Notes under the pieces: model-generated
Database searches by the model: none
Seen by the model: the letters and a program-made list of their open reading frames with translations, nothing else
Told to the model about the DNA's origin: nothing
Position numbers and translations under genes: made by a program
Shown here: piece after piece, positions 1 to 64,000 of the stretch
How positions within the stretch are numbered: the first letter of the stretch is position 1
How the letters are laid out: every line of letters begins with the position of its first letter
Assembly: GCA_035559235.1 (NCBI GenBank)
Contig: DATMBM010000016.1
Location: 28,431-92,430 of the forward strand
Reading direction: 5' to 3'
DNA length: 64,000 nucleotides
From: Minisyncoccota bacterium
GTDB lineage: Bacteria; Patescibacteriota; Minisyncoccia; Phycocordibacterales; UBA2100

Positions 1-361
1 ATTTGAGCGCTACCTTGCCGCCTGCTTCTTCGATCTTCTTCTTGAGCGCTTCCGCGTCCTCCTTCTTCATGTCTTCCTTGAGGACCTTCGGTGCGCCGTC
101 GACGAAGGCCTTCGCCTCGGCGAGACCGAGGTTGAGCGCCTCCTTCACGACCTTGATGACGGCAACCTTCTGGTCGCCTGCCGCGGTAAGTTCGACCGTA
201 AAGGTCGATTTCTCTTCCGCCGCCGCGCCGCCGGCTCCCGGAGCCGCAACGGCAACTGCCGCTGCCGAAACGCCCCACTTTTCTTCGATCGCCTTCACGA
301 GCGTGTTGAGCTCGAGGACGGTCATCTTTTCGACTGCTTCGATGATTTGTTCCTGTGTCAT
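1..361 (-). CDS. rplL: 50S ribosomal protein L7/L12, 3'-partial at the window edge (start ATG = revcomp of 359-361). Translation [31 protein letters not shown]...[13 protein letters not shown]
   Basis: Manual reverse-complement translation of 1-361 gives a classic L7/L12 sequence (N-terminal dimerisation helix, Ala/Gly hinge, C-terminal [25 protein letters not shown]). It lies 21 bp downstream of rplJ on the same strand. ORF 3..647(+) is its antisense shadow. Confidence 0.9.
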
Positions 362-382
362 AGGTGTGGTGTTGATGGGTAA

Positions 383-892
383 TTATTGCGTTTTTGTCTT
401 CGCGACTTCGCTGAGCGCGATCGCAAAGCGCTGCATCGGGCTGTTCAAGACATTCGCGAACATACCGCGAAGTGTATCCATCGGAGGCACGGTCGCGATT
501 TCAAGCATCGAACCCTTGCCGACGAGGATGCCTTCGAAGATGCCGCCGAGGATCGAGAGCTTCTCTTCCTTGTTGGGTCCGAGGAATTTCTTCCCGTACT
601 CGTGCATCATGCGCGCCGGCGCCGTGGCATCATCGCCGCCGCCATAGGCGATTGCGATTTCTCCTTCCATCGGCACGTCCTCGGTCTTGTGGCCGAGCGC
701 TTCGAGCGCGCGCTTGATGAGCGTCTTCTTCGCAACGGTGTATTTTACGCCCGCGTTTTTGAGTTCGCGCCGCATTTCCGTTTCCTCCCTGATGTTTACC
801 CCCTTGAAATGGACGATGACCGTCGAGACGGAATTCGCGAAGGCGTCTTCAAGCTTTTTTACCAGCTCGATTTTCTGCTGTTTCGTCTGCAT
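383..892 (-). CDS. rplJ: 50S ribosomal protein L10
   Basis: The 169-aa translation (MQTKQQKIELVKKLEDAF...VKYTVAKKTLIKRALE...) matches the L10 family and sits immediately upstream of rplL. Confidence 0.9.
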   Translation of the reverse strand: MQTKQQKIELVKKLEDAFANSVSTVIVHFKGVNIREETEMRRELKNAGVKYTVAKKTLIKRALEALGHKTEDVPMEGEIAIAYGGGDDATAPARMMHEYGKKFLGPNKEEKLSILGGIFEGILVGKGSMLEIATVPPMDTLRGMFANVLNSPMQRFAIALSEVAKTKTQ

Positions 893-1039
893 AGTCTCTT
901 CTGAGCTATGCGAATAATATAAGGGCGAGTTGTCGACCTCGGCGGGCTTGCCCGTCTGACGCGAAGCATCAGGAGGGACTTACGTTTGTGAGCGCGTGCT
1001 CACCCGCTGTCTCTGGCCCTTAAGCGGCATAGTACCGTA

Positions 1040-1081
1040 CAAAATGGAAAAAGCAAGGCGGGAGCGCGTACGCGCTCCCGC
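1040..1081 (-). terminator. GC-rich perfect hairpin (gcgggagcgcg-ta-cgcgctcccgc) followed on the minus strand by a U-run; a terminator or attenuator-like element upstream of rplJ
   Basis: An 11-bp perfect stem at 1058-1081. The plus-strand A-run at 1044-1052 becomes a U-tract after the hairpin on the minus strand. It lies in the ~800-bp gap upstream of rplJ. Confidence 0.45.
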
Positions 1082-1434
1082 ACTCTTCCTACCGCATCTC
1101 GTCAAGTTCATCGAGCAGCGCGTGCGCGTATGTGAGGCTTTCTTCGTTTGCATCAAGCCGCTCCTTGATTGCTCCATGATCCATCTGAAGGTTTCGTGCC
1201 TCAAGGCGGAGTATCCGGACGCGCGCGCGGCGCCGGTCTATTTTTCCGCGGATGCCCGCATGCTTCCATCCTTTTGGGGGAAGTTTCAACCACGTACGCA
1301 GCCGCAATGCACCGACAAGCGTTGCAAGCTGCAGCTCAACGGCTGCAAGCCGCGCTGCAAAATGCACGATTCCCAACCACACGATGCCCTCCTCTGGTTG
1401 CCGGCTCGCATCCTGCCACTGGCCGCAAACTGAG

Positions 1435-1626
1435 TCAATCGAAGATTCGCTCCCACCAGGGCTCGCCTTCGTCACCCACCATCGCCCGAAACGCGGCAGC
1501 GGTCTGCTCTTCTTTTTGTTGTTCCATCTCAATCGTCGCGACGGCATAGGTGAGCCCGAGCCCGACGCCGATAAAGACGGTGAATCCGAGTACGAATCGG
1601 AAAAACGAATTAAGCGACCGCTGCAT
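1435..1626 (-). CDS. hypothetical small membrane protein (63 aa, one TM helix)
   Basis: ORF with a hydrophobic TM segment (FFRFVLGFTVFIGVGLGLTYAVATI) followed by a charged tail. No recognisable family. Confidence 0.3.
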   Translation of the reverse strand: MQRSLNSFFRFVLGFTVFIGVGLGLTYAVATIEMEQQKEEQTAAAFRAMVGDEGEPWWERIFD

Positions 1627-1689
1627 ATTTCACTGACAGTATAGCGCACAAAAGAAGTCGCCACGGCCTTTGGCCGTGGCGGCGGAAAA

Positions 1690-2166
1690 TCAGATATTGA
1701 ACTCGTCGAGGATGTCGGCCATCGTATGCCGCGATTGCAACCCGACATTAGCCCAATTCCAGCCGTGCTGAAATCTTCGATGCGATCGGTCAGGGCGGCC
1801 GTACTCGCTAATCCGTATGCGGATGTCCCCGACGGTTCGCATATTTGCCCAGGGCAGTCCCTCGATAAGTCGTGAGAACACCCCGTGTCGCTTTTGCGTT
1901 TTTTCGTAGTTTGGGTGACGCTCCTTAAATTTCGCGATCAGTTCTGCGACCGAGGTAGTGTCGGGAATGGTTTCTGCATCGGGCGCTTCACCATCGCCTC
2001 CAACGAGCGTCCGGAGACGATCCCGCACGCATCCAGCGTCCGCAATGATGCGATTCATCGTTCTGATCATGTCTTGGATACTCTCTTGCTTCTTGGGCAT
2101 CGAGCTCCTCCAGCGCAAGTGCTCCTGCAAACCTATATCATTCGCGCCCGCTTCGCAAACATTCAT
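1690..2166 (-). CDS. hypothetical protein (158 aa from the internal Met MNVCEAG...); last gene of the hydrolase cassette
   Basis: The long ORF 1690..2409 overlaps the upstream membrane-protein gene. The internal start at 2166 overlaps the upstream stop by a few bases. No family recognised. Confidence 0.4.
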   Translation of the reverse strand: MNVCEAGANDIGLQEHLRWRSSMPKKQESIQDMIRTMNRIIADAGCVRDRLRTLVGGDGEAPDAETIPDTTSVAELIAKFKERHPNYEKTQKRHGVFSRLIEGLPWANMRTVGDIRIRISEYGRPDRSHRRFQHGWNWANVGLQSRHTMADILDEFNI

Positions 2167-2555
2167 GAAATCCGCCGCATGAGTGAGGGTGCCGATTTTT
2201 TGAGGATATTGTTGACGAGGGTGCCTAGGAACCAGGCGATGACGCCGAGAATCACCGGAAAATAAATGTGGGTAGCATCGAAAACAATTTCGAAAAGAAT
2301 GGCAGGACAAAGCGCGACGATATTCCACAACCAAATATTTTTCCCGCCAACGGAATGCATTAAGAAAGTGACCAGGAAGATTAATGTAATGGGTAGACCT
2401 AAGATCCATTCGATCGTTCCTGGCGCCCCAATAAAATTACCGCCTGTAGCGTGGGGGAATAGAGATACGTACAGAGCCCCGAGAAGTTGTGCAAATAGGT
2501 ACGTGAGAGCGTACGCAGACGCAATAACCAATATCCTTAGTGTGGCGATACTCAT
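2163..2555 (-). CDS. hypothetical polytopic membrane protein (130 aa, ~4 TM)
   Basis: Hydrophobic throughout (LRILVIASAYALTYLFAQLLGALYV..., ...VILGVIAWFLGTLV). It is tightly packed (10 bp) downstream of the giant hydrolase gene. Confidence 0.55.
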   Translation of the reverse strand: MSIATLRILVIASAYALTYLFAQLLGALYVSLFPHATGGNFIGAPGTIEWILGLPITLIFLVTFLMHSVGGKNIWLWNIVALCPAILFEIVFDATHIYFPVILGVIAWFLGTLVNNILKKSAPSLMRRIS

Positions 2556-2565
2556 AGTCGCAGAG

Positions 2566-5388
2566 CTAATTACTAATTAACCATAAAACATCCTCCTTTA
2601 ATATCTGATACGCTTGCTCACTTAAGCCTTTTCCTCGTTGCTTATTCAACTCGATAATCACTGCACCAGCAAGAATCTTATCCACTACTTTCTGCAACTT
2701 CTCCCCCTTTGGCTTACCATCGGTCTTCTTTTCGATAACCCGTGAGATCTTTACGGCTGCGGTGAATTTCTTAACGATGTTGTCTCGTACCTTTTTCGTC
2801 ATCCAGCCGAGCGAATATGCTCTATCGATATCTGAAAGCGTACTTTCGACGGTCGCCACCACACGAAAGTGCTTGACCGACGTTGTTGCATTGCCCACAT
2901 TGTCCGTTGACGATGCGACAAGCGTATACTCTCCCAGCTTTTTGAAGAACAGATCGATCGTACCTTGATTGGGTACTGTCGTCGTTCCTAAGCGCGCCAC
3001 AAGCTCATAAACCCCGGATTCGTCGCTCGCCGAAATATCGATCGGCAGCTGGTCGGAGCGCGGATAGTCTTTTGTCTCGGGTGAATCAATCGAAATTATG
3101 GGTGGATCAGTATCCACGGGCATCACTTCCAGCTTCTCTGGAGTTGCGTTATTGATTGAAACCTGTAACTCAGTGATAAGTCCAGGTGCCGTATTTCCGG
3201 TAAACGAGGCCTCAATCATTTCATCTTGGCTGATATAGTTCGTCTCGACGGTGTAGGAGCCGCTATCGGTCCCCTGCGTGATAACTTTGTATTCGCCATC
3301 GAGAGGGTTGAGGATGGTGATAAATTCCGTATTGGTGTTAAAGCCAGTATAAAACGCGTCCGGTATTTGATTGATTGCCTGGCCGTTTTCTTTACCGATT
3401 TTTTTGCCGTCAGGAGCGACCACGAGCAGGTCGGCGGGTGAAAGTATTTTGACGTTCAATAATTTAGCTGTAAGCGAATCGTGTTCGTGCGAGAGGAATC
3501 CGGCGACTTGTCCCGTTAAGACGAAATAGACGTCGCCTTGTGCCTCAGTAGGTAGCGCGTTATGCGAAAATGCAGTTGTGAGCAGATTTAAATCAACAAA
3601 TGATGCACTCGGCAACGGAACTGTGTTGTCACCCTCGCCGCGCACCAAACCATGGTCTCCGATAAAAGAATAATAATTCTCTGGATAACCATGTGGCCAC
3701 AACGGAGCGTATTCGCTTGAATCAGTTGCTAGTATCCCAACAATTGTCTGCCTCTGCGAAGTATTACCAATGACACTGTGGATACTAACCCCAACGTTTA
3801 TCAAGTCTTCTATGCGGTCATTTAAATTTTCTAGGAAGGGATTGGTCGGGTAATTCATCGGATAATTTCTAAGCTGATCAGAGTCGAAAATGTATGCGTA
3901 GACAGGAAGAAGCTCCTGCACAGAGGGAATCGGTCCAAATTGAATATACGAGAAAAGGTTGTCGTAACCATTTTCGTACGCTTCGTGTTCCAAGATGAGT
4001 TCGAGAATCTTTCCCAAGACATCTCCCGTTACAGCAAATTCCCCTCCCTCCCACATCAAGTACGCTTTTGGAGCTCCAAGATGAGGCGTGCCGAGGAAGA
4101 TGAGCTGGTCAACATCATCTTCGTATGCGTCGGATTGGATATACTGCCGCGCGACGAGCCCGCCCATCGAATGGGCAACCAGGTCAACCTTGTTGCATTC
4201 ACAGATTTCCTTTACCTGGTCAATCTTCTCTTTGAGCAGGACTGCGGTCTCGACATTCGATTTGCGCCAATTGTAAGGAAACGTGAACAAATCAACTCCA
4301 GGCGTATAGTGGTTTATATCCAGTGTCGCGATAAGGTCGTCGTACGTATGCAAAATCGGGTCGATCACCCATTCTCCATCGCTATTCCGCTCCGAGCCAA
4401 GAATGCCCGGAATGATAATGACGGGGTCAGGTGCGGAACGTTCCGCCTCAATTGTCGGAGGAAAGGGGGTCGTCCGCACGGTCGACGTGTTTCCCACGAC
4501 GGTGCCATGGAAGGACACAAACGCGGCATCGGCCGGGATCGTGCCGTTGCACGCAGTGCATTGAATCGGTACGTCGCTTTCGTCATCCCAGAGTGTCCAT
4601 TCGGTAGGAGACGTCATGCGGAATGAATAGTATCGGATGTGCGGCGTAATGGCGGTTGCAGTGACTAGCGTGTTGTAGTTGGGGACGACAAATCCACACG
4701 TCTCGTCAGGAGTTATGACGGCAGAGCGGAAGAGCCGACCGTCGTTGAACGGGACCTTGAGACGCAGATGGACGCGGAGCAGTCCGTCAACGTATTCCGC
4801 GCGTTCGTAGGAATCGAAGAAATAACCGTCTGCTGCGATTGAAGGGCAGGATTCGTGTTTTTCCACCTGATTCTCTAACTGCGGCGGTTCGCCGCCATGC
4901 TCAAACATTCGCACGGTGCGCGATTCGAATCGGGAACCAAACCCTCCCGAATACTGTCCCCTAAATTTGATGCGCGTGTATGAAGGATACTTCGGTATTT
5001 CCAGGCTTGTTACCAGCGCTTCATTTTGATCGTCCCACACTTCAAGTTGGGTCGGCGAGGCGAGGCGAATACTCCAGTGGGTGACTCCAGAAGGCAGCTG
5101 GAAGGGATCTGACGTTGGTACGCTATTCACCGCGAGCGTGCATTCGTCATCATATGGGAGCCACTGAATTCGAAAAGGACCTCCCCCGGATGCAAAAATC
5201 GGATCGTTTCGGAAATGGTAGATTAAATTTCCGTCGGGCGAATACTCCACACTCTCGTAGTTGGTGAAGAAAGTTCCTTCTGCAGTAAGCGCAGACAAGC
5301 CGCAGGGCTCCGTGAGCGCACTCGTGGTTGGCGCAAGGCTGAACGATAGCGCGCAAATCACCAATACGACACTTTTCCGAAATCTCAT
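2566..5388 (-). CDS. giant secreted alpha/beta-hydrolase (lipase/esterase-like) with flanking beta-rich, Ig-like regions (940 aa)
   Basis: N-terminal signal peptide (MRFRKSVVLVICALSFSLAPTTSA). GxSxG nucleophile elbow in a DLVAHSMGGLVARQYIQS context, typical of class-2 lipase / PGAP1-like / LCAT-like hydrolases. Long beta-rich flanks. AT-richer C-terminal helical tail. Confidence 0.8.
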   Translation of the reverse strand: MRFRKSVVLVICALSFSLAPTTSALTEPCGLSALTAEGTFFTNYESVEYSPDGNLIYHFRNDPIFASGGGPFRIQWLPYDDECTLAVNSVPTSDPFQLPSGVTHWSIRLASPTQLEVWDDQNEALVTSLEIPKYPSYTRIKFRGQYSGGFGSRFESRTVRMFEHGGEPPQLENQVEKHESCPSIAADGYFFDSYERAEYVDGLLRVHLRLKVPFNDGRLFRSAVITPDETCGFVVPNYNTLVTATAITPHIRYYSFRMTSPTEWTLWDDESDVPIQCTACNGTIPADAAFVSFHGTVVGNTSTVRTTPFPPTIEAERSAPDPVIIIPGILGSERNSDGEWVIDPILHTYDDLIATLDINHYTPGVDLFTFPYNWRKSNVETAVLLKEKIDQVKEICECNKVDLVAHSMGGLVARQYIQSDAYEDDVDQLIFLGTPHLGAPKAYLMWEGGEFAVTGDVLGKILELILEHEAYENGYDNLFSYIQFGPIPSVQELLPVYAYIFDSDQLRNYPMNYPTNPFLENLNDRIEDLINVGVSIHSVIGNTSQRQTIVGILATDSSEYAPLWPHGYPENYYSFIGDHGLVRGEGDNTVPLPSASFVDLNLLTTAFSHNALPTEAQGDVYFVLTGQVAGFLSHEHDSLTAKLLNVKILSPADLLVVAPDGKKIGKENGQAINQIPDAFYTGFNTNTEFITILNPLDGEYKVITQGTDSGSYTVETNYISQDEMIEASFTGNTAPGLITELQVSINNATPEKLEVMPVDTDPPIISIDSPETKDYPRSDQLPIDISASDESGVYELVARLGTTTVPNQGTIDLFFKKLGEYTLVASSTDNVGNATTSVKHFRVVATVESTLSDIDRAYSLGWMTKKVRDNIVKKFTAAVKISRVIEKKTDGKPKGEKLQKVVDKILAGAVIIELNKQRGKGLSEQAYQILKEDVLWLISN

Positions 5389-5462
5389 GCGGCAAGTATC
5401 TACTCAACCTTGTGAAGGACAAGTCGGGAGTGCACGAAAATGTGCATAACTGACAAATCAGA

Positions 5463-5502
5463 ATGTATCACTTTCTATACCATGGTATAGAAAGTGATAC
5501 AT
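5463..5502. promoter_or_regulatory. 40-bp perfect palindrome (atgtatcactttctatacc|atggtatagaaagtgatacat) in the promoter region of the hydrolase gene; candidate operator
   Basis: Read directly: both 20-nt arms are exact reverse complements, centred on CCATGG. It sits 75 bp upstream of the hydrolase start (5388) and 30 bp downstream of the regulator stop. A 20/24-matching half-site recurs at 6124-6147, overlapping the regulator start codon. Confidence 0.55.
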
Positions 5503-5531
5503 GGGTTCACATTCCACGATTCCTATCGCTC

Positions 5532-6128
5532 TCAAATACTGAAGCGCTTGCGTAACACTCGATCGCTGCCAAGTGAGTCCGCAACAACGAGGCGCAGCTC
5601 CTCGTCAGAAAGCGAAAAAGCGTCTCGTAGCACGCCAACCTGTTCAGAACAATCGAATGGATATATCCAGACGCTTTTCTGTAACATGATCGCCCCGAGG
5701 CGTCGTATCAAACTCCTGAACGCGTTCCGTTTCGCGGTCTCGCCGGTCGGGATATCAAATAAAATAATCCGCCACTTGCCGTCCCAAACGTCAGGCCGAA
5801 CCATCGGTCGGAGAAGGATGCGCCGCGCAACCAAGCTTCGGGCACGCGCTCGTCCGTGTGACGTCATCTCGATTCGCATTCCGCGCTTTGTCGATCGTTT
5901 TTTTACATACCCTTTGCGAAGTAAATATTGGAACGACTGCTGTACCTTTCTCTTGCGATCTCGATCCTCCGCTTTGAACACGAAACCAACCCCGGCCAGT
6001 GCAATAAAAAGAGTCGGCGCAAGAGTTAAAGCAGCGGCAACGCCTCCTGCAACAAACAGTGCCTCTAGTATTCCATGTGGCGTGTCTTCAAAAAGCATCG
6101 GCTCGGGATGTTTAGTTTTTTGAACCAT
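5532..6128 (-). CDS. membrane-anchored putative transcriptional regulator: N-terminal TM helix, winged-HTH-like basic region, C-terminal Cas2-fold / PaaX-C-like domain
   Basis: TM segment GILEALFVAGGVAAALTLAPTLFIALAGVGFVF, then a basic wHTH-like stretch. The C-terminal WDGKWRIILFDIPTGETAKRNAFRSLIRRLGAIMLQKSVWIYP has the beta-alpha-beta pattern of Cas2 and the PaaX C-terminal domain. The start codon lies inside a CCATGG half-operator. Confidence 0.55.
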   Translation of the reverse strand: MVQKTKHPEPMLFEDTPHGILEALFVAGGVAAALTLAPTLFIALAGVGFVFKAEDRDRKRKVQQSFQYLLRKGYVKKRSTKRGMRIEMTSHGRARARSLVARRILLRPMVRPDVWDGKWRIILFDIPTGETAKRNAFRSLIRRLGAIMLQKSVWIYPFDCSEQVGVLRDAFSLSDEELRLVVADSLGSDRVLRKRFSI

Positions 6129-6147
6129 GGTATAGATAATAATACAT
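6124..6147. promoter_or_regulatory. half-site (accatggtatagataataatacat) matching the right arm of the 40-bp palindrome; candidate autoregulatory operator over the regulator start codon
   Basis: 20 of 24 positions match the palindrome arm accatggtatagaaagtgatacat. It overlaps the ATG of the regulator gene (6126-6128 on the minus strand). Confidence 0.4.
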
Positions 6148-6166
6148 GAAGAAAACGGTGTAATAC

Positions 6167-6226
6167 AAAAACTCCCCGTACGGGGAGTTTTTGGTAACGC
6201 ACAAAGCCCCCTTTCGGGGGCTTTGT
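6167..6226 (-). terminator. two tandem hairpins between the PG-binding-protein gene and the regulator gene
   Basis: Hairpin 1 at 6167-6192 is aaaaa-ctcccc-gta-cggggag-ttttt, with A/T runs on both sides, so it could terminate in either direction. Hairpin 2 at 6200-6226 is cacaaagcccc-ctttc-ggggctttgtg. Both lie just downstream of the stop of the 6275..8308 gene. Confidence 0.6.
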
Positions 6227-6274
6227 GCTGCTTACGTAGAGCCTAGGTGCTACGAAGCATGTCGATCAAGAACG

Positions 6275-8308
6275 TTAGTTGTTGATCGTGTTGAACGACG
6301 TGCGGAAATCTTCTTCCGGAGTGGCGTACACAACAGATTCCGGTGTTGCGTCGTCTGCCGTCGAGTGACCGACAGCGACGAGTTGGACACGGTACTGTTG
6401 GTTGCCAGTGAACGACGCGTCCGGATTGAAGGACGCTGTGAGCACGAAGTCTGCCGAAGCGCCGCCGCTGATGCGAACGGAGTTCGTGAGTTCCGTACCA
6501 CCCGACACGCGAGTGAGCGCCGATCCAATCGGAGACGTAGTCGCCGTGAGGCTGCCATTCTCGATGAAGAAGTTGACGCCCTCGATCTGCGACGCTGTCA
6601 AGCCTGACACGCTTGTCGTTGCAAGCGTTGTGAGCGGAATGTACACGTCGTTCGAACCAAAGTTCGTAATGCGAAGTGTCATCTTGAACTCACCCGAGCT
6701 GTTCGCCGGAGTGTCGTTCTGCGCAGGCGTGAAGCTTTCACCGACCTTCGTAACCTGGATACCCTCCGAGAAGAGCGTCTGGGTGTAGGTCGTCACTGAA
6801 CCAGCGCGTTCAGTGACCGACTTGCCGTCTGATGTCGCGCGAGCATTAATGTCGCCGACAGACGGAGACGTCGATGCGGTGATGGTGTCACCTTGGTCGA
6901 ACGCAGTGCCCACGCCGCTGCCCGTTGCGATGGAGTTGACCTTCGCGACGATGCGGTAAGTCTGCGTCGAGCCAGATGAGAGGTTTTCGATGTCATCCAA
7001 GACGAAGTTGAGGATCTGGCTTCCCGCCGTTGCGGTGCTTGCCGCAAGTTCGGCGATACGAGTGCTCCCCCTCATGAGGAAGAAGGTCTGCACCATGTCG
7101 CTCACCTGGTCAACACCTGTAAGGGTCGTCGAAGCTGTGAGGCGATCGAAGTACATGTCCGCGTTTTCCGCTTTGAGCGTGAACTCTGCAAGCGTAACTT
7201 CCGTGGTGTTGGACTCGTTAACCTTCACGTTGCCTGACTTCGGATTGCCCGAACCTTCAGCCATACGGAGTTTGACGTCCGTAGCTGACGAAGAACGGTT
7301 GACGTACACGCCAGCACCGGTCGTGGCCGCGGTTGCGCCACCGTTGTTAACCGTCGTATTCGGATCTTCGAAGAGAACGGCACCGGAGGCATCCGTGTAG
7401 CGAACCTGCGTAACCTGGACCAACCAGTCGTTCGTGCTGCCGATATCATCCGAGTCGAGGGACGAATTCGCCGTCGCGCCGACATGGAAGGTAACCTTGT
7501 TGGCCGAACCCATACGAACAATCTGATCAACCGGGATAGATGCAGAGTAGACACCTGCTGCATCGCGGGTGAAGGACGATGCCGGCATGGAGCCGATCTT
7601 CGTGCCGTTTGCCCAGATGCTCACTTCACTGAAGTATGCCGCAAGGGTGTCAGAAGAAGCTGCTGATGCGCCGCTGTCTTTGTCGAAGCGGACGCGGATG
7701 TTCGTGACGCGGAGGTCGGAGCCGGAAGCTTCAACCTTCATGCCGACGATCTTTTCTGTCTGGCCGGAGAGAACCTCATCTTCCACGTCTTCAGACGTTG
7801 AAGTGATGGTTGCTGTGCCAGCCGTACCGTTCAAGCCCTGGTTACCACCTGGGGCTGTCGGAGTCGACGGAGACGAAGCGCATACCGATGCGACTTTCGC
7901 GCGAGTGATCGGACCCCAGTAGCCCGCTGCCGGCGAGACGCCGTTTGCAGCCTGCCACTTGGCGACCGCCGCACGCGTAAGTGCGCCGAAGTACGACGTC
8001 TCATTGCCCGGAGAGCCCGGACCCGAAGCGGCGACCTGTGCGCCGTGACTGTTAAGGAATTTCTGGATTTGCATGACCTCACCGCCGTTGTCGCCCATTT
8101 GGTGAGTCATCGTGAAGGCATAGCAGCCTGAGCCTGAGCTGGACGAACCGCCCTGGAGCGCTGCAATTTGTGCGAGAAGTGCCTGGACTTGTGCCTGAAG
8201 ATCCGAGAGCAAGTCTGCCTTTGCCGGTGTGGCAACTGCAAACGAAAGCGCAAGGACAACTGCGCAACCCACGAGCACTGTCGCAACATTCTTTGTTGCT
8301 AAACTCAT
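6275..8308 (-). CDS. secreted surface protein with a peptidoglycan-binding (PG_binding_1-like) domain and a long Ser/Thr/Gly-rich beta region
   Basis: Signal peptide from the internal Met (MSLATKNVATVLVGCAVVLALSFAVATPAKA). Coiled LQAQVQALLAQIAALQ segment. PG-binding-like segment (VMQIQKFLNSHGAQV...ALTRAAVAKWQAANGV). Then ~500 aa of low-complexity T/S/G-rich sequence. Confidence 0.7.
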   Translation of the reverse strand: MSLATKNVATVLVGCAVVLALSFAVATPAKADLLSDLQAQVQALLAQIAALQGGSSSSGSGCYAFTMTHQMGDNGGEVMQIQKFLNSHGAQVAASGPGSPGNETSYFGALTRAAVAKWQAANGVSPAAGYWGPITRAKVASVCASSPSTPTAPGGNQGLNGTAGTATITSTSEDVEDEVLSGQTEKIVGMKVEASGSDLRVTNIRVRFDKDSGASAASSDTLAAYFSEVSIWANGTKIGSMPASSFTRDAAGVYSASIPVDQIVRMGSANKVTFHVGATANSSLDSDDIGSTNDWLVQVTQVRYTDASGAVLFEDPNTTVNNGGATAATTGAGVYVNRSSSATDVKLRMAEGSGNPKSGNVKVNESNTTEVTLAEFTLKAENADMYFDRLTASTTLTGVDQVSDMVQTFFLMRGSTRIAELAASTATAGSQILNFVLDDIENLSSGSTQTYRIVAKVNSIATGSGVGTAFDQGDTITASTSPSVGDINARATSDGKSVTERAGSVTTYTQTLFSEGIQVTKVGESFTPAQNDTPANSSGEFKMTLRITNFGSNDVYIPLTTLATTSVSGLTASQIEGVNFFIENGSLTATTSPIGSALTRVSGGTELTNSVRISGGASADFVLTASFNPDASFTGNQQYRVQLVAVGHSTADDATPESVVYATPEEDFRTSFNTINN

Positions 8309-8487
8309 AGTTTGATATATGACCTTTCCCCGCGCGAAAAAGTTTTCCGCGCCGGGCGCATCTGCGGCTTTTCGACAGAACCACAGATACTTTTTGTGTG
8401 GCATCCACTTGCGTGGATACAACTAATAATTTTGCTAGCCCCGGACCCGCTTGTAAGTTACTAAAGTGGGGACGAGGGTTAGCATCG

Positions 8488-8871
8488 ATGATGAAGACCG
8501 ATATGCATCCGATACAACCGTGTCTGGACGTTGCGGCCGTTTCTGAAGAGTGCGTGATTTTCTACTCTATAGAAGGAGACGCACCAAGCCCTAAAGCCTT
8601 TCAGCCCGGAGCTGCTCCTGTGTTCATCCTCTATTCACCTGCCAAAGAACGTCGCCACCAGATTCGTTGCGCTGATTGCGAGACGCAAACCCCCAAGGAG
8701 GGATTTGCGTACGCTCATTATAAACCAGCGCCGTTTCGAGACTCCCACGAACACAGCGGCTCTTTGTGGATAACTAGCGCAAGAGACGCTGCAATTGAGC
8801 GGTTTTCTTGCCCTCTAGTTATGGCAAAAAGATACGGTAGCGCATTCATAAAGTCAATATGCGTCGCTTGA
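8488..8871 (+). CDS. hypothetical Cys/His-containing protein (~127 aa from MMKTDMHP...)
   Basis: ORF only; contains CADCETQ and Cys/His motifs that might form a zinc ribbon. Convergent with the downstream gene. No family recognised. Confidence 0.25.
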   Translation: MMKTDMHPIQPCLDVAAVSEECVIFYSIEGDAPSPKAFQPGAAPVFILYSPAKERRHQIRCADCETQTPKEGFAYAHYKPAPFRDSHEHSGSLWITSARDAAIERFSCPLVMAKRYGSAFIKSICVA

Positions 8872-9026
8872 CTTATTATGTTCTTATGGTGTCCTTTATG
8901 CCTGCAGCCGCGTTCCCCTTGCCCGTAATCTAATAATGCGGTGGGCCCCAGAGACGCCCGTGCAAGGTCCCCCTCATAACAAGCATCGTATTTGAAAACA
9001 GTGGCTCCGTGCCGCCCTCCCACGAG

Positions 9027-9833
9027 TTATGGGACAATGCGGTACTTACTCCAGCGTTTCGCTCCTATTTTTTGCACCTTCCCTGCATTAGCCAGGTGCG
9101 CCAGTTCGCGCTGGATCATTTTCTCACTGTATTGAGGAAGGTTCGCCGCAATGTCTTTAATACCGAGGGTGCCGCCAAGTTTCAATATGTCCATTATTTG
9201 ATCCGAGCGGCCCGAGGACCCTTGCTCGCCCTGGGCTGTGTCTTTTTGCTCGTCGCGCGTCCTTTTTGGCGCACGCGTGCGCGATGGTTCACGGCTGCGC
9301 ACCGGCGTTGACTCATGTGCTGGCGGTACGAGATCGTCTCGCGAAATGGTGAGCTGCTCTGAGAGAACCGATTTTTGCGACGCGACGATCAACGAGCCTA
9401 GTTCGTCCAGCGCTTCGGTGATAGCGTGACCATTTTGCACGGAAATATACCCTGCGATTGCGAGCATGCGAACATGTGAGACCAGCTCTCGAATGACCGA
9501 GAGCGTTTCCCGACCTTTTTCGGATGCGGGAGAGCGAAACCCTGTCCGTAATTCAAGCAGCAAATCGAGCAAATGCAGCCCCGCTTTCCGAATCGATGTC
9601 CGTAATGGTTCTGACGTGGGCACGTGGTTCGTGATCAAGTGGAGCGCCGCGCTGATCCGCTCGGCGCGTCGATACGAGTTTTCTCCGCTTACGTTAGCAC
9701 CAAACGGATTTGTCCGTATTGAGTGACTGTCCAATATGTTGAGGACGTTCGATATGTCTTTTGCGTCTTTTACGTGTTCAATAGAGTTTGCAAGGGATGT
9801 CTTTGATAGTTCCTTTTCGTGTCCCTTTGGCAT
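9027..9833 (-). CDS. hypothetical protein with a C-terminal winged-helix DNA-binding-like domain (269 aa from MPKGHEKEL...)
   Basis: C-terminus IMDILKLGGTLGIKDIAANLPQYSEKMIQRELAHLANAGKVQKIGAKRWSKYRIV resembles a wHTH (MarR/DprA-C-like). Divergently oriented to ftsK. Confidence 0.5.
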   Translation of the reverse strand: MPKGHEKELSKTSLANSIEHVKDAKDISNVLNILDSHSIRTNPFGANVSGENSYRRAERISAALHLITNHVPTSEPLRTSIRKAGLHLLDLLLELRTGFRSPASEKGRETLSVIRELVSHVRMLAIAGYISVQNGHAITEALDELGSLIVASQKSVLSEQLTISRDDLVPPAHESTPVRSREPSRTRAPKRTRDEQKDTAQGEQGSSGRSDQIMDILKLGGTLGIKDIAANLPQYSEKMIQRELAHLANAGKVQKIGAKRWSKYRIVP

Positions 9834-9950
9834 GCGCGCAGTATAGCCCCTTACAGACACGGCGCAACTCGGAAACTGTGTGTACGGGAATGAATGGTTG
9901 CCAAAACTCCAAAATGGAGGCGCAATGAAGCGTGGTATCATGCTTGAACA

Positions 9951-12173
9951 ATGGCGAAAAAAAATGGCCGAAAAAACGGCAAGCGAAAGAACGGTGATTC
10001 CGAACCGCGCGAATTTCCCGTAAGTACGGAGGCGCTACGAGGCGTATCCGCCGTACTTGCGGTCGCTGTCGGATTATTTTTAGCGCTTGCCGCATTCAAT
10101 ATCGGAGGAGCTGCCGGCGCCTTTCTTTACGGGCATCTCTCAACGCTCCTCGGCATCGGCTACATGCTATTGCCGCTATCGCTCATACTTCTTGCGGCAG
10201 CGCTCATGCGCTCGTTTCAGAATCGATTTGGCGCTATCGAGATCGTGAGCGTCGTCGTGTTCTCGCTCTCCGCGCTCGGTCTCGTCAGTGTTATCTTCCC
10301 CGAACGCGGCGGCATCCTCGGCTCCCTGATCGTCTCTCCACTCGTCGCAGCGGTCGACACGGTTGCCACAGTCATCTTCCTGATCGCCTTTATCGTCGCG
10401 GCGCTCATCATTGCCTTTGACGTCCGCTTTGACGTTCTCTTTGGCGCCCTTCGTGCACGCATGCGTCCGAGTACCGAGACAGCCGAAGGCGATGTCTCGA
10501 TCGCCGGCCTACCTGAGGAAGACGAAGAGGCGGAAGATGAGATGCTTGAAGAGGAAGAGGTCCCGGATGCCGTTGAGGAACCGCAGAAGCCCGACCCGAC
10601 GCCGCGTTACGCAGATACCGGAGATGCGCAGGAAGGCGAATTCCCTATTATCGCCGCTTCCACTTCCGTGTACTCTCCGCCGCCGCTCTCTCTCCTCGGG
10701 AAAAACAAGGGCAAGCCTGAGGTGGGCGACGTGAAGGCAAACATGAACATTTTAAAGCGGACACTCCAAAATTTCGGCATACAGGTAGAAATGGACGAAG
10801 TGTCGATCGGGCCGACGGTCACCCGCTACGCGATGAAGCCCGCCGAAGGCGTGAGGCTCTCGAAAATTGTCGCGCTCCAATCAAACCTTGAACTCGCCCT
10901 CGCCGCGTCTCCCGTGCGTATTGAGGCGCCAATTCCCGGCAAATCGCTCGTCGGCATTGAGGTGCCGAATATCGCGCGGACAACACTCGGCCTGGCGCCA
11001 CTGTTTTCCGACTCGGGATTCACGCAATCCGACAAACCCCTTCTCATCGGCCTCGGTCGCTCGATCACCGGACAGGCGCATTTTGCGGATCTCGCGCGCA
11101 TGCCACACCTGTTGATCGCCGGCACGACCGGCAGCGGTAAATCGGTGTGCGTGCACGATATTATCGTCTCGCTCCTCTACCGCGCCGGCCCCGAGCGCCT
11201 TCGCTTCATCATGGTCGACCCGAAGCGAGTCGAGTTGACGCTCTACAACTCAATCCCCCACCTGTTAACGCCGGTCATCACCGACGCGAAGAAAGCAATT
11301 CTCGCACTCAAGTGGCTCGCGAGAGAAATGGAGCGGCGTTACAACGTCTTGGAAACCGAGCGCGTGCGCGACATCGCCTCGTATCACGAAAACGTTGTGG
11401 CGCCCGCACTCGAAAAAGCATCCGGCGGCGAGAGCGACAAACCGCTTCCGGAGGCCATGCCCTACATCGTCCTCATCATCGACGAATTGGCCGACATCAT
11501 GCAGGCGTATCCGCGTGAACTGGAAGCGGGGATCGTTCGGCTCGCGCAAATGAGCCGCGCCGTCGGCATCCACCTCATCCTCTCGACGCAGCGTCCGTCG
11601 GTGAAAGTCATTACCGGGCTCATCAAGGCGAACATCCCGGCGCGCATCGCCTTCCAGGTCGCCTCGCAGATCGATTCGCGCACGATCCTCGACGCGGGCG
11701 GCGCAGAAAAACTCCTCGGCGCGGGCGATATGCTCTTCCTCTCCAACGACATGTCGAAGCCGCGCCGCATCCAGGCACCGTTTATCAGCGAAGGTGAAGT
11801 GAAGCGGGTCGTCTCGTACATTGCAAAAAATAATGATGCGCCGCTCAGCGGGGTCGACTTCTCCGACGCCGCCGGCGCTTCGAGCGGGCCGAACGCGATC
11901 TTTTCGGCGATGGAAGACGAAGCGGATGACGACAAGTACGCGGAAGCGAAACGCGCGGTCGTGGAAGCCGGAAAAGCGTCGACCTCGTACTTGCAGCGAA
12001 AACTCGGGATCGGCTACTCGCGCGCCGCACGGCTCATGGACATGCTTGAGGAGCGCGGCGTCATCGGCCCGGGCGAAGGCTCCAAGCCGCGCGAAGTAAT
12101 CGGTGCCGGGAACGCCGATGAGCTGGTTGCCGCCGCTGAAGAGGAAGAGGATGAATTCAACGCGCGCGCGTGA
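9951..12173 (+). CDS. ftsK: DNA translocase FtsK/SpoIIIE
   Basis: N-terminal multi-TM region, acidic linker, motor domain with Walker A GTTGSGKSVCV and DEL(Walker B). C-terminal gamma wHTH (YLQRKLGIGYSRAARLMDMLEERGVI). Confidence 0.95.
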   Translation: MAKKNGRKNGKRKNGDSEPREFPVSTEALRGVSAVLAVAVGLFLALAAFNIGGAAGAFLYGHLSTLLGIGYMLLPLSLILLAAALMRSFQNRFGAIEIVSVVVFSLSALGLVSVIFPERGGILGSLIVSPLVAAVDTVATVIFLIAFIVAALIIAFDVRFDVLFGALRARMRPSTETAEGDVSIAGLPEEDEEAEDEMLEEEEVPDAVEEPQKPDPTPRYADTGDAQEGEFPIIAASTSVYSPPPLSLLGKNKGKPEVGDVKANMNILKRTLQNFGIQVEMDEVSIGPTVTRYAMKPAEGVRLSKIVALQSNLELALAASPVRIEAPIPGKSLVGIEVPNIARTTLGLAPLFSDSGFTQSDKPLLIGLGRSITGQAHFADLARMPHLLIAGTTGSGKSVCVHDIIVSLLYRAGPERLRFIMVDPKRVELTLYNSIPHLLTPVITDAKKAILALKWLAREMERRYNVLETERVRDIASYHENVVAPALEKASGGESDKPLPEAMPYIVLIIDELADIMQAYPRELEAGIVRLAQMSRAVGIHLILSTQRPSVKVITGLIKANIPARIAFQVASQIDSRTILDAGGAEKLLGAGDMLFLSNDMSKPRRIQAPFISEGEVKRVVSYIAKNNDAPLSGVDFSDAAGASSGPNAIFSAMEDEADDDKYAEAKRAVVEAGKASTSYLQRKLGIGYSRAARLMDMLEERGVIGPGEGSKPREVIGAGNADELVAAAEEEEDEFNARA

Positions 12174-12559
12174 GTATGCTGCCGTATCGCGATTCAAAAC
12201 TCGTCCGAATTTCGCTCCTCGTCTTCTTCGCGTTCCTTATCGCGTATGCCCTCTACGAGGGCTGGGGCATGTTGTATGGCCCCTCCATTCGCATCCCCGA
12301 TGAAAGCATCCTCTCGCGTGAACCGTATGTCCTCGTCAAGGGCCGCGCCGAGCGGATCACCGAATTGCGTCTCAATGGAAAGACCATTCCGGTGACCGAA
12401 GACGGCGATTTCGCCGAGCCGCACCTCCTAGCGCCCGGGACGAACCATCTCATCCTCGAGGCGCGCGATGCCCGCGGCCGCACAACCCAGAAGGAACTCG
12501 ACGTCCTCTACATGCCGCTGGAGACTCCTTCCGCGACCACCACTGCGGAAGAGCCCTAA
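12170..12559 (+). CDS. hypothetical membrane-anchored protein (129 aa); 4-bp overlap with ftsK
   Basis: N-terminal TM anchor (LVRISLLVFFAFLIAYALY), then a beta-rich soluble domain. ATGA start/stop overlap with ftsK suggests co-translation in the same operon. Confidence 0.5.
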   Translation: MSMLPYRDSKLVRISLLVFFAFLIAYALYEGWGMLYGPSIRIPDESILSREPYVLVKGRAERITELRLNGKTIPVTEDGDFAEPHLLAPGTNHLILEARDARGRTTQKELDVLYMPLETPSATTTAEEP

Positions 12560-12608
12560 ACACGGTATACTTCATCTTTAATTACCTTTAGCGCGCAATA
12601 CTCCGCCT

Positions 12609-13673
12609 ATGGCAAAAACGAAAGAAAAGGCCCCTCTGAAACAGACAGGAACCGGCAGCGACAAAGACATCGACCGAGCCCTCTCCGAGATAAAGACGAA
12701 ATTCGGCGACGAGGCGATCATGAAATTGGGTGAGACGCCGAAAGTCGACGTCAACGCAATCCCAACCGGCTCCATCGGCGTGGATTGGGCGCTCGGAATC
12801 GGCGGCATGCCGCGCGGGCGCATCATCGAGATCTACGGCCCGGAATCCTCCGGGAAGACGACGCTTGCGCTCCACACGGTCGCCGAAGCGCAAAAGCGCG
12901 GCGGTATTTGCGCATTCATCGATGCCGAACATGCGCTCGATCCCGAATACGCGAAGAAAATCGGCGTTGATATCAATTCCCTGCTCGTCTCGCAGCCGGA
13001 TACCGGCGAACAGGCGCTTGAGATCGTGGAGTCGTTGGTACGCAGCGGTAAAATCGATGTCATCGTCGTCGACTCGGTCGCTGCGCTTACGCCAAAAGAC
13101 GAAATCGAAGGCGACATGGGCGCGCAACATGTTGGCAAGCAGGCGCGCCTGATGTCGCAGGCGCTTCGCAAGCTCACCGCGATCGTCTCGAAGACAAAGA
13201 CCGTCATCATTTTCATCAATCAGATCCGCATGCAGATCGGCGTTATGTTCGGCAATCCCGAAACCACGCCGGGCGGCAAGGCGCTTAAATTTTACACATC
13301 GGTCCGCATCGATATCCGTCGCATCGCGCAGATCAAGAAGGGCGACGAGGTAATGGGCGGTAGGCACCGCGTGAAAATCGTCAAAAACAAGGTCGCGGCG
13401 CCGTTCCGTCAGACCGAATTCGACATGATGTACGGCGAGGGCATTTCGCGCGAAGGAGAAGCGCTCGCGCTCGGCGAAAAGCTCGGCGTCATCGAAAAAT
13501 CGTCGGGCGGATCGTACAAGTATGGTGAGACGGCGCTTGGCCGCGGGTATGACGCGGCGCGCACGTTTCTGCGCGAGAACAAGCCTGTCATCAACGACAT
13601 CCTCAAAGACATCAGGAAAAATCTCTCGAGCGGCAACGCGCCGCTTGCGAAAAGCGCGAGCAGCGACGAGTAA
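12609..13673 (+). CDS. recA: recombinase RecA
   Basis: Unmistakable RecA core ([32 protein letters not shown], loop L2 region). Confidence 0.97.
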
Positions 13674-13714
13674 CGGGGTGGACAAACGGCGAATTCTGAA
13701 TAGAATACCGCCGT

Positions 13715-14281
13715 ATGCTTAACTACAACGAAGTAAAACCCGGCGTCGCGGTCATCGTCGAGGGCGAGCCGTACGTCTGCACGTGGAATAACATCATGCA
13801 GAAACAGCAGCGTCGTCCGGTCAACCAGACGAAGCTCCGCCATCTCATTCGCGGCAACGTCATCGAATACTCGTTCCAGCAGTCGGATAAATTAAACGAA
13901 GCGGAGATTGAAAAGAAGACGGCTGTCTTCGTCTTCCAGGACGCGCGCAAGGGCGAATGGGTCTTCCACGAGAAGGACGACAAATCGAAGCGGTTCTCGC
14001 TCACCGACGAGATAGTCGGCGACAGCGGGCATTTTTTGAAGCCGAATACGGAAGTTGAGACGCACGCGTTCGACGGCAAGATCTTTGCCGTAAAGCTCCC
14101 CATCAAGGTCGAGCTCAAGGTGAAAGAGGCGCCGCCCGATGTGCGCGGAAACACGGCGCAGGGAGGCTCTAAAATCGTGACATTGGAAACAGGCGCGCAG
14201 CTGACCGTGCCGATGTTTATCAAAGAGGGCGACGTACTGCGCATCAATACGGAAACTGGACAATACGTCGAGCGCGCGTAA
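13715..14281 (+). CDS. efp: translation elongation factor P
   Basis: 188 aa; KPG...IVEGEPY N-terminal KOW-like domain and EF-P OB domains. Confidence 0.93.
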   Translation: MLNYNEVKPGVAVIVEGEPYVCTWNNIMQKQQRRPVNQTKLRHLIRGNVIEYSFQQSDKLNEAEIEKKTAVFVFQDARKGEWVFHEKDDKSKRFSLTDEIVGDSGHFLKPNTEVETHAFDGKIFAVKLPIKVELKVKEAPPDVRGNTAQGGSKIVTLETGAQLTVPMFIKEGDVLRINTETGQYVERA

Positions 14282-14292
14282 GCGCGAAATTC

Positions 14293-14319
14293 GGCGGAGC
14301 GGCTCCGAGCCGCTCCGCC
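14293..14319. terminator. GC-rich hairpin (ggcggagcggctc-c-gagccgctccgcc) between convergent efp and a membrane-protein gene; likely bidirectional terminator
   Basis: 13-nt arms that are exact reverse complements, immediately after the efp stop (14281) and before the stop of the minus-strand gene at 14328. Followed by TTGTGCGTT on the plus strand. Confidence 0.6.
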
Positions 14320-14327
14320 TTGTGCGT

Positions 14328-14642
14328 TCATGCCGGCAGGACCGCCCGCATAAGAAGTAGCAGCGCGTTCAAGTAGCTATTCGTCACAAATGCGAAGACG
14401 AGGATGGTCAGGATGAGCGTAAGGAAGATGTTATCGAAGACGTTCACGATACGCCACGCAATGCTCATCACCCAGATAAATCCTCCGAGAATGGTCGCCG
14501 CGAGTATGGCAAGCCATACCTGGTCCCAAAAGGCAGCTTCCGTAAACAAATCACGGAATCGCTGGATGAGCTCTGCCCATCGCGTTGGCGCTTCGAAGAT
14601 TGCATCTCGAACTGCACGCAGAAAGTTCACGAGTTCGTTCAT
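14328..14642 (-). CDS. hypothetical membrane protein (104 aa, 2 TM)
   Basis: Two hydrophobic helices (VWLAILAATILGGFIWVMSIAW; LTLILTILVFAFV). No family assignment. Confidence 0.5.
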   Translation of the reverse strand: MNELVNFLRAVRDAIFEAPTRWAELIQRFRDLFTEAAFWDQVWLAILAATILGGFIWVMSIAWRIVNVFDNIFLTLILTILVFAFVTNSYLNALLLLMRAVLPA

Positions 14643-14741
14643 CAGTCGTACTCCTTGTGTGCCGCACCGAAACCAAAAGATCGGCTACAGCACACACTAG
14701 GCCGTGAGCGTGACCGTGCGGTGAAGCCGTGCGGGCTTCGT

Positions 14742-14945
14742 TTATTTCTGGATATACGGTAGAAGCCCCATGTGGCGGGCGCGTTTGATCGCCTCTTCCA
14801 CCATGCGCTGCTGCTTTGCCGTGAGGCCGCTCTTGCGGCGATCGATTACACGACCGTGCGGGTTGATGAAATTCTTCAAGAGGTCGACGTCTTTGTAGTC
14901 GACGTGCTGGATATCGTTTTGCGTCAAAATGTTGTTCGTTGCCAT
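14742..14945 (-). CDS. rpsR: 30S ribosomal protein S18
   Basis: 67 aa, ...KDVDLLKNFINPHGRVIDRRKSGLTAKQQRMVEEAIKRARHMGLLPY. Lies in the rpsF-ssb-rpsR arrangement. Confidence 0.93.
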   Translation of the reverse strand: MATNNILTQNDIQHVDYKDVDLLKNFINPHGRVIDRRKSGLTAKQQRMVEEAIKRARHMGLLPYIQK

Positions 14946-14955
14946 ACGTGTTTAT

Positions 14956-15396
14956 TTAGAATGGGATATCGTCAGGATTAATGTCGTCCTTCGGGTAGTC
15001 AATGCCGCCGGGGTTGCCGCCCCCTTGCTCTTGCGGCTCGTCTGCATCGCGCCGGCCACCTCCGCCGCCACCTGAGCGCGGGCCGAATTGCACGCGATCG
15101 GCGACGACTTCCGTGCGGTACATCTTCTGCCCTTCCTTTTCCCACGAGCGCGTCTGCAAGCGGCCTTCGACGAATACGCCGCTTCCCTTCTTCAGATACT
15201 GATTCACCGTATCCGCTTGGCGACCGAAGACGACGATGTTGTGGAAATCGGTCTGCTCCTGCTTCTTACCGTCGCGGTCGCGGAAGACGCGGTTCGTCGC
15301 GATCGAGAAGTTGACGACATTCATGCCGCTCGGCAGCGCGCGCAATTCAGGATCGCGCGTGAGGTTGCCGTAGAGAAGCACTTTGTTGAGGTACAT
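14956..15396 (-). CDS. ssb: single-stranded DNA-binding protein
   Basis: OB-fold N-terminus (MYLNKVLLYGNLTRDPELRALPSG...), Gly-rich linker, acidic C-terminal tip DDIPF. Confidence 0.93.
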   Translation of the reverse strand: MYLNKVLLYGNLTRDPELRALPSGMNVVNFSIATNRVFRDRDGKKQEQTDFHNIVVFGRQADTVNQYLKKGSGVFVEGRLQTRSWEKEGQKMYRTEVVADRVQFGPRSGGGGGGRRDADEPQEQGGGNPGGIDYPKDDINPDDIPF

Positions 15397-15400
15397 ACGA

Positions 15401-15919
15401 TTACTCGGCGGTTAGCGTTTCGAGCGCCTTTTCGAGATCTTCCTCGGAGACCGCGTCTTTCTCGTCCGCTTCTGGCGCCTTGCGCGGAGAGCTCTTGATC
15501 GTATCGCTGCGCTTCACTTCGCGAAGCTGCGGCGCCTTGAACTTGGCCCGCGTGTCTTCGCGCACCGTCTTGAAGACGATTGAGCGAAGGATCGACGCAT
15601 GCCCTTTCAGGAAATCCGTAAGTACTTTCGCGCTTTCAGTTGAGCCCTCGAATTTGATCCAGCCGAAGTATGCGCGGTCATATTCCGCGTATTTCTCGCC
15701 GTCGCGTTTGTTCATCGCGTAGGCGAGCTTCATCAAAGACGGCGCCCCTTCGGCGATGAAGGATCCTCCCAGCTGCTCGATTTCGGCGCGGATTTCTGCG
15801 ACGACTTTCTCGACATCCCCTTCGGAGACGGTCGGCACGACGTGATAGCCCGCTTCATAAATGCGGGTGACGACTTCAGTGTCTGCTGCTTCTTTTGCCA
15901 TGTCGGCGCACTGTATCAC
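15401..15919 (-). CDS. rpsF: 30S ribosomal protein S6 with an acidic C-terminal extension (start may be the Met at 15901)
   Basis: S6-like core (RIYEAGYHVVP...KFEGSTESAKVL) upstream of ssb-rpsR. Confidence 0.85.
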   Translation of the reverse strand: MIQCADMAKEAADTEVVTRIYEAGYHVVPTVSEGDVEKVVAEIRAEIEQLGGSFIAEGAPSLMKLAYAMNKRDGEKYAEYDRAYFGWIKFEGSTESAKVLTDFLKGHASILRSIVFKTVREDTRAKFKAPQLREVKRSDTIKSSPRKAPEADEKDAVSEEDLEKALETLTAE

Positions 15920-15945
15920 GAGCCCCCGAATATCGCAAGAAGTCC

Positions 15946-16776
15946 TTACTTTAAGCCGAAAAGTCGCGCTGCGTTCGCCAAAAGTTGCTCCCGAACCCCG
16001 TGTTCATCCTCCCCCCGGATGCGGGCAATCGCTCGTACAACCTCGATCACGTACGCCGGCTCGTTGCGTTTCCCCCGGTGCGGTACCGGTGTCACATACG
16101 GGGCGTCGGTTTCCGAAAGGAGCATGTCGAGCGGCGCATGTTTGACGATCTCGTCGTAGTCGTGCGTAAAGGTGAGGACGCCGGTAAATGAAAGTGTAAC
16201 ACCGAAATCGAGATACTTTTTCGCAGTATCCCATGAGCCCGCGAAAAAATGTGAATTCCCTTTTACTTTCGCGTGAGCTTTTAGGATATCGAGTGCGTCT
16301 TCGTACGCGTCATCAGAGCCTTGCGAGGCGCGGATGTGAAGCATGAGCGGCTTTTGCAGTGCGTTTGCAAGTTCGATCTGCTCAATGAACGCCTGTTCCT
16401 GAATTTTTTTCGAGTCGGCGTCGAGTCGATAGTAATCAAGTCCACACTCGCCGATTGCAATTACTTTTGGCGACGCCGCAAGCGCCCTATATTTTTCCAC
16501 GTCAAACACTTCACCGCGCGAGGTAAACGCCTTCCCGCCTTCGCCTAACTCTTTTTCGTCGTGGTACGACTTACCCGTATGAATCGGATGCAGTCCGATC
16601 GTCGCGTACACATCATCGTATTTTTCAGCTACTTCGACCGCGGATTTCGATGTATCGAATTGCGTGCCGACGATGTTCATCCCGACCCCAGCGTCGGCAG
16701 CGCGCCCGATAGCTGCGTCCATGTCGTCCTTGAATGCCGCAAAATTCACGTGCGTATGTGCGTCAAAAAAACGCAT
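15946..16776 (-). CDS. tatD: TatD-family metal-dependent hydrolase (DNase)
   Basis: MRFFDAHTHVNF... and conserved His/Asp/Glu metal ligands of the TatD family. Confidence 0.88.
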   Translation of the reverse strand: MRFFDAHTHVNFAAFKDDMDAAIGRAADAGVGMNIVGTQFDTSKSAVEVAEKYDDVYATIGLHPIHTGKSYHDEKELGEGGKAFTSRGEVFDVEKYRALAASPKVIAIGECGLDYYRLDADSKKIQEQAFIEQIELANALQKPLMLHIRASQGSDDAYEDALDILKAHAKVKGNSHFFAGSWDTAKKYLDFGVTLSFTGVLTFTHDYDEIVKHAPLDMLLSETDAPYVTPVPHRGKRNEPAYVIEVVRAIARIRGEDEHGVREQLLANAARLFGLK

Positions 16777-16779
16777 ATG

Positions 16780-18231
16780 CTACTCTTTTCTCGGAAACAA
16801 ATTGACCGGCTTTTTGTTGGCAAGGATCGCCTGCTTTATCGCGTTACTGGTCGCCGGGATGATCGGCTGCAAGAGCCGCGCAATGACGTAGAGGCGCGCG
16901 GTCATTGCGGCGATCATCGCCTTCCCCTTTGCGGGATCTTCTTTGACGATGGCAAACGGCTTCGTGTCGGTGAGTTCCTTGTCGAGCTCCCCGATGAGCT
17001 TCCATACATAATCACACGCCGCGTTGTAGTCGTACCGATCAAACGCGCTTGTGTACACGGCCGGAAAATCCTCTGGCACCGGCTCCGGCTTTTCTATTGG
17101 TTTCTCCAGATGTGCCTCCGCGAGCGTGAGGAGCCGTGAGGCGAGGTTGCCGAGGCCGTTGGCAAGGTCGGCATTGTAGCTTTCCTTGAATTTCGCAAGC
17201 GTAAAATCGCTGTCTTCAAACGGATGAATGTGCCGCGCGAGAAAGAGCCGCAGCGCATCGACGCCATACTCATCGACGATCGCGTACGGATCTATCACAT
17301 TGCCGAGCGATTTCGACATCTTCTTGCCGCCGGACGTGATGAAGCCGTGGATGACGATTTGACGCGTCGAGGGGAGGTCCGCCGAAATAAGCATCGCCTG
17401 CCACATGGCCGCTTGCTGGCGGACATTGTCTTTGCCGGCCATCTGCAATGCCTTTGGCGACGGAATGATGCCCCAGAACCGCTCGAACTCGGGCTCGTTT
17501 TCCGGCCAGCCGAGCGTCGAGATGTAGTTGATGAGCGCATCGAACCAGACGTACATAACCTGCGTGTCGTCGTCCGGCACGGGCACCCCCCACGGCATTT
17601 TTGATTTGAGTCTCGAAATCGAAAAATCTTCCAGCCCCTGTGCGACGAACGCCTTTATCTCATTGAAGCGGAAATCCGGCACGACAAGATCCGGCCGACG
17701 CGCATACAAATCCAAGAGTGGAATCTGGTATTTCGAGAACCGGAAGAAATAGTTCTCTTCGTTGATAAGCTCGATATCAAGCGTCGGGTGCAAGGAACAG
17801 CGTCCGTTGACGAGTTCCGAATCGGTTTTTTCCAATTCGCAGCCGACGCAGTATTTCACCTGGTAGTTTTTCTTGTAGATATCTCCCGCCGCCATGCAGC
17901 GAAGCCAAAAATATTGCGCGGCACGCTTGTGGTGCTCATCGGTCGTGCGAATGAAATGGAGGTCGGGAAACAGGTTGAGCTTCTCTTTCAGGTTGCGGAA
18001 TTTTGCGGCGTATTCGTCGACGTAGGCCTGCGGGTCTTTCTTCTCTTCCTGCGCCTTGCGGTAGATCTTGATGCCATGTTCATCGGTACCGGTATTGAAA
18101 AAAACCTCGTCGCCAAGAAGCGCGCGATAGCGCGCGATGATATCGGCCTGAACGATCTCAAGCGCGAAGCCGATGTGCGGATCGGCATTCACGTACGGGA
18201 GCGTCGTCGTTATATAAAAGGGTTTTCCCAT
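16780..18231 (-). CDS. metG: methionyl-tRNA synthetase (short form without a C-terminal tRNA-binding domain); likely start MGKPFYITTT
   Basis: HIGH-region context (YITTTLPYVNADPHIGFALE), zinc knuckle CVGCE..., KMSKS (KMSKSLGNVID). Confidence 0.93.
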   Translation of the reverse strand: MGKPFYITTTLPYVNADPHIGFALEIVQADIIARYRALLGDEVFFNTGTDEHGIKIYRKAQEEKKDPQAYVDEYAAKFRNLKEKLNLFPDLHFIRTTDEHHKRAAQYFWLRCMAAGDIYKKNYQVKYCVGCELEKTDSELVNGRCSLHPTLDIELINEENYFFRFSKYQIPLLDLYARRPDLVVPDFRFNEIKAFVAQGLEDFSISRLKSKMPWGVPVPDDDTQVMYVWFDALINYISTLGWPENEPEFERFWGIIPSPKALQMAGKDNVRQQAAMWQAMLISADLPSTRQIVIHGFITSGGKKMSKSLGNVIDPYAIVDEYGVDALRLFLARHIHPFEDSDFTLAKFKESYNADLANGLGNLASRLLTLAEAHLEKPIEKPEPVPEDFPAVYTSAFDRYDYNAACDYVWKLIGELDKELTDTKPFAIVKEDPAKGKAMIAAMTARLYVIARLLQPIIPATSNAIKQAILANKKPVNLFPRKE

Positions 18232-18250
18232 GTTGTGCACCCTATCGCCT

Positions 18251-19303
18251 TTATGCATCACTCGCAAACGTCCGTTGCTCGCTCAAATCGCGGATGAGTT
18301 CCTGCAAGGTCGCGGCGACGGGAACGGAAAGGAGGATGCCCAAGAAGCCCGCCAGCTGCGCGCCGATAATGAGCCCCAAAATGACAAGGAGCGGCGGCAC
18401 GCCGACGACCTTCGTCACGACAAGCGGATAGATGAGGTGGTTTTCAAACTGCTGCAGGATGATATAGACGCCGATGACGACAAGTCCGAGGATGAGACCC
18501 CCGTCGGCAAATGCGATGAGAACGGCGGGCACAGCCGCGAGGGTCGGGCCGAACACGGGGATCAATTCGAAAAACGCGGCAAGCACGGCGAGAAGGAGCG
18601 CGTGCTTGATGCCGAGGATCGAGAGCGCGAGATAGACGAGAATGCCGATGATGACCCCGAGAAGCACTTGCCCCTGCATCCACAGGCCGATTTTCCGCTT
18701 CGAGCGCTCCCACAAATCCAGGACGTAGGCGCGGTACCGTTGCGGCGTGACCACGCGCAGGAAATCGTCGACGCCGGTCTCAGACATCGTGAAATAGAAC
18801 GAAAGGACGAGTATGAGGATGAACGAGAAGACGCCGCCGAAGAGCGTTGCGGCCGCGCCGGCGGCGCTTCCAAACGCGCCGCTCACCCGTAAGCTGTCGC
18901 GTGCCTGCGCGATCAAATCAGCCGGAGAGATGTTCGTCGGTGACGGCAGGCCGAGAATGTCGGCGTATTCGTTGTACGCGCCGAGCCGGTTGAGGAGATC
19001 GAGGTAACTTGGAAGCGCAGAAATGAAGCCCGTGAGTTCGTTCAAGACCGACGGCACGAAGACGTAAAAGAGGCCGCCGATGGAACTGAGCACGATGACG
19101 TAGAGAAGAATAACCGCAAGGATGCGTGGCATCCGCCAGCGCATAAAGGCACGCACCGCCGGATCCATCGCGGAGGCGATTACGACCGCCGTAAGCACGA
19201 TCAACACCAAATCGCGCAGGTACCAGACGAGCCACGCGCCCGCGAGGACGACCAGAGTCTTTACGATCGTGCCCGTCGTAATGGAGAATGTCTGCTCAGG
19301 CAT
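18251..19303 (-). CDS. AI-2E family transporter (PerM/YhhT-like permease)
   Basis: 350-aa polytopic membrane protein with the typical AI-2E family topology and motifs. Confidence 0.85.
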   Translation of the reverse strand: MPEQTFSITTGTIVKTLVVLAGAWLVWYLRDLVLIVLTAVVIASAMDPAVRAFMRWRMPRILAVILLYVIVLSSIGGLFYVFVPSVLNELTGFISALPSYLDLLNRLGAYNEYADILGLPSPTNISPADLIAQARDSLRVSGAFGSAAGAAATLFGGVFSFILILVLSFYFTMSETGVDDFLRVVTPQRYRAYVLDLWERSKRKIGLWMQGQVLLGVIIGILVYLALSILGIKHALLLAVLAAFFELIPVFGPTLAAVPAVLIAFADGGLILGLVVIGVYIILQQFENHLIYPLVVTKVVGVPPLLVILGLIIGAQLAGFLGILLSVPVAATLQELIRDLSEQRTFASDA

Positions 19304-19325
19304 ACTCCTATCGTATCATGTGAGA

Positions 19326-19408
19326 CGGGGTTGGGGCCCCGTCGCAAGATCGGAGCGCGTCGGCGCGAGGCGAGGTCGCGCACATTTTCAGCAGAAAATG
19401 ATGCGTGA
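19326..19408 (+). repeat. copy A of an ~83-bp structured repeat (ggggttggggccccg...gtcgcgcacattttcagcagaaaatgatgcgtgac), intergenic between the AI-2E transporter gene and glyQS
   Basis: ~90% identical to 23064-23146 in the same orientation. Contains a 7-bp hairpin cattttc-agca-gaaaatg. In copy B the stem is catcttc/gaagatg, a compensatory pair change. Confidence 0.7.
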
Positions 19409-19411
19409 CGA

Positions 19412-20725
19412 CTAACAGATGTATGAAGCGATGTCGGCTATTGGCACGCGTTCCTGCTCGCCCGAATCACGATCGCGCACGGTGACAATGTCTTTTTTGT
19501 CGTCACCGCCTTCACCGAGCGTGTCAAAATCAATGGTGATGCAGAACGGCGTCCCGATTTCGTCTTGCCGGCGATAGCGCTTCCCGATATTGCCGTTGTC
19601 GTCCCACATGATCTGCGGGATGTCTTTCTTGAGCATCTCGTAGACCTCGCGCGCTTTCGCGACCAAGTCCGGCTTGTTCTTAAGGAGCGGAAACACGGCG
19701 GCTTTTACCGGCGCAATCTCTTTCGGGAATGCGAGGTAGGTACGCGCCTCGCCGCCCATTTCATCCTCCTTGTACGCCGAGGCGAGAACCGCGAGGATAG
19801 TACGATCGACGCCAAACGACGGTTCGATGACGTGCGGCACGTATTTCTCGCCGCTTTCTTCATCCATAATCGACAGATCGACACCGGACATCCCCGCATG
19901 CGCCGTCAGGTCGAAATCAGTGCGGTACGCGAGGCCGTACAACTCTTTAACGCCAAAGGGATAGTCGAACTCAAAATCGATCGTTCGCTTGGAATAATGT
20001 GCGCGCTCGGTATCAGGTACTTCCAGCTCCGTTACCCTTTTGCCGTCGATGCCGACGCGCTCGATCCATGCATGCATGGCGTTGCGGAATTCCTCGAATT
20101 TCGCTTCCCAATCGCGCGGGTGCACGAAGTATTCGATTTCCATCTGCTCGAATTCACGCGAGCGGAAGACGAAATCGCGCGGTGCGATCTCGTTGCGGAA
20201 GGCTTTGCCGATTTGTCCGAGCCCAAACGGCATTTTCGGGTGTAGTGAATCGACAACGTTTTTGAAATTAACGAACATTCCTCCGGCCGTCTCCGGACGC
20301 AGATACGAAATTGATGATGCGTCTTCTGTCGCGCCGATGTGCGTCTTGAACATCATATTAAATTGCCGTGCCTCGCCGAGTTTTCCGCCGCATTCGGGGC
20401 ATGTTGTTTTGTCCTCCAGGTGATCTTCGCGAAATCGTCTCTTGCACTTTGTGCATTCCACCAACGGATCGGAAAAACCGCTCACGTGGCCCGAGGCCTC
20501 CCACACCTTCGGATGCATCAGGATGGCGGCGTCCATGCCGTACATATCATCGCGCTCCTGCACGAACATTCGCCACCAGAGGTTCTTGATGTTGTTCTTC
20601 AATTCGACGCCCATCGGGCCGTAGTCCCACGTGCCGGCGAGGCCGCCGTAAATTTCCGAGCCCTGGTAGATAAAACCGCGCCGCTTGGCGAGAGAGACAA
20701 TCTTTTCCATCGTTGCCTCGGACAT
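19412..20725 (-). CDS. glyQS: glycyl-tRNA synthetase, class II alpha2 type
   Basis: MEKIVSLAKRRGFIYQGSEIYGGLAGTWDYGPMGVELKNNI... is diagnostic of dimeric GlyRS. The likely start is the internal Met at 20725. Confidence 0.92.
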   Translation of the reverse strand: MSEATMEKIVSLAKRRGFIYQGSEIYGGLAGTWDYGPMGVELKNNIKNLWWRMFVQERDDMYGMDAAILMHPKVWEASGHVSGFSDPLVECTKCKRRFREDHLEDKTTCPECGGKLGEARQFNMMFKTHIGATEDASSISYLRPETAGGMFVNFKNVVDSLHPKMPFGLGQIGKAFRNEIAPRDFVFRSREFEQMEIEYFVHPRDWEAKFEEFRNAMHAWIERVGIDGKRVTELEVPDTERAHYSKRTIDFEFDYPFGVKELYGLAYRTDFDLTAHAGMSGVDLSIMDEESGEKYVPHVIEPSFGVDRTILAVLASAYKEDEMGGEARTYLAFPKEIAPVKAAVFPLLKNKPDLVAKAREVYEMLKKDIPQIMWDDNGNIGKRYRRQDEIGTPFCITIDFDTLGEGGDDKKDIVTVRDRDSGEQERVPIADIASYIC

Positions 20726-20791
20726 TCCGTGAGTGTACCTCAAAAGCGAAAATGACAAAATGTCCTTGTATTTCCAATCGTAAGAGCGAGC

Positions 20792-20883
20792 GCAGGTGTT
20801 TTTCAGGGTCTTCGCAGCGCCGACGGGCGCGAGACCGAGCGCTGGCGCAGCAGCGCCAGATGGCGACCCTGAAAAACACCTGC
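20792..20883. mobile_element. 92-bp MITE-like element: 19-bp perfect terminal inverted repeats (gcaggtgtttttcagggtc / gaccctgaaaaacacctgc) flanked by a 5-bp direct repeat CGAGC
   Basis: Read directly: TIRs at 20792-20810 and 20865-20883 are exact reverse complements. CGAGC sits at 20787-20791 and 20884-20888. Internal nested hairpins (gcgcc-gacg-ggcgc; ctggcgc-agca-gcgccag). It lies 7 bp after the stop of the upstream gene, in the glyQS leader. Confidence 0.5.
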
Positions 20884-20890
20884 CGAGCGA

Positions 20891-22924
20891 CTATTTCACA
20901 ACTGTCGCGTTTGCGGGCGTGAATCCTGGATCGGTGTTGATGTTCGTCGTGACGTCGGTGGCGCTGCGCGAGACCGTCTCCCCCGTCGCTTCGTCGATGC
21001 CGGTAAGCTGAATTGCGCGAATGAGGACCGGCTGCTGGCCAATTTGCGATGTGGAGGGCGTGATCGCGATATTGATGCCGAGCTGGCGCACCTGTATGCC
21101 CTCGGTCCCGGTGCCCGGCTCAATCGTCCCCAACCGCCACGTGAATGTGCCGTCGTTTTGGTTGAACGAGATGTCCGCGCTTGCGGGCGCAAAGATACCG
21201 GTCCAACGCACGTACGGCGGCAAAGCCGCCTTCACGACGGCATTCGTGATGCGGTTCGTGGTGTTGGTGACGCTCAGAACGATGCCGTAGGTCGTTTCTT
21301 CGCCGGCTTTCGGAGGGATAGGGCCGCTTGAGGAGAGTGGGTTCGAATAGTAGAGGCCCTGCGCAATGAGCTGCAGGTCGCTTGCGACACGGATCGTCTG
21401 CGAAGCGGTGGACTGCAGGGTCTCGGGCACATCGCGCTCCGCGATGCGCCGCCCGGCCGCCTGGACGCTTATCGTGACTTTCGGATCGCGCAGGCCGCGC
21501 AGTTCGTCGTTTGACGGCACTGAGAATGAAAAACTGACGGTCCCGCGCGCGCCCGGTGCGAGCGATGCGAGGGAACCATTCGTCGTCGACTTGTCCCACA
21601 AGACGACACGGTCGCTCGAGCGATAGAAGCCGTCGTTCGTGCGCACCGTCGTGCCGTCGATTTCAATGCCGCTCAACTGCGCAACGATGACCGCGTCGAT
21701 AATCGGCGTCGAGAGGTTGTTCTGCCACTGCACTGCGACGTTCACCGTCTCTCCCGGACCTGCAATCGCGCCGCTCGCCCCCTGGTCCTTGTTCACGTCG
21801 ATGGTGAGGCCGAGGAATGGATTCGAGACGGTGACGTGATGCGCGTAATCGGCAAGAACGGCATCAATTGCCGTTTTTTCCTCCGAGGTGCGCGTGCCGG
21901 CCGTAAAGCGAATGACGCGCTCATCTCCGCTTTCGCCCAGGACGCTGCCGCGCACCAAGACGCTCTTCTGCTGCCCCGGCGCAAGGTCGCCGAGCGCCCA
22001 CAAGTTCCGCGATCCCGCAACGGGCTGCGGGTCGGCGTGTGAAAGCGTAAAGCCGAACGGGAAATTGATATTGAGGAGCACATCCTTTACCGGCGCCTCC
22101 GCATTCGACGCGACAGTCGCCGTAAATTCAACCGGCTGCCCTGAAATTGTTTCGCTATTGCCTTCAATGGAGAGCGAGATCGGTGACGAGGAGAACATGA
22201 TCTGGTAGTCGGTCGAGGAGACGAAAATGGCGCTCGAGCCCGCAAGGCGATATTCGAGTTCAACCTTGACGGTCGCGCGCTCGCCTTCCTGCCCGGCAAA
22301 AACCGCCGAAATCGTGCCGCGCCGCTGTCCACCCGGCTCAATCGTGCCGAGCGATTCGCGCAAGTCGGGCAAGCTCGTCGTAAGATCATTGACCGAACGC
22401 GTACCCTTCGGAAATGTGACGACCAGGTCGGCAAGTTCAAGCGGCACGCGGTTGCGGTTTACGATTGCGATCTGCAATTTCGTGGGCGTGCCGCTTTGCA
22501 CCTGCAGCGGCCCTGAGACGACGATGTCGATATTGCCGGGAGAGGCGGGAACGCTCCCGCCGCCGAGAAAAAAGTAATACGCCAGAAAACCTCCCGCCCC
22601 CACTCCGAAGGCAACCCCGGCATAGATGAGCCACTGCACGAGCACGCGCATCACGTGCAACTTCTTTGGTGCGGCAATCGTGCCGGTAAACGGGCTGTCG
22701 TCGGGGTGCTGCCAGTCCTCGCCGATTGGCGGCGTCCCAGCCTCAAGTTCATGGCGCGGCTTCTCCTTGATGTTCGGTTCCAGCGCGCGGCTGTACATCG
22801 CGCGCCGCAGACGTTCTATCTTTTCCTTCTCATGGTCGCTCTCCACCTGCCCGTCTCGACTCGCGTCACGTGATGCGGGCGGCTCGACGCCCTCAAAAGG
22901 AACATGAGGTTTTTCCTCAGGCAT
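20891..22924 (-). CDS. large membrane-anchored surface protein with repeated Ig-like / DUF11-type beta domains (677 aa)
   Basis: Charged cytoplasmic N-terminus, one TM helix (VLVQWLIYAGVAFGVGAGGFLAYYFFL), then ~550 aa of beta-rich repeats. Confidence 0.65.
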   Translation of the reverse strand: MPEEKPHVPFEGVEPPASRDASRDGQVESDHEKEKIERLRRAMYSRALEPNIKEKPRHELEAGTPPIGEDWQHPDDSPFTGTIAAPKKLHVMRVLVQWLIYAGVAFGVGAGGFLAYYFFLGGGSVPASPGNIDIVVSGPLQVQSGTPTKLQIAIVNRNRVPLELADLVVTFPKGTRSVNDLTTSLPDLRESLGTIEPGGQRRGTISAVFAGQEGERATVKVELEYRLAGSSAIFVSSTDYQIMFSSSPISLSIEGNSETISGQPVEFTATVASNAEAPVKDVLLNINFPFGFTLSHADPQPVAGSRNLWALGDLAPGQQKSVLVRGSVLGESGDERVIRFTAGTRTSEEKTAIDAVLADYAHHVTVSNPFLGLTIDVNKDQGASGAIAGPGETVNVAVQWQNNLSTPIIDAVIVAQLSGIEIDGTTVRTNDGFYRSSDRVVLWDKSTTNGSLASLAPGARGTVSFSFSVPSNDELRGLRDPKVTISVQAAGRRIAERDVPETLQSTASQTIRVASDLQLIAQGLYYSNPLSSSGPIPPKAGEETTYGIVLSVTNTTNRITNAVVKAALPPYVRWTGIFAPASADISFNQNDGTFTWRLGTIEPGTGTEGIQVRQLGINIAITPSTSQIGQQPVLIRAIQLTGIDEATGETVSRSATDVTTNINTDPGFTPANATVVK

Positions 22925-22949
22925 TCGCGCATTTTACCACAGCCGTGAA

Positions 22950-23609
22950 CTAGAGATGCGTCTCTGAAATGGCCTTATTCACCGATGAAAGCAATTTTTG
23001 TCGGCCCGCCTCGACTTCTGAGAGTTCCGGCAGCCCGTATGCCGCGTGCGTGAAGAGTGAGGTGGGGTTGGGTCCCCGACGCAAGGCCGGAGCGCGACGG
23101 TGCGAGGCGGGGTCGCGCACATCTTCAGCAGAAGATGATGCGTGACCGTTGCCGAGCGCGTCTGCCGAAAGATAACCCAGCGCGTAAAGGATGCGCGCGA
23201 CGCAAAGCAGTTCGATCGTCGCCTGCGTCTCGCGCGGCGCTTCGAGAAGCGTGCGCCGTGCCTCAACAAGCGCCCGATATAGATATTCGTTTTTCTCCTC
23301 GCCCGCGATCAGGCGGTCCGCCAAATTCGCAATGCGCGCGAACACGGCCGCTGCCGCTTCCGGCATACTTGTTTCCGAAAGCGCCATCGCACCGACGACG
23401 CGCCAGCCGCTCACCCCGCGCACCAGCGCGACATTTGCTTGCGCGTAATTCTGGAGGGCATAGCGCATGCGTGACGATTCACGCCGCACCGCAGAGGCAC
23501 GCGCCCACACCAAGCCGAACGCTTCCGTGTAGAGCGCGAAAACGCGGTCGGCCTCTCCCCGCTCGTAACTGCGCAAGACAAGGGCTTCTGTTTGGTATTT
23601 CTGGTACAT
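22950..23609 (-). CDS. recO: DNA repair protein RecO (219 aa), carrying an in-frame copy of the ~83-bp repeat in its C-terminal region
   Basis: N-terminus MYQKYQTEALVLRSYERGEADRVFALYTEAFGLVWARASAVRR matches the RecO OB-fold domain. Repeat copy B (23064-23146) lies inside the ORF and is translated as ...GNGHASSSAEDVRDPASHRRAPALRRGPNPTS.... Confidence 0.8.
   Translation of the reverse strand: MYQKYQTEALVLRSYERGEADRVFALYTEAFGLVWARASAVRRESSRMRYALQNYAQANVALVRGVSGWRVVGAMALSETSMPEAAAAVFARIANLADRLIAGEEKNEYLYRALVEARRTLLEAPRETQATIELLCVARILYALGYLSADALGNGHASSSAEDVRDPASHRRAPALRRGPNPTSLFTHAAYGLPELSEVEAGRQKLLSSVNKAISETHL
23064..23146 (+). repeat. copy B of the ~83-bp structured repeat, embedded in-frame in recO
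   Basis: Aligned by eye to 19326-19408: ~74/83 identical. Hairpin preserved by compensatory T>C / A>G changes. Confidence 0.7.
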
Positions 23610-23611
23610 GG

Positions 23612-26600
23612 TTATTCGCGCGCGAGCTTCAATGCGACGTCGTAGTCGCCGATTTTCTGGCGCGTACCATGCACTGTACCAAAACCGATGGTCGCATGCG
23701 TCGTCTCGGCGATCGTGGTCTTGTTCCGCTCGATCAGTTCTTGTCCCTTCGGCGCATCAATCGTGAGCGTTACCGTATCGCGCGGATCGAGCCCCGCGTC
23801 CTTGCGAGCGCCCTGTATCGCGCGGATCAGCTCGCGTACGAAACCCTCTTCTTTCAGCTCTGCGGTGATTTCAGTATCCAATTGAATGTCTTCTGCGATA
23901 TCAGCCTGCTCGACTCCTTTTACATTCACCTCATCGCGAATGACTTCAAGCAGTTCGTCGGAGAGCCCCGCATGCTTGATGACGAGTTTTTTGAGCGGTT
24001 GGCGCACTTTGATGCCCGCCTTGTCGCGCGCCTCGAGCGCTTTTGAGACGATCGCGCGGACTTTCGCCATGTCCTCGAGGATTAGGTCTTGCTTGTGACC
24101 GCCAAAAAGTCTCGAGAAAAAACCAGTGCTGTGCGGCTCCGGCCACGACTCAAGGTGCACGCTTCCACCGCCTTCAATGCCGCGGTAGATGGAATCTGCG
24201 AGAAAAGGAGCAATCGGCGCCATAAGCTTCGCGAGCGTAAGCAGGACTTCCCGCTGCGTCGCAAGTGAATGGTGCTTGTCGTGCCATTCTCCCTTGACGC
24301 GCTCGCGCGAGCGACGCACGTACCACGTCGAATAATCGTCAACAAATTCACGGAGCGCGCGGCACGCACGCGGCGTGTCGTAGGCGTCCATCGCCTCGGT
24401 CACGTCCGCCGTCACTTCGTCGAGCCGCGCGAAGATCCACCGGTCAAGGACATGTTCGCTCGCGCGCGGCTTTGTGATGCCATCGTACTCCCGCTGGTAC
24501 AAATCAAAGAATTTGAACGTATTCCACAAAATGCCGATCACGCGATTGTGCGCGTCGCGCACGTCCTCGTCGCGGAACCGCAAATCTTCCGCCTGCATCA
24601 CTGGAGACGACATCAGATACAGGCGCAGTGCGTCGGAGCCGTAGCGGTCGACCAATTCCAAAGGGTCGGTGTAATTGCGCTTGGATTTCGAGATCTTCTC
24701 GCCATCCGCCGCAAGAATGGTGCCGGTTGAGACGACGGTGTGGAATGCAAGACGGTTGAACAGCAGGACTCCCATCGCGTGCATGTAGTAAAACCACGTG
24801 CGAGTCTGCGCAATGTATTCAGCAATGAAATCCCCGGGCGCGCGCTTTTCGAATTCGTCTTGGTTTTCAAACGGATAGTGGTATTCCGCGAAGGGCATCG
24901 AGCCGCTCTCCACCCAGCAGTCGACGACTTCCGGAATGCGGCGATATTCCTCACCGTCATCGCCAATAAGGACTAAATCGTCAATGTACGGCCGGTGCAG
25001 GTCGAGTTCGAATTCGGCATTCCACGGCATCGGGGCGAAATCGAATGCTTCCACCTTCCCCTTCTCCGGATACTCTGCGCTTCTCCGCATAACAGTTTCC
25101 TCCTTTGATAGGCCGCGCGCAGCTGATTTCAAAAGCCACAATGGCGTTCCGTGCGAGACGATCAAGATGTGTTCACCGTGGTGCGTTGCTTCCAGCTCAT
25201 GCATGAAGGCCATCATCCGCTTCTTGATGTCGGTGTAGGTTTCTCCGCCTTTTGGCGCTTTCGTAAAGCGATCCATCTTGTCCGGAAACGCCGCATGATA
25301 CTCCTCGAGTGTTTTGCCGCTGTATTCGCCGAACTGCGACTCGCCGATTCTCCCATCGACGACGACGCGGTCGTGCGGAATGCCGAGCGCTTCGGCAATG
25401 ATCTGAGCCGTCTCGCGCGTCCGCTTGAACGGTGACGCATATACGTATCCGATGTTCTTCTCGCGCAACTTTTCAGCCGCTTCGCGCACCTCTGCCTTGC
25501 CTTCTTCGGTAAGATGGATGTCCGCATCGACATCAGACGACACGATATCTTGCACATTGTTGTCGGCGCGTCCGTGGCGCATCACGAAATAGGTATTGCC
25601 GCTCTTTTTGACGCGCTGCCGTATCTCCTCAACCGATCCCACCACCATCACCTTTCCCTCTTTCGATTTCCAGATTGGCAAAGGCGAGGCCCAGAACCGA
25701 TTGCGCGAAATCGTCCAGTCCGGCGCATTCTCGACGATGTTGTAGAAACGGCCGTGCTTCAGATGGTCTGGCACCCAATTCACCTTCTCATTTTCGGAGA
25801 GCATCTTCGCTTTCACCTTCTGGATATTGATGAACCACGACGAGACGGCGTTGTAGATAAGGGGTGTGCCGCAGCGGTAGCAGTGCGGGTAGGAGTGCGT
25901 GTGATTTTCTCGTTTAAACAGGAGGCCGCGCTCCTGCAAATCGCGCTTGATGTCTTTCTCAGCGTCTTTTATGTATTTTCCGCGGATAAATTCCGGTACC
26001 TGATCGTTGTACGTGCCGTTCGGGTTCAGGAGCTGCACCATCGGAAGCCCTTCTTTTTGTCCGAGCACAAAGTCATCCTCGCCATACATCACCGCCGTGT
26101 GCACAATGCCGGTTCCCTCGTCGGTCGAGACGAATTCGGCCGCGTACACTTTGTATGACTTTTCTAATTTCAGCGCTGGCACCTCAAAGAGTGGCTCGTA
26201 TTCAAGACCAATCAGATTTTTGCCCGAAAATTCGTATCCTGAATTAGGATCACTGAGACCGAGCGCTGGCATCCGCTCTTTTGCGACCAAATAATATCTT
26301 CCCGGTTCGTATTGAACAGCACGATAACTTATGTCTGCACCCACAGCTAATGCCACGTTTCCAGGCAAGGTCCACGGAGTTGTTGTCCACGCGAGGAGAT
26401 GTACGTCCTGCCCAATACCGAGTTCAAATAATTTTGGAGTGGGTCTGACCTTGAACTTCACCGTCACCGCTTCCTCGGTGATATCTTCGTATGTATTGTC
26501 CTGAGCGATTTCCGCTTTCGCAAGCGGCGTCTCGCAATGCGGGCAATACATGAGGACTTTGCGCCCCTCGTAGAGCAAATCTTTCTCCCACAATTGCTTG

Positions 26601-27085
26601 AGTGCCCACCAGACAGACTCGATGTACGTGTTGTCCATCGTCTTGTACGAGTTGTCATAATCAACCCAGCGACCGATCCGATCGATATACTTTTTCCATT
26701 CGTCCACGTATTTCAAGACCATCGACCGCGCCTTCTCGTTGAAAGTCGCGATGCCGATGTCGAGGATATCTTTTTTTGTCTTAAGTCCTAGTTCTTTCTC
26801 GACGAGCGATTCGATCGGGAGTCCGTGCGTGTCCCATCCCCAACGACGTCGGACACGATAGCCGCGCATGGTCTTGTAGCGCGGAATGACGTCCTTAATT
26901 ATCGAAGATAATAAGGAGCCATGGTGAGGAAGCCCTGTCGCAAACGGCGGACCATCGTAAAAAACGAACTCTCCCTTTGGTGACTTCTTTTCTAGACTCC
27001 GTTCGAATGTCTTGTTTTCCCGCCAAAAAGCGAGTATGTCCTCCTCGCGCTTCGCCGTTTCGCTTTTGCCGCCCTGTTCAGCCAT
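23612..27085 (-). CDS. ileS: isoleucyl-tRNA synthetase (type 2-like) carrying a ~200-aa histidine-phosphatase (PGAM-like) domain inserted in the catalytic core
   Basis: HIGH region PPFATGLPHHG; WTISRNRFWASPLPIW; CWVESGSMPF; KMSKS-equivalent KISKSKRN; C-terminal anticodon-binding region. Between ...IWKSKEGKVMVVGSVEEIRQRV and ...EEYRRIPEVVDCWVESG lies VMRHGRADNN...SPFKRTRETA...ILIVSHGTPLW, the RHG...R...H...SHG histidine-phosphatase signature. The likely start is MAEQGG at 27085; the ORF extends to 27217. Confidence 0.93.
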   Translation of the reverse strand: MAEQGGKSETAKREEDILAFWRENKTFERSLEKKSPKGEFVFYDGPPFATGLPHHGSLLSSIIKDVIPRYKTMRGYRVRRRWGWDTHGLPIESLVEKELGLKTKKDILDIGIATFNEKARSMVLKYVDEWKKYIDRIGRWVDYDNSYKTMDNTYIESVWWALKQLWEKDLLYEGRKVLMYCPHCETPLAKAEIAQDNTYEDITEEAVTVKFKVRPTPKLFELGIGQDVHLLAWTTTPWTLPGNVALAVGADISYRAVQYEPGRYYLVAKERMPALGLSDPNSGYEFSGKNLIGLEYEPLFEVPALKLEKSYKVYAAEFVSTDEGTGIVHTAVMYGEDDFVLGQKEGLPMVQLLNPNGTYNDQVPEFIRGKYIKDAEKDIKRDLQERGLLFKRENHTHSYPHCYRCGTPLIYNAVSSWFINIQKVKAKMLSENEKVNWVPDHLKHGRFYNIVENAPDWTISRNRFWASPLPIWKSKEGKVMVVGSVEEIRQRVKKSGNTYFVMRHGRADNNVQDIVSSDVDADIHLTEEGKAEVREAAEKLREKNIGYVYASPFKRTRETAQIIAEALGIPHDRVVVDGRIGESQFGEYSGKTLEEYHAAFPDKMDRFTKAPKGGETYTDIKKRMMAFMHELEATHHGEHILIVSHGTPLWLLKSAARGLSKEETVMRRSAEYPEKGKVEAFDFAPMPWNAEFELDLHRPYIDDLVLIGDDGEEYRRIPEVVDCWVESGSMPFAEYHYPFENQDEFEKRAPGDFIAEYIAQTRTWFYYMHAMGVLLFNRLAFHTVVSTGTILAADGEKISKSKRNYTDPLELVDRYGSDALRLYLMSSPVMQAEDLRFRDEDVRDAHNRVIGILWNTFKFFDLYQREYDGITKPRASEHVLDRWIFARLDEVTADVTEAMDAYDTPRACRALREFVDDYSTWYVRRSRERVKGEWHDKHHSLATQREVLLTLAKLMAPIAPFLADSIYRGIEGGGSVHLESWPEPHSTGFFSRLFGGHKQDLILEDMAKVRAIVSKALEARDKAGIKVRQPLKKLVIKHAGLSDELLEVIRDEVNVKGVEQADIAEDIQLDTEITAELKEEGFVRELIRAIQGARKDAGLDPRDTVTLTIDAPKGQELIERNKTTIAETTHATIGFGTVHGTRQKIGDYDVALKLARE

Positions 27086-27108
27086 GTCGCGTATCGTAGC
27101 AAAGGGCG

Positions 27109-28128
27109 TCACTCTGCGCGAGACGTCTTCAGCCGTTTCTCCTTTTCGTGCCGCTCGATGGCGAGCCGGATGAGTGTGTCGATGAGTTTTGGGTAGGGCA
27201 TCCCCCACTCCTCCCACATCTTCGGATACATACTAATCGAGGTGAAGCCGGGGATGGTGTTGATTTCATTGACGAGCACTTTACCGAGCTTGGTGACGAA
27301 GAAATCAACTCGAGCCATCCCCTCGCAGCAGAGCGTCTTAAACACGAGCACGGCCATCCTTTGAATTTCCTTTACCCTTTTCTTCGGCAAATGTGCCGGA
27401 ATTTGAGGGATCATCGCCTCCGGGTCGAGGTATTTTGCCTCGTACGAATAAAACTCGCTGTTGAGTACCAATTCCCCCGGCACCGACGCAACCGGCCTCT
27501 CATTGCCAAGAACCGAACATTCGATCTCGCGGCCGTCGACAAACTCCTCGACGAGGATTTTCGTATCGTATTCGAATGCATGCCTCAGCGCCGCATTAAA
27601 TTCTTTTTCATTCCGTACTTTCGAGACACCGACCGACGAGCCGAGATTCGCAGGTTTTACGAACATCGGCAATCCTAATTTCTTCTTCGCGTCGGCAAAA
27701 CGAATCTTTTCGTGCGAATGAACAACGGCAAATCTCGCAATCGGAATTCCCGCATCGCGCAGAAGCCGCTTCATTACATCCTTGTCCATCCCGACTGCAG
27801 AACCAAGAACCCCTGCGCCTACAAACGGTACGTCCGCCAATTTCAAAAGCCCCTGCACCGTGCCGTCTTCGCCAAATGGTCCATGCAAGACTGGGAAGAC
27901 CACATCGAAGGTGTGCAAAAATCCAAAAATATCTTCGACACGCCTACCTGTTTCCAATAGTGATTCTTTCGCATACTTCCACACGCCCTTTGTATCAATG
28001 CACACCGTTCCAATGTCGTATTTCCTCCGATCGAGCGCCCTCACGACATTCCGTGCAGAAAGAATCGAAACTTCGTGCTCCGCCGACTTTCCGCCAAACA
28101 GTACCGCAATCCGTAGTTTCCGCTTCAT
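27109..28128 (-). CDS. ddl: D-alanine--D-alanine ligase
   Basis: MKRKLRIAVLFGGKSAEHEVSILSA... with an ATP-grasp fold; typical Ddl length of 339 aa. Confidence 0.92.
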   Translation of the reverse strand: MKRKLRIAVLFGGKSAEHEVSILSARNVVRALDRRKYDIGTVCIDTKGVWKYAKESLLETGRRVEDIFGFLHTFDVVFPVLHGPFGEDGTVQGLLKLADVPFVGAGVLGSAVGMDKDVMKRLLRDAGIPIARFAVVHSHEKIRFADAKKKLGLPMFVKPANLGSSVGVSKVRNEKEFNAALRHAFEYDTKILVEEFVDGREIECSVLGNERPVASVPGELVLNSEFYSYEAKYLDPEAMIPQIPAHLPKKRVKEIQRMAVLVFKTLCCEGMARVDFFVTKLGKVLVNEINTIPGFTSISMYPKMWEEWGMPYPKLIDTLIRLAIERHEKEKRLKTSRAE

Positions 28129-28153
28129 TTTCTGACTATATCAGTTCCAAAAC

Positions 28154-28765
28154 TTACACCAAACGCTCACCAAGCCGGTCAAGCGGTTCATGGAAATCCT
28201 TGATAACCTTCCCATTTCGGACAACGCTCCAGTCGCCAAAATTGTTACGCTTCAAGCGACTGTACACATCCTGTTCTCCCTGCAGCTCCGCAATGTACAT
28301 GTTCATCGTATATCCGTGACCGACAAACAAAATCTTCCTATTGTGATTTTCGGCATCGACAATCCCCACCTTTGTGGTGAACCGCTCTCGAGCGCTGGCC
28401 GCTGATTCCCACTTTCCGTCGTTGGCCTTAACCTCAGGATGCGTCAAGGCTTCTTTCGCAGTCGCTTCGTAAGTGTCGTGATCCATGAAATCGCCTTTGT
28501 CCCTATCCATTTCCGCGATTTCGCTGGAATACATGACTTCGAATTTTCTATTGGCTTCGCGCAATGTATCCAAAAGCGGCGCAATCGTTTGTTGCGCCTT
28601 CTTCTCAGTTGAAATGATGAAGATATCAACGTCGTGGAAAAATGTATTCTGCGCTATATCCTGCGCCTGCCGTGCGCCTTCCGTAGTCAAATCCCATTCG
28701 CTGATCGGCGTATCTTTATCAACTTTTGTTTCCCCATGCCGCAGGAAAATCAATGTGTTGTTCAT
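28154..28765 (-). CDS. histidine phosphatase family protein (phosphoglycerate-mutase-like), stand-alone
   Basis: LIFLRHGETKVD... (RHG catalytic motif) and ...ILFVGHGYTMNMY (second His). The start at MNNTLIFL overlaps the argS stop by 4 bp. Confidence 0.78.
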   Translation of the reverse strand: MNNTLIFLRHGETKVDKDTPISEWDLTTEGARQAQDIAQNTFFHDVDIFIISTEKKAQQTIAPLLDTLREANRKFEVMYSSEIAEMDRDKGDFMDHDTYEATAKEALTHPEVKANDGKWESAASARERFTTKVGIVDAENHNRKILFVGHGYTMNMYIAELQGEQDVYSRLKRNNFGDWSVVRNGKVIKDFHEPLDRLGERLV

Positions 28766-30441
28766 ACTTTCTCCGGCGCGGGAATGCCAAGGAGCCACAA
28801 GCCATTCTTGAGCGTGAGGCGCGTGATGTCAGCCACCGCGACTTTGTGCGCAGCCGCCGGAGTACCATCGAGGATCTGTTCTTTCGCGTACCAGCTGTTG
28901 AATGCGGACGCTATCATGATCAGATAATTAGCAACAATATGCGGCTCGAGCTGTTCCTGCGCCCGCACGACGGTCTCATAGAATCGGTAGACAAGGCGTG
29001 TTAGATCACTCGGCGGAGCGCCCGCGTCGAATTTCCCCTTCACTTTCGCCTCCTTCGCCTTTTCCATGATCGCGTGACAGCGTGCGTGCGTGTACTGGAG
29101 ATACGGCCCGGAGTCACCTTCGATCGAGAGCGCCTGCTCGCGGTTAAACACAATATCTTTTCCCATCGCGCCTTTCAGGATTTGGAATTTAATCGCCGCG
29201 ACGGCGATGTCTTGTGCGAGCTTTTCCTTATCTCGCGCGCGGCTCTCCGCCGCGCGCGCCTTTGCCACGTCGGCCAAATCCTCAATCAACGATTCTCCGG
29301 TGACGACATTGCCCGTGCGCGAGGACATCTTTCCTTCCTGTAGGCGCATCATCCCGTGCGAGACATGTCTCGTTTTTGCGGCGAGCTCCGGAAAGACTTC
29401 GCTCATCGCCGCAAGGAGCACCTTGAAATACTCGTTAATCTCATTGCCGGTGACGATCACCGACGTGTCGTACTTGAATGTGTCATACTTCATCTTCGAG
29501 AGCCCCAATTCTTTCGCCTCATACGTCGGCAGGCCTTCTGAATTCAGGAAGACGCGGGTGTGCAACCCTTTCTTTTCGCCGTCGTAGACGATGGCACCTT
29601 CGCTTTCCTTGAAAACGCCGTCTGCGACGTGTTTCTCAACCACCTGTTTGCCAAACGGCCCGGTCTCACTCTCGAAAAAATAGTAATCAAATTTCGTGCC
29701 GAGAATGTCGTACAGCTCCTCGAAATGCGCAAGTGACGTCTTTCGCCCTTCGTCGTACAGCTTGGTGATCGCCTTGTCGGAACGCTCGTACACCTTTTTG
29801 TTGATCGCGGTAATTTCTTCTTTTACCGGCGAACCATCGACATCCGCGGCCGCGCCTGCTGCATACGCGCGTCCCAACGCTTTCACATCCTTCGCACTTT
29901 CTCCGCTCTGCAGCAGCCCCCAAATTGCGCGCGCAACATGACGGCCAACATCGCCCTGGTAATTAGCGCGCTTCACGGTGGCGCCGGAAAACGCGAACAG
30001 GCGCGAAATGCTCTCGCCAATCGCGTTCGTTACGAGGTGGCCGATGTGGAATTCCTTAAATGGATTCGGGTCGGTGTATTCCACGATCACTTTCTTTCCC
30101 TTTAGACCGACGCCGCTGCCCCATTTCTCGCCATGCTTCCGTCCGATTTCCAGCATCTCATACAGATATTCCGGTGAGAGCGTGAAATTGATGAATCCTG
30201 GACCGGCGACTTCGACGCTCGCAACACCTTCGGCGTCGCGAACGGCCGCAGCGAGCTGTTCCGCAAGCTCGCGCGGGTTTTTCCCGAGCTGTTTTGCGTA
30301 AACGAGTGCGACATTTGAAGCGTAATCGCCGTGAGAAAGGTCGGCCGTATGTTCGAGCACAATGTCTTCGGGGACGACGGAACTACCCGCCCCGGCGAGT
30401 GCCTGTGCGAGTCGTTCACGAATTGAGGAAACGGGGTCCAT
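28762..30441 (-). CDS. argS: arginyl-tRNA synthetase
   Basis: N-terminal Arg_tRNA_synt_N-like domain, HIGH-equivalent region (PNPFKEFHIGHL), C-terminal DALR anticodon-binding domain. Confidence 0.93.
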   Translation of the reverse strand: MDPVSSIRERLAQALAGAGSSVVPEDIVLEHTADLSHGDYASNVALVYAKQLGKNPRELAEQLAAAVRDAEGVASVEVAGPGFINFTLSPEYLYEMLEIGRKHGEKWGSGVGLKGKKVIVEYTDPNPFKEFHIGHLVTNAIGESISRLFAFSGATVKRANYQGDVGRHVARAIWGLLQSGESAKDVKALGRAYAAGAAADVDGSPVKEEITAINKKVYERSDKAITKLYDEGRKTSLAHFEELYDILGTKFDYYFFESETGPFGKQVVEKHVADGVFKESEGAIVYDGEKKGLHTRVFLNSEGLPTYEAKELGLSKMKYDTFKYDTSVIVTGNEINEYFKVLLAAMSEVFPELAAKTRHVSHGMMRLQEGKMSSRTGNVVTGESLIEDLADVAKARAAESRARDKEKLAQDIAVAAIKFQILKGAMGKDIVFNREQALSIEGDSGPYLQYTHARCHAIMEKAKEAKVKGKFDAGAPPSDLTRLVYRFYETVVRAQEQLEPHIVANYLIMIASAFNSWYAKEQILDGTPAAAHKVAVADITRLTLKNGLWLLGIPAPEKV

Positions 30442-30459
30442 GCTGGAATTGTAGTAGGT

Positions 30460-31089
30460 CTAGCGGAGCGCGTCCTCTACCTTCTTGGCGATAGCTTCGG
30501 GAGACTCGCCCTCGCGGCACGCGACCGTGCGCCACTCTTTTCTTTTCGCAAGGTACGCGTACTCAGCCGCGACCGCTTTTTGGTATTTCGCATCTTGTTC
30601 ATTCGTATCGAGCTTGCCGCTACGCTCTTTGTGCAAACGTTTCCGCGAAAGCGAGACGGGGATAGAAAGATAGATGACACGATCCGGGCGCGGAAGCTTG
30701 AAGGAACCATATTCCAAATCTTCGAAAAATTTACGAAAGGCCTGGCGCTTCTTCGACTGGCAGAGCGCCGCATTGAATGCGAGATTACTCGTCACATATC
30801 GATCGCAGAGCACGATTCCCTTCTTGCGGGCAGCCAGCAACTTGTCCCGCATTAGCACCTGGTCTATCGCGTACGGGAACGAGCGGTAGTACGCGTTGAT
30901 GTTCCGAAAATCCCCGTGCTTGCCGCGGAGCGCATCTCGAATGAATCCTCCGATGGCGCTCGAATAGTTGGGAAAACTGAACACGGTCACGGTATGACCC
31001 TTCGCTCGAAGCCGTTTGGTGAGGAGCCGTATCTGCGTCGCTTTCCCTGAGCCGTCGAGTCCCTCGATAACGAAAAATCGCCCTTTCAT
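30460..31089 (-). CDS. tmk: thymidylate kinase
   Basis: MKGRFFVIEGLDGSGKATQ P-loop and DRY-like motif (LCDRYVTS). Confidence 0.92.
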   Translation of the reverse strand: MKGRFFVIEGLDGSGKATQIRLLTKRLRAKGHTVTVFSFPNYSSAIGGFIRDALRGKHGDFRNINAYYRSFPYAIDQVLMRDKLLAARKKGIVLCDRYVTSNLAFNAALCQSKKRQAFRKFFEDLEYGSFKLPRPDRVIYLSIPVSLSRKRLHKERSGKLDTNEQDAKYQKAVAAEYAYLAKRKEWRTVACREGESPEAIAKKVEDALR

Positions 31090-31205
31090 GGGGCGATTAT
31101 ACTGGCAAGCGAGGAGAAAGCGAAAGGCGTTCTCTCATTCTCAAAGCACCGCTTGCATACCCAGCGGACTGTCGTTCATTTCGCGAAGCAGACCAAGTAC
31201 CACGA

Positions 31206-31658
31206 TTACCGTGGGCCCTGCTGTGCTGCTTGTTCGAAGTACATTAAAAACGCTTTCGCCTGCGCAATTTGCGCGCTCCAACGTCCAACTGCCGATTGCA
31301 GTTCCTTTTCCTCCTCGTCGGTACGCATGTTTCGGTAATCAATCGGCGCAAGCTTGGCGCATATGTCATTAATTTCCTCCAACTTGGTTCGTATCTCGAC
31401 AGCACTGGGCATGTCTTCGATCCGCACATCGCGTGTCGCGGGGTTCTCCAAAATTGCGTTCAGTTGCGTGATGCAATTGTTTGATTGATTCCACAAACTG
31501 CGAAAATTATCATTTTTGAGCTTCTCGACGCGCTGCTGCGCCCTATCTGGATCAAAGCGAAGGGCCTTCAGATTTGCAGCCTTCGTGAACGAATATATGT
31601 CTGCTCCGCGCGAGCGGTCTGGGGTATTGTCGTTATTGTCAGGAAAATCCTCAGCCAT
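31206..31658 (-). CDS. hypothetical acidic protein (150 aa)
   Basis: ORF between tmk and rplK with balanced, protein-like composition and a helical prediction. No family recognised. Confidence 0.45.
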   Translation of the reverse strand: MAEDFPDNNDNTPDRSRGADIYSFTKAANLKALRFDPDRAQQRVEKLKNDNFRSLWNQSNNCITQLNAILENPATRDVRIEDMPSAVEIRTKLEEINDICAKLAPIDYRNMRTDEEEKELQSAVGRWSAQIAQAKAFLMYFEQAAQQGPR

Positions 31659-31683
31659 GCGCGCATTTTAACACGCGCAACGG

Positions 31684-32106
31684 TTACAGTTCGGGATCAA
31701 TTCCCATGCTGCGGGCAGTCCCGGCGATGACTTTCTTTGCCTGTTCAAGATCCTGCGTGTTCAAATCTTCCATTTTCTCCTGCGCGATCTCTGCGAGCTG
31801 TTGCTTGGTCAATTTCGCGATTTTGTTCTGCGGCTTCTGCGAGCCCTTCTCGATGCCGAGTTTCTTCAAGATGAGGCGCGATGCCGGCGGCTTTTTGACG
31901 ATAAAAGTAAACGAGCGGTCCTTGTAGACCGTAAGGATGACCGGGACAGTCTGCCCCATCAAGGGGCGCGTCTGCGTGTTGAATTGGTTGACGAACTCCC
32001 CAATATTGACGCCGGCAGGACCGAGGGCCGTACCGACTGGCGGCGCAGGCGTGGCCTGTCCGGCTGTAATCTGCAATTTGATGACTTTCGTGATTTCTTT
32101 TGCCAT
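31684..32106 (-). CDS. rplK: 50S ribosomal protein L11
   Basis: [43 protein letters not shown]... is canonical L11. Confidence 0.95.
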
Positions 32107-32111
32107 ATGAA

Positions 32112-32654
32112 TTAGAGACGTTGTACCTGGTCGGCTTCAAGTTCCACAGGGGTCTCGCGGCCGAACATGGGAACCAACACTTTAACTTTTCCGCGCTCTT
32201 CGTCAATCTCGCCCACCTTGCCCTCGAGGTCCTTAAACGGGCCGTCGACGATGATGACCGCATCGCCCTCGGTGAGATCGATCGCGTGGCGCACCTGTCC
32301 GCCGGCGGTGCGCTTGAGGATTTTATCCACCTCTTCCTGCGAAAGCGGCACTGCCTGGTTTGCCGTTCCGACGAAACCCGTCACTTGCGGCGTGTTGCGC
32401 ACAACCGACCACGCGTCATCGGTCGCGATCATGTCCACCAGCACGTAGCCGGGGAAGATTTTCTCGCGCACTTCGGTCTTGCGGCCGTTTTTAATCTTGA
32501 TCTTCGTCTCGGTCGGTACGACGACGTCGAAAATTTTCTCTTGCATGCCGAACGATTCGACGCGCTGGCGCAAATTGCGCGCGACCGCGTCTTCATATCC
32601 GGAATAGGTGTGGACCGCGTACCATTCCCTCTCTGTGCCGTAGGTTTGCTTCAT
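32112..32654 (-). CDS. nusG: transcription termination/antitermination factor NusG
   Basis: NGN domain ([14 protein letters not shown]...) and C-terminal KOW ([21 protein letters not shown]). Confidence 0.93.
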
Positions 32655-32655
32655 A

Positions 32656-32940
32656 TTATTCCGCGTCGGGGACGAGGGTATCGATATCGGGCGTCGTCGG
32701 GGCTACCGGTTCCGTCTCGATGTCCTGGATTTCAAACGGAGCATTTGACGAGCCGGGGAACAGTTCGACAACTTCGCCAAGGCCGGTCGTAAAGATGTAG
32801 TCGAAGAACCCGAGATAGAGCGAGGTGAGGATGGAGACGATGATCACGAGTGCCGTGAACACGATCGTTTGCACACGTGTCGGCCACGCGACGTGGCGCA
32901 GTTCTCCGCGGGTGTCTTTCAAATATTGTACGAATCCCAT
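32656..32940 (-). CDS. secE: preprotein translocase subunit SecE (with an acidic C-terminal extension)
   Basis: Single TM helix (VQTIVFTALVIIVSILTSLYLGFFDYIF) preceded by a conserved basic region. Position immediately upstream of nusG-rplK. Confidence 0.8.
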   Translation of the reverse strand: MGFVQYLKDTRGELRHVAWPTRVQTIVFTALVIIVSILTSLYLGFFDYIFTTGLGEVVELFPGSSNAPFEIQDIETEPVAPTTPDIDTLVPDAE

Positions 32941-32954
32941 GGTGATATCGGTTT

Positions 32955-32980
32955 GCCTAAATTAAAACCCCCTGCGGGGG
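32955..32980 (-). terminator. rho-independent terminator on the minus strand (ccccc-tgc-ggggg followed by U-run) between the SIMPL gene and secE
   Basis: Hairpin at 32968-32980. The plus-strand A-run at 32964-32967 (ttaaaa) reads as UUUUAA after the stem on the minus strand. Confidence 0.6.
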
Positions 32981-33088
32981 CTTAACTACGCGACGGATTG
33001 TAGGGCAGATTGCGCCGAAAGTCAAGCGAGAGCGCTCAGCGCCCGCACCTCTCCAAGGAGAGGTGCGGGCGCATTCGTTACACATCCA

Positions 33089-33883
33089 TTACCGTATTTC
33101 GTATGTCACGTGCACGTTTGAGGTGATTTTGTTTTCACCCGTCGGGAGTTCCGGGGCAACCTTCGATTCCATTGCTACGGCATCCAGCGCGACCGCGCCG
33201 CCGCGGGCATAGTATGGCATCGGAGGATATCCGTACGAATCTTCGCTGAAACCGACGACGCGGACAATGCTGACGCCGAGCTGCTGGGCGAGCGCCTGCG
33301 CCTTTTCGCGCGCCTCGTCGATTGCCATTTGGCGCGCCTGCGCCTGGAGCTCGTCCTCATCTTCAATCGTAAACGAAAGGCTTGAGACTTCCGAAGCGCC
33401 ACGACTGCCGACGCCAGTGAGCAACTCACCTGCTTTTTGCGGATCCTGCACCTTCACTTCGATCATCTGCCACACTTCGAAGCCGACCAGGCGCTGGTTC
33501 GACGGCGGGCACGAGAATTCGGTGCATACGACTCGCGTGTACTCGTATTTCGGATTCACGTTGTAATTGACGGTCTTGATGTCATTTTCCTCGACACCGG
33601 CACTCTTCAGGTACGCAATGATGTCGTTCGCTTTTTCTGTCGCTTCGTCCTGTGCGACAGCAACGGTCGGGGCTTCTTCACGAATAGTGACCGTAAATGT
33701 CGCGCGATCAGGTACTGCGAATACTTCACCGGTGCCGCTCACGCTAATCGTGTTGCTTGCGGTCACGCCGGAACCGATGTAGCGATACTCCTTAAATGTC
33801 TTAAAGGTCTGCGCAAGCAAGAAAAGCGCGAGAAGACCGAGGGTCACGGCGCCAATGCGGATAATAAGTTCTGGCGGCATCAT
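33089..33883 (-). CDS. SIMPL/DUF541 (YggE-like) periplasmic protein
   Basis: N-terminal TM/signal anchor, then the characteristic SIMPL layout (…FTVTIREEAPT…EKANDIIAYLKSAGVEENDIKT…LVGFEVWQMIEVKVQD…). Confidence 0.8.
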   Translation of the reverse strand: MMPPELIIRIGAVTLGLLALFLLAQTFKTFKEYRYIGSGVTASNTISVSGTGEVFAVPDRATFTVTIREEAPTVAVAQDEATEKANDIIAYLKSAGVEENDIKTVNYNVNPKYEYTRVVCTEFSCPPSNQRLVGFEVWQMIEVKVQDPQKAGELLTGVGSRGASEVSSLSFTIEDEDELQAQARQMAIDEAREKAQALAQQLGVSIVRVVGFSEDSYGYPPMPYYARGGAVALDAVAMESKVAPELPTGENKITSNVHVTYEIR

Positions 33884-34046
33884 GCGCATGCGGCGCTCAC
33901 CGCCCATTTGTTCATCCATATATACTCGTATGAAAACGAATGGTTATTAATGTGATACTAAAATGGTAGCACGACCATGTGCCTTCATACGACGTTCACC
34001 GTTGATATGTCTTACTTCCGGCTGGTGCTCTTTATTCGTATATAAC

Positions 34047-34076
34047 GACGCGGCCGCCCTTCGGGGCGGCCGCGTC
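34047..34076 (-). terminator. perfect GC hairpin (gacgcggccgccc-ttcg-gggcggccgcgtc) downstream of the DUF378 gene
   Basis: 13-bp perfect stem, 15 bp after the stop of 34091..34333(-). One of several GCGGCCGC-containing palindromic terminators in the window. Confidence 0.55.
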
Positions 34077-34090
34077 TTCATGAAAAACAC

Positions 34091-34333
34091 CTACATCATT
34101 CCACCCGGATTGCACATGCGGCAATCGCTCTTGTGCGTGAAGACAAGATAGACCGCCGAGAGACCGACGAGGAGGTACACAAGGCCCTCGACCATCGGCC
34201 AGGCTCCGAGGACGAGATTAACGAGGTTCCAGTTTCCGCCGAGGAAACCTCCCAGTCCGACGAGCCCCCAATTGAGCGCTCCAACCATGGCAAGGACGAA
34301 TGTGACCATGTGCAGCGTCTTATTTCCTTTCAT
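34091..34333 (-). CDS. DUF378-family small membrane protein
   Basis: VLAMVGALNWGLVGLGGFLGGNWNLVNLVLG matches the DUF378 consensus (NWGLVG...NLV). Confidence 0.75.
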   Translation of the reverse strand: MKGNKTLHMVTFVLAMVGALNWGLVGLGGFLGGNWNLVNLVLGAWPMVEGLVYLLVGLSAVYLVFTHKSDCRMCNPGGMM

Positions 34334-34417
34334 AGGAGAAAGAGATACGCATACTATATCGACCTTTGCTTCAGTATAGGCCGCTCATGCCCTACGCGAG
34401 CATGGTATGTGTACAAC

Positions 34418-34663
34418 TCACTCGGGCTTGGGCGGATGTATTGAAAATTCAATACGGCTGATCTCTTCCGATTGATACTTTCCTTCTGCGCCGACCACGT
34501 ACACTTTCAGGCCGCCACCGCCGCTTTTCGTATTGACGACTGAGAGGCTGAACTTGATCGGTCCGCGCACCGCGTATCCCTTGCGTGTTTTCAGTGCATC
34601 ATCGATGTCATCCAGCACGGAGTCTATGTAATCCTTGAGCGCGCGGGGTTTGGGTTTTGACAT
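34418..34663 (-). CDS. hypothetical small protein (82 aa from MSKPKPRALKDYID...)
   Basis: ORF trimmed to the first Met that does not overlap tRNA-His. Protein-like composition, no recognisable family. Confidence 0.35.
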   Translation of the reverse strand: MSKPKPRALKDYIDSVLDDIDDALKTRKGYAVRGPIKFSLSVVNTKSGGGGLKVYVVGAEGKYQSEEISRIEFSIHPPKPE

Positions 34664-34664
34664 G

Positions 34665-34737
34665 GGCGATCGCCGGGAATCGAACCCGAATCGAGAGCTC
34701 CACAAGCTCCAGTGTTGACCGTTACACCACGATCGCC
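34665..34737 (-). tRNA. tRNA-His (anticodon GTG) with genomically encoded G-1
   Basis: Manual cloverleaf: G-1 + GCGATCG acceptor; D-stem GTGT/ACAC; anticodon stem GGAGC/GCTCT; loop TTGTGGA; T-arm TCGGG-TTCGATT-CCCGG; 3' CGATCGC-C. CCA is not encoded. Confidence 0.85.
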
Positions 34738-34785
34738 ATCAAACATGTGTGTTATAGCAAATTCATTGCCTTAGCGCGAGACGCG

Positions 34786-34811
34786 ATGCGGCCGCCTGAC
34801 GGCGGCCGCAT
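34786..34811. terminator. perfect GC hairpin (atgcggccgcc-tgac-ggcggccgcat) between the DUF4383 gene and tRNA-His
   Basis: 11-bp stem; weak U-tracts on either strand. Could terminate the DUF4383 gene or separate it from the tRNA promoter. Confidence 0.4.
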
Positions 34812-34832
34812 TTCCCGAGTCCCCTCGAGAAA

Positions 34833-35231
34833 CTACATCGCTGTACCCATACCTGCCGGAGTCGCTGCTGCAGCCGGCGAATCTTTCATCATAAAGCCGG
34901 CGTAGAGCGCAACCGCTGCGATCGCGAGATGGAGCAGATTGTCGGCCATGTTGACGCCGAAGAGGCCAAGGACCGTGTCGCCCTGCACGAACCCGACGAC
35001 TGTGACGACGGCATAGACGACGCCGAATACCTGGAAGTAGAGGCGCGAACTATACATGCCCCAAGCGGCAGCAAGTGCCGCAAGGCCGGTGACGATATGG
35101 ATGATATTGTGGAGCGCGTCCACGTGGAAGATGCCGAGGAGCATCCCGTCAGTCGTCACCCCCGGAACAAAGCCCAGGATCCCGACAAGAGTGAGTACGA
35201 TACCAAAAACCCATGCGAGTGTTTGAACCAT
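34833..35231 (-). CDS. DUF4383-family membrane protein (start at MVQTLAWVFG)
   Basis: Four TM helices with the conserved H-rich motif (HVDALHNIIHIVTGL) typical of DUF4383. Confidence 0.7.
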   Translation of the reverse strand: MVQTLAWVFGIVLTLVGILGFVPGVTTDGMLLGIFHVDALHNIIHIVTGLAALAAAWGMYSSRLYFQVFGVVYAVVTVVGFVQGDTVLGLFGVNMADNLLHLAIAAVALYAGFMMKDSPAAAATPAGMGTAM

Positions 35232-35368
35232 ACGAGTCTCAACTATTGGAGTACCTAGTTGGTAAATCCCCTTGTATTGGCGCGGAAATGGCACCAACAA
35301 TCGACCATTGATGATTTCATTGTGGGGCCCCTGCCGCAGCCCCGTCAAGGAAGGACGGTGGATGACTG

Positions 35369-36472
35369 TTAACGCTCAAGAAGGACGGTTTCCGAGGGCG
35401 TCTCGACGTTTTCGACCCGGAACGATACCCGGCCGATAAGCTTGCCCTGGTTGCGTACGTTCACGCGCCACCGCCCCTCCGCAGCGTTACTCAAAATTGT
35501 GTACCCCCGGTATCCGCCCTCGCGGCCGCCACTGATCGGAAAGGAAACGGAACTTCGCGTTTCCCATGATTTCGCGGCTTCGTCATAGTATTGCCACTCG
35601 TGCACGATCGTCGTCGAGAGCCGCGGCGGCGCATAGATCGCGCTAAAGACATACACGCGCTCCCCGGGAGCACGATGGAAGGTCGTATTGTAATTAAGGT
35701 ACTGCTGATACCACTCAAGAGGTTCCGCCTGCAGCGCATACACATCGCCAGTACGCTGCACGTCGTGGTACACGCCGGCCTCCTTGAGCGCGAGCGGGAT
35801 CGGCGGAATGGCGTTCGTAAAATAGAGCACGTTGAAGATGAGGAGAATCGAGCCGATGCTGCGCAACAATCGCCAGCGCGCGCCTCGGATGATGCCTGGC
35901 GCGAAGTAGCCAAATGCGCGAAGCAGGAGCACCATCACGACGACCGCAATCGCTTCGCTTACGAGAAACATCTCCGTTCCGATTCGCAGCGTCATGACCG
36001 GCAAGAAAAAAACGACGTAGGAAATGAGTGCGGTGAAAAAGATTGTTGCCTGGAATGCGAATTGCGTATACAACGTACGAAAACGCTCGTTGCCGACGAG
36101 CAACACGGCGAGGATCGCGATAAAAATCCAGCTGCTCGCGACCGCCGCACTCTGACTGTAGAGGATGACGAAGCCGCTAAAGAGCGCGCCGAAGGCGAAT
36201 TGTATTGCGGCGGGGATGAGCGGGATGATCTGGAGGAAGAGACGTCCCTTCAGACGCCCCGACTGGATGAGATGGAACAACACGATGCCCGCTGCGGCGA
36301 TCGTGAGATAACCGGAGAGCAAAAAGATGCTCGCAACAAAATCGACGTTCCGAAAAATCACCGCGTCAATCAAAAAGCCAGTGATGAGGGTGACTGGCGA
36401 GACGTACCGTTCGTACCAGTGGAGAAGCTCCTCTGTAGAGCGCGGAAGCTTGGAAAAGTACTGTCGCATCAT
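35369..36472 (-). CDS. polytopic membrane protein with a C-terminal DUF2914-like soluble domain
   Basis: ~8 TM helices, then an Ig-like C-terminal region (…IVHEWQYYDEAAKSWETRSSVSF…GRWRVNVRN) resembling DUF2914. Confidence 0.65.
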   Translation of the reverse strand: MMRQYFSKLPRSTEELLHWYERYVSPVTLITGFLIDAVIFRNVDFVASIFLLSGYLTIAAAGIVLFHLIQSGRLKGRLFLQIIPLIPAAIQFAFGALFSGFVILYSQSAAVASSWIFIAILAVLLVGNERFRTLYTQFAFQATIFFTALISYVVFFLPVMTLRIGTEMFLVSEAIAVVVMVLLLRAFGYFAPGIIRGARWRLLRSIGSILLIFNVLYFTNAIPPIPLALKEAGVYHDVQRTGDVYALQAEPLEWYQQYLNYNTTFHRAPGERVYVFSAIYAPPRLSTTIVHEWQYYDEAAKSWETRSSVSFPISGGREGGYRGYTILSNAAEGRWRVNVRNQGKLIGRVSFRVENVETPSETVLLER

Positions 36473-36502
36473 CCAATACTATCAGTTTTCAGGTCACTAT
36501 TG

Positions 36503-37105
36503 TCAGAGAAAATCCTTCACCATTATCTCGCGCGCTGCTCGAAGCGCCTTCCCTCGATGGCTAATACTGTTTTTCTCCTCCAACGTCAGTTCCGCCAAGG
36601 TTTTCCCAAGCTCGTCATTTAGGAAAATCGGATCATACCCGAATCCATCCGCTCCGCGCGGCTCAGTGGTTATACTCCCCTCGCACACTCCTTCGCACGT
36701 TCTCACCTTGTCGCTTTCCGGGTCAAACACGGCAATTACGGCGCGAAAGCGCGCCGTGCGCTTTTCCTCAGGGACGTCGGCAAGCTCACTCAGCACCTTC
36801 GTGTATCGATTCTTGTCGTCGCCGGAAGCATACCGGGCGCTATACACACCAGGCCGCCCTCCGAGCGCATCGATTTCAAGCCCGGAGTCATCGGCAAGCG
36901 TAAGGAGGTTTGTTTTCCTGCCGAGTGTCATAGCCTTAATCAAGGCGTTTCCTTCAAACGTGGTTGCCGGTTCTTCCACCGCGAAATCTTTCGGTAAACC
37001 CGGGACATCATTTAGATTCAAAAACTCAAGCGGCAAATCCTTGAGTCCCGCAACTATTTCCGGAAACTTTCCCTTCGATCGGGTTGCGATGAGGAGTTGT
37101 CTCAT
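36503..37105 (-). CDS. rdgB: non-canonical purine NTP pyrophosphatase (RdgB/HAM1 family); start MRQLLIATRSKGK
   Basis: Ham1 motifs (LIATRSKGKFPEI..., …SGLEIDALGGRPGVYSARYA…, FGYDPIF). The start abuts the tRNA-Leu 3' end. Confidence 0.88.
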   Translation of the reverse strand: MRQLLIATRSKGKFPEIVAGLKDLPLEFLNLNDVPGLPKDFAVEEPATTFEGNALIKAMTLGRKTNLLTLADDSGLEIDALGGRPGVYSARYASGDDKNRYTKVLSELADVPEEKRTARFRAVIAVFDPESDKVRTCEGVCEGSITTEPRGADGFGYDPIFLNDELGKTLAELTLEEKNSISHRGKALRAAREIMVKDFL

Positions 37106-37106
37106 G

Positions 37107-37190
37107 TGCGCAGGAGAGGACTCGAACCTCCATGCCCTTGCGGGCGCTACCACCTCAAGGTAGTACGTCTACCAATTTCGCCACCTGCGC
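37107..37190 (-). tRNA. tRNA-Leu (anticodon GAG), class II with a long variable arm
   Basis: Acceptor GCGCAGG/CCTGCGC; anticodon stem CTACC/GGTAG; loop TTGAGGT; variable arm CGCCCGCAAGGGCAT; T-loop TTCGAGT. Confidence 0.85.
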
Positions 37191-37200
37191 AGCGAAGCAA

Positions 37201-37659
37201 TTATTGCTTATTTTCCTCGGGAGTTCCAGCTTCCGCCGCTACTTCAGTTTCGGCAGTCGTTGCTTCGACAGGCGCTTCAGCCACAGGCTCTTCCGCGACC
37301 ATATCCCCGTCACGGACGAGGCGCTGACGGCGCAGCTGGCGGCGCGCTTCGCGCGCAACCTTCTCGCGTATGTAGTAGAGCTTCGCGCGGCGTACTCGCG
37401 CGCGTTTCACCAATTCGACGCGATCGATCATCGGAGAGTGTACGGGAAAAATCTTCTCGACGCCGACACCCGACGATACCTTGCGGACCGTAAACGTACC
37501 ACCCGCTTCGTTGCCATGCTTGCGCGCGAGAACGAGACCCTCAAACGCCTGCAGGCGGGTCTTTCCCTTCTCTTCGATTTTTTGCCAGACGCGCACCGTG
37601 TCTCCCGGCTTGATATCCGAGATGTTGGCGCCGCCTCCTTTGGATTTCGTTGCGATCAT
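37201..37659 (-). CDS. rplS: 50S ribosomal protein L19 with a C-terminal acidic/Ala-rich extension
   Basis: …[65 protein letters not shown] is canonical L19. Confidence 0.9.
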
Positions 37660-37678
37660 CGGCGGCACTCTACCACAG

Positions 37679-37951
37679 CTAGTAGATGATTTCAAATCGA
37701 CCGTATTCCTTCGTCGGCTGCCTCCACTCCACCTCGACGTTCGAAACCGTCGCTAAAAACGGGCCTTTCCGGATGTATTCGAGAAGTTTCTGCAGGCTGT
37801 CTTCGTACCCCTGCGCGACGACCTCGACGGTACCATTGGTGAGGTTGCGCACATAGCCGGTAAGCGCCAAGTGGCGCGCATGCTTTTCAACGAAGGCGCG
37901 ATACGTGACCATTTGGACCCGTCCGGAGACGATAGCGCGGAATTCTTCCAT
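37679..37951 (-). CDS. acyP: acylphosphatase
   Basis: …[14 protein letters not shown]…[17 protein letters not shown]… contains the acylphosphatase signatures. Confidence 0.85.
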
Positions 37952-37985
37952 TTCACCACTATACAAGATAGGATAGTCTTTAAGA

Positions 37986-38058
37986 CCCCTCGTAGTTCAA
38001 TGGATCAGAACTGCGGACTTCTAAGCCGCTAATGTAGGTTCGATTCCTACCGAGGGGA
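37986..38058 (+). tRNA. tRNA-Arg (anticodon TCT); acceptor stem begins C1:G72
   Basis: Acceptor CCCCTCG/CGAGGGG+A; D-arm TA-GTTC...GAAC; anticodon loop CTTCTAA, with one mismatch at the 31:39 pair; T-arm GTAGG-TTCGATT-CCTAC. Confidence 0.72.
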
Positions 38059-38061
38059 GAT

Positions 38062-38134
38062 GCGCGGTTAGCTCAGTTGGTAGAGCAACTCGTTTACACC
38101 GAGTGGGCCGGGGGTTCGAGTCCCTCACCGCGCA
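38062..38134 (+). tRNA. tRNA-Val (anticodon TAC)
   Basis: Acceptor GCGCGGT/ACCGCGC+A; D-arm TA-GCTC-AGTTGGTA-GAGC; anticodon stem ACTCG/CGAGT; loop TTTACAC; T-arm CCGGG-GGTTCGAG-TCCCT. Confidence 0.85.
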
Positions 38135-38431
38135 CTACGAAGGATCCGACAATGCCGGCGCCGTACGACGTTCGTCGAACCGCGTCGCGCGCTCATCGAA
38201 GCCGTCGAGGATTTCTTGCAGGTCGGCGCGATTTAATGGGGCCCGCGGCGAGCCGACCGTCACGTCGCTGCCACTTCCTTCGAGCGGACGGCTGAATTCC
38301 CAGGCGCCATACGCAATACTCAGAACCGTCGACAGTGCGAAAAGTGAGATCATCAGTGCCCAGTATGCCCGCGCAATCTGCGCATGCGCCTCGGGCTCGT
38401 GCCGAGCACGGAATGCATCTCGTATTTTCAT
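38135..38431 (-). CDS. hypothetical membrane-anchored protein, possible fourth gene (PilP-like position) of the pilM/N/O-like operon
   Basis: ORF directly downstream of the pilO-like gene. TM anchor AYWALMISLFALSTVLSIAYGAW. Sequence not diagnostic. Confidence 0.4.
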   Translation of the reverse strand: MKIRDAFRARHEPEAHAQIARAYWALMISLFALSTVLSIAYGAWEFSRPLEGSGSDVTVGSPRAPLNRADLQEILDGFDERATRFDERRTAPALSDPS

Positions 38432-38453
38432 GTTTGAGGTGCTGAGTCGCATA

Positions 38454-38960
38454 CTATTGAGACGGTGAGTACAGAACGCGCAAGCGCGCGGTCAGGTGCC
38501 AGGTATTTTCCCGCTGCTCCAGCTCAAAATGATCGAGCGCCGTCGGTAACGGAAGGACTTCAAAAAGGCTCACGGCGCGCATGAGCGATCCGAACGAGCC
38601 TGAGCCGTTGACGACAATTGAAACGGCGGAGAGGCCCCCGGTCGACGGCGCCGGTGCCGCTCCCCCGATCGTGATATTGCTCACGCCCGCTGCGCGCCCC
38701 GCCTGTTCGATACTTTCAACGGCCTGCAAGATGGAAATGGCAACAACGCTCTCGAGCGCTGCGCGTTCAACTTCGGTGCTCTGCACGCTCGCGCGCAGGC
38801 GTGCCGCCGATTCGCCGCGGATCGATTCTTGTTTTGCGCTCTCAAGCGCTTCGGCATACGTCGCACGCTCCTGTCCCAGCTGCCATATGAGTCCGCCAAA
38901 GCCCGCCCACAGAGCGATTGCGACGACGACCATCAGCCATGCAATGATTGAATACCGCAT
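38454..38960 (-). CDS. PilO-like type IV pilus assembly protein (bitopic)
   Basis: N-terminal TM helix (IIAWLMVVVAIALWAGFGGLIW), coiled region, C-terminal ferredoxin-like region. Positioned third in a pilM-N-O arrangement. Confidence 0.55.
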   Translation of the reverse strand: MRYSIIAWLMVVVAIALWAGFGGLIWQLGQERATYAEALESAKQESIRGESAARLRASVQSTEVERAALESVVAISILQAVESIEQAGRAAGVSNITIGGAAPAPSTGGLSAVSIVVNGSGSFGSLMRAVSLFEVLPLPTALDHFELEQRENTWHLTARLRVLYSPSQ

Positions 38961-38962
38961 AC

Positions 38963-39481
38963 CTAAAAATCACCGGTGAGTGTTATCGTAAATCGCCCTT
39001 CCTGCGCGCCGACAAGTGCCGCGACCGGCACGGAAACATCCGTAAAGGCGCCCGCCTCCCGCAGCGCATCGCGAAATTCGTTCACGGCTTCGCGAGATTG
39101 GGAGGTGCCCGAAAGGACAATCTGGTGCGTGGCCGCCTGGTACGTGAGTGCTGTTATCGAAATGCTTCGCGGCTGCAGTTCAAGCGCGAGCGCAAGTGCA
39201 TCTGAAACCGACGACGAGGCGTGTGTCAGCGGGCCGAGCGCCGTGACCAATGATTGCGCACGCGCCACTTTTTCCTGATCGTCCTGCGCGGCGCGCGTCT
39301 CTTCAAGCGAAGGCGCATGCAGCGAAGCTTGTGCGATCTGGACCGACACGAATGCGGGAGCGAGTGCGAGTGCGGCAACCAGTGCTGCAAGTGAGACGAT
39401 CGACGCACCGATGAATACAAATCGTGCACGCATCCGCCGATCGAGATTCTTCTTTGCTTCCCCCGTTAAGACATTGCTCAT
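38963..39481 (-). CDS. PilN-like type IV pilus assembly protein (bitopic)
   Basis: Conserved short cytoplasmic N-terminus (NLDRRMRARFVFIGASIVSLAALVAA), then TM and a periplasmic domain. Gene order directly after pilM. Confidence 0.55.
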   Translation of the reverse strand: MSNVLTGEAKKNLDRRMRARFVFIGASIVSLAALVAALALAPAFVSVQIAQASLHAPSLEETRAAQDDQEKVARAQSLVTALGPLTHASSSVSDALALALELQPRSISITALTYQAATHQIVLSGTSQSREAVNEFRDALREAGAFTDVSVPVAALVGAQEGRFTITLTGDF

Positions 39482-40569
39482 ACTGAGGCGACGCTTCGGA
39501 GCGCCAATCCGATCGCCGTCGCGTATTGGAACGACGCGCGATACGGAATGGAAGGAATGTAATCGTCAAACGAAAAAACGTTGCACCACACGTTCGGGCG
39601 CTCCGTAAACGCATGCACTTTGCCGGCGATATACTCAGGAAAACCTTTCAAATTGACGTTACCGCCGACCAGGAAGACGCGCTCAACGCCGCTATTCTGC
39701 GCGCTTTTGGTCCGATGCGTGTCCCAGAAGCGATAGTGCCGCGCGATTTCTTCCGCGAGCCCGGAAGCCACCTTGTCCACCGCCTCAAATCCCTTTTGTA
39801 GTTTCGGATCGTCGGGCACCAGGCCATGCTCATTCTTAAACTGGAGCGCATCTTCTTCTGAAATCGAAAGTGCTTCCATGAGTGCACGACTCATATGGTC
39901 GCCGCCGATGTCCACGGTGGACGTGAAAATCGGGATGCCATTTTTCAAGATTGCAACGCCGGTGCGCGCCTTTCCGCAATCCACCAGCAATGTCACCGGA
40001 TTATGTTCCGCGGGCGAAACCGCGCGCCCGATCGAGCGCGCCTCGATTTCCAGTGATACGAGCTCAATCCCGGATTTCGAAAACGCCTCGATGTACCCTT
40101 CGGCAAGTTCCCGCGGGAAAACCGTGACGGCGATTTCTTCTCCCGCATCGCCGCGCGCGCCGACGAAGTCGAAATCGTACACCGCCTGCTTTGGCGGAAT
40201 CGGGACCCGCCCTTCCAGCTCGAACTCGATCATGCTCGTGATCTGCGCGCGGCTCGATCCGGGATGCACGTGCATGCTGAAGACATATGCGCCCTCTTCG
40301 GGAAGCGCTGCGTGCGCAGCAACCACGCGCCCCTGCTTCTTGACCTCCTTGAGCGCATCCGCAAGCGCGTCGGCATTACGGATAGCTCCCGTCTGCACGA
40401 TGTCGGGACCGATGTCGTGCGAACCGTAATTGACGATGCGGCTGCCATCGGCGGCGGGCGCAAGCGTGAGCCACTTGATGGAGGTGTCGCTGATGTCGAC
40501 CCCGGATGCAAGCGGGCTCAATGTGCGAGGCACTGGAAACCAGCGCGCAAGTGTGCGCGTGAACATCAT
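39478..40569 (-). CDS. pilM: type IV pilus assembly protein PilM (actin-like ATPase fold)
   Basis: …GVDISDTSIKWLTLAPAADGSRIVNYGSHDIGPDIV… and …VDCGKARTGVAIL… are typical PilM/FtsA-like motifs. 363 aa. Confidence 0.8.
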   Translation of the reverse strand: MMFTRTLARWFPVPRTLSPLASGVDISDTSIKWLTLAPAADGSRIVNYGSHDIGPDIVQTGAIRNADALADALKEVKKQGRVVAAHAALPEEGAYVFSMHVHPGSSRAQITSMIEFELEGRVPIPPKQAVYDFDFVGARGDAGEEIAVTVFPRELAEGYIEAFSKSGIELVSLEIEARSIGRAVSPAEHNPVTLLVDCGKARTGVAILKNGIPIFTSTVDIGGDHMSRALMEALSISEEDALQFKNEHGLVPDDPKLQKGFEAVDKVASGLAEEIARHYRFWDTHRTKSAQNSGVERVFLVGGNVNLKGFPEYIAGKVHAFTERPNVWCNVFSFDDYIPSIPYRASFQYATAIGLALRSVASV

Positions 40570-40591
40570 TCAAAAAAGTATAGCACTTCTT

Positions 40592-40933
40592 TTACTTCAA
40601 TTGCGTGCCGTTTGGAACGGGCGCGTCGGGTATCAGGAGCGCGAGCGTCTCGTCTGACGACGCCGCGAGGAGCATCCCCTGGCTTTCGATGCCGCGGAGC
40701 ATTCGTGGCGCGAGGTTCACAATATAGGGAAGTTGCTTGCCAACGATCTCTTCCGGCTTCCGGAAGAGCGCGATGCCCGAGACGATCGTGCGCTCGCCAA
40801 GCTCGCCGAAATCCACCGTGCACTTGATGAGCTTGTCGGCGCCTTCGACCATTTCTGCCGCAACGACCGTGCCGAGGCGGATGTCGAGTTTCGCGAAGTC
40901 GTCGTATGCGATCTCTGGCTTTTGTTCGCTCAT
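40592..40933 (-). CDS. tRNA-binding domain protein (CsaA / MetRS C-terminal EMAPII-like OB fold); start MSEQKPEIAYDD
   Basis: …FAKLDIRLGTVVAAEMVEGADKLIKCTVDFGE…RTIVSGIALF…LPYIVNLAPRMLRGIESQGMLLAAS… is the Trbp111/CsaA signature. The upstream part of the ORF is a GC-rich artefact. Confidence 0.8.
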   Translation of the reverse strand: MSEQKPEIAYDDFAKLDIRLGTVVAAEMVEGADKLIKCTVDFGELGERTIVSGIALFRKPEEIVGKQLPYIVNLAPRMLRGIESQGMLLAASSDETLALLIPDAPVPNGTQLK

Positions 40934-40943
40934 GCGTGAGAGA

Positions 40944-41330
40944 TTACTCCGTTTTCCCCCGCGCGTCGAGAAACCGCTGCAAAATGATGGCGGCCGCGGC
41001 GGAATCGTCGTGCACGCCATTCGGCGCGAACCGTCCGGCCTCCACCGAGCTCCACGCTTCCCACGCACGATGGATGGGGATCGTGACGCGCTCGCCAAGC
41101 CGCTCCGCAAAGTGGTCTGCTTCGAATGTCACCGGATTTTCGACGCCGTTTGCGGCGCGCGCATCGCCAATAACAATGGCGCCGACGTTTGCATCGATCA
41201 GTTTCGCGATATGATCGAATGCTGCGTCGTCGTTGGGGATCGTTTCCTTGGGAAACGCGAACCCGCCCGTTTCGTCGGAGAGCGCGATGCCGATCCGCTT
41301 TGCGCCGAAGTCGATGCCGAGATATCGCAT
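40944..41330 (-). CDS. ruvX: Holliday-junction-resolvase-like nuclease YqgF/RuvX (pre-16S rRNA nuclease); start MRYLGIDFG
   Basis: MRYLGIDFGAKRIGIALSDETGGFAFP… and …AIVIGDA… are canonical YqgF. The remainder of the 251-aa ORF is upstream noise. Confidence 0.85.
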   Translation of the reverse strand: MRYLGIDFGAKRIGIALSDETGGFAFPKETIPNDDAAFDHIAKLIDANVGAIVIGDARAANGVENPVTFEADHFAERLGERVTIPIHRAWEAWSSVEAGRFAPNGVHDDSAAAAIILQRFLDARGKTE

Positions 41331-41337
41331 ATGCCAA

Positions 41338-41748
41338 CTATGACCGAAGTCTGCTTGTTTTGAAAGTCTCGGGCTTGAATGCCTTAAGCCTGACAACGAG
41401 CGGCGTGAGCCCTGCGTGCGCAAGCGCGTGGGGGAGCGCTTCCACGTATTCGCCTTTCTGGTCGTAGCCGAGCGCGATAATCTCCGGCGCCTCGCGCACA
41501 ATATGTTGGATGAATCCTTCTTCGTCTCCAAGCACCGCCTTGTCGACAAGCGGATGCGCAGCGACGAGCGCAAGGCGCTCGTCCTCAGAACGCTGTGGCG
41601 CTGCTGAGCGATGACGGGTCGCCGCGGCATCCCGCGCCACCGATACAATGAGGTATGGATCGTCTGCAAGGGATCGCGCTTGCCGGAAAAAATCTTCATG
41701 ACCCATGTGGATCATATCGAACGTGCCGAAAACCATTATTTTTTTCAT
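41338..41748 (-). CDS. cytidylyl/adenylyl-transferase-like nucleotidyltransferase (HxGH motif); start [11 protein letters not shown]
   Basis: [17 protein letters not shown] is the (T/H)xGH nucleotidyltransferase signature (CTP:glycerol-3-P cytidylyltransferase / NMNAT-like). The ORF N-terminus overlaps tRNA-Ser and is discarded. Confidence 0.72.
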
Positions 41749-41749
41749 T

Positions 41750-41834
41750 GCCGAGGGGGTGAGATTCGAACTCACGGTCCCTTGCGAGACTCTTGTTTTC
41801 AAGACAAGCGCGTTAGACCACTCCGCCACCCCTC
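41750..41834 (-). tRNA. tRNA-Ser (anticodon TGA), class II; acceptor stem begins C1:G72
   Basis: Acceptor CGAGGGG/CCCCTCG+G; TG-GCG-GAGTGGTCTAA-CGC; anticodon stem CTTGT/ACAAG; loop CTTGAAA; long variable arm AGTCTCGCAAGGGACC; T-arm GTGAG-TTCGAAT-CTCAC. Confidence 0.8.
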
Positions 41835-41888
41835 GGAATCATTAGAGTTGTAGCACACCACTTCGAAAAACGCGATACAATAGACGCC

Positions 41889-42359
41889 ATGCCGGAGCAA
41901 ACGGGAGGGACTTTGCGCTGGAGCGCCTACGAGCACGAGCACATCGAGCGCGGCAGCGACTGGTACTGGGCACTCGGCATCATCGCCGTGTGCGCCGCCG
42001 TCACGAGCATCCTCTTCGGGAATTTTCTGTTCGCGCTCCTCATCGTGGTTGCCGCATTCACGATCGGCATCATCGCACAGCAGCCACCGGAACTGCATGA
42101 ATTCGAACTCAGCGAAAAAGGCATCCGTATCGGGAAGGATTTCCATTCGTACGATACGATGCTCTCATTCTGGGTGGACGACGAGATCGACGAGCCGCTT
42201 TTGCTGGTGGATACGACGAAATTTTTGAGCCCGAACCTCATCATCCCAGTCGGCGACATGCATCCGGACACGATCCGCGACTTTTTGCGCCCTCACGTCG
42301 AAGAAGTGCCGATGAAAGAACCCATCGCACACAAGATATTGGAATTCTTTGGCTTCTAA
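41889..42359 (+). CDS. hypothetical membrane protein (156 aa, 2 TM)
   Basis: Hydrophobic pair (WYWALGIIAVCAAVTSILFGNFLFALLIVVAAFTIGII) followed by a soluble tail. Confidence 0.5.
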   Translation: MPEQTGGTLRWSAYEHEHIERGSDWYWALGIIAVCAAVTSILFGNFLFALLIVVAAFTIGIIAQQPPELHEFELSEKGIRIGKDFHSYDTMLSFWVDDEIDEPLLLVDTTKFLSPNLIIPVGDMHPDTIRDFLRPHVEEVPMKEPIAHKILEFFGF

Positions 42360-44389
42360 TTATTGACTGAAACTGTCGTCGACGCGGTCTTTGTCGCGCC
42401 GGTTTTTGTCTGGCAGGTCAGGACGAAGGTTGCACTTGCGGAAAGCGCCGGTGTTTTTACCGTACCGGAGACGTTCGTCGAACTTGCGTGCTCGGCGGTA
42501 AAGGCCGGAAGCGTCGGGCTCGAGATGACGCAGGCGTCCATCCCGCTCGATACCCAGCCGATGTTTGATTGCGCGCCGCTCTGAACAGTTTTCGGATTCG
42601 CGACAAGCACGATTCCCGTCTTATTGATATTGATCGTACACTGTGCGCTATGCACAACACCTTGGTTGGAACAGTTGAGTCCGTACGTGATCGTATGTTG
42701 CCCCAGTGACGGCGCCGAGACAGTCGTTGTCGCCGATCCCGAAAGCGCACCGCCAGTCGAGAAGCCGGTTCCGCCGCTTGTTGATGAATTTTGGCAGGCA
42801 AATGAGATGCCAACCTGCATGCCAACATCAACCGTCTGCGGCTGGCACGAAATCTGCGCCTGCGGCTGTCCCGATCCGCCTCCCTGTCCGGCGACGGCAA
42901 CTTGCGTCTCGCACTTCCCCTCCTGGTTGCCATGCCCGACCACAGTAAGCACATAGGTCGTCGGCGTCTGCGGGTAGACGGTCATCGACCCGCGCGGCCC
43001 GACTTGCCCGGAATTCGAGAGATATGCGTATTGAGCGTACTGTGATTCCCACGTAAGCGTTGCGGCCTGTCCTGCCGCGCTAACGTTTGTTGGCGACACG
43101 CGAATCGAACACGTCGGTCGTGGATAGTTGTACGGGTTTGATGGGTTGTTGGGGTTGTACGAGCCGGTCGGGCATTTATCAAGAAGCTGCAAGATGCCGC
43201 TACACATTCGCTGCCCCGTATACGGATTGCGGCAGTTGCCAATAAGCGCTTGAATTCCCTGGCACTGTTGTTCATATACATTATTGAGACATCCTGGCCC
43301 ACCAGTTCTGTTCGGGTCTACAATGTATGGGTTCAGACTGACGATGCAATAACTCGATTGTCCGGGGGAAACCGTTCTCCAATTACCAAACCCGCCGCCC
43401 CGATACGTTCCCAACTCTTGCAGGCGTCGACACGCCTCTTGTGAACCATTGTCCACACATTCCCGCACCAACCGATTGCGCTCCGACACACTCGGTCCGC
43501 TTACGCACCGCGGATCGCCTGGGCAACTATATCTCTCAGGTTCCTGTCTCGGACTCGATGTGATTCCGCCCCGATCATTTGCAAGCGATTGAGCTTCCTT
43601 GCGAAAATTATCAAGTCTTTCCTGTTCGGCAGTAACTCGCGACGCCGCATCGCTTCGCGCGTTTATCTCGGCGCTGCAATATATACTCGCCCGTCCTCCA
43701 TATCTATCTTCGCAAGAACGTGCGGCAGTATCAGCAACAGCAAGGTCGGTAGCAGCTTGAGAAATTCTTGCCTGCGCCTGCTCTTCAAACGCTCCAAGAA
43801 TGAACCGAGAGGAGTCGACTGACATCCCTGACGTAATTGTCTTAGTGTCTATGGGGTCGCCCGGAGAATAATTGCTCAACACGGATGACGCAAATTCGCT
43901 TGCGGCAGCGCTGTTGTTAGAAGTGGCACGATTCAAGTCCGCTTGCGTTGCAAAGCGCCGCTCGTCGGTGCAGGTCTCACTGCGTTGTCCCGACTGTGTA
44001 GTGGATACACAAAATCGCGCATAACATCCTGGCTTACGTACACCTCCGGGGTTGGGACACAACTTACCTTCATCTTCTTTCTTTACAGATGCACTCGGGC
44101 CTGTCAGGCACTGAATTGTGATCTCGGGCCGACTTCCGGCCGCCGACCCAACCGTTACTTTGATGTGACTGTCGTTGACACATATGTCTCCCTCTTGCAG
44201 ATCCGCAGGTCGCGTCTCTGGTGTAGAAGACTGGGTCGTTCCTCCTGCCTGTGCCAATTGCCCCTCGCGGTGTATCGCGATTTTTGCCGCATCAAGTGAA
44301 AGTGCGAGGCTGCCGAGTACGACCGTGACGAGCAGCACGGCAAAGAGCGGCGATCCTCCGCGCTCAAAAAAGCGCCAGCGCATGGCCAT
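42356..44389 (-). CDS. large secreted Cys-rich protein (677 aa) with C-terminal Ig-like beta domains
   Basis: N-terminal signal/anchor (LFAVLLVTVVLGSLALSL). More than 30 Cys in CxxC/CxC patterns, including …CQGIQALIGNCRNPYTGQRMCSGILQLLDKC…. C-terminal beta-sandwich-like region. Confidence 0.65.
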   Translation of the reverse strand: MAMRWRFFERGGSPLFAVLLVTVVLGSLALSLDAAKIAIHREGQLAQAGGTTQSSTPETRPADLQEGDICVNDSHIKVTVGSAAGSRPEITIQCLTGPSASVKKEDEGKLCPNPGGVRKPGCYARFCVSTTQSGQRSETCTDERRFATQADLNRATSNNSAAASEFASSVLSNYSPGDPIDTKTITSGMSVDSSRFILGAFEEQAQARISQAATDLAVADTAARSCEDRYGGRASIYCSAEINARSDAASRVTAEQERLDNFRKEAQSLANDRGGITSSPRQEPERYSCPGDPRCVSGPSVSERNRLVRECVDNGSQEACRRLQELGTYRGGGFGNWRTVSPGQSSYCIVSLNPYIVDPNRTGGPGCLNNVYEQQCQGIQALIGNCRNPYTGQRMCSGILQLLDKCPTGSYNPNNPSNPYNYPRPTCSIRVSPTNVSAAGQAATLTWESQYAQYAYLSNSGQVGPRGSMTVYPQTPTTYVLTVVGHGNQEGKCETQVAVAGQGGGSGQPQAQISCQPQTVDVGMQVGISFACQNSSTSGGTGFSTGGALSGSATTTVSAPSLGQHTITYGLNCSNQGVVHSAQCTININKTGIVLVANPKTVQSGAQSNIGWVSSGMDACVISSPTLPAFTAEHASSTNVSGTVKTPALSASATFVLTCQTKTGATKTASTTVSVNN

Positions 44390-44445
44390 GCGGTAATGAT
44401 GCGCCCTTTAGAGAGTCGTCGCAATGAACGCGTGTGGAAACCATG

Positions 44446-44519
44446 CTCTCGGTAGGAATCGAACCTACATTACATCCTCCGCAAGGATGCGTCCTATCCA
44501 TTGAACGACGAGAGCGTCG
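44446..44519 (-). tRNA. tRNA-Arg (anticodon reads GCG as parsed; G37)
   Basis: Acceptor GCTCTCG/CGAGAGC+A; D-stem GTTC/GGAC; anticodon stem CATCC/GGATG; loop TTGCGGA; T-arm GTAGG-TTCGATT-CCTAC. Confidence 0.72.
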
Positions 44520-44553
44520 CCTCACAATACCTACAAAACGCCGTAGCGTAAAG

Positions 44554-44787
44554 TTATTTCGCCTTTTTCGCAAGCCGCGACTTCATGCGCGACGCGGTAT
44601 TCTTCTTAATGACACCGCGCTTCAGGGCCTTGTCGATCGCCTGGTAGGCGCTCGAGAGATTTTCGGCATTTGCGGTTTTTTGAGCCACCTTCACCGCGTC
44701 CTTCATAGCCTTCGCGCGACGCAGGTTGAATACGCGTCGACGCATCTCGACGCGGACAGCTTTCTTGGCGGAACTCGTGTTTGCCAT
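44554..44787 (-). CDS. rpsT: 30S ribosomal protein S20
   Basis: MANTSSAKKAVRVEMRRRVFNLRRAKAMK…: typical S20 basic helical protein, 77 aa. Confidence 0.92.
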   Translation of the reverse strand: MANTSSAKKAVRVEMRRRVFNLRRAKAMKDAVKVAQKTANAENLSSAYQAIDKALKRGVIKKNTASRMKSRLAKKAK

Positions 44788-44839
44788 TGCGCGATACTAC
44801 CCCGTCGCGTCCTTTCACGCAAGACGGTATGATGGGCGC

Positions 44840-45412
44840 ATGATCGGCAGGCTCGAAGGCACGGTGGTCGCGCTGCGTCCCGGATTCGCCATCCTTTCGG
44901 CCGGCGGCGTCGGGTACAAGGTATTCGCGACCAAGGAAACGCTCTCGAAATTGGCGCAGGACTCGAAGGTGTCGCTCTGGACCCATCTCGCGGTCCGTGA
45001 AAACGCACTCGACCTCTACGGTTTTCCATCGGAGGAGGAATTGCATTTCTTCGATCTGCTGCTCACCGTATCCGGCATCGGCCCGAAAAGCGCGCTTGCC
45101 ATTCTCGATATTGCCACCGTCGAGACTCTGCGGGGGGCAATTGCGCGCGGGAACGCCGGCTACCTCACCAAGGTGTCCGGTATCGGCAAAAAAACGGCCG
45201 AGAAGATCGTCGTCGAACTGAAAGACAAGGTCGGACTCGGCGCGGACGGCGCAGAGGGCGCCATGGAAGGCGACGCGGAAGCGCTCGAGGCGCTCGCGAG
45301 CCTCGGCTACACGCTTCCGGAAGCGCGCGAAGCACTCCGGAAAGTACCGCTCGATGTGGTGGGCGGCAATGAGCGCCTACGCGAAGCGCTAAAGATACTC
45401 GGAGGAAAATGA
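44840..45412 (+). CDS. ruvA: Holliday junction DNA helicase subunit RuvA; start MIGRLEGTVV
   Basis: MIGRLEGTV…GVGYKV… OB domain I; HhH domain II (LLTVSGIGPKSALAILD…LTKVSGIGKKTAEKIVVEL); C-terminal domain III. Confidence 0.92.
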   Translation: MIGRLEGTVVALRPGFAILSAGGVGYKVFATKETLSKLAQDSKVSLWTHLAVRENALDLYGFPSEEELHFFDLLLTVSGIGPKSALAILDIATVETLRGAIARGNAGYLTKVSGIGKKTAEKIVVELKDKVGLGADGAEGAMEGDAEALEALASLGYTLPEAREALRKVPLDVVGGNERLREALKILGGK

Positions 45413-46671
45413 TCATGAAAGAGACCGTCAAATCAATTATTCCGGGACCGCTCCTCTCCGCGTATCATTTCACCCTCGCCTTTCTTGCCGCGCTCGTGTA
45501 TCGCTTTCCTTCCCGCAGGATCATCGTCGTCGCGGTCACAGGCACCAAGGGAAAATCGTCGACGATAGAATTTTTAAACGCGATATTCGAGGCCGCCGGG
45601 CACACGACCGCGCTCTCGAGCACGATCCGCTTCAAAATAGGCGCGACCTCGAAGCCGAATCTCCGCCGTCAGACGCAACCCGGACGCTTCTTTTTGCAAA
45701 GCTTTCTTGCGCGCGCGGCCGACGCCGGCTGCACCGTTGCGCTTATTGAAATGACGAGCGAAGGCGCACGACAATTCCGCCACCGATTTATTGACCTCGA
45801 CGCGCTCATCTTCCTCAATCTCGCGCCCGAACACATCGAATCGCACGGTTCGCTCGAAGCCTATGCGGACGCGAAATACGAATTGGGCAAGCAGCTCCTG
45901 CGCTCACGCAAACGCCCGCGCATCATGGTCGCCAACGCAAGCGACGCGCAATCGGCGCGGTACCTCACGCTCCCCGTCGAAGAGTTGCGCCCTTTTTCGC
46001 TCGATACGGCCGCCCCGTGGGAAACCGGTGAGCGCGGCGGCTTCTTCACCTTTGATCGGCTCCGTATCGAAGTGCGCCTCCCGGGCGCCTTTTCGCTCAT
46101 GAACGCGCTTGCGGCTGCGGTTGCCGCGCACGCACTCGGCATTCCATGCCCAACGATTGCGCGCGGCATCGCTGCGCTCGAGAAGATCCCCGGGCGAGCC
46201 GAAGAAATCATCGAAGGACAGCCGTTTTCGGTCATCGTCGATTACGCGCACACGCCGGACTCACTAGCGGCGCTCTATCGGGCCTTTAGTACGCGTCGGA
46301 AAATCTGCGTACTCGGTTCAACCGGCGGCGGGCGTGATACGTGGAAGCGGCCGGTCATGGGAGCGATTGCGGACGAAGAGTGCGACATGATCATCCTCAC
46401 CAACGAAGATCCGTACGACGAAGAGCCGCGCTCGATCGTTGACGGAATCGCCCGCGGGATCGAACGCAGGACGCCGGAGATCATCATGGATCGTCGCGAG
46501 GCAATCCGCCGCGCGTTCGAGGCGGCGCGGGCGAGCGACGTCGTACTTATTACCGGCAAGGGTACTGACCCGACGATACAGGGGCCGCGCGGCACGAGCA
46601 TTCCCTGGAGCGACGCCGAGGTCGCGCGGGAAGAGCTGCGAAAACGTTTCGGCAAAAAGGACGCACGATAA
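45409..46671 (+). CDS. Mur ligase family protein (MurE-like)
   Basis: ATP-binding P-loop VTGTKGKSST, Mur ligase middle and C-terminal domain motifs (…DYAHTPDSL…), 420 aa. No other mur genes adjacent; exact substrate unknown. Confidence 0.82.
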   Translation: MIMKETVKSIIPGPLLSAYHFTLAFLAALVYRFPSRRIIVVAVTGTKGKSSTIEFLNAIFEAAGHTTALSSTIRFKIGATSKPNLRRQTQPGRFFLQSFLARAADAGCTVALIEMTSEGARQFRHRFIDLDALIFLNLAPEHIESHGSLEAYADAKYELGKQLLRSRKRPRIMVANASDAQSARYLTLPVEELRPFSLDTAAPWETGERGGFFTFDRLRIEVRLPGAFSLMNALAAAVAAHALGIPCPTIARGIAALEKIPGRAEEIIEGQPFSVIVDYAHTPDSLAALYRAFSTRRKICVLGSTGGGRDTWKRPVMGAIADEECDMIILTNEDPYDEEPRSIVDGIARGIERRTPEIIMDRREAIRRAFEAARASDVVLITGKGTDPTIQGPRGTSIPWSDAEVAREELRKRFGKKDAR

Positions 46672-46689
46672 TCGGATACAATAGAGTGC

Positions 46690-47739
46690 ATGCTGAAGCA
46701 GATCCTGGTTGGCATCTTCGCGTTTTCGCTCATCGCTCTTATTGCGCTGTGGGTAATCACCGGAGGCCCGCGGCAACTTGTCACTGACACCACCGAATCC
46801 ATCCGCGCTGCAGTCACGACCGACAAGGACGTCGGCTTCCAACTGCCGTGGCAGCCCGCACAAATTTTCCCGACGATCGATATTACCGACCTGTACGATT
46901 TCTCCGCCGAAGAAGAACGGGCGTATTCGGCATATGCCGACTACCCGGAGTATCCCGACTATCCCGATTTCGCGCCGACTCATGCGCAGCAGCTTGCCGA
47001 ATTGGAATCCGAATACGACCGGCTACGCGCTGAAGCGAGTCGCCAACGGACGTTCGGCGCACCGTCGCCGTACGCCGGAAAAGTGGCAATCCAATCAGAT
47101 ATTTCTGGCGTTCGCGCGAGCGATCCGCGCGAAGAATACCTACAGATCGTCGCGAATTATGCAAACAGCGAAACGATCGACATCAGCGGTTGGATTTTGG
47201 AAAGTGCGCTTTCGGGCACGCGTATCCTGATCCCGCCGGCCGCCTCTCCCTTTATTGCGAATTCGTCGAACAGCGTAGGGTCAGTGCTACTCGAGCCGGG
47301 CGGGCTCGCACTCGTCACGTCGGCCGTCTCCCCCGTCGGAGTCTCGTTCCGCGAAAACATGTGCACCGGCTACCTCGGCCAATTTCAGGATTTCGGTCTG
47401 CCGCTTTCAGAAGAGTGCCCGTCTCCAGCACAGGTACTGCCGCTCACCGAAGAAAACCTCCGTCTCTATGGCGACGCGTGCTTCGACGCGATCATGCATC
47501 TCCCGGTGTGCCGCTTCCCGCAAAACCTACCCTCCTCCGTCTCCTCGGCATGCCGCGCATACCTCACGGACGCGCTTTCGTATAACGGCTGCGTGAAACA
47601 AAACCGATTCCGCTCTGCGTTCAACAAGAATATGTGGCGCATCTACCTCGGATCGCCAAAGGAACTCTGGCGCAATTCGCATGACGCGGTGCGGCTTTTG
47701 GATGCACAAGGACGGACCGTCAGCGTGTACGTGTATTAA
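46690..47739 (+). CDS. membrane-anchored protein with a lamin-tail-domain (LTD)-like region
   Basis: N-terminal TM anchor. YPEYPDYPD repeat. …ETIDISGWILESALSGTRILIP… resembles the LTD beta-sandwich motif. Confidence 0.6.
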   Translation: MLKQILVGIFAFSLIALIALWVITGGPRQLVTDTTESIRAAVTTDKDVGFQLPWQPAQIFPTIDITDLYDFSAEEERAYSAYADYPEYPDYPDFAPTHAQQLAELESEYDRLRAEASRQRTFGAPSPYAGKVAIQSDISGVRASDPREEYLQIVANYANSETIDISGWILESALSGTRILIPPAASPFIANSSNSVGSVLLEPGGLALVTSAVSPVGVSFRENMCTGYLGQFQDFGLPLSEECPSPAQVLPLTEENLRLYGDACFDAIMHLPVCRFPQNLPSSVSSACRAYLTDALSYNGCVKQNRFRSAFNKNMWRIYLGSPKELWRNSHDAVRLLDAQGRTVSVYVY

Positions 47740-48190
47740 ACAGAACGATTCCGGCCGCGACCGCAACGTTGAGTGATTCTTTGCTCCCTCGCATCGGAAT
47801 TTCGAGCAGCATGTCGCATTCGTCACGGAGCGCGTGCGAGAGCCCGCGCACTTCGTTGCCGAATATAAAGAGCGCGGGTTTCGTTGCGCGAAACGAGCGG
47901 TAGTCGCGCGAACGATGATCTTGCTCGACGCCGATAATCTGGAATCCTTGCGCACGCATCTTCTTCAGGTGCGCATGCGGCGATGTCGCGTACTCCCACG
48001 CGACTGAACGTTCAGCGCCAAGCGCCGTTTTCGCAATATCTTTTTGAATGCGGCCGAATCGGTCGATGGGTCGCGGCGTATAGCCGCTCAAATATACGCC
48101 CGTCACCCCCGCGGCATCTGCGGTGCGAAAGATCGAGCCGACATTGTGCGCGCTCCGGACGTTGTGCAACAGCACCGATACTGCGTACAT
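47720..48190 (-). CDS. SpoU/TrmH-family RNA 2'-O-methyltransferase
   Basis: …LLHNVRSAHNVGSIFRTADAAGV… and …LFIFGNEVRGLSHALRDECDMLLEIPM…SLNVAVAAGIVLF are the SPOUT motifs I-III. Confidence 0.8.
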   Translation of the reverse strand: MYAVSVLLHNVRSAHNVGSIFRTADAAGVTGVYLSGYTPRPIDRFGRIQKDIAKTALGAERSVAWEYATSPHAHLKKMRAQGFQIIGVEQDHRSRDYRSFRATKPALFIFGNEVRGLSHALRDECDMLLEIPMRGSKESLNVAVAAGIVLFNTRTR

Positions 48191-48247
48191 GCGCGCACAG
48201 TACCATCTTGTTTTTATTCCCGAAACCTGTACGCTACAACCTATCCT

Positions 48248-48592
48248 ATGCTGTCTTTTTTTCCTGAACTCCTTTTCCTCTCTCCGTTTGCCGCATTTCT
48301 CATTCGTCTCTCACTCGCCGTCCTTTTCGCCCACAGCGCATACCGACGCATCCCGCAATCCGACGCGCTCATCAAAACATTCGGCATCGTTGATGCGGCG
48401 ATCGCGCTATCATTATTGGTCGGCTTTGCGACACAAATCGCCGCACTTATCGGATTCGTCTGCACCGTCGCGTGGCTTGTGCGTTCCGACTGGAACCCGT
48501 ATCCGCGCCCCACTGCCGCGCTCGCGGCCGTGATGACGTTCACGTTGATCATCACCGGCCCGGGACCATTCGCATTCGATCTGCCGCTTTAA
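48248..48592 (+). CDS. hypothetical membrane protein (114 aa from MLSFFPELLF…)
   Basis: Three to four hydrophobic helices. The upstream part of ORF 48044 is antisense to the methyltransferase gene and is discarded. Confidence 0.45.
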   Translation: MLSFFPELLFLSPFAAFLIRLSLAVLFAHSAYRRIPQSDALIKTFGIVDAAIALSLLVGFATQIAALIGFVCTVAWLVRSDWNPYPRPTAALAAVMTFTLIITGPGPFAFDLPL

Positions 48593-48624
48593 TTCCCCAT
48601 TGTTTCAAGGTATAGTGCGCAAAA

Positions 48625-48697
48625 CCGCCCATAGCTCAGCCGGTAGAGCAGCTGCCTTTTAAGCAGTTGGCCGTTGGTTCGAATCCAACTGGGCGGA
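48625..48697 (+). tRNA. tRNA-Lys (anticodon TTT); acceptor stem begins C1:G72
   Basis: CCGCCCA-TA-GCTC-AGCCGGTA-GAGC-A-GCTGC-CTTTTAA-GCAGT-TGGCC-GTTGG-TTCGAAT-CCAAC-TGGGCGG-A. Confidence 0.85.
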
Positions 48698-48698
48698 A

Positions 48699-50399
48699 TT
48701 AAATCGCCAAATCTACCGTCACGCTGTCACGAACCGTCGAGGACGAATTGGTAACGAGGCACTCAATCGTAAATGTTGTAGGGCCGGTAATCGGCACGGT
48801 CGCGCCAGCGCCAAAGAGCGTGCTTTGTGAGAAGCTCGGACCGGATACAGTACACGCACTCACGCCGCGCGAATTCCAAAAGATGTACGTGCGTGCACCA
48901 AGGCGGACCGACGGCGGCTCGGCGCGGATATCGACTTCCGGCGGAATGTACGGGCTGGTTGTCGTACTCGAAGGAACCGTCTGCGTACCTCCTGCGGTAA
49001 ACGTCGTATTTGATGTTGTTTGCGTGCCACCGCCACCACCGCCTCCGCTTGTAAGCGGCCTGCCCGGCTCATACCCGGCGCGGCGGCAGAGATTGTCGAA
49101 GAAGCCGTCCGGCGCGAGGTTACCGAGGAAGTTATTCGCCGCCCATGGCCGCGCGGCGCAGACACGCGCAAGCGCCGACTGCGAACCGTCGCCGAAGGTA
49201 TTACCGCCGAAAAAGCCCGCGACTTCGGTGAGTCCTTGCCGTAAATTGGCGAAGACGGTAGCGCCCGCGCCACCGAGCCGTACGTCGCCGGTGAGACCGG
49301 ATTGCAACTGACCCGTGTTCGTCGCGCTCAGATTATTCTGCACCTGCGTCTGGGTAACGACAGAATTATTCGTCTGTCTCTGCTGCAACAGCGAATTGGT
49401 GTTAGTGCCCGCATTCGTGTTGATGTTCGTGTTGGTGCTTGTCGAAGAACCACCGAGCGCCTTCAAAAGATCACTGATGAGGTTGGGTTGGATGGTGGTG
49501 GTACCGGTAAGCTGGCCAGAAACGCCAGGTTGATAGATCCCGCATGGATCTGATGTTGGTGTTGATGTGTAGTAGAACTGCGTGCAGCCGGTGTAATTCG
49601 GGTAGGGATATCCTCCGCCTCCACCGCCCGAGCCGCCGCCTCCACCCATGAGCCCTTGCAGGCCCTGAAGGATACTTGAGAGTACTTGCATGCCCTGACC
49701 AAGCCCCTGCTGCCCGCCGCCGAGCGCGCCTTGCCCACCACCTGACGTGTCACCGAAGCATTTGTTCGGCTGAAGACATCTGCCTATTGTCGTGAATCCG
49801 GCCGTGTTGTTTACGCACGTACATTGGTGCATGTTTGGTCCTTGTCTTTTGCAGCCACACCCGCTGTCAGTACACACCCAGATAATCCCGCAGGGGCATC
49901 GCACGTCAACAGGATTGCATTGAGCATTCTGCGCATTGCTTCCGCCAAGCGCGCTCTGAAGCTGTCCGAGCCCAGAGAGCGTTTGTCCGAGTGCCTGCAA
50001 TGCTTCGAGGCCGGATGGGCCACCCCCACCGCCGCCTGCACCGCTGCCGCCACCGGCGCCAAATGAGGGTTCAACGAAAACGGTTACGCTGCAGGTTGCA
50101 CTACCGCCAGAGCCGGTCACGGTCGCGGTAAACGTTTTTGTTTCGGTGATGTTCGATACCTGTTTCGTGCCGTTTGGCGACGTGGAGCCGACGCCCTGGT
50201 TGATCGTGGCGGCGGACGCATTCGTCGAGGTAAGCGTGAGCGTCACCGTCTGCGACCCGGACACCAAGCTAAAGACAGAAGGGCTCGCGTTCAGCGTGCA
50301 TGTCGGCACTTGCGCATGCGCAGCAAGTGGAATAGAGAAGAAAAGCAACGTCGTCACTGCCCACGCAAAGGGAAACAGCCGAGAACGGATCATAATCAC
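48699..50399 (-). CDS. secreted Gly-rich / Cys-rich / Thr-Asn-rich low-complexity protein (566 aa)
   Basis: Signal peptide (LFPFAWAVTTLLFFSIPLAAHAQ). poly-Gly blocks (GGGGGSGGGGGG). Cys cluster …CNPVDVRCPCGIIWVCTDSGCGCKRQGPNMHQCTCVNN…. TNTN repeats. Beta-rich termini. Confidence 0.65.
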   Translation of the reverse strand: MIMIRSRLFPFAWAVTTLLFFSIPLAAHAQVPTCTLNASPSVFSLVSGSQTVTLTLTSTNASAATINQGVGSTSPNGTKQVSNITETKTFTATVTGSGGSATCSVTVFVEPSFGAGGGSGAGGGGGGPSGLEALQALGQTLSGLGQLQSALGGSNAQNAQCNPVDVRCPCGIIWVCTDSGCGCKRQGPNMHQCTCVNNTAGFTTIGRCLQPNKCFGDTSGGGQGALGGGQQGLGQGMQVLSSILQGLQGLMGGGGGSGGGGGGYPYPNYTGCTQFYYTSTPTSDPCGIYQPGVSGQLTGTTTIQPNLISDLLKALGGSSTSTNTNINTNAGTNTNSLLQQRQTNNSVVTQTQVQNNLSATNTGQLQSGLTGDVRLGGAGATVFANLRQGLTEVAGFFGGNTFGDGSQSALARVCAARPWAANNFLGNLAPDGFFDNLCRRAGYEPGRPLTSGGGGGGGTQTTSNTTFTAGGTQTVPSSTTTSPYIPPEVDIRAEPPSVRLGARTYIFWNSRGVSACTVSGPSFSQSTLFGAGATVPITGPTTFTIECLVTNSSSTVRDSVTVDLAI

Positions 50400-50450
50400 C
50401 CTTTAATAGTACGAGACGCCGTCGCGGTGTCCACGAATCATCTGTGCATA

Positions 50451-51092
50451 TCACCGCACCGCGAGCAGAAAGCGCTCGAGGGCATATTCGAGATCTTCCC
50501 CTTTTCGCCGTGCTTCATGTGGAAGCTCGGCGAGTGAGGCGACCAGGTCAGAAGCGCGTCTTCGCACAGCTGCATCCCGCCCGGCCTTGAGGAACATGTC
50601 CTTTGCTGCCCAAAACAGGACGCCGTGCACCATCTCCGGCGCGCTCCCTTTCGCGACTTCGCGCATGTAGCCGACCCAGAGCGCTTTCTTGTCGGCCTTG
50701 CGGAGCGCGTTTGCCATCACAAAAATCCCTGAATCGCGCTCCTTTTTTGGTGCATCGAATTTTTCAACAGTGTCCGCGAATTTCTCCAATTTTTTGCGCA
50801 GATCGGCGAGCGGCTTTTCTTCATACAAAAAGATGTCTTCGTTTGATTCGGAAAGTCGCCCGAGAGCGCTCAGAAAAATCTCGCACAATTCTGCATTCAT
50901 GCAGACTCCCTCAAACACCAACACCCGCTTCCCTCCGAACATGCCGCCGCCTTGCAGTGCGGCCTTCAGATCATCGGCACTGTGCGCGTCCGTAATCCGG
51001 ACAACTTCGGCCTTTTTCGCCGCTTTGTCGATCGCGATGTTCAGTTTTGCGCGCGCTCGCTCTCTGTCTGTTCCTAGATACAGATGCAGCAT
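50451..51092 (-). CDS. holA: DNA polymerase III delta subunit-like (short HolA)
   Basis: MLHLYLGTDRERARAKLN… matches the HolA N-terminal consensus (hLYLLyGeD). Only ~213 aa. Located directly downstream of polA. Confidence 0.5.
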   Translation of the reverse strand: MLHLYLGTDRERARAKLNIAIDKAAKKAEVVRITDAHSADDLKAALQGGGMFGGKRVLVFEGVCMNAELCEIFLSALGRLSESNEDIFLYEEKPLADLRKKLEKFADTVEKFDAPKKERDSGIFVMANALRKADKKALWVGYMREVAKGSAPEMVHGVLFWAAKDMFLKAGRDAAVRRRASDLVASLAELPHEARRKGEDLEYALERFLLAVR

Positions 51093-51094
51093 AC

Positions 51095-53494
51095 CTACGA
51101 TATTTTTCGCATGTCGTCCCAATTCTCGCCGATCTTTGCTTCGGCGACAATTGGCACTTCAGAGAGCGCGTCGGTGGGCGCGACATGCTCCATGACGCTG
51201 CGAATTTCTCGAGCAGCGTCTTCCGCGATGTTTTCATGTATTTCGTACACCAGCTCGTCGTGCACTTGGAGCACCAGTTTTACTTTTTCTTCCCACCCCT
51301 TCTCCTTGATCATTTCATCGGCCCGTACCATGGCGAGCTTGATGATGTCAGCCTGCGAACCTTGGATGGGTGCGTTCACGGCGAATCGTTCGGCCTGAGA
51401 GCGCAACTGCGGCAGCGCTGATTTAAAACCCGGCAGGTACCTCCGGCGCCCAAACACGGTCTCGACAAAGCCCTGCCGCTCGCCGTCCCGTTTTATTTTC
51501 TCGACCCACCGGGCGAGCTGTGGGTAACTTGCAAAGTATTCGTCGAGATAGCGCGCAGCTTCGTCACGACTCACCGTGGCGCCGAGGTTTGTTCGCAGCG
51601 CATTCACCCCCATGCCGTAGAGGATGCCGAAGTTGATCACCTTTGCCCGGCGACGCATCTCTTTGTCGACGTGCTCCGCCGGCACGTTAAACACGTTTGC
51701 GGCGACCGCTGTATGGATATCGTTCCCGCGCTTGAATACGTCGATCAGTTTTTCGTCGCCTGAAAGGCCGGCGGCGACGCGCAGTTCGATTTGGGAGTAG
51801 TCTAACGAAACGATGCGAAATCCGCGCGGCGCATTGAACGCGCTCCGGATGCGCCGGCCGTATTCGGTGCGAATCGGGATATTCTGCAAATTCGGATTCT
51901 GGCAACCCATCCGTCCGGTCACCGTCCCCGCCTGCAAGAATTCGGCATGCAACCTGCCGTCATCCGTCACCAGCTCCGCCATTTTCTCAACGTAGGTCGA
52001 GAGGAGCTTTTGCAGTTCGCGGTACTGCAAGACATCGTCGATGATCGGGTGCTCCGCCGACAGTTTCGCGAGCTCCTCCTCTCGGGTCGTTCGCAGCCCG
52101 GTTGAAGTCTTCCGGTGCCGCTCCGGCGTGATTTTCAATTCGTCGTAGAGCACCGTCGCCAGCTGCCGTGTCGAGTTGATGTTGAATTCGTGTCCCGCGT
52201 GCTGGAAAATACGCCCCGCAATCGCCCCGAGCTCGCTCCGATATTCTTTCGCGAGCTTCTCAAGTGCCGCCTTGTCGATACACACGCCGCGCGCATTCAT
52301 TGCCTGCACAACCGGTATCAAGGGTTTCTCAATCCGTTCAAACACGTCCTGCAGCCGCCCGGTCTCCCGTAGCTTTTTTGCGATTATCTCTCGCGCTTCA
52401 GAAAAAGTGCGCGCCTCCGCGTAGTCGAGAATCTGCTCGAGCGACGGCTCCGTGATATCAGAATGGAGGAGCCAGAGCATGAGCGCCGTTTCGCGAACAC
52501 TCTCTGGGTCAAGTTCTTCCGGCTGCGTTTCGGACTCGCGCGCGACATCTGCCGCCACCAGGTTCTTCAGCCGCGAGTGGAGCCGCTCTTTAATAGAGCG
52601 AAATTCATACCGATCGCAGAGCACATCGATGCTACCCATGTGATTGGAAACCTTCCATTCTTCCTGCGGAATTTTAAAATCAATCGGCGCTTCGCGACTG
52701 ATTGTTGCCAGTTGCTTTGAAAGCCGCGCATCACTCTCTCCCGCTTCAAGCAGACCGACGATCCGTTTCTTGATGCCCACCTTTTCGAAGGCGGCCGGGC
52801 TTTTCTTGAGCGTCTTGTAGATGTCTTCGATGGAACCAAAATTCGTAATTAGTTGTTCCGCAGTCTTTTCCCCGATGCCTTTCACGCCCTTAATATTGTC
52901 GGACGGATCGCCGCGCAGTGCTTTGTAATCGACGATATGTTCCGGGCCGAAGCCGTACCGTTCACGCACACGGTCTTCATCGTACAAAATCGTATCTTGG
53001 ATGCCCTGCCGGAGCGTATAGACCTGCACCGCGTCGCCGCGTATGAGTTGCAACGTATCCAAATCTCCCGTCGCAATCACGACGTCGATGTCGCTGTCTT
53101 TCAATTGCTCGACGATCGTACCGATACAATCGTCCGCTTCAAAACCCGGCGCGCTGTAGACCGGGATGCCGAATGCTTCAAACACATCGGGCGCTCGCTT
53201 GATCTGCTCAACGAGCTCGTCGTCGGCTTCGGCCCGATGCCCCTTGTAGTCGGCAAACAACCCGTCGCGGAAGGTCCCGCCAGGAAGATCACGCGCGGCG
53301 ATTACGTAGTCGGGCGACAGCTCGTCGACGACCTTGAGTAGCATCGTGATGAGGCCATACAGGGCCCCCGTCGGCTCTCCCTTCGACGTCGAAAAACCGG
53401 GGATCGCGTGGTAGGCGCGGTGCAGGATGGCGTGCGAATCGATGAGCACGAGTCGCTTATGCTCCTTAGGTTTCGTACGTGATTTCGCGCTCAT
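51095..53494 (-). CDS. polA: DNA polymerase I (5'-nuclease + polymerase; the 3'-5' exonuclease region appears reduced)
   Basis: N-terminal 5'-3' exonuclease (…LVLIDSHAILHRAYHA…GFEADDCIGT…). Polymerase motifs A (…LDYSQIELRVAA…), B (RRRAKVINFGILYG) and C (…VHDELVYE…). Start taken at MSAKSRTKP. Confidence 0.93.
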   Translation of the reverse strand: MSAKSRTKPKEHKRLVLIDSHAILHRAYHAIPGFSTSKGEPTGALYGLITMLLKVVDELSPDYVIAARDLPGGTFRDGLFADYKGHRAEADDELVEQIKRAPDVFEAFGIPVYSAPGFEADDCIGTIVEQLKDSDIDVVIATGDLDTLQLIRGDAVQVYTLRQGIQDTILYDEDRVRERYGFGPEHIVDYKALRGDPSDNIKGVKGIGEKTAEQLITNFGSIEDIYKTLKKSPAAFEKVGIKKRIVGLLEAGESDARLSKQLATISREAPIDFKIPQEEWKVSNHMGSIDVLCDRYEFRSIKERLHSRLKNLVAADVARESETQPEELDPESVRETALMLWLLHSDITEPSLEQILDYAEARTFSEAREIIAKKLRETGRLQDVFERIEKPLIPVVQAMNARGVCIDKAALEKLAKEYRSELGAIAGRIFQHAGHEFNINSTRQLATVLYDELKITPERHRKTSTGLRTTREEELAKLSAEHPIIDDVLQYRELQKLLSTYVEKMAELVTDDGRLHAEFLQAGTVTGRMGCQNPNLQNIPIRTEYGRRIRSAFNAPRGFRIVSLDYSQIELRVAAGLSGDEKLIDVFKRGNDIHTAVAANVFNVPAEHVDKEMRRRAKVINFGILYGMGVNALRTNLGATVSRDEAARYLDEYFASYPQLARWVEKIKRDGERQGFVETVFGRRRYLPGFKSALPQLRSQAERFAVNAPIQGSQADIIKLAMVRADEMIKEKGWEEKVKLVLQVHDELVYEIHENIAEDAAREIRSVMEHVAPTDALSEVPIVAEAKIGENWDDMRKIS

Positions 53495-53897
53495 CGTCTC
53501 CACTATACCGAAGTGTGATACGAATCGCACTGCCGGGAATTGCGCTGGGCACGCGCTCCGGCCATTCCACGATAACGAGAGTGTCCCGATCACGAAGCAG
53601 CTCCGCCCAGCCCAACACGTTGATATGCCGCTCGCCTTCGAGACGATACGCGTCTACATGCACCAAGCGCCTGAAAGGCCGCTCCCGCAACTCGTAGGTT
53701 TTCATGATGACGAACGTCGGACTGGTGACGTGCTCCGTGACCCCGAGTTCCGCGGCGACAGCCTTGGCAAATGCCGTCTTGCCGGCGCCAAGGTCGCCCG
53801 AGAGCGTGACAACGGTCGCATGATCCGCGTGCGGCGCAAGCGATCGCGCGAAACGCGCCGCCTCCTCTCGAAACGCTTCTATCCCGCGTACCCGCAT
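53466..53897 (-). CDS. tsaE: tRNA threonylcarbamoyladenosine biosynthesis protein TsaE (YjeE ATPase)
   Basis: P-loop LSGDLGAGKTAFAK and …TSPTFVIMKTYE… are canonical TsaE. Start at MRVRGIEAF. Confidence 0.85.
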   Translation of the reverse strand: MRVRGIEAFREEAARFARSLAPHADHATVVTLSGDLGAGKTAFAKAVAAELGVTEHVTSPTFVIMKTYELRERPFRRLVHVDAYRLEGERHINVLGWAELLRDRDTLVIVEWPERVPSAIPGSAIRITLRYSGDDEREITYET

Positions 53898-53921
53898 TTC
53901 CCTACGGTACAATATGATCCA

Positions 53922-55622
53922 ATGGCGACGCAATTCAACGATCGCAAACAAGACGAGCGCCTGCAGGAGTTGCGCAAGCGCGAAGAAGAGCAGCTTGCCG
54001 AAATGCTGGCGTCAAAATACGGCGTGCAGTACGTCGATTTGACTTCGAAGTCGATCGACACGGACGCGCTGCGCCTCATCCCCGAACGGGAAGCGCGCGA
54101 CGCGGAAGTCGCCGCATTCCGCAAGATCAACAAGCGCATCTTCATCGCAATGCGCGCGCCCGAGCGCGACGACTCGGCACGCGCCGTACAAAACGTCGAG
54201 CGGCTCGGCTACCAGGTGGAGCGCTGCATCGCCTCACGCGCTTCTTTGGAACACGCATGGGATCGTTACCACGATATTTCTTTTGCGACGGAAACCGAGG
54301 CGGGCGTACTTACGCTGTCAAACGAGACGATCCAGCGGATGCTGCAGGAATTAAAGACGCTCGACGACGTACGCACGCACATCAAGGAGCACATGGGAAG
54401 CAAGGACACGCACCGTATTTCGCGCGCGCTTGAAGTAACGATGGCCGGCGCGCTTTCGCTGGGCGCTTCCGACGTGCACCTTGAGCCGGAAGAAACGGGC
54501 GTGCGCATGCGCTATCGCCTCGACGGCGTACTCGTCGAAGTGCTCACCTTCGATGCACCGACCTACGCGCTGATGTCATCGCGCCTCAAGCTCCTCTCCG
54601 GATTAAAGCTCAATATAAAAAACGCCGCGCAAGACGGCCGCTTCTCCATCGTCGTGAACGAAAAGGAAATTGAAATCCGCACCTCGGTGCTTCCCGGTGC
54701 CTACGCCGAAACGATGGTCATGCGCATCCTCGATCCATCGACGATTGCACTCGGCATGGACCAGCTCGGCTTTTCGAAATACCTCATCGATATTTTCGAT
54801 GCGGAAATCGCGAAACCGAACGGCATGATATTGAACACGGGTCCGACGGGAAGCGGTAAGACGACGACGCTCTACGCGTTCTTAAAGCGAGTCTTGAGCC
54901 CGGGCATCAAGATCGTCACGATCGAAGATCCGATCGAATACCACCTGCCCGGCATCGTGCAAACCCAGGTCTCAAAAGACTACACATTCGCCTCGGGCTT
55001 ACGTTCAACGCTGCGCCAGGACCCGGATGTCATCATGGTCGGTGAAATTCGAGACGCCGAAGTCGCCTCGACCGCCGTCAACGCGTCACTGACCGGCCAC
55101 CTTGTCTTCTCAACGCTACACACCAATGACGCTGCCGGCACCTTTCCGCGCCTCTTGGACATGGGAGTCAATGTCGATGTGCTCGGCGCCGCGCTCACCG
55201 TGACCATGGCACAACGTCTCGTGCGCCGGCTCTGCGATACGTGCCGCGTCGCAACCCCAATCGCGGGCGATGACGCAAAAACACTTGAACCGATCCTGCG
55301 CAACATCCCGCACCCGGAAGAGCTTCCGCAAAATCGCGACACGATGTGGGTCGTGAAGCCCGGCGGATGCGCGAAGTGCGGCGGTTTAGGTTACAAAGGC
55401 CGTATCAGCGTCGTTGAAGTCATCCTCATGGATAAGGGAATTGAAGAAGTCGTGCGCAAAACGACAAGCGCGCGAGAGATCTGGCGCGCTGCGAAGCACC
55501 AAAACATCCGCCGCATGGCGCAAGACGGGGCTGTTAAAGTCTTGCAAGGCGTCACCTCGCTCGAAGAATTGGGCCGCATCGTCGATTTGCACGATGAAGT
55601 GATGCTCGAGACGTTGGCGTAA
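53922..55622 (+). CDS. pilB: type IV pilus assembly ATPase PilB (GspE/PulE family)
   Basis: N-terminal GSPII_E_N-like domains. Walker A ILNTGPTGSGKTTTLYAFLK. Asp/His boxes. Zn tetracysteine (CDTC…C..C). Start MATQFND at 53922; the upstream ORF portion is antisense to tsaE. Confidence 0.9.
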   Translation: MATQFNDRKQDERLQELRKREEEQLAEMLASKYGVQYVDLTSKSIDTDALRLIPEREARDAEVAAFRKINKRIFIAMRAPERDDSARAVQNVERLGYQVERCIASRASLEHAWDRYHDISFATETEAGVLTLSNETIQRMLQELKTLDDVRTHIKEHMGSKDTHRISRALEVTMAGALSLGASDVHLEPEETGVRMRYRLDGVLVEVLTFDAPTYALMSSRLKLLSGLKLNIKNAAQDGRFSIVVNEKEIEIRTSVLPGAYAETMVMRILDPSTIALGMDQLGFSKYLIDIFDAEIAKPNGMILNTGPTGSGKTTTLYAFLKRVLSPGIKIVTIEDPIEYHLPGIVQTQVSKDYTFASGLRSTLRQDPDVIMVGEIRDAEVASTAVNASLTGHLVFSTLHTNDAAGTFPRLLDMGVNVDVLGAALTVTMAQRLVRRLCDTCRVATPIAGDDAKTLEPILRNIPHPEELPQNRDTMWVVKPGGCAKCGGLGYKGRISVVEVILMDKGIEEVVRKTTSAREIWRAAKHQNIRRMAQDGAVKVLQGVTSLEELGRIVDLHDEVMLETLA

Positions 55623-55784
55623 TGAAGGAGAAATGAAATTTCAGCATAAAATGAAGTTTGCGCCGTAGCAAAAGAAATTTTTTCGTGCACACTTTAGAGC
55701 AGAACACAAAAAATACATTGCGTATTGGATACGCAATGCTAAGGTGGGAAAAGACATTCGAATGCGTTGAAAATCGAATGATGT

Positions 55785-55925
55785 CGGAGAAGCACATCTC
55801 CGAGCAATAGCTTTCAATGGATCATCGAAAGTCGGATAGTACCTGAGGAGAGGGGCAGCAAACAGCCCAAGGGCGGCAACCGCCGCCATCCTTGGTGAAA
55901 TCCTGACATGCTCGGAGATGTGCGC
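55785..55925. ncRNA. candidate structured RNA: 15-bp perfect long-range stem (55792-55806 / 55909-55923) enclosing ~100 nt with nested hairpins, in the 400-bp pilB-ruvB intergenic region
   Basis: gcacatctccgagca … tgctcggagatgtgc are exact reverse complements. Interior has ctttc…gaaag, ggcgg-caa-ccgcc and other stems. The region is markedly less GC-rich than the flanking genes. Confidence 0.3.
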
Positions 55926-56017
55926 CTCTGACGTTCTCTTTCTCTTCGGCGCGAAAGCGCAAAAGAAAAAGAGGCGTTCTTGAGACGCCACTCTACTGGC
56001 TAGTGTAGCATACTAGA

Positions 56018-57076
56018 GTGCCGTTGTCAAATATGAACAATGACCCGGAAACAGGCGAAAAATCCGCCTCGGCTCAACCTCGTCGAGACGCGTCGCTCCG
56101 CACACTCGACCAGGCGCTGCGCCCATCGCTGTGGGATGAGTACATCGGTCAATCCATCATCAAGGAAAACCTCCGCATTCTTTTGAGTGCCGCGAAGGGT
56201 CGCAAACAACAACCTGAGCACGTGCTGCTCTACGGCCCGCCGGGCCTCGGCAAAACAACGCTCGCGCACTTGATCACCAAAGAAATCGGCGCGTCGCTCC
56301 GTTCGACCTCGGGACCTGCGATCGAGCGCGTCGGCGACCTGGCATCCATCCTCACCAACCTCTCCCCTGGCGACGTGCTCTTCATCGATGAAATCCATCG
56401 GCTCAATCGCACGATTGAAGAGATTTTGTATCCCGCGATGGAGAGCGGCGTTCTTGATATCGTGATCGGCAAGGGACCGAGCGCACGCACGGTCCAACTG
56501 GAGCTTCCGCCGTTTACGCTGATTTCCGCGACGACGCGCATTTCAATGCTCTCGTCGCCCCTGCGAAGCCGTTTTTCCGGCGGCGTTTTCCGTCTTTCGT
56601 ACTACACCGAAGACGAGATCGCGACAATTTTGAAGCGCTCGGCAGACATTCTCGGCATTGCAATTGATGACGAGTCGCTCAAAGAGATCGCACGCCGGTC
56701 GCGCGCGACGCCGCGTACCGCCAACTACTTATTGAAGCGCTGTCGCGACTTTGCGGAGGTAAATGGCGAACAGTTGGATTTGAAAACCGTGAAGAAAGCG
56801 CTCGCGCTACTTGAAGTGGACGAACTTGGGCTCAACCAAATCGACCGCGATATCCTTGGCGTCCTGATCGACAAATTCGGCGGGGGGCCGGTCGGCCTGA
56901 AGACAATTGCGGCCGCGCTTTCGGAAGAAGAAGCGACGATCGAGGAAGTGCACGAACCGTACCTGATGCAGCTCGGCTTATTGGAGCGGACACCGCGCGG
57001 CCGTACCGTCACTGAAAAAGGATACGGGCACTTGGGTGAAGATATGCCCCAAAGTCAGCAAGCGAAACTAATATAG
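56018..57076 (+). CDS. ruvB: Holliday junction DNA helicase RuvB
   Basis: Walker [15 protein letters not shown], Walker B DEIHRL, sensor and winged-helix C-terminal region. 352 aa. Confidence 0.95.
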
Positions 57077-57082
57077 ACAGTA

Positions 57083-57301
57083 CTAGTGAAACTTCCCATC
57101 GATCCCTCGAGCCAATCCGTACTTCGCCTCAAGAGCATTTCGCTCGCGCACGAGAAGGGCGACGCCACGATCGTTCTCAGCTGGCTTTCCCGCATCGTCG
57201 ATATCCTTCTGCAACCTGTTCGCCTTTTCGGCAGCTTCAGCTCTCGAGAGCGCCTCGCTTCCTTTGCCCGCACCTATCTTGTCGAGACCGCCGTCTAACA
57301 T
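57083..57301 (-). CDS. hypothetical small protein (72 aa)
   Basis: ORF only. Helical, Ala/Lys/Glu-rich. Divergent to yebC. Confidence 0.25.
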   Translation of the reverse strand: MLDGGLDKIGAGKGSEALSRAEAAEKANRLQKDIDDAGKPAENDRGVALLVRERNALEAKYGLARGIDGKFH

Positions 57302-57394
57302 GGTTTGATTGTACCATTACTGTGCAAAAAACGCGCGAGGCGACGTGGACAGTAAAATTGTGACTGATTCTCATGATGCGGTATAGTCTCCGCC

Positions 57395-57922
57395 ATGGCT
57401 GGACACAACAAATGGGCACAAATCAAGCGGCAAAAGGGCGCAAATGACGCGGCGCGAGGCGCCTTGTTTGGAAAGCTAGCCCGTCGCATTACCGTTGAGG
57501 CGAAAAAAGCGGGAGGCGACCTCAACTCTGCTTCGCTTCGCGCCGCGATTGAAAAAGCGAAGGCGGCAAACATGCCAAAAGAGAACATCGAGCGTGCGGT
57601 CTCGAAAGCCACGGCGGGTGGTGCTGATATGGAGAGCGTCATCTACGAAGCATACGGCCCCGGAGGCGCCGCCGTCATCATCGAAGCGCTCACCGACAAC
57701 AAAAACCGCACGCTTCAGGATCTGAAGGCGATATTCGCCAAACACAACATCAATCTTGCCGCACCAGGCTCCGCGCTGTGGGCATTCACCAAAACGGAGC
57801 AGGGCTACCAGCCGAATGCCACCGTCCCTCTCTCGGAGGAAGATGACGCGGCGTTGATGAAAATCATGGAATTAATCGATGCGCTCGATGACGTGGAAGA
57901 AGTGTATACCAATGCGCAATAG
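57395..57922 (+). CDS. yebC: YebC/PmpR-family protein, short form (175 aa)
   Basis: MAGHNKWAQIKRQKG…KLARRITVEAKKAGGD… N-terminal signature and …DALDDVEEVYTNA C-terminus. The middle domain is abbreviated relative to ~245-aa YebC. Confidence 0.88.
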   Translation: MAGHNKWAQIKRQKGANDAARGALFGKLARRITVEAKKAGGDLNSASLRAAIEKAKAANMPKENIERAVSKATAGGADMESVIYEAYGPGGAAVIIEALTDNKNRTLQDLKAIFAKHNINLAAPGSALWAFTKTEQGYQPNATVPLSEEDDAALMKIMELIDALDDVEEVYTNAQ

Positions 57923-57989
57923 CGCGGCTACGTGAAGTGTGATTAAGTAGACACGGTACATTAGGATACTCAGAGAAGAGGAGGGTGAT

Positions 57990-58559
57990 GTGAGATACGC
58001 CGCCTTCTGTGCCGCACTCTGCGCGGGTTCGATCGCGTTCGCCGAGCCTTCTGCGCAGCCGTTCCAGAAAACGTACGGGGATGCGGTCCCATTTTCAGGC
58101 GCAATACAATTTTGCGATTCCTACCCTCAAGAATGCGTGCCGCAAGGCACAACGGAGCGACTTGTCGCAACAAAAGAGTTGTTCGAGCTTCTTGCGGGCA
58201 TCAACCGAGATGTCAACAAGACAATCGAAGGCACAGTCGAAAGAGAAGAATGGTGGTCCATTCCCGCCAACGGAAAGGGGGACTGCGAGGATATTGCGAT
58301 ACTGAAACGACATATCCTGATACGGCTTGGCCTGCCGTCCGGCGCCCTCTTGCTGGCGGTCGTGCGCGACGAAGACCAAAACGGCCATGCCTTGCTCATT
58401 GTCAGGACAACGGTCGGCGATTTCGCCCTGGATAACAAGATTATGGAGGTGGTGCCGTGGCACGCGCTTCCGTACCGCTGGCTCCAGCGCCAGTCGATCC
58501 ATGACCCTCGGCTGTGGCGCATGTTGGAGGCGCCGGTAACGGCATCCGCTCGCAAATAA
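57990..58559 (+). CDS. secreted transglutaminase-like cysteine peptidase (BTLCP / COG3672-like)
   Basis: Signal peptide (MRYAAFCAALCAGSIAFA). …NGKGDCEDIAILKRHIL…NGHALLIVRT…D… gives the Cys-His-Asp triad arrangement of BTLCP. Confidence 0.72.
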   Translation: MRYAAFCAALCAGSIAFAEPSAQPFQKTYGDAVPFSGAIQFCDSYPQECVPQGTTERLVATKELFELLAGINRDVNKTIEGTVEREEWWSIPANGKGDCEDIAILKRHILIRLGLPSGALLLAVVRDEDQNGHALLIVRTTVGDFALDNKIMEVVPWHALPYRWLQRQSIHDPRLWRMLEAPVTASARK

Positions 58560-58561
58560 GA

Positions 58562-58597
58562 GGCGGCCGCGCACCTACGCGGCCGCCTTCTTTTTTT
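58562..58597 (+). terminator. rho-independent terminator (ggcggccgcg-caccta-cgcggccgcc + TTCTTTTTTT)
   Basis: 10-bp perfect GC stem immediately after the BTLCP stop, followed by a 10-nt T-rich tract. Confidence 0.8.
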
Positions 58598-58622
58598 GTC
58601 GTTCTCGCATACACTTAGGCCC

Positions 58623-59093
58623 ATGCGCGTGCTCGCCATTGACCCGGGATACGGTCGCTGCGGAGTCGCCGTCTTGGAAAAAAGGGACGGAAAGGAACGG
58701 TGGATGTATTCGGATTGCATCAAAACATCTGCGCAAGCGCCGTTTGATGAACGACTGCATGCGGTTGTGCGCGAATGCGAGCGCCTGATTGAGCACTTCG
58801 AACCCAATGCGCTCGCCATGGAGCGACTCTACTTTAATACCAACCAGAAGACCGCGATGCGGGTCGCCGAGGTACGCGGCGCTCTTCTTCACGCGGCAAC
58901 AGCTCGAAATATACCCGTATCTGAATACACGCCGGGGCAGATCAAAAGCGCAACGACGAGCTACGGCAAGGCCGACAAAAAGCAAATCACACTTATGGTC
59001 CGCGCACTTCTCAATATCGAAAAGGCCATTACGCTGGACGATGAATATGACGCAATAGCGGTCGGCATAACGCACCTGGCGCATGCCAGGTGA
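58623..59093 (+). CDS. ruvC: crossover junction endodeoxyribonuclease RuvC; start MRVLAIDPG
   Basis: MRVLAIDPGYGRCGVAVLE… and the catalytic D/E/D/D arrangement typical of RuvC. Confidence 0.92.
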   Translation: MRVLAIDPGYGRCGVAVLEKRDGKERWMYSDCIKTSAQAPFDERLHAVVRECERLIEHFEPNALAMERLYFNTNQKTAMRVAEVRGALLHAATARNIPVSEYTPGQIKSATTSYGKADKKQITLMVRALLNIEKAITLDDEYDAIAVGITHLAHAR

Positions 59094-59155
59094 CGGCTTC
59101 ATGAAAGCAATTGCCGTGAGATTCGTCTGACGGTACAATCAGATAACTGTCCGAC

Positions 59156-61597
59156 GTGCCAGGACAATGGCTTGCCATGAGTGAACATACAGAACGGGGA
59201 CTGAGGCACCGAATCAGGCGTGTACATACGGCGACTCCGCTGTGGATGCGTAAGACACTGCGTTTCGGGCTGCTTGCCGGCATCATGTGCGCCGGCGTTT
59301 TTACCGCATGGGCGGTTTTCGCGACGGTCCCGTCGATTGAAACCATCGAGAACCGATCGGTCGCCGAATCCACCAAAATCTACGACCGTACCGGCAACGT
59401 CCTTCTCTATGACGTCCATGGCGCCGTACGACGAACCGAGGTGCCGTTTGAGGAGATCTCCCCCTACATCAGGAACGCAACAGTCGCGATTGAAGACGAC
59501 ACGTTCTACCAGCACAACGGATTCCGTCCACTATCGTTTTTGCGCGCCGTACTGGTCAACCTCCATATCTTGTCGGGCTACCGCGGCCAGGGCGGCTCGA
59601 CGATCACACAACAGGTGATTAAAAATACACTCCTCACTCAGGACAAGACGCTTATCCGCAAAGCGAAAGAGATCGTGCTTGCGATGAAGTTGGAGCGGAT
59701 TGCGTCAAAAGACGAAATTTTGAATATCTACCTAAACGAAACATCCTACGGTGGGACGATCTACGGCGTCGAAGAGGCGGCGCAGAACTTCTTCGGCAAG
59801 GCCGCAAAAGACGTGTCTCTCGCGGAAGCCGCGTACATCGCTGCGCTCCCGCAGGCGCCAACGCGCTACTCGCCGTACGGCAACAACCGCGAGGAACTGG
59901 AAGCGCGCAAGAATCACGTGCTCGCAAAAATGTTTGATCTCGGCTACATCACCGAAGGTGAATACACTGCTGCGTCGCAAGAACAGGTGCAGTTCCGTCC
60001 GCGCGAGGAAGCCGGTATCAAGGCGCCGCACTTCGTCTTTTTCGTCCGTGAATACCTTGAGGAAAAGTACGGTGCCGACACCGTCGCCAATGAAGGACTG
60101 CGCGTCATCACGACCCTTGATTGGGACTTGCAATTAGAGGCGGAACACATCGTACGCGAACGCGCGCTTGCAAACGAAAAGCAATTTAACGCCGAAAACG
60201 CCGGTCTGGTCGCGATCGATCCGAAGACGGGGCAAATCCTCACGATGGTTGGCTCGCGCGGCTTCCTCGATCCGGATATCGATGGGCAGGTGAATGTCAC
60301 GATCATGCCGCGCCAGCCGGGTTCTGCATTCAAGCCATTCGTCTACGCGACGGCGTTTGAGAAGGGCTACACGACGGAGACGGTTCTCTTCGACGTCCAG
60401 ACGCAATTTTCTACCGCGTGTGCGCCACACGAAACGACGCGCAAAGAAGACCCGTGCTACAGCCCGGACAACTACGACCACGCCTTTCGAGGCCCGGTGA
60501 CAATCAGGAACGCCTTGGCGCAATCGATCAACGTCCCCGCCGTAAAAGCGCTCTACCTTGCCGGCATCGATGACTCCATCAGCACGGCCGCCGACATGGG
60601 GATTTCGACGCTTGAGGGAGCTGACCGATATGGCCTTACGCTCGTCCTCGGTGGCGGAGAGGTGACGCTCCTTGAAATGACAAGTGCGTACGGCGTTTTT
60701 GCAAACGAGGGTGTGCGCAATCCACCGACCGGCATCCTCCGTGTTGAAGATAGTCACGGCCGAGTCCTTGAAGAATATGAACAAAGCGAATCACGAGCGC
60801 TCGATCCGCAGATCGCGCGACTTATCACCGACATCCTCTCCGACAACGTTGCGCGCACGCCGCTGTATGGCTCGAATTCCCCGCTCTACTTCCCGGACCA
60901 TGACGTGGCGGCAAAAACCGGTACGACGAACGATAATCGTGACGCGTGGGTCCTCGGATATTCGACGTCGATCGTCGCGGGCGCGTGGGCCGGCAACAAC
61001 ATCCCCGAGCCGATGAACCAGATCTCAGGACTCATCGTGACGCCGATGTGGCGGGAATTCATGGATGTGGCGCTTGAAAAATACCCTGGCACCGACTTTA
61101 CGCCTCCGGCGCCAGATCCGGAGTGGGACTCGCTCCCGTCGGTCTTGCGTGGGCAATGGAATTCGAACCCGTCGCTCGGTATCCACAGCATCCTGTACTG
61201 GATTGATAAGGACAATCCGCGCAGCGGCAGAGGCGGCAACCACAACGACTCGCAATTTGCCTACTGGGAATATGGGGTCTCCCTATGGACCGGCTCGGTA
61301 CCGTTTGGCCCAACGACGCCGGGTAGTACACCGCAACTCGGCTTCGCGATTGCCGCGCCGACCGCAAACGCCCAGCTGCCTCTAGAAACTTTCGACACGT
61401 TTGTCGAGTACGAAACCGCGCTCGGCGTGACCAGCGTCACGTACTATCTCGATGGTGAATTCGTCGGCGTCTCGAACCAGCCGCCGTTTATGATTGCGAT
61501 CCAGCCGGAGCGGAGTGGTCAGATGACGCTGCGTGCGGTCGCCGAGACGGCAACCGGTCAGGAGGCGCAATCGGAAATTTCAATAACGATCGAGTAG
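59156..61597 (+). CDS. penicillin-binding protein 1A-type bifunctional glycosyltransferase/transpeptidase with a C-terminal extension
   Basis: GT51 motifs (…IEDDTFYQHNGF…, GGSTITQQVIKN). Transpeptidase SxxK (…SAFKPF…), SxN, KTG (AAKTGTTND). ~150-aa beta-rich C-terminal tail. Confidence 0.93.
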   Translation: MPGQWLAMSEHTERGLRHRIRRVHTATPLWMRKTLRFGLLAGIMCAGVFTAWAVFATVPSIETIENRSVAESTKIYDRTGNVLLYDVHGAVRRTEVPFEEISPYIRNATVAIEDDTFYQHNGFRPLSFLRAVLVNLHILSGYRGQGGSTITQQVIKNTLLTQDKTLIRKAKEIVLAMKLERIASKDEILNIYLNETSYGGTIYGVEEAAQNFFGKAAKDVSLAEAAYIAALPQAPTRYSPYGNNREELEARKNHVLAKMFDLGYITEGEYTAASQEQVQFRPREEAGIKAPHFVFFVREYLEEKYGADTVANEGLRVITTLDWDLQLEAEHIVRERALANEKQFNAENAGLVAIDPKTGQILTMVGSRGFLDPDIDGQVNVTIMPRQPGSAFKPFVYATAFEKGYTTETVLFDVQTQFSTACAPHETTRKEDPCYSPDNYDHAFRGPVTIRNALAQSINVPAVKALYLAGIDDSISTAADMGISTLEGADRYGLTLVLGGGEVTLLEMTSAYGVFANEGVRNPPTGILRVEDSHGRVLEEYEQSESRALDPQIARLITDILSDNVARTPLYGSNSPLYFPDHDVAAKTGTTNDNRDAWVLGYSTSIVAGAWAGNNIPEPMNQISGLIVTPMWREFMDVALEKYPGTDFTPPAPDPEWDSLPSVLRGQWNSNPSLGIHSILYWIDKDNPRSGRGGNHNDSQFAYWEYGVSLWTGSVPFGPTTPGSTPQLGFAIAAPTANAQLPLETFDTFVEYETALGVTSVTYYLDGEFVGVSNQPPFMIAIQPERSGQMTLRAVAETATGQEAQSEISITIE

Positions 61598-62695
61598 CTA
61601 CCGATTGAGCGGCATCACGAGATAGGTGAAGGACGCGTCGCTAACGCCCCGGATGACGAGCGGGCGGCCGGCACCGCTGAAGCTGAGGGTGAGAGAATCG
61701 GCAAGTACCGACTGCAGGCAGTCGGCGACGTAGCCGATGTGGAAATTCACATCAATGTCCTCGCCGGAGAGCGCTGCATCCAACGAATCGGACATTTCTC
61801 CGATCGCGGCGCTTTGCGCCGTTACATCAAACACTTTCTTTTTCGGGTACACGTGGAAGCCGACGTGTTGGTCGGCGCCGGCAAACACCCGCGCCTTGCG
61901 CAAAGCTTCCGCAAAATCGCTTTTCAAAAGGGTCACTTCGGTGGTAAATGATTTGGGAATAATCTCTTTGTAATTGGGGAACGTCCCGTCAACGATGCGC
62001 GAGGTGAACACGAGCCCGTCCCCGCGGAGTGTGAGCTGGGATTCGTCAATGAAGAGTTCGACAGTGTCTGCGGCGATTTTTTCGAGGATGTGCATGAGTT
62101 CCTGCGCGTGCTTCAAGGGAAGGAGGACGTCGCCCGAGCCGTCCCCTGAAGCGTCCGAGACCGTTTTTTCCGCAAGCCGGAACGAATCGGTAGCAACCGC
62201 AACCAATTTCGAGTCTTCCACGTTCAGATACACACTTCCCAACTCCGGACGGATCATCGAGGTCGACGCGGCGTATGACACCGATTGCAGCGCTTGGAGA
62301 AGTAGTTCGCGGGAGATTTTGAGCGCCTTGCCGCCGGCTTGCGACGACAGTGCTGGAAATTCATCGTGCGGCACCGCCTTAATCAACGTCTTCGAACCGC
62401 GTGCCTCGATGAGGAGGTTCGGCCCGTCCGTAGAAAACATCACCTTGTCCCCCGATACGGCGCGCAATGTTTGGGAGAGAATCGATGCCGGGACCGCCAC
62501 TACTCCCTTCTCACCCATTTCTCCAACCACAGTGATTTCAACACCAGCCTCAAGATTCGTTGAGCGGATCGTCATATCTTTCGACACATCGAGAAGGACA
62601 CATGAAAGTACTGGGAGTGATTCCTTCTTACCCACAATACGTTCCGCAATCAGGATCGCATTGAGAATTTTTTCCTTTGGTGTCGTGAATTGCAT
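61598..62695 (-). CDS. dnaN: DNA polymerase III beta sliding clamp
   Basis: MQFTTPKEKILNAILIAERIVGKKESLPVLSCVLLDV…: three-domain beta clamp, 365 aa, immediately downstream of dnaA. Confidence 0.95.
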   Translation of the reverse strand: MQFTTPKEKILNAILIAERIVGKKESLPVLSCVLLDVSKDMTIRSTNLEAGVEITVVGEMGEKGVVAVPASILSQTLRAVSGDKVMFSTDGPNLLIEARGSKTLIKAVPHDEFPALSSQAGGKALKISRELLLQALQSVSYAASTSMIRPELGSVYLNVEDSKLVAVATDSFRLAEKTVSDASGDGSGDVLLPLKHAQELMHILEKIAADTVELFIDESQLTLRGDGLVFTSRIVDGTFPNYKEIIPKSFTTEVTLLKSDFAEALRKARVFAGADQHVGFHVYPKKKVFDVTAQSAAIGEMSDSLDAALSGEDIDVNFHIGYVADCLQSVLADSLTLSFSGAGRPLVIRGVSDASFTYLVMPLNR

Positions 62696-62896
62696 GCGTG
62701 TATTGTTTTTTACTTTTAATAAAGCTTATTATTACTATTAGTGGTGTGGATGTGGGGATATGTGTGTTTTATTAAGGGTTTGAGCGCTGGTTTTTGGTGA
62801 TGGAGTTGTGGAATAGGTGGGGACATAGGAGATTGTGTAATGTGGATTGTTGAAATTTTTTTCCGGATGTTGTTATACACAACAATGTTCACAGTG
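62696..62896. promoter_or_regulatory. dnaA-dnaN intergenic region with an AT-rich stretch and multiple DnaA-box-like 9-mers; candidate oriC / DnaA-regulated region
   Basis: AT-rich run tttttacttttaataaagcttattattactatta (62706-62740). DnaA-box-like TGTGGATGT (62745-53), TGTGGAATA (62807-15), TGTGGATTG (62841-49), TTATACACA (62873-81). Consensus TTATCCACA / TGTGGATAA. Confidence 0.5.
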
Positions 62897-64000
62897 TTAT
62901 GCATGGATAAGAGATCGGATGTGTTCGAGCTCTTGCTCGAGCGAATTATTACGCTTTACTTCTTCTTTTATTTTTTCGCATGAGTGGATGACGGTCGTAT
63001 GATCGCGCCCGCCCAGCTTCTCTCCAATTGACGGATAGGAAACATTGAATTCCTCCCGCAATACGTACATGATGACCTGTCGCGGCTTCACCACTTCCTT
63101 TTTGCGCGTTTTCTCATAAATGCTTTTTTCGGCGACTTCGTAGTACTGAGCGATGCGGCGGACCACCTCCTCGACAGACACTCCCTTGTTCGGACGCACG
63201 TTGTGTTTGATGAGCGCGCGGACGTCCGGCAACGTGATTGCCTTCCCCTTCAGTTGCGACTTACAAACGATCATGTTGAGGATACCTTCAAGTTCTCGGA
63301 TGTTGCCGCGGATGTTTTCAGCAATATAGGCCACGATCTCATCAGAAAGGCTGAAGCCCAATTGCTCGATTTTCACCTTAATGATCGCGGTCCGAGACTC
63401 GACGTCCGGCTCCGGGATCTCCATGATGACGCCGGCCGAGAGTCTGCCGCGGACGCGGTCTTCAAACCCGGGCAGGAGCATTGGATGCTTATCCGACGAG
63501 AAAATAATTTGCTTATTGTTGTCGTGCATTGCGTTGAAGAGGTGGAACAGCTCTTCCTGCGTACGTTCTTTTTCCGCCATGAACTGGATATCGTCCATGA
63601 TGAGGACGTCGTACTGGCGGTACTGGTCCTTGAATTCGTTTGCGCGCCCCTTCTGGACGGCGTTGATGAAATCGACGGCAAAGCGCTCCGACGAGACGTA
63701 GAACACCTTTTTATTGCTGTGCGCCTTCTTGAAATGGTTGCCGATCGCCTGGATCAGGTGGGTTTTTCCATGTCCGGTCGAGCCGTAGACGAAGAACGGG
63801 TTATAGGCGAGCCCCGGACGGTCGATCACCGCGCGGGCAGCCGCGTGGGCAAGTTGGTTGAAAGGACCGACGACGAACGTGTCAAAGGTATAGCGCGGGT
63901 TTAAGTTGTCCCGCTTGTCGATATAGAGCGTCCCCAAATCGAGCGAGGCGTTCTGTTGCGGCTCGCGTCGGACTTCGCGCCGCGGCTCCCCTGCCGAGCG
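62897..64000 (-). CDS. dnaA: chromosomal replication initiator DnaA, 5'-truncated by the window end
   Basis: AAA+ domain III (…GPFNQLAHAAARAV…FFVYGSTGHGKTHL…, Walker B LIMDDIQF, sensor motifs). C-terminal DNA-binding domain IV (…MYVLREEFNVSYPSIGEKLGGRDHTTVIHSCEKI…). The reading frame continues without a stop to position 64000. Confidence 0.95.
   Translation of the reverse strand, partial: RSAGEPRREVRREPQQNASLDLGTLYIDKRDNLNPRYTFDTFVVGPFNQLAHAAARAVIDRPGLAYNPFFVYGSTGHGKTHLIQAIGNHFKKAHSNKKVFYVSSERFAVDFINAVQKGRANEFKDQYRQYDVLIMDDIQFMAEKERTQEELFHLFNAMHDNNKQIIFSSDKHPMLLPGFEDRVRGRLSAGVIMEIPEPDVESRTAIIKVKIEQLGFSLSDEIVAYIAENIRGNIRELEGILNMIVCKSQLKGKAITLPDVRALIKHNVRPNKGVSVEEVVRRIAQYYEVAEKSIYEKTRKKEVVKPRQVIMYVLREEFNVSYPSIGEKLGGRDHTTVIHSCEKIKEEVKRNNSLEQELEHIRSLIHA

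Follow-up and report, generated by a model that had tools for sequence, protein, structure and literature searches.

A PaaX-like regulator gene between two dyads, beside a conserved pair of candidate lipase and membrane-protein genes in Patescibacteria

Described systems closest to the locus

PaaX of E. coli W (8a39), in which a winged helix is followed by a Cas2-like central domain, appears to share this domain order with the regulator described here and is its best fold match. PaaX represses its own promoter, and its operator in E. coli has the form TGATTC-N27-GAATCA (6-N27-6) (PMC9493321). A long dyad with wide inverted blocks is likewise found beside our regulator gene, where the outer blocks of the dyad O1 (TGTATC...GATACA) are spaced 26 nt apart within a site of 38-40 bp. 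However, PaaX has about 310 residues and includes the PaaX_C domain, whereas members of the regulator family have about 190-200 residues and lack it. Unlike PaaX, the regulator also has a strongly hydrophobic N-terminus, keeps the Asp of Cas2 strand beta1 and is encoded between two dyads. No paa genes lie nearby, either here, where the neighbours encode a surface protein and a lipase-like protein, or at other loci.

The Cas2/VapD ferredoxin-fold nucleases share fold matches and the beta1 Asp with the regulator. The sequence match to Cas2, however, covers only the first third, and within the 198-residue chain the domain follows a predicted winged helix, whereas Cas2 is a stand-alone protein of about 90-110 residues whose gene adjoins cas1 and a CRISPR array. 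We detected no CRISPR-like array in the window (the whole stretch of DNA analysed, 64 kb) and no cas gene among the neighbours read. From membrane-bound one-component factors of the ToxR/CadC type the regulator differs in having no extracytoplasmic sensor domain: about 20 residues precede its hydrophobic segment and nothing lies on the far side. RAYT/REP and Xer (dif-like) modules resemble the locus in layout only, as a gene between two palindromes that its product may recognise; unlike them, the locus has no dispersed palindrome copies, its protein has no HUH/Y1 or tyrosine-recombinase domain, and its dyad overlaps a promoter.

The hydrolase encoded next to the regulator shares an xHSMGG elbow, a GTPHxG motif and the Asp of GDxTV (GDGTV in LPLA2) with LCAT/LPLA2, PGAP1-like enzymes, LipA and 4r1d. 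Its match to the LCAT and PGAP1 families spans only about 105-130 residues of the fold, and it differs from LCAT/LPLA2 in its 940 residues, four beta-sandwich domains, conserved C-terminal domain and four-helix membrane partner. Patescibacteria are without lipid synthesis, and no mechanism has been identified by which they would take up or break down lipids (PMC7242380, PMC11665869).

Genes of the locus and their evolutionary units

The features of the locus are collected in Table 1. The original prediction combined four minus-strand genes, from the regulator to gene 4, in one tightly packed cassette under dedicated control. All four ORFs are present in this genome, which belongs to Candidatus Paceibacterota (CPR), the last with a start at 2166 or 2100. 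Tight packing holds for the hydrolase and membrane-protein genes, which are 10 nt apart, and for the long form of gene 4, which overlaps its neighbour as ATGA, but not for the regulator and the hydrolase, which are separated by 143 nt. The tandem hairpins said to lie upstream of the regulator were located; they are terminators of the 715-aa surface-protein gene and form the upstream edge of the regulator cassette. A further downstream terminator, claimed at 1040-1081, was found at 1058-1081. Rfam gave only a chance sRNA match for positions 800-6700 at E <= 1.

Table 1. Features of the locus, with positions in the 64-kb window
Feature	Position	Strand	Basis
Two GC-rich hairpins with flanking A/T runs	6199-6228 and 6166-6193	-	inverted repeats
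715-aa peptidoglycan-binding surface-protein gene, stop at 6275	6275-8422		Pfam PG_binding_1
Regulator promoter-like site, ATTACA-17 nt-TATTAT	6136-6164	-	consensus scan, sequence
O2, upstream degenerate dyad copy	6108-6147	.	repeat and inverted-repeat searches
198-aa predicted PaaX-like DNA-binding protein (regulator)	5532-6128	-	Pfam, NCBIfam, alignment, AF2, Foldseek, hydropathy
O1, perfect 40-nt palindrome ATGTATCACTTTCTATACCATGGTATAGAAAGTGATACAT	5463-5502	.	inverted-repeat search, sequence
Putative hydrolase promoter, TTGTCC-16 nt-GATACT, 6 nt to ATG	5395-5422	-	read from sequence
940-aa secreted alpha/beta hydrolase	2566-5388	-	Pfam, invariant columns, PDB profile, AF2
130-aa protein with about four hydrophobic helices	2163-2555	-	synteny, conservation profile; starts 10 nt past hydrolase stop
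136-aa ORFan (gene 4)	1690-2100	-	gene caller, GGAGGA Shine-Dalgarno
Intrinsic terminator, 10-bp stem with 9 GC pairs, then CTTCTTTTG	1659-1681	-	terminator scan

The best reading of the region is that it holds three evolutionary units, namely the regulator cassette, the lipase with its membrane partner, and an orphan gene, and not one cassette. The proposed four-gene module fails the test of co-conservation: the regulator adjoins the hydrolase in only 1/80 species-level hydrolase loci, a hydrolase lies near the regulator in only 1/80 regulator loci, and gene 4 is an ORFan. The AT-richer composition was borne out, GC3 being 0.51-0.54 in the regulator, in the core and C-terminal part of the hydrolase and in the membrane-protein gene against 0.68 +/- 0.055 in 23 other ORFs. 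However, the low GC3 of the hydrolase pair is repeated in four GC-rich orthologous loci of related genomes and is therefore not evidence of recent transfer; horizontal acquisition, which had been suggested as its source, was rejected on this ground.

The hydrolase begins with a signal peptide (residues 1-24) and two N-terminal beta-domains that are specific to the lineage (about 30-305). The LCAT/PGAP1-like catalytic domain occupies residues about 320-630; behind it come two beta-sandwich domains (about 643-845) and, at the C-terminus, a conserved alpha/beta domain (847-939). This agrees with the earlier description of a signal-peptide protein with an AHSMGG elbow, a lipase-type alpha/beta hydrolase fold and Ig-like beta-sandwich flanks. 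The Pfam matches to LCAT (PF02450, 55.1 bits against 21) and PGAP1 (PF07819, 41.5 against 24.3) are partial, covering positions 67-177 of 392 and 6-133 of 233, and reach only the first half of the alpha/beta fold. In the PDB profile search 4r1d, LPLA2 (4x90) and Bacillus LipA were matched, and the Ser and Asp motifs align with those of LPLA2. The catalytic triad appears complete: S407 (codon 4168-4170), D587 (3628-3630) and H609 (3562-3564) are invariant across 29 homologs, and H609 is what we take to be the triad His from its invariance and the H-x-x-L/M pattern of LCAT/LPLA2. The AF2 confidence of the catalytic domain is low, and the whole hydrolase model, used as the query of a fold search, matched only Ig/cadherin-like beta-sandwiches, with no match for this domain. 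Its motifs point to a candidate LCAT/LPLA2/PGAP1-like Ser-Asp-His lipase or phospholipase, with a lipid as the putative substrate.

A homolog of the 130-aa membrane protein lies directly downstream of the hydrolase in 28/58 loci, and its presence goes together with that of the hydrolase C-terminal domain (24/28 versus 4/30; Fisher p = 3.6e-8). Hydrolase and membrane protein form a conserved unit, which is carried in at least six related genomes within a syntenic block running surface protein - hydrolase - membrane protein - ... - rplJ. The conservation profile of the 130-aa protein revealed no conserved polar residues suggesting catalysis. Neither it nor the product of gene 4 has a match in Pfam or NCBIfam; PHROGs gave none for any of the four genes, and PADLOC gave only partial Cas2 and weak LmuC matches of the regulator.

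For gene 4 the gene caller and the Shine-Dalgarno sequence favour the ATG at 2100, which leaves a gap of 62 nt from the membrane-protein gene; the alternative start at 2166 overlaps the stop of that gene, and the NCBI form has 126 aa. A hydrophobic segment is absent from the protein, and the GC3 of the gene (0.62) is near the genome norm. No homolog other than itself was found among 5.8 billion proteins, and it is absent from 160/160 related loci. The strong terminator at 1659-1681 begins 9 nt past its stop and is the real end of the transcription unit. This terminator, O1 and the O2 copy over the regulator start codon had not been mentioned in the original prediction.

The regulator and its dyads

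In the regulator a hydrophobic stretch (residues about 22-51) and a basic linker precede a predicted winged helix (about 55-105), which is followed by a Cas2-like PaaX_M domain. PaaX_M (PF20803) matches residues 114-187 (6.9e-18, 65 bits against a cut-off of 24) and is carried by 80/80 homologs; Pfam detects no PaaX_C, and the chain ends 11 residues past PaaX_M. The PaaX equivalog model TIGR02277 scores 21.5 bits, below its cut-off of 264.55. The AF2 model (pLDDT 78.9, with low confidence in the N-terminal hydrophobic region) has a helix at 56-71, a beta-hairpin at 75-88 and a helix at 90-106. Its top Foldseek match is E. coli PaaX 8a39 (E 1.2e-5, over 140 columns), followed by Rv0674 (3kfw) and then by Cas2 proteins; a PDB profile search matched AspA and PaaX over residues about 36-123. 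The Cas2-like fold proposed earlier was recovered by both profile and fold searches, and the winged HTH proposed with it is probable. The label "PaaX-C-like" has to be dropped, as the Cas2-like domain is PaaX_M.

Both the Cas2 beta1 Asp (D125 in ILFDIP) and the motif QKSVW, which is Cas2-like, are invariant in the family alignment. Cas2 models match over residues 119-154, with TIGR01573 at 25.2 bits against a cut-off of 24.5, and some family members bear the name "CRISPR-associated endonuclease Cas2" in NCBI records, which is most likely a mis-annotation.

The N-terminal segment of the family consists of 22-30 uncharged residues followed by a basic flank. Its Kyte-Doolittle maximum over 19 residues is 2.1 in the regulator and at least 1.6 in 26/30 members. 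A crude insertion energy of 0.8 kcal/mol resembles that of the TM helices of the 130-aa protein; it is 2.6-5 in distant members, in which the stretch is marginal. Presumably it sits where helices 1-2 of the PaaX winged helix lie. The membrane tethering that had been claimed for the regulator is retained here as a reading from hydropathy, by which the N-terminus is plausibly an anchor.

This short wHTH-Cas2-like family forms 1,048 clusters at 50% identity (E <= 1e-30), mostly unnamed and confined mainly to Patescibacteria. With tblastn we found no match of the regulator in GenBank phages or PLSDB plasmids, and IMG/VR viral contigs gave one weak regulator-like locus (27% identity). In the literature on PaaX with Cas2-like domains, on PaaX with CPR and on membrane-anchored factors in Patescibacteria we found no description of the family.

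O1 lies 29 nt past the regulator stop and gave no match in Rfam. No other dyad in the 64 kb pairs at 18/18 positions. O2 is 74% identical to O1 over 46 nt and 71% self-complementary. Its centre is the CCATGG that contains the regulator start codon, its left arm holds the -10 box, and its degenerate right arm lies in coding sequence (MVQKTKH). No further dyad copy exists in 64 kb, and an O2-like arrangement was also seen in the relatives L002, L082, L083, L085, L163, L165 and L167. In our best reading O1 is the predicted full cognate dyad of the regulator. The regulator mRNA would be leaderless, since just 7 nt separate the end of the -10 box from the ATG. The hydrolase has a putative promoter of its own, likewise leaderless, which was not flagged by the consensus scan; relative L002 keeps its pattern (TTGTCC, 16 nt, GATAGT, 6 nt, ATG).

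Across the family, dyads were scored by the count of symmetric positions, with a threshold of at least 13/18 pairs near the gene start. Such a start-proximal dyad was detected in 50/71 homologous genes, compared with 7% of random windows and 2.5% of shuffles. In 47 of the 50 loci with an upstream dyad the same locus-specific dyad recurs downstream, 597-733 nt from the upstream copy and at -7 to +55 nt relative to the regulator stop; a shuffled-operator control gave 1 match in 5 x 315 kb. The dyad is about 38 bp long and its symmetry is bipartite, with a core at 88-99%, a spacer at 60-72% and a distal block at 83-96%. Upstream dyads either include a TATAAT-like box or directly adjoin one, and these boxes are located 5-9 nt ahead of the ATG. 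Identity between dyad copies is 0.83 within a locus versus 0.44 between loci. Dyads and proteins co-diverge (Mantel rho 0.37, with 0/2000 permutations as high), a correlation confounded by shared descent, and very similar recognition helices are sometimes paired with different dyad arms. This dyad-gene-dyad architecture is very regular, and we found no published description of it. After several cassettes there are conserved sequences for which SRP RNA was considered as an identity, but Rfam did not support it.

If the regulator controls the lipase, then we can ask: How often do the two genes stand together, and does the dyad accompany the lipase? A single operon-like accessory module, in which the regulator, tethered to the membrane, responds to a signal from the surface or from lipids and acts specifically on the lipase by way of the intervening operator, would agree with the common strand of all four genes, with the absence of a GC-rich terminator from the terminator scan between regulator and hydrolase, with the perfect predicted cognate dyad in the 143-nt gap and with the low GC3 common to the regulator, hydrolase core and membrane-protein gene. 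A membrane-bound factor would also be expected to act on nearby DNA. In four loci, which differ in gene order and represent three arrangements, a close relative of the regulator adjoins a hydrolase homolog; the closest relatives (72%, 62% and 53% identity; L002, L163 and L085) are among them. However, in L085 and L163 the regulator lies downstream of the hydrolase, and other close relatives (56-60% identity) lie between transketolase and pfkB. Elsewhere the neighbours are tRNA synthetases, UvrB, LigA, transketolase and others, often near tRNA genes, and in the wider samples adjacency falls to the 1/80 and 1/80 given above.

The dyad does not accompany the lipase either. Upstream of the hydrolase in 74 other species nothing dyad-like rises above the AT-rich background, and the downstream dyad is present whatever follows the regulator, be it a convergent gene or a tRNA gene. 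As the next gene is convergent in about a third of loci, the downstream copy does not generally serve as a promoter operator. Here the centre of O1, about 95 nt upstream of the hydrolase start, is outside the normal position of a repressor and outside the putative core promoter of the hydrolase. With the orphan status of gene 4 added, the single module seems to us rather unlikely, and the dedicated control of four genes by the regulator could not be upheld, regulator and hydrolase being mostly apart in related genomes.

Could the dyads instead be the termini of a small mobile or excisable cassette, or the sites at which it recombines, with the wHTH-Cas2-like protein as a site-specific nuclease? 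The dyads bracket the gene exactly, immediately beyond their edges the two copies are no more alike than background, and the four arms per locus evolve in concert. Cassettes occur in unrelated contexts, often by tRNA genes, and on either side of the hydrolase in different genomes; the slot upstream of the lipase is elsewhere empty or filled with an IS200-like or NYN-domain insert. D125 and QKSVW are invariant, with the Cas2 model barely above its cut-off. Against mobility, each locus has two copies, with one extra in 315 kb of related loci and none elsewhere in our 64 kb, which gives no sign of proliferation, and some clades stably inherit the cassette at one place (after ArgRS, after transketolase). 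The "empty" slots of L003, L006 and L008 contain no solo dyad, only GC-rich terminators. The protein has no recombinase or HUH domain, and phages, plasmids and viral contigs yielded at most the one weak match. Bipartite symmetry and promoter overlap suit a repressor site, and in true PaaX the PaaX_M domain serves dimerisation. We therefore regard a mobile cassette as quite improbable.

That the palindromes act as RNA hairpins, with a downstream copy that terminates the regulator mRNA or stabilises its 3' end and an upstream copy that resembles it only secondarily, is very improbable. If transcribed, O1 would form an 18-bp hairpin (region -48.9 kcal/mol, z = -4.5) and it was flagged by the terminator scan; downstream copies begin at or right after the stop codon, and G-T mismatches slightly exceed A-C (69 versus 47). 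However, positions 5-9 from the centre are 60-72% complementary between flanks at 83-99%, which makes a poor continuous stem, and the stems are AT-rich and mostly without a U-tract. The upstream copy lies in or before the promoter, so that in leaderless cases only half of it would be transcribed, and the mutual match of the two copies is left unexplained.

Several partition systems have binding sites that flank their own gene. Hardly any credence can be given to a DNA-membrane tether or centromere-binding protein, ParB/parS- or AspA-like, that fixes the locus to the membrane: the flanking dyads and the conserved hydrophobic N-terminus would fit it, and so would AspA, a centromere-binding protein of pNOB8, as the top PDB sequence match for the winged helix, but that match is marginal (E 1e-3), the protein as a whole folds like PaaX, none of the regulator copies has a ParA or ParB-type partner beside it, and overlap with a -10 box and start codon is typical of repression.

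Proposed mechanism and its meaning

The explanation that we favour, and consider moderately probable, is a self-contained PaaX-type autoregulatory cassette beside a conserved lipase pair, plus an ORFan, with control of the lipase as a possibility. The regulator would dimerise through its Cas2-like PaaX_M domain, and its two winged helices would read the bipartite dyad, which consists of a core of 8 bp and of distal blocks lying about 14-15 bp from the centre on each side. As O2 covers the -10 box and start codon of the leaderless promoter, binding there would shut off the regulator's own synthesis. O1 would be the high-affinity site and may loop to O2, block read-through, or both. The hydrophobic N-terminal helix probably holds the regulator at the membrane and would confine its action to sites near its own gene; the PaaX_C ligand-binding domain being absent, a signal, if any, would come through the membrane segment.

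The cassette appears to have entered a variable slot directly upstream of the lipase gene, so at this locus O1 could also gate read-through into it. The 130-aa protein most likely docks the C-terminal domain of the hydrolase at the cell surface, or else shields the producer's own membrane. For a lineage without lipid synthesis of its own, the pair with the Sec-secreted lipase is a candidate tool to harvest lipids from, or attack, a host membrane.

A wider reading, which we think unlikely, takes the regulator family as a distinct Patescibacteria module, membrane-held and possibly a nuclease, that targets only the two dyads bracketing its own gene. If so, it could be an element acting in cis, one that passes from one intergenic slot to another and subjects its neighbour to control or sets a boundary there, or alternatively a module that pins its own locus to the membrane; in neither case would it regulate a defined regulon in the ordinary way.

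The analysis corrects an attractive four-gene operon story and flags a likely "Cas2" mis-annotation in NCBI records. The regulator/dyad pairs are suited to binding assays and might reveal the way in which a PaaX-type dimer recognises a 38-bp operator; a 2022 review noted that no structure of such a dimer in complex with its operator had been reported (PMC9493321). In organisms with few recognisable regulators, there is a family of more than 1,000 clusters at 50% identity with a regular dyad-gene-dyad layout, and an LCAT-like lipase with its membrane partner has been kept in a core syntenic block across Paceibacterota relatives.

Gene arrangement and composition of the locus

The DNA belongs to a metagenome-assembled genome of Candidatus Paceibacterota (Patescibacteria/CPR), in which the hydrolase and the regulator are the NCBI proteins VNM40_03695 and VNM40_03700, encoded on a contig of 117 kb. 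ORF calls bore out the coordinates of the four minus-strand genes. The tight packing ascribed to them holds for the hydrolase and the membrane gene, whose stop and start are 10 nt apart, but not for the regulator and the hydrolase, because 143 nt lie between these two. A possible ATG of the fourth gene at 2166 is overlapped by the membrane-gene stop; the start at 2100, which has a GGAGGA Shine-Dalgarno sequence and is also the choice of the gene caller, is better. Directly 3′ of this gene lies a strong terminator that the original prediction lacked. The paired hairpins upstream of the regulator are present and were assigned to the end of the upstream surface-protein gene.

Downstream of the fourth gene there is a gene for a 63-aa single-helix membrane protein, overlapped in the gene calls by a 128-aa ORF. 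This protein is conserved in the homologous loci L002, L003, L006 and L008, at a variable distance from the hydrolase pair. Many homologs, like the regulator and the hydrolase themselves, have −10-like boxes 5–9 nt before the ATG and no Shine-Dalgarno sequence, which suggests that leaderless mRNAs may be frequent in these genomes.

Coordinates of features in the window and in homologous loci fetched for comparison (L numbers)
Locus	Feature	Position	Strand
Window	63-aa membrane protein gene	1435-1626	-
Window	Terminator	1659-1681	
Window	Fourth gene	1690-2100	-
Window	Membrane gene (130-aa protein)	2163-2555	-
Window	Hydrolase gene	2566-5388	-
Window	-10-like box to ATG, hydrolase	5400-5388	-
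Window	Intergenic slot	5389-6274	
Window	Palindrome O1	5463-5502	
Window	Regulator gene	5532-6128	-
Window	Palindrome O2	6108-6147	
Window	-10-like box to ATG, regulator	6136-6128	-
Window	Paired hairpins	6166-6228	
L012	IS200/Y1-transposase-like ORF	3650-4330	
L165	IS200-type Y1 transposase gene	367-1056	
L167	IS200-type Y1 transposase gene	10105-10737	
L012	~100-nt element	3470-3575	
L019	~100-nt element, two copies	3425-3530; 4300-4400	
L090	tRNA-Ser gene	878-964	
L123	tRNA-Ser gene	959-1047	
L139	tRNA-Ser gene	883-970	
L091	Small-RNA-like sequence	about 6597-6700	
L102	Dyad, three copies	283-318; 1096-1131; 1757-1792	
L102	199-aa ORF	470-1069	

A single four-gene cassette, as first proposed, is not supported by the distribution of its parts. 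The regulator lies beside the hydrolase in one of 80 species-level hydrolase genomes, that of the closest relative (L002), and the hydrolase was found at one of 80 regulator loci (L085, in the order hydrolase, membrane gene, regulator). The fourth gene has no homologs, its sole match among 5.8 billion proteins being itself. At L163 a regulator of 62% identity directly follows a hydrolase homolog, and in two Kaiserbacteria regulators of 56–60% identity are flanked by transketolase and pfkB.

The syntenic block of surface protein, hydrolase and membrane protein, followed by rplJ, recurs in L002, L003, L006, L008, L012 and L019. Between the surface-protein gene and the hydrolase lies an intergenic slot whose small insert differs by species: the window and L002 have the regulator gene with its two dyads (the regulator cassette), L012 has an IS200/Y1-transposase-like ORF flanked by inverted repeats, and L019 has a NYN-domain ORF flanked by direct repeats. 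The slot is empty in three of the six relatives (L003, L006, L008). IS200-type Y1 transposase genes recur near regulator and hydrolase loci. In two low-GC relatives, L012 and L019, the surface-protein gene is followed by a conserved ~100-nt element, CTTCCCTTAAGTTAAAT.TAGTCTCTTGTGAACCGTATGTTTT.CCG..AGG..TAACATAAGGTCTGACTAA, with a GC hairpin behind it; L019 has two copies of the element, which form the direct repeats around the NYN-domain ORF. The element had no Rfam match at gathering score.

GC3 bears out the AT-richer composition: it is 0.51–0.54 for the regulator gene, for the core and C-terminus of the hydrolase and for the membrane gene, against 0.68 ± 0.055 in 23 other ORFs. All four GC-rich syntenic relatives show the same dip for the hydrolase and its partner. 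The low GC3 is thus an old trait of this pair and no evidence of recent transfer into the window genome. The suggested horizontal acquisition is not supported.

The hydrolase and its 130-aa partner

The hydrolase scores above the Pfam cut-offs for LCAT and PGAP1, both matches covering the first half of the fold. Residues S407, D587 and H609 are invariant among 29 homologs. The Ser and Asp motifs can be aligned to those of lysosomal phospholipase A2; further matches are PDB 4r1d and Bacillus LipA. The AlphaFold2 model comprises, from the N-terminus, two beta-domains, a catalytic domain modelled with lower confidence, two beta-sandwiches and an alpha/beta domain at the C-terminus that is modelled with confidence; its fold matches are Ig/cadherin-like. 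Residues about 30–160 and 185–305 resemble a duplicated beta-domain; both copies begin with a Cys, after which comes an ...FF.NYE/SYE.. motif. The N-terminal third is absent from most homologs, which match residues about 310–940 only.

By its profile, the 130-aa protein is encoded immediately downstream of the hydrolase in 28 of 58 loci. It co-occurs with the C-terminal domain of the hydrolase (24/28 vs 4/30; Fisher p = 3.6e-8, not corrected for phylogeny). No conserved polar residues were found in its conservation profile, which fits better with a putative dock or shield than with an enzyme. Patescibacteria probably obtain lipids, lysolipids among them, from neighbouring cells, and the literature names no mechanism for this (PMC7242380, PMC11665869).

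The regulator as a PaaX-like protein

The regulator matches PaaX_M in Pfam (6.9e-18), while NCBIfam gave a marginal Cas2 match and a PaaX match far below threshold. For its AlphaFold2 model (30 homologs; pLDDT 78.9; two low-confidence N-terminal helices) Foldseek placed E. coli PaaX 8a39 (E 1.2e-5) before Rv0674 and many Cas2 structures. The guess of a winged-helix/Cas2 fold was right, but the domain is the central PaaX_M and PaaX_C is absent. Invariant in the family alignment are W115, D116, W119, R120, F124, D125, R134, Q150, S152, V153, P157 and C160. The motif ILFDIP...QKSVW is similar to the beta1/alpha1/beta2 consensus of Cas2, whose Asp it retains.

The N-terminal segment has 29–30 uncharged residues, followed by a basic flank. 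Its Kyte-Doolittle maximum is 2.1, and the value is at least 1.6 in 26 of 30 family members. The crude insertion-energy sum (0.8 kcal/mol) is comparable to that of the 130-aa protein's helices and much lower than elsewhere in the regulator; in distant family members it is only marginal. By comparison with the E. coli PaaX sequence, the segment presumably sits where the PaaX winged helix has helices 1–2. Membrane anchoring through this hydrophobic N-terminus is plausible. In an exhaustive profile search the family comprised 1,048 clusters (50% identity) at E ≤ 1e-30 and 3,734 at E ≤ 1e-10; most of the homologs listed are unnamed and a few are labelled Cas2 or PaaX.

Palindromes bracketing the regulator gene

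O1, in the spacer after the regulator, is a perfect 40-nt palindrome and the sole 18/18 dyad within the 64-kb window. O2, 645 nt upstream, is 74% identical to it; its centre, CCATGG, contains the regulator ATG, and a TATTAT −10 box lies inside its left arm. Among 80 regulator loci from metagenomes, 71 genes had usable upstream sequence, and 50 of these have an upstream dyad (at least 13/18 symmetric positions, between −130 and +50), compared with 7% of random windows from the same loci and 2.5% of shuffles. A second copy of the same dyad was present in 47 of the 50 loci, always 597–733 nt downstream and −7 to +55 nt from the stop codon; shuffled operators gave one match in five passes over 315 kb. 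Close relatives of the window regulator, with the start codon as dyad centre, have both copies, the downstream one more symmetric. The dyad-gene-dyad pattern is general among regulator loci.

Complementarity is 88–99% at positions 1–4 from the centre (core GC[C/G]A|T[G/C]GC, most often CCATGG), 60–72% at positions 5–9 and 83–96% at positions 11–17, often C[G/T]TAA. Outside the ~38-nt dyad the identity of a locus's two copies drops immediately to background, and mismatches have no strong G-T excess. This symmetry reads as a bipartite protein site and not as a continuous stem. The E. coli PaaX site is TGATTC-N27-GAATCA, and PaaX represses its own promoter (PMC9493321, review); the geometry of the dyads at the regulator loci matches this site. 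Upstream copies adjoin or include TATAAT-like boxes a few bases 5′ of the ATG, so a protein bound there would block the leaderless promoter and shut off the regulator. Median dyad identity is 0.44 between loci vs 0.83 within a locus, and dyads and proteins co-diverge (Mantel rho 0.37, reached by 0 of 2000 permutations). On visual inspection, the distal block varies with the recognition-helix residue that follows the conserved F-Y (N with GTAA, K/R with TAC[G/T]C, Y with ATCTTAA), a relation confounded by shared descent.

About a third of regulator loci have a convergent gene next to the downstream dyad. In three unrelated loci the next gene is tRNA-Ser, and elsewhere unrelated housekeeping genes follow, for example ArgRS, UvrB, IleRS, LigA, DnaG or RNR. 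The downstream dyad therefore belongs to the cassette and not to a target gene, and upstream of the hydrolase no dyad rose above background in 74 other species, which argues against dedicated control. The downstream copy might act by looping to the promoter copy, as a roadblock to read-through, or both.

Behind four cassettes (L091, L134, L106, L120) come a TATAAT box and small-RNA-like sequences that resemble one another (...GGGAGGATAGCACTCAC...); a guess of SRP RNA was not supported, as Rfam gave no match. A third dyad copy occurs at L102 alone, and an unrelated 199-aa ORF upstream of the regulator is therefore bracketed there as well; this ORF may be a true target.

The original observation is thus confirmed in part. 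Its interpretation has partial support, for the folds and the lipase, and is not supported for the cassette, the dedicated control or the horizontal origin. The real finding of this locus is the pair of dyads bracketing the regulator gene. We rate the regulator with these dyads as a variant of the PaaX-type repressors, with a predicted repressor role.

Follow-up and report, generated by a model that had tools for sequence, protein, structure and literature searches.

PaaX, a repressor of E. coli and Pseudomonas that controls phenylacetate (paa) genes with phenylacetyl-CoA as inducer, is a protein of ~305–316 aa, in which an N-terminal winged helix is followed by a Cas2-like PaaX_M domain and a C-terminal helical domain. 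A review (PMC9493321) gives TGATTC(N27)GAATCA as the PaaX box of E. coli and describes competition between PaaX and RNA polymerase for promoters. In the window, the whole 64-kb stretch of DNA analyzed here, from a Candidatus Paceibacterota MAG, a gene for a smaller protein with a related plan (referred to as the regulator) lies between two ~40-bp dyads. The features of the locus are as follows.

2566–5388, minus strand: gene for a secreted LCAT/PGAP1-type alpha/beta hydrolase of 940 aa, a candidate target of the regulator
5395–5422, minus strand: promoter-like element of the hydrolase gene (TTGTCC at 5422–5417, 16 nt, GATACT at 5400–5395, 6 nt, ATG at 5388)
5463–5502, no strand: downstream dyad site, a perfect 40-bp palindrome 29 nt past the regulator stop codon (position weight matrix, PWM, score 44.9)
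5532–6128, minus strand: regulator gene, 198 aa, identified from a PF20803 match of 65 bits, an AF2 model, and fold matches
6108–6147, no strand: upstream dyad site, a degenerate 40-bp dyad with CCATGG at 6125–6130 (PWM score 46.8)
6136–6164, minus strand: promoter-like ATTACA-17-TATTAT of the regulator gene, from a consensus scan, with the -10 hexamer at 6141–6136
6166–6193 and 6199–6228, minus strand: two GC-rich terminator hairpins that end the upstream PG_binding gene

The regulator is like PaaX in having PaaX_M, here preceded by a putative N-terminal winged helix, and its best matches among solved structures are E. coli PaaX (8a39; E 6e-6, 188–193 columns), Rv0674 (3kfw), and 3l09, with 8a39 and 3l09 aligning over ~190 columns. 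The operators are alike in geometry only, as PaaX has 6-bp inverted boxes N27 apart whereas the arrangement here is ATGTAT-N28-ATACAT, and besides the outer boxes the sites in the window have a core, ATACCATGGTAT, that is strongly conserved. The present sites also differ from those of PaaX in bracketing the regulator's own gene, with the start codon on a dyad center, and the protein differs in its hydrophobic N-terminus and in its length of 198 aa without the C-terminal helical domain. Because this domain is missing, the score with the PaaX equivalog is low (TIGR02277, 21.5 bits against a cut-off of 264.55), and no paa genes are present among the neighbors examined in the window or in relatives, the regulator is not a true PaaX. 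The window neighbors are PG_binding, lipase-like hydrolase, and FtsK genes, and those of the relatives are tkt, pfkB, and Wzy_C.

Paired operators that function through looping are familiar from lambda CI (OL/OR), DeoR, GalR, and the LacI auxiliary operators, which are 14–20 bp long. The window likewise has two related candidate operators hundreds of base pairs apart, one of them over a promoter-like sequence, and by analogy a protein present in few copies might bind both cooperatively and form a loop. In contrast to those systems, the second site here is located just past the regulator's own stop codon, and both sites are ~40 bp. A different parallel is AspA of Sulfolobus plasmid pNOB8 (PDB 5k5q, 5k5o, 4rs8), a winged-helix centromere-binding protein that binds a palindrome adjoining its own gene. 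AspA is the best sequence-profile match to the winged-helix part of the regulator, a weak match restricted to one domain (E 0.004), and the two also match in fold at the domain level (TM ~0.6–0.7, normalized to AspA). However, AspA has no Cas2-like domain, and the setting of the regulator gene is chromosomal with no adjacent gene for a partition ATPase or ParB.

RAYT/IS200-like Y1 elements with REP ends, and non-autonomous IS200/IS605 elements, follow the same plan, in which palindromes flank a single small gene. The regulator differs in having no Y1_Tnp/HUH match, and its palindromes are undispersed in the DNA scanned, AT-rich, and built around a conserved core; here the start codon falls on a dyad center and inheritance is mostly vertical. 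With Cas2 the regulator shares a ferredoxin-like fold and a conserved Asp after strand 1, but Cas2 is a stand-alone protein of ~90–110 aa encoded beside cas1 and an array, whereas the regulator has 198 residues, a fused winged helix, and a Cas2 match of 36 residues (TIGR01573, 25.2 bits against a cut-off of 24.5, residues 119–154). PADLOC Cas2 models also match, and some homologues have been automatically annotated as Cas2. The 64-kb window contains no CRISPR array, nor are there any cas genes among the neighbors examined. Membership of a defense system was considered and rejected, as only partial Cas2 matches and weak matches to the LmuC model were obtained.

A perfect palindrome between the regulator and hydrolase genes

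Positions 5463–5502 of the window read ATGTATCACTTTCTATACCA|TGGTATAGAAAGTGATACAT, a perfect 20+20 inverted repeat with a spacer of 0 and with CCATGG on its axis at 5480–5485; rereading the sequence thus agrees with the first-pass annotation, which had reported an exact palindrome centered on CCATGG. The outer boxes, ATGTAT/ATACAT, are separated by 28 bp, and the core is ATACCATGGTAT. The palindrome had also been placed between the regulator stop and the hydrolase start, and this is where it lies: its near edge is 29 nt from the regulator stop codon (5534–5532) and its other edge is 74 nt from the hydrolase ATG (5388), with both flanking genes on the minus strand.

The further claim that the palindrome far exceeds chance holds as well, as simple arithmetic (64000 x 4^-20) gives an expectation of ~6e-8 per 64-kb window, and the palindrome 20-mer, allowing up to 3 mismatches, has 3 matches in the window compared with 0.00 expected in shuffles. 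Palindromes with arms of at least 10 number 13 in the window, as opposed to 0–1 in shuffled sequence. The one at 5463–5502 is the longest of these and the only one at 30% G+C; the other 12 range from 43 to 92% G+C and are mostly GC-rich and terminator-like. An antisense ORF on the plus strand (5494–6123) has nothing in its favor.

The dyad-symmetry profile of 27 sites has one clear axis (0.74 at the center, with 0.40 and 0.34 at +/-10), which fits one symmetric complex covering ~40 bp. An alternative arrangement of two abutting sub-palindromes of 16–18 bp, such that two dimers would sit side by side, was rejected as unsupported by this profile.

A second dyad centered on the regulator start codon

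The first-pass annotation described a 20/24 match to one palindrome arm that overlaps the regulator ATG within a CCATGG, and regarded it as a half-site. The copy is real, is located at 6124–6147, and does overlap the ATG within CCATGG (6125–6130), but the match is 21/24, and the site proves to be a complete, ATG-centered, degenerate 40-bp dyad at 6108–6147 rather than a half-site, identical to the perfect palindrome at 30 of 40 positions. The arm at 6128–6147 agrees with the palindrome arm at 17 of 20 positions; the second arm agrees at 13 of 20, retains the outer ATGT, and falls within the first ~7 regulator codons. The center of the upstream dyad is the CCATGG in which the regulator ATG (6128–6126, minus strand) is embedded, such that one arm holds a -10-like hexamer and the other codes for the start of the protein.

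Seven nucleotides separate the end of the -10-like TATTAT from the A of the regulator ATG, and there is no Shine-Dalgarno sequence. Many other window genes likewise lack a Shine-Dalgarno sequence and carry TAnnnT 6–7 nt ahead of the ATG. From this promoter geometry and the leaderless pattern of the window genes, we infer that the regulator mRNA is leaderless and starts at the dyad center. The upstream dyad, which overlaps both TATTAT and the ATG, would then cover about -20 to +20 of the regulator promoter. Only 18 nt lie between this dyad and the terminators of the PG_binding gene, and the PG_binding terminator is conserved in three related loci (L001, L113, and L114). The centers of the two dyads that bracket the regulator gene are 645 bp apart.

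The regulator protein

PaaX_M (PF20803) is the sole Pfam family matched by the regulator, with 65 bits against a cut-off of 24 over residues 114–187; the PaaX N-terminal model and PaaX_C have no match in it. The same family is present in 80/80 of the homologues listed. An AF2 model generated with 57 sequences (pLDDT 81.6) has the order a1-b1-a2-a3-wing followed by a ferredoxin-like domain, and the separate domains match the folds of AspA/F-93 and Cas2. As modeled, the regulator is a small PaaX-like fold composed of a winged helix and a Cas2-like domain, without the PaaX C-terminal domain. In the Cas2-like domain the Asp after strand 1 (D125) is invariant, and histidine is absent from residues 113–198.

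The N-terminal 29 uncharged residues are membrane-like (Kyte-Doolittle value of 2.1 in a 19-residue window), and values of at least 1.6 are found at the N-terminus of 44/57 family members. AF2 draws the hydrophobic N-terminal stretch as helices 1–2 of the winged helix, with a pLDDT of only ~46–51 (residues 30–49). Because of this membrane-like character and the low confidence of the model there, the DNA-binding domain may be incomplete, or may be tethered to the membrane. The family is large, with 4,608 clusters at 50% identity for E <=1e-3 and 2,310 for E <=1e-10, and most members are 180–210 aa long.

Conservation of the paired dyads in related loci

We retrieved 32 genome loci encoding relatives of the regulator (loci are designated by L numbers), and counts are based on 20 non-redundant loci of the CCATGG type. 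A ~40-bp imperfect dyad centered on (T)ACCATGG(T) is present at the gene start, with a second one past the stop codon, in all loci at 50–72% protein identity, and both dyad sites are present in 20/20 of the non-redundant set. The downstream dyad is positioned 16–49 nt past the stop codon in 18/20, and is kept even at loci followed by a convergent sugar kinase gene. The two exceptions in stop-to-dyad spacing, L013 and L118, are artefacts of a short reading frame from the dyad ATG; in the other 18/20 the dyad ATG opens a full-length ORF.

One arm consensus, nTGTnTnATnTTTnATACCA, is common to the upstream-left, upstream-right (coding), downstream-left, and downstream-right arms. Within a locus the arms are identical at 9.17 of 16 outer positions, compared with 6.72 +/- 0.17 after permutation (0/5000 permutations reach the observed value), and arms from different sites are as similar (8.98) as arms of the same site (9.0). 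This is as predicted for one protein reading four half-sites, and such sharing across sites would not be required of a hairpin. An A that completes a good TATnAT is added in the upstream-left arm only. The possibility that the arm motif is simply a -10 hexamer was rejected because the same positions are conserved in all four arm classes, including those that are not in promoters. A common helical phasing of the paired sites was likewise rejected, as the center distances vary from 613 to 668 bp with no shared phase.

Distant relatives (22–45% protein identity) also have palindromes on either side of the gene, with a sequence particular to each locus, and these relatives include members of Doudnabacteria, Beckwithbacteria, Wolfebacteria, and Microgenomates. 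Their cores are different (CAGCTG, CGATCG, GCCATGGC, and TAGCGGTCGCTA), and the recognition helices differ as well. Perfect palindromes occur at L028 (38 bp), L029 (42 bp), L030 (48 bp), L032 (42 bp), and L034 (44 bp). Three distant loci lack a clear pair (L023, L026, and L059), and two have a partial pair (L029 and L031).

Occurrence of the motif outside regulator loci

A PWM was built from 27 sites and used to scan 288 kb that included the whole window and the loci used for building it; the matches, among which are those of the training loci, are only the sites that flank regulator genes. For an out-of-sample set we used 546 kb from 88 loci retrieved via other genes (pfkB and the hydrolase), with a threshold of 20 bits. 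In this set 23 of the 24 matches at or above threshold flank a regulator gene, with two for each complete gene and one at L034, where the locus is truncated; the last match has 21.2 bits and a CCAAGG core. No convincing solo site was found with the PWM in the 72 loci of this set that lack a regulator ORF. IUPAC patterns with at least 14 specified bases were also tried for the solo-site scan and were dropped, as they recovered at most 7/27 known sites. The first-pass annotation had noted that copies scattered through unrelated loci would point to a REP/MITE remnant; besides the two dyad sites there is no further copy of the palindrome in the 64-kb window, and as described above no solo site was seen in the 546 kb.

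Relationship of the palindrome to the hydrolase gene

The palindrome was originally assigned to the promoter of the hydrolase gene. The promoter-like element of this gene (TTGTCC-16-GATACT-6-ATG) is instead ~35–40 nt beyond the palindrome, the dyad center being at about -94.5 and clear of it. The counterpart in L001 is TTGTCC-16-GATAGT-6-ATG, and the element is also kept in L114, which has neither the regulator gene nor the palindrome. Nor does the downstream site behave as an element belonging to the hydrolase, since it is present in 20/20 related loci, including those with a convergent next gene.

It is nonetheless possible, if doubtful, that the perfect palindrome is chiefly an operator through which the regulator controls the hydrolase, a reading that is compatible with autorepression. 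The palindrome is in the regulator–hydrolase intergenic region with no other terminator between the two genes, which are co-directional in both the window and L001 (in the order PG_binding, regulator, hydrolase). In L115 the genes are divergent, with the regulator upstream dyad ~89 nt before the hydrolase ATG, and in L002 a different alpha/beta hydrolase gene is downstream of the regulator. The hydrolase gene is upstream of the regulator gene in L117 and L118, with a Wzy_C gene after the regulator, although these two loci are a biased sample, having been chosen for sharing a contig with a regulator match. Against this reading, the dyad lies beyond the -35-like hexamer of a promoter that is conserved in L001 and L114, its distance from the hydrolase ATG varies (it is 16 nt less in L001), and loci whose next gene is convergent have the downstream site just as well. 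Moreover, when hydrolase homologues are chosen by rank alone, the regulator gene is adjacent in only 1/6 (L115).

The largest group of regulator loci is located between transketolase and a convergent PfkB kinase. The neighborhoods are suggestive of an association with envelope genes, and because regulator and hydrolase genes recur as neighbors in varied arrangements, control of the hydrolase by the regulator is possible. The earlier proposal that the palindrome is a site for the PaaX-like protein, with the geometry of autoregulation and control of the hydrolase operon, therefore divides into two parts: the related site over the gene start is in agreement with the autoregulatory part, and the hydrolase part may apply but is only possible.

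Alternative explanations

The least probable of the explanations that we considered, and one that is largely refuted, is that the palindrome arose by chance or is the remnant of a REP or MITE. It is both palindromic and intergenic, and related genomes do contain IS200-like genes that carry REP-like palindromes. However, the chance expectation is ~6e-8 per window, the 64 kb contains no more copies, the 546 kb contains none at a distance from regulator genes, many lineages keep the same placement relative to one gene family, and the REP-like palindromes of the relatives are GC-rich and unrelated in sequence. A nucleic-acid hairpin, acting as a terminator or as a stabilizing structure at the 3' end of the regulator mRNA, has more to recommend it for the window copy, which folds as RNA at -24.3 kcal/mol (-3.6 +/- 1.8 for shuffles) and as DNA at -15.8 kcal/mol (z -8.2), is flagged by a consensus scan as terminator-like with 18 pairs and the tail TCTGATTTGT, and has no other terminator between it and either of the flanking regulator and hydrolase genes. 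Most counterparts, though, fold at -2 to -10 kcal/mol, near shuffled controls, and only a few are strong; their mismatches have no excess of sense-strand G:U (34 sense, 49 antisense), and no conserved U-tract follows the sites. The 30% G+C stem is unlike the GC-rich terminators of this genome, three loci (L004, L013, and L118) have a separate GC-rich terminator-like hairpin just past the downstream site, and the specific bases common to both sites are conserved beyond what mere pairing requires. No Rfam family scores above threshold. We thus consider a hairpin role very unlikely as the general explanation, although in the window the hairpin may contribute locally to termination.

The two palindromes could also be the termini of a gene cassette that genomes acquire, lose, or exchange whole, with regulation secondary and with the regulator protein or a trans-acting enzyme (e.g. 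a Y1 transposase) acting on hairpin- or cruciform-forming ends. For the slot between pfkB and tkt, related loci came from a metagenome scan with the flanking pfkB gene: ~10 loci carry a module of ~660–720 bp that fits exactly between the stop codons of the convergent genes and has a palindrome at either extremity, other loci hold unrelated inserts, and in 22 related loci pfkB and tkt abut or overlap with no site remaining. Module-bearing loci fall in at least 4 clades of the PfkB tree, mixed among empty ones, and L114 has PG_binding, the terminator, and the hydrolase without regulator or site. The L011 regulator is 51–54% identical to those of L005, L012, and L072 while its flanking pfkB is 85–88% identical, some genomes have 2–4 paralogues, several sites are perfect over 38–48 bp, and the Cas2-like domain keeps the invariant D125 after strand 1. 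In L067 and L113 these two slots are occupied by IS200-like Y1_Tnp genes with flanking palindromes, these palindromes being GC-rich and unrelated to the regulator dyads. On the other side, regulator identity tracks that of the neighboring housekeeping genes (r 0.67 and 0.81; L011 is an outlier), indicating that inheritance is mostly vertical, and the paralogues are ~50–55% identical and hence not recent copies. There is no consistent target-site duplication at the junctions (a candidate TCT duplication in the window relative to L114 is within chance), no histidine in residues 113–198, and no transposase or HUH family in Pfam. No relatives of the regulator were found in phage, plasmid, or viral collections, at either the protein or the DNA level, and an origin from these sources was rejected on these grounds. 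Placement of the start codon on the dyad center and covariation of the core with the protein subfamily tie the sites to expression of the regulator gene, and in gene-dense genomes any gene with its regulatory sites will resemble a sharply bounded insert. Overall, we consider it unlikely that the palindromes are primarily cassette ends. The more specific version, in which operator–gene–operator is an exchangeable cassette of the Candidate Phyla Radiation (CPR) whose protein recognizes, and perhaps synapses or processes, its own ends, or tethers the DNA to the membrane through its hydrophobic N-terminus, seems slightly less likely again. Were it correct, the unit would persist and move among intergenic slots that IS200-like elements also use, and would be a new type of selfish or semi-autonomous element and not an ordinary regulator.

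Proposed mechanism and implications

We propose that the two dyads are probably paired operators for autorepression by the PaaX-like protein encoded between them. This proposal, including binding, the site of transcription initiation, repression, and a role for the second site, is one that we infer from sequence features and their conservation. The ~40-bp dyad would be recognized by a symmetric oligomer, in the simplest case a dimer like that of PaaX, through outer TGT...ACA boxes ~28 bp apart together with the ATACCATGGTAT core. With the upstream operator occupied, RNA polymerase would be kept off the leaderless promoter and the regulator would thereby repress its own gene. The downstream operator, located 3' of the regulator gene, is a perfect palindrome and presumably the stronger site, and may cooperate with the upstream one either by looping across the ~645-bp gene or as a bound roadblock, which would insulate the regulator gene from transcription running in or out. 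The palindrome is ~95 bp upstream of the hydrolase start and could influence that gene, but any such effect would be secondary.

Several observations count against paired operators. In the DNA scanned, no sites were found beyond those flanking the regulator gene, which would make the protein a pure self-regulator without evident output, unless the sites act on neighboring genes or the protein has another job. The downstream sites in the window and in L028, L029, L030, L032, and L034 are perfect over 38–48 bp, which is more symmetry than a dimer contacting the outer boxes and core would need. The membrane-like N-terminal stretch, modeled at low confidence, also weighs against them, as the DNA-binding domain may be incomplete or tethered. 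Lastly, the module is present or absent in a patchy manner at fixed intergenic slots.

The type of protein and the geometry of the operator are already known from PaaX. We found no description of a twin-dyad bracket in the searchable literature, a search whose scope did not extend to subscription journals. Within this literature three features are new: the truncated CPR-wide family, the placement of its gene between twin dyads, and the coincidence of the start codon with a dyad axis.

To our knowledge, gene regulation in the uncultivated CPR bacteria is almost entirely uncharacterized. The locus provides a concrete candidate protein–DNA pair for in vitro work, a 198-aa protein and a 40-bp site, and this pair represents a large family (2,310 clusters) whose members annotation pipelines call 'Cas2' or 'PaaX'. 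The design is unusual and strongly conserved, with the start codon on the dyad axis and the first seven codons also serving as an arm of the proposed operator. Should the second site act through looping or as a roadblock, it would be a compact means of insulation, well matched to genomes so densely packed with genes.

Variation in the regulator gene and its chromosomal slots

Perfect palindromes of 38–48 bp lie beside the family gene at other related loci, and the perfection of the 40-bp palindrome in the window is thus recurrent rather than unique to it:

L034, ~1838-1881, perfect palindrome
L028, 4553-4590, perfect palindrome
L029, 2590-2631, perfect palindrome
L030, 3360-3407, perfect palindrome
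L032, 4229-4270, perfect palindrome

At the related locus L118 (5802-6421) the regulator gene is present as two pieces of 82 aa and 115 aa, probably reflecting a frameshift or a pseudogene; both flanking dyads are intact. The L011 regulator shares only 51–54% identity with those of L005, L012, and L072, whereas the flanking genes are close (85–88% identity for pfkB and 80–87% for tkt), a disparity suggesting that a paralogue has taken the place of the original regulator in this slot. Four or more genes of the family (L011, L013, L014, and L020) occur in the L011 genome.

Two loci have an IS200-like gene exactly where related genomes have the regulator module (the regulator gene and its two dyads), and in both cases GC-rich REP-like palindromes (e.g. 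TACCGAGAACCTACCTCGGTA) are present on both sides of the gene:

L067, 1741-2545, Y1_Tnp gene (PF01797, 31.6 bits) in the pfkB/tkt slot
L113, 2100-2990, Y1_Tnp gene (PF01797, 31.8 bits) in the PG_binding/hydrolase slot

An ORF of 209 aa with a GTG start lies antisense to the regulator gene in the window (5494-6123, plus strand); nothing supports it as a real gene, and the opposite strand's composition probably accounts for its presence.

Elements flanking the regulator and hydrolase genes

Several further features are present in this part of the window:

2163-2555, minus strand, ORF without a Pfam match directly 3' of the hydrolase gene
5441-5450, minus strand, box GTTATGCACA between the palindrome and the hydrolase -35-like hexamer
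6166-6193 and 6199-6228, two successive GC-rich terminator hairpins 3' of the PG_binding gene

The box is retained in L001 and in L114, the latter lacking the regulator, and has the form TAATGCACA in L004; it may act as a regulatory element in its own right within the hydrolase promoter. The first terminator hairpin, CAAAAACTCCCCGTACGGGGAGTTTTTG, is conserved in L001, L113, and L114, and because it is symmetric with A and T runs on its flanks it could be active in both directions. On the 3' side of the hydrolase gene, an ORF of ~125–131 aa with no Pfam match is found in the window and in L114, L115, L116, L118, L119, and L120, and these ORFs resemble each other weakly (10/21 identities at the C-terminus). 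L113 has a 78-aa ORF at this position, and the gene immediately after the hydrolase in L117 is the regulator.

Gene starts

Many genes across the window have a TAnnnT hexamer 6–7 nt 5' of the ATG and no Shine-Dalgarno sequence, with start regions such as TATAAT-CGCCCC-ATG, TAAAAT-GCGCGA-ATG, and TACAAT-TCCAGC-ATG. Examples include:

2566-5388, minus strand (hydrolase)
20894-22936, minus strand
28765-30462, minus strand
30463-31137, minus strand
46672-47739, plus strand

From this pattern, first genes in this genome appear as a rule to be expressed from leaderless mRNAs.

Follow-up and report, generated by a model that had tools for sequence, protein, structure and literature searches.

The 64,000-nt stretch of DNA analyzed here, referred to throughout as the window, carries two copies of a 90-nt structured element, and the reading that we favor, with a probability of roughly 0.5, is that this is a mobile element, non-autonomous and of low copy number, that is recognized through its fold and belongs to Kaiserbacteria/Paceibacteria-like CPR bacteria. 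The element would insert as a discrete unit at unrelated sites, in the window the spacer between the genes for glycyl-tRNA synthetase (GlyRS) and an AI-2E family transporter (copy A) and the coding sequence of recO (copy B). A trans-acting enzyme, which may be likened to hairpin-recognizing recombinases or transposases, would recognize the folded single strand, whether DNA or RNA, and copy or move the element, and the fold would be kept because that enzyme needs it. What leads to this reading is the combination of discrete boundaries, filled and empty sites, polyphyletic carriers, conservation decoupled from that of the host, and a preference for particular targets. CPR bacteria have tiny genomes, with few recognized mobile elements and few known non-coding RNAs. 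The host of the window is a CPR bacterium whose RecO has an identical counterpart in a 'Candidatus Paceibacterota' MAG and homologues in Kaiserbacteria; dnaA and dnaN lie at the right end of the window, and the genes around both copies are all on the - strand (Table 1).

The pair of copies is confirmed as a real repeat. The initial annotation had described a repeat of ~83 bp with ~90% identity, its copies in the same orientation and 3.7 kb apart; repeat, orientation and spacing (3737 nt, both copies on the + strand) hold, but the unit is 90 nt long, and the copies align without gaps at 79/90 identical positions (88%, 11 differences). With a two-copy profile, nhmmer recovered the copies in the window at E values of 1.7e-28 and 9.6e-28, and the covariance model scored copy A at 84.2 bits and copy B at 90.9 bits, whereas neither nhmmer nor the covariance model with its filters off found a third strong copy in the 64 kb. 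Identity collapses right outside GTGAG...GCGTGAC, and the flanks of the two copies are unrelated. That the copies are alike by chance, or through local duplication or gene conversion of recent date in this genome, is suggested by little besides the short distance and the shared orientation and is extremely improbable given E values of ~1e-28, the unrelated flanks and the many foreign copies. Segmental duplication in particular is excluded by those flanks and by the distances, as copy A has 6 differences from a copy in recO of another organism (L014) and 7 from a spacer copy (L002), against 11 from copy B. The element is also not confined to these two copies, since many other genomes carry it.

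Table 1. Positions of the element copies, their hairpins and the neighboring genes within the window.
Feature	Position	Strand	Remarks
Copy A, full element GTGAGAC...GCGTGAC	19320..19409	+	GlyRS-AI-2E spacer, antisense to both genes
HP1 of copy A, GACGGGG / CCCCGUC, UUGG-like loop	19324..19343	+	
HP1 of copy A, extended by an outer U-A and G-C pair	19321-19346	+	
P2 of copy A	19349..19371	+	P2a of 3 bp, GGA/GA loop, P2b with GNNG-type loop
P3 of copy A, GUCGCGCACAUUUUC-AGCA-GAAAAUG-A-UGCGUGAC	19375..19409	+	15 bp; contains the 7-bp stem of the initial annotation
Copy B, full 90-nt element	23057..23146	+	within recO, antisense, in frame, stop-free
P2 of copy B	23086..23108	+	P2a intact, GCC/GGC
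P3 of copy B	23112..23146	+	CAUCUUC/GAAGAUG, the compensated pair
recO, 219 aa	22950..23609	-	host of copy B; Pfam RecO_N
Glycyl-tRNA synthetase (GlyRS)	19412..20758	-	TAG stop 2 nt from copy A
AI-2E family transporter	18251..19303	-	ATG 16 nt from copy A
MetRS	16780-18267	-	
DUF11 protein	20891-22924	-	
IleRS	23612-27217	-	
Possible distant relative, insertion of ~100 nt	20788..20890	+	DUF11-GlyRS spacer

Related copies were found at about 17 other metagenomic loci, and wherever the organism is named it is a Kaiserbacteria/Paceibacteria-like CPR bacterium. The loci added were 6 real ones from a metagenome scan, 7 from RecO look-ups and 3 from ORFs covering the element. An exact match to the P3 pattern occurs in 4 of 185,579 representative genomes (one per species), with 1-2 copies each, in a scan that by design misses diverged copies; one of the four MAGs is labelled Kaiserbacteria, one Minisyncoccia and two simply 'bacterium'. 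The same pattern has no match in viral contigs. A phage origin was considered and rejected: a CCGGAG..GAGGCGGGGTCG motif matched 49 times, and the covariance model rejected all of these, the best reaching 27.6 bits on a sequence that had been pre-selected.

In each copy, RNAfold predicts three hairpins on the + strand that are far more stable than those of shuffled sequences (z = -5.0 for A and -3.3 for B). The fold common to the family comprises a variable first hairpin (HP1) that begins 4 nt from the 5' end, a second (P2) with a GGA/GA internal loop, a GGG(G) linker, and a third (P3) of 15 bp that finishes at the 3' end, whose fourth pair is a G.U and whose bulged A lies 8 nt short of that end. 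The 61-nt core reads, in its common form, GCC-GGA-(P2 stem, GNNG-type loop)-GA-GGC-GGG(G)-GUCGCGCACAUUUUC-AGCA-GAAAAUG-A-UGCGUGAC. The region 5' of this core is of three kinds: in the 90-nt form it is the 'GUGAGA-HP1-UCGCAAG' module, and elsewhere a local hairpin without relation to it or a closing stem built from T-arm sequence. No closing helix joins the flanks of the 90-nt type. The GGA/GA loop may be of the tandem G.A type.

The initial annotation had drawn attention to a 7-bp stem in which two differences between the copies compensate each other. The double change is as described, with T19386/A19397 in copy A opposed to C23123/G23134 in copy B at two positions that pair, and the 7 bp do pair, although they form only the top of the 15-bp hairpin with its bulged A. 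That length had been overlooked, as had the in-frame position of copy B within recO and the behavior of the element as a mobile insertion. This is the only strict compensatory pair among the 11 differences between A and B, and several of the others weaken HP1 in B (G.A, U.U) or P2a in A (A.C and U.G). The two copies alone are thus thin evidence, and it is the alignment of the family that makes the case for structural selection. Across 18 core copies (17 distinct sequences), standard pairs fill 96.8% of pair cells, and changes on both sides of the helix are seen at 12 of 22 core pairs, in P3 at 8 of 15. None of 500 shuffles matched the observed values, and controls in which pairing partners were slid were 24-51% paired. 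RNAalifold, run on the 11 full-length copies, returned 30 pairs, 10 of them with compensatory changes. It is clear from these data that the fold of the element is under selection, and the inference of selection on RNA or DNA secondary structure that the initial annotation made from one stem is borne out.

The covariation extends through all three hairpins. In P3, L016 has CAUCCGC/GCGGAUG together with a change from A-U to G-C lower down, and the base in L072 is GUCGAAAG/CUUUUGAC. Further clear cases are L006a with AACUUUUC/GAAAAGU, L022 with CACG.../...CGAUG, and L007/L011, in which C-G replaces G-C at two pairs. In P2, the P2a helix of L010 is GGC/GCC instead of GCC/GGC, the P2b stem is completely changed in L003, L004, L010, L012 and L013, and the stem as a whole can be wholly different from locus to locus (CGCG/CGCG, CCUG/GAGG-type, UCUGC/GCAGA, CAGC/GCUG or GGCC/GGCC). 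The pairs of HP1 covary as well (CG, UG, UA; GC/CG), and at other loci unrelated hairpins replace HP1. Two variants (L002 962-1046 and L006 4715-4799) differ by a longer P3 tip; P2, the linker, the bulged A, the U:A tract and the base of P3, G.U included, are all retained. Even between distant hosts, the unpaired nucleotides do not vary, be they those of the GGA/GA loop, the Gs of the linker or the bulged A.

The + strand is the strand that folds, as in that orientation G.U cells outnumber A.C cells by 19 to 4 and 23 to 3. These wobble pairs bear on the proposal that the '-' strand is the active one, with the element serving in the host operon's mRNA as an intergenic terminator, attenuator or stabilizer. 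The reverse complements do fold well (z -5.1 and -4.0), and three spacer copies (copy A, L002 and L072) start 2-8 nt after a TAG and upstream of the next gene, the flanking genes having been identified for copy A and L002 and read by eye for L072. We nevertheless regard the proposal as very unlikely, because the wobble pairs favor the + strand, there is no U-tract terminator, one copy lies inside a coding sequence, and in the tRNA/rRNA operons a '-' strand element would be oriented opposite to transcription.

The insertion in recO is the most informative. Codons 155-185 of recO derive from the element, which makes the gene 29 codons longer, net, than in relatives that have no insert (alignments with 17 and 110 homologues), and on the - strand copy B is translated as ...LGNG-HASSSAEDVRDPASHRRAPALRRGPNPTS-LFTH..., in a protein whose usual length in Kaiserbacteria is 187-191 aa. 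The element is present in 8 of 120 RecO homologues (P0001, which is that of the window, P0002, P0003, P0004, P0005, P0007, P0012 and P0051), in all eight at the same codon, antisense and in frame, and the nearest relatives of every inserted RecO, with up to 82% identity, have no insert. The inserted recO alleles are polyphyletic. Since the nearest relatives are free of the insert, either the one site has gained it repeatedly or it has been precisely lost many times. Empty sites are seen in L019, L020 and L021. P0002 and P0003 gain 33 and 40 codons, respectively, through extra diverged copies of the target (LGTA; SAEALGTA); the duplicated target at the junctions of the +29, +33 and +40 codon forms amounts to 0, ~10 and ~20+ nt. 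Among 7 recO copies, identity is 88% in the element, 60% in the recO DNA and 37% at third codon positions, and the distance between elements does not correlate with that between hosts (rho 0.19, p 0.40).

The peptide encoded by the insert varies where the stem covaries, as from SFSAENV to SSAAADA in L016, and AlphaFold predicts an unstructured loop flanked by confident helices, pLDDT being below 50-62 across residues ~154-182 and exceeding 90 to either side. A changing, disordered peptide together with a covarying stem indicates that the constraint is on the nucleic acid and not on the protein. RecO with this disordered loop of 29 residues presumably still works. When the peptides of the four open frames were used as queries, the matches were RecO proteins and three short ORFs and nothing else; on this result, the idea that the element is a general in-frame inserter of the kind represented by the Rickettsia palindromic elements was set aside. 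Those elements are alike in being hairpin repeats of ~100 nt that occur in spacers and also in frame in proteins, as tolerated surface loops. They differ in that they are found in many proteins and RNA genes, whereas here there are RecO and three small ORFs, and in that the element described here has a CPR host and 1-3 copies per genome and conserves its fold and not its peptide.

The shared recO site could alternatively reflect one ancient insertion followed by many precise losses. In the fuller form of this explanation, the insertions in recO and in the spacer would both be ancient, vertically inherited, and kept because they serve the aminoacyl-tRNA-synthetase operon in cis, e.g., as antisense RNA or through a hairpin in the mRNA that governs stability or coupling, and would then have been precisely lost in most lineages. 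The identical codon, orientation and frame in all eight RecO proteins fit such a history, as do the compensatory evolution within recO-resident copies (e.g., L016) and the synteny IleRS-RecO-DUF11-GlyRS-AI-2E-MetRS, which is conserved. However, as every inserted RecO has closer insert-free relatives, many precise losses would be demanded; in addition, element distance is untied to host distance, near-identical cores occur in tRNA remnants and in an rRNA spacer, and the operon of L019 works without the element. We therefore consider this history quite unlikely.

Copy A provides a second case of a filled and an empty site. As the initial annotation had placed it, it is intergenic (Table 1), and the orthologous GlyRS-AI-2E spacer of L019, whose recO site is empty too, is 24 nt long and has no element; comparison of copy A with this empty site reveals no visible target duplication. 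The same 90-nt boundaries recur in unrelated spacers, between PBP and greA in L002, in L072 in front of what reads by eye as a likely rpmG (L33) gene, and between pth and dprA in L007/L011.

Away from the window, the element is associated with tRNA T-arms. In two organisms (L010 and L022), an intact tRNA-Tyr gene is followed by a long hairpin and then by the core flanked by T-stem halves, in the layout T-stem 5' half + TT, core, CGAATCC + T-stem 3' half + acceptor 3' strand; the distal part matches the local tRNA-Tyr over about 19 nt, and the pairing of the flanks has z scores of -5.5 and -4.0. The ~19-nt match to the neighboring gene indicates that the partial 3'-end copy arose in place. The other sites of this type are a decayed tRNA-Glu copy upstream of the intact gene, entered at GGGGTT / CGATTCCC (L001, copy L001b); the T-loop of a partial tRNA-Pro copy, where the orientation is opposite (L073); the 23S-5S spacer, between CTGGTGGTT and CGAATCCCAG, with T-arm-like flanks (L003); and a partial tRNA-Leu copy that is split between the D arm and the anticodon stem at position 26 (^CGGTTCA; L006b). 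One copy comes after tRNA-Ile and has a variant element in tandem (L006a), and another copy follows rplL, with the last rplL codons and the stop present three times (L004). A flanking copy of a tRNA 3' end is found in L010 and L022 (tRNA-Tyr) and, inverted, in L073 (tRNA-Pro), and at neither copy of the window.

The insertion sites resemble T-arm sequence, with insertion favored between TT and CGAATCC, a motif that was noticed post hoc at few independent sites. Read on the strand of the element, the recO site is ^CGTTGCC or ^CGGTTTC, and the empty allele of L021 is ...GCGC^CGTTCCC; the repeated hits on that codon may be due to the likeness of this site to a T-loop's 3' half. The partial target copies that stand beside intact genes may be remnants of duplications by which an essential single-copy gene was rescued.

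These same loci are the basis of the main rival explanation, in which the element would be a family of small non-coding RNA genes of ~60-90 nt, processed from tRNA/rRNA operon transcripts and acting through the GGA/GA loop, the linker and the bulged-A hairpin, for example by binding a protein or in catalysis, with the dispersed copies secondary and possibly derived via an RNA intermediate. At six independent loci (L001, L003, L006a, L006b, where tRNA-Leu comes next, L010/L022 and L004), the element is oriented in the sense direction within or beside genes for stable RNAs or ribosomal proteins, and the strand transcribed in these operons is the one with the G.U excess. The count of 1-2 copies per genome, the invariance of unpaired nucleotides, and the variants that lengthen the P3 tip and keep P2, the P3 base and the bulged A would all be expected of such a gene. 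A precedent for the arrangement after tRNA-Tyr may be the E. coli rtT RNA, which comes from the tyrT repeats, and these end in 19 nt of the tRNA-Tyr 3' end. The likeness is that of a small RNA-like unit downstream of tRNA-Tyr ending in the last ~19 nt of it (L010, L022), but there is no sequence similarity and no match to the Rfam rtT family, and the window copies have no tRNA-derived flank. More generally, local transcription runs against the folding strand at the window copies, in the 8 lineages with an inserted recO, and at L002, L072 and L073; no Rfam family matches the element, and copy A has no adjacent promoter-like site. On this evidence, the RNA-gene explanation is possible but not probable. 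It does not exclude the mobile-element reading. An RNA gene that sits in a coding sequence and is repeatedly gained or lost at one codon needs mobility anyway. Some features count against mobility as such: the invariant unpaired nucleotides and the six sense-orientation operon loci fit a functional RNA equally well, and the low copy number is unlike that of typical MITE or REP families.

The element does not bear the marks of a classical MITE. It has no terminal inverted repeats, GTCACGC, the reverse complement of the 3' end, matching the 5' end at 4/7 positions. Neither the recO junctions nor copy A show a consistent target-site duplication of fixed length, and there is no constant flanking tetranucleotide, the sequences being TCAT, AAGA, GGGG, CCGA and TTTT on the left and GACT, CGTT, GCGC and TTTC on the right. 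Among the 46 ORFs of the window scanned with Pfam, none is a transposase, an integrase, a reverse transcriptase or a Y1 (HUH)/RAYT protein. The closest mechanistic analogies may be the IS200/IS605 and REP-RAYT systems, integron attC sites and Xer-exploiting elements. REP/BIME-RAYT elements and IS200/IS605 PATEs are likewise non-autonomous, without terminal inverted repeats or target duplication, with subterminal hairpins and recognition of a folded single strand, and they often lie just after stop codons. Unlike them, the element has no conserved 4-5 nt target beside either end and no Y1 transposase in the window, and unlike REPs it has three hairpins and a conserved internal loop in place of a single palindrome, and a low copy number. 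The tens to hundreds of copies per genome of MITE and REP families also contrast with two strong copies in 64 kb.

The attC sites of integrons and the attP of CTX phage are alike in that structure is conserved above sequence and one strand is active, and P3 resembles attC in that it may be described as two helical boxes with an extrahelical base between them and a terminal part of variable length, a likeness that does not by itself test membership. An attC site was rejected, as the RYYYAAC/GTTRRRY core sites are absent and the P3 base is GUCGCGCA/UGCGUGAC, without GTT/AAC triplets at the ends; no integron integrase or cassette array occurs in the window. Integrases that target tRNA genes likewise act in T-loops and at the anticodon stem and leave a partial tRNA beside an intact gene, but the DNA inserted here is 60-90 nt and integrase-free.

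A further reading, which we consider rather unlikely, is that the element is a small structured RNA of a new class and mobile as well. A stable RNA derived from tRNA/rRNA operon transcripts would now and then be copied back into DNA, as a bacterial SINE-like retroposon or through a catalytic or ligation step of its own, and would home to T-loop-like sequence. The site at recO codon 155 would then be a molecular mimic of the T-loop target, and recognition or priming would take place at the GGA/GA loop, the G.U and the A that bulges out 8 nt from the 3' end. Genomes of this group do encode reverse transcriptases; one locus (L017) has an RVT_1 reverse transcriptase gene within its GlyRS-AI-2E spacer.

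Several other identities were considered and dropped. The element shares with group II domain VI and the group III mini-introns of Euglena a 5' GUGAG (compare GUGYG), a size of about 90-100 nt, and a terminal hairpin with a bulged A 8 nt from a 3' end finishing in AC. An intron was rejected because domain V and other catalytic domains are missing and no Rfam intron model matches; moreover, the antisense orientation in recO means that it cannot be spliced from recO mRNA, and the differing upstream flanks leave no exon-binding logic. An intrinsic terminator was rejected, as neither strand of 19100-19600 holds a GC-rich hairpin with a U run, and an alternative terminator, GCGCGA/UCGCGC followed by AUUUU, pairs in the canonical sequence and fails in L003 and L012, where P2b differs. 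Passing resemblances to SRP RNA, to C/D-box RNAs and to k-turns were set aside. In Rfam 15, neither copy was matched when the whole window was searched at gathering scores; at E<=10, the sole match in 19200-19520 was isrK, with 12.8 bits against a cut-off of 50; and the related loci matched tRNA and rRNA models only. ARAGORN found no tRNA or tmRNA at copy A or B, and a full-text literature search returned nothing on such an element in Kaiserbacteria, Parcubacteria or the CPR. The element is previously undescribed and falls outside every family tested, although in the way it works it is like the small hairpin repeats already known.

A compact element of low copy number with unusually clean covariation and no Rfam counterpart is of interest in several respects. 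It is conserved much better than the essential genes around it; the same recO codon has been reused in separate lineages, where the element is translated as a disordered loop; and T-arm remnants of several tRNAs hold it, usually beside an intact gene. That its unpaired nucleotides are conserved suggests a specific partner. Should the element be mobile DNA, it would represent an undescribed insertion system that recognizes hairpins and prefers tRNA T-loops, and should it be RNA, it would add a new class of conserved RNAs in a major uncultured lineage. The covariance model built from the 61-nt core is a handle for surveying CPR genomes and metatranscriptomes.

The window may also hold a third, more distant member of the family. 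With its filters off, the covariance model gave a weak match at 20811-20868 (19 bits, E 0.012), within a DUF11-GlyRS spacer that is 132 nt long here compared with 39-40 nt in L012 and L019. Two hairpins lie here between the arms of a perfect 19-bp inverted repeat (20792-20810 / 20865-20883), and the fold has a z score of -6.3. The candidate does not have the CCGGAG/GAGGCGGGG motifs; its hairpin loops, GACG and AGCA, are those of the family, and it has TTCGCAG on the 5' side and GATGGCGAC on the 3' side. It is possible that this insertion is related to the family.

At L001, one of the related loci in which the element occurs, a decayed copy of tRNA-Glu lies upstream of the intact tRNA-Glu gene. 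Beside the element in its T-loop, this copy has several short GC-rich hairpin insertions, whose sites are the D loop, the position following the D arm, and the anticodon loop. At L006, tRNA-Ile is followed by two elements in tandem, each unit ending in GTGACCACAAA, and then by a third, orphan copy of this unit end. The CACAAA of the unit end doubles as the 5' strand of the first hairpin in the next unit, an arrangement that would be consistent with tandem duplication as the way the array grew. At L004, the last codons and stop of rplL (GGKVTLK*) are present three times, differing synonymously. Two of the three fold into a hairpin that spans the stop codon and contains a compensated pair (GTTAC/GTAAC versus GTCAC/GTGAC). 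The 23S rRNA gene of L003 contains large insertions, since the match to a model of 2925 nt extends over 3469 nt; large insertions are known in CPR rRNAs.

The GlyRS-AI-2E spacer holds copy A of the element in the window, whereas in the related genome L017 it holds an RVT_1 reverse transcriptase gene and an unknown 224-aa ORF. The L017 locus may be a diversity-generating retroelement, as a 23S_rRNA_IVP (Avd-like) gene is also found close by. The DUF11-GlyRS spacer of the window contains a structured insertion of ~100 nt, in which two hairpins are flanked by a perfect 19-bp inverted repeat and have the same loops as the element (GACG and AGCA); this spacer is 39-40 nt long in orthologues.

Elsewhere in the window, a 209-aa ORF with no match in Pfam is bordered on one side by a perfect palindrome of 40 nt (ATGTATCACTTTCTATACCATGGTATAGAAAGTGATACAT) and on the other by a second copy with 75% similarity to it. 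The whole could be a small cassette, or the palindrome and its copy could be paired operator sites. The isoleucyl-tRNA synthetase (1201 aa) has a His_Phos_1 (histidine-phosphatase) domain inserted in the synthetase core at residues 544-707, and the window also has a separate His_Phos_1 gene. Cumulative GC skew decreases across the window, and dnaN and dnaA lie at its right end. The replication origin is probably just past the right edge, in which case the element copies would be ~41-45 kb from it.

Coordinates of features in the window and in related loci
Sequence	Positions	Strand	Feature
Window	5463-5502, 6108-6147		palindrome, second copy
Window	5494-6123		209-aa ORF
Window	20788-20890		structured insertion
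Window	23612-27217	-	isoleucyl-tRNA synthetase
Window	28154-28798		stand-alone His_Phos_1 gene
Window	61598-63937	-	dnaN, dnaA
L001	2490-2620	-	decayed tRNA-Glu
L003	1908-5376		23S rRNA match
L004	4170-4400		rplL-end copies
L006	4700-4860		tandem elements, orphan end
L017	14298-16836, 19561-19923		RVT_1, 224-aa ORF, 23S_rRNA_IVP
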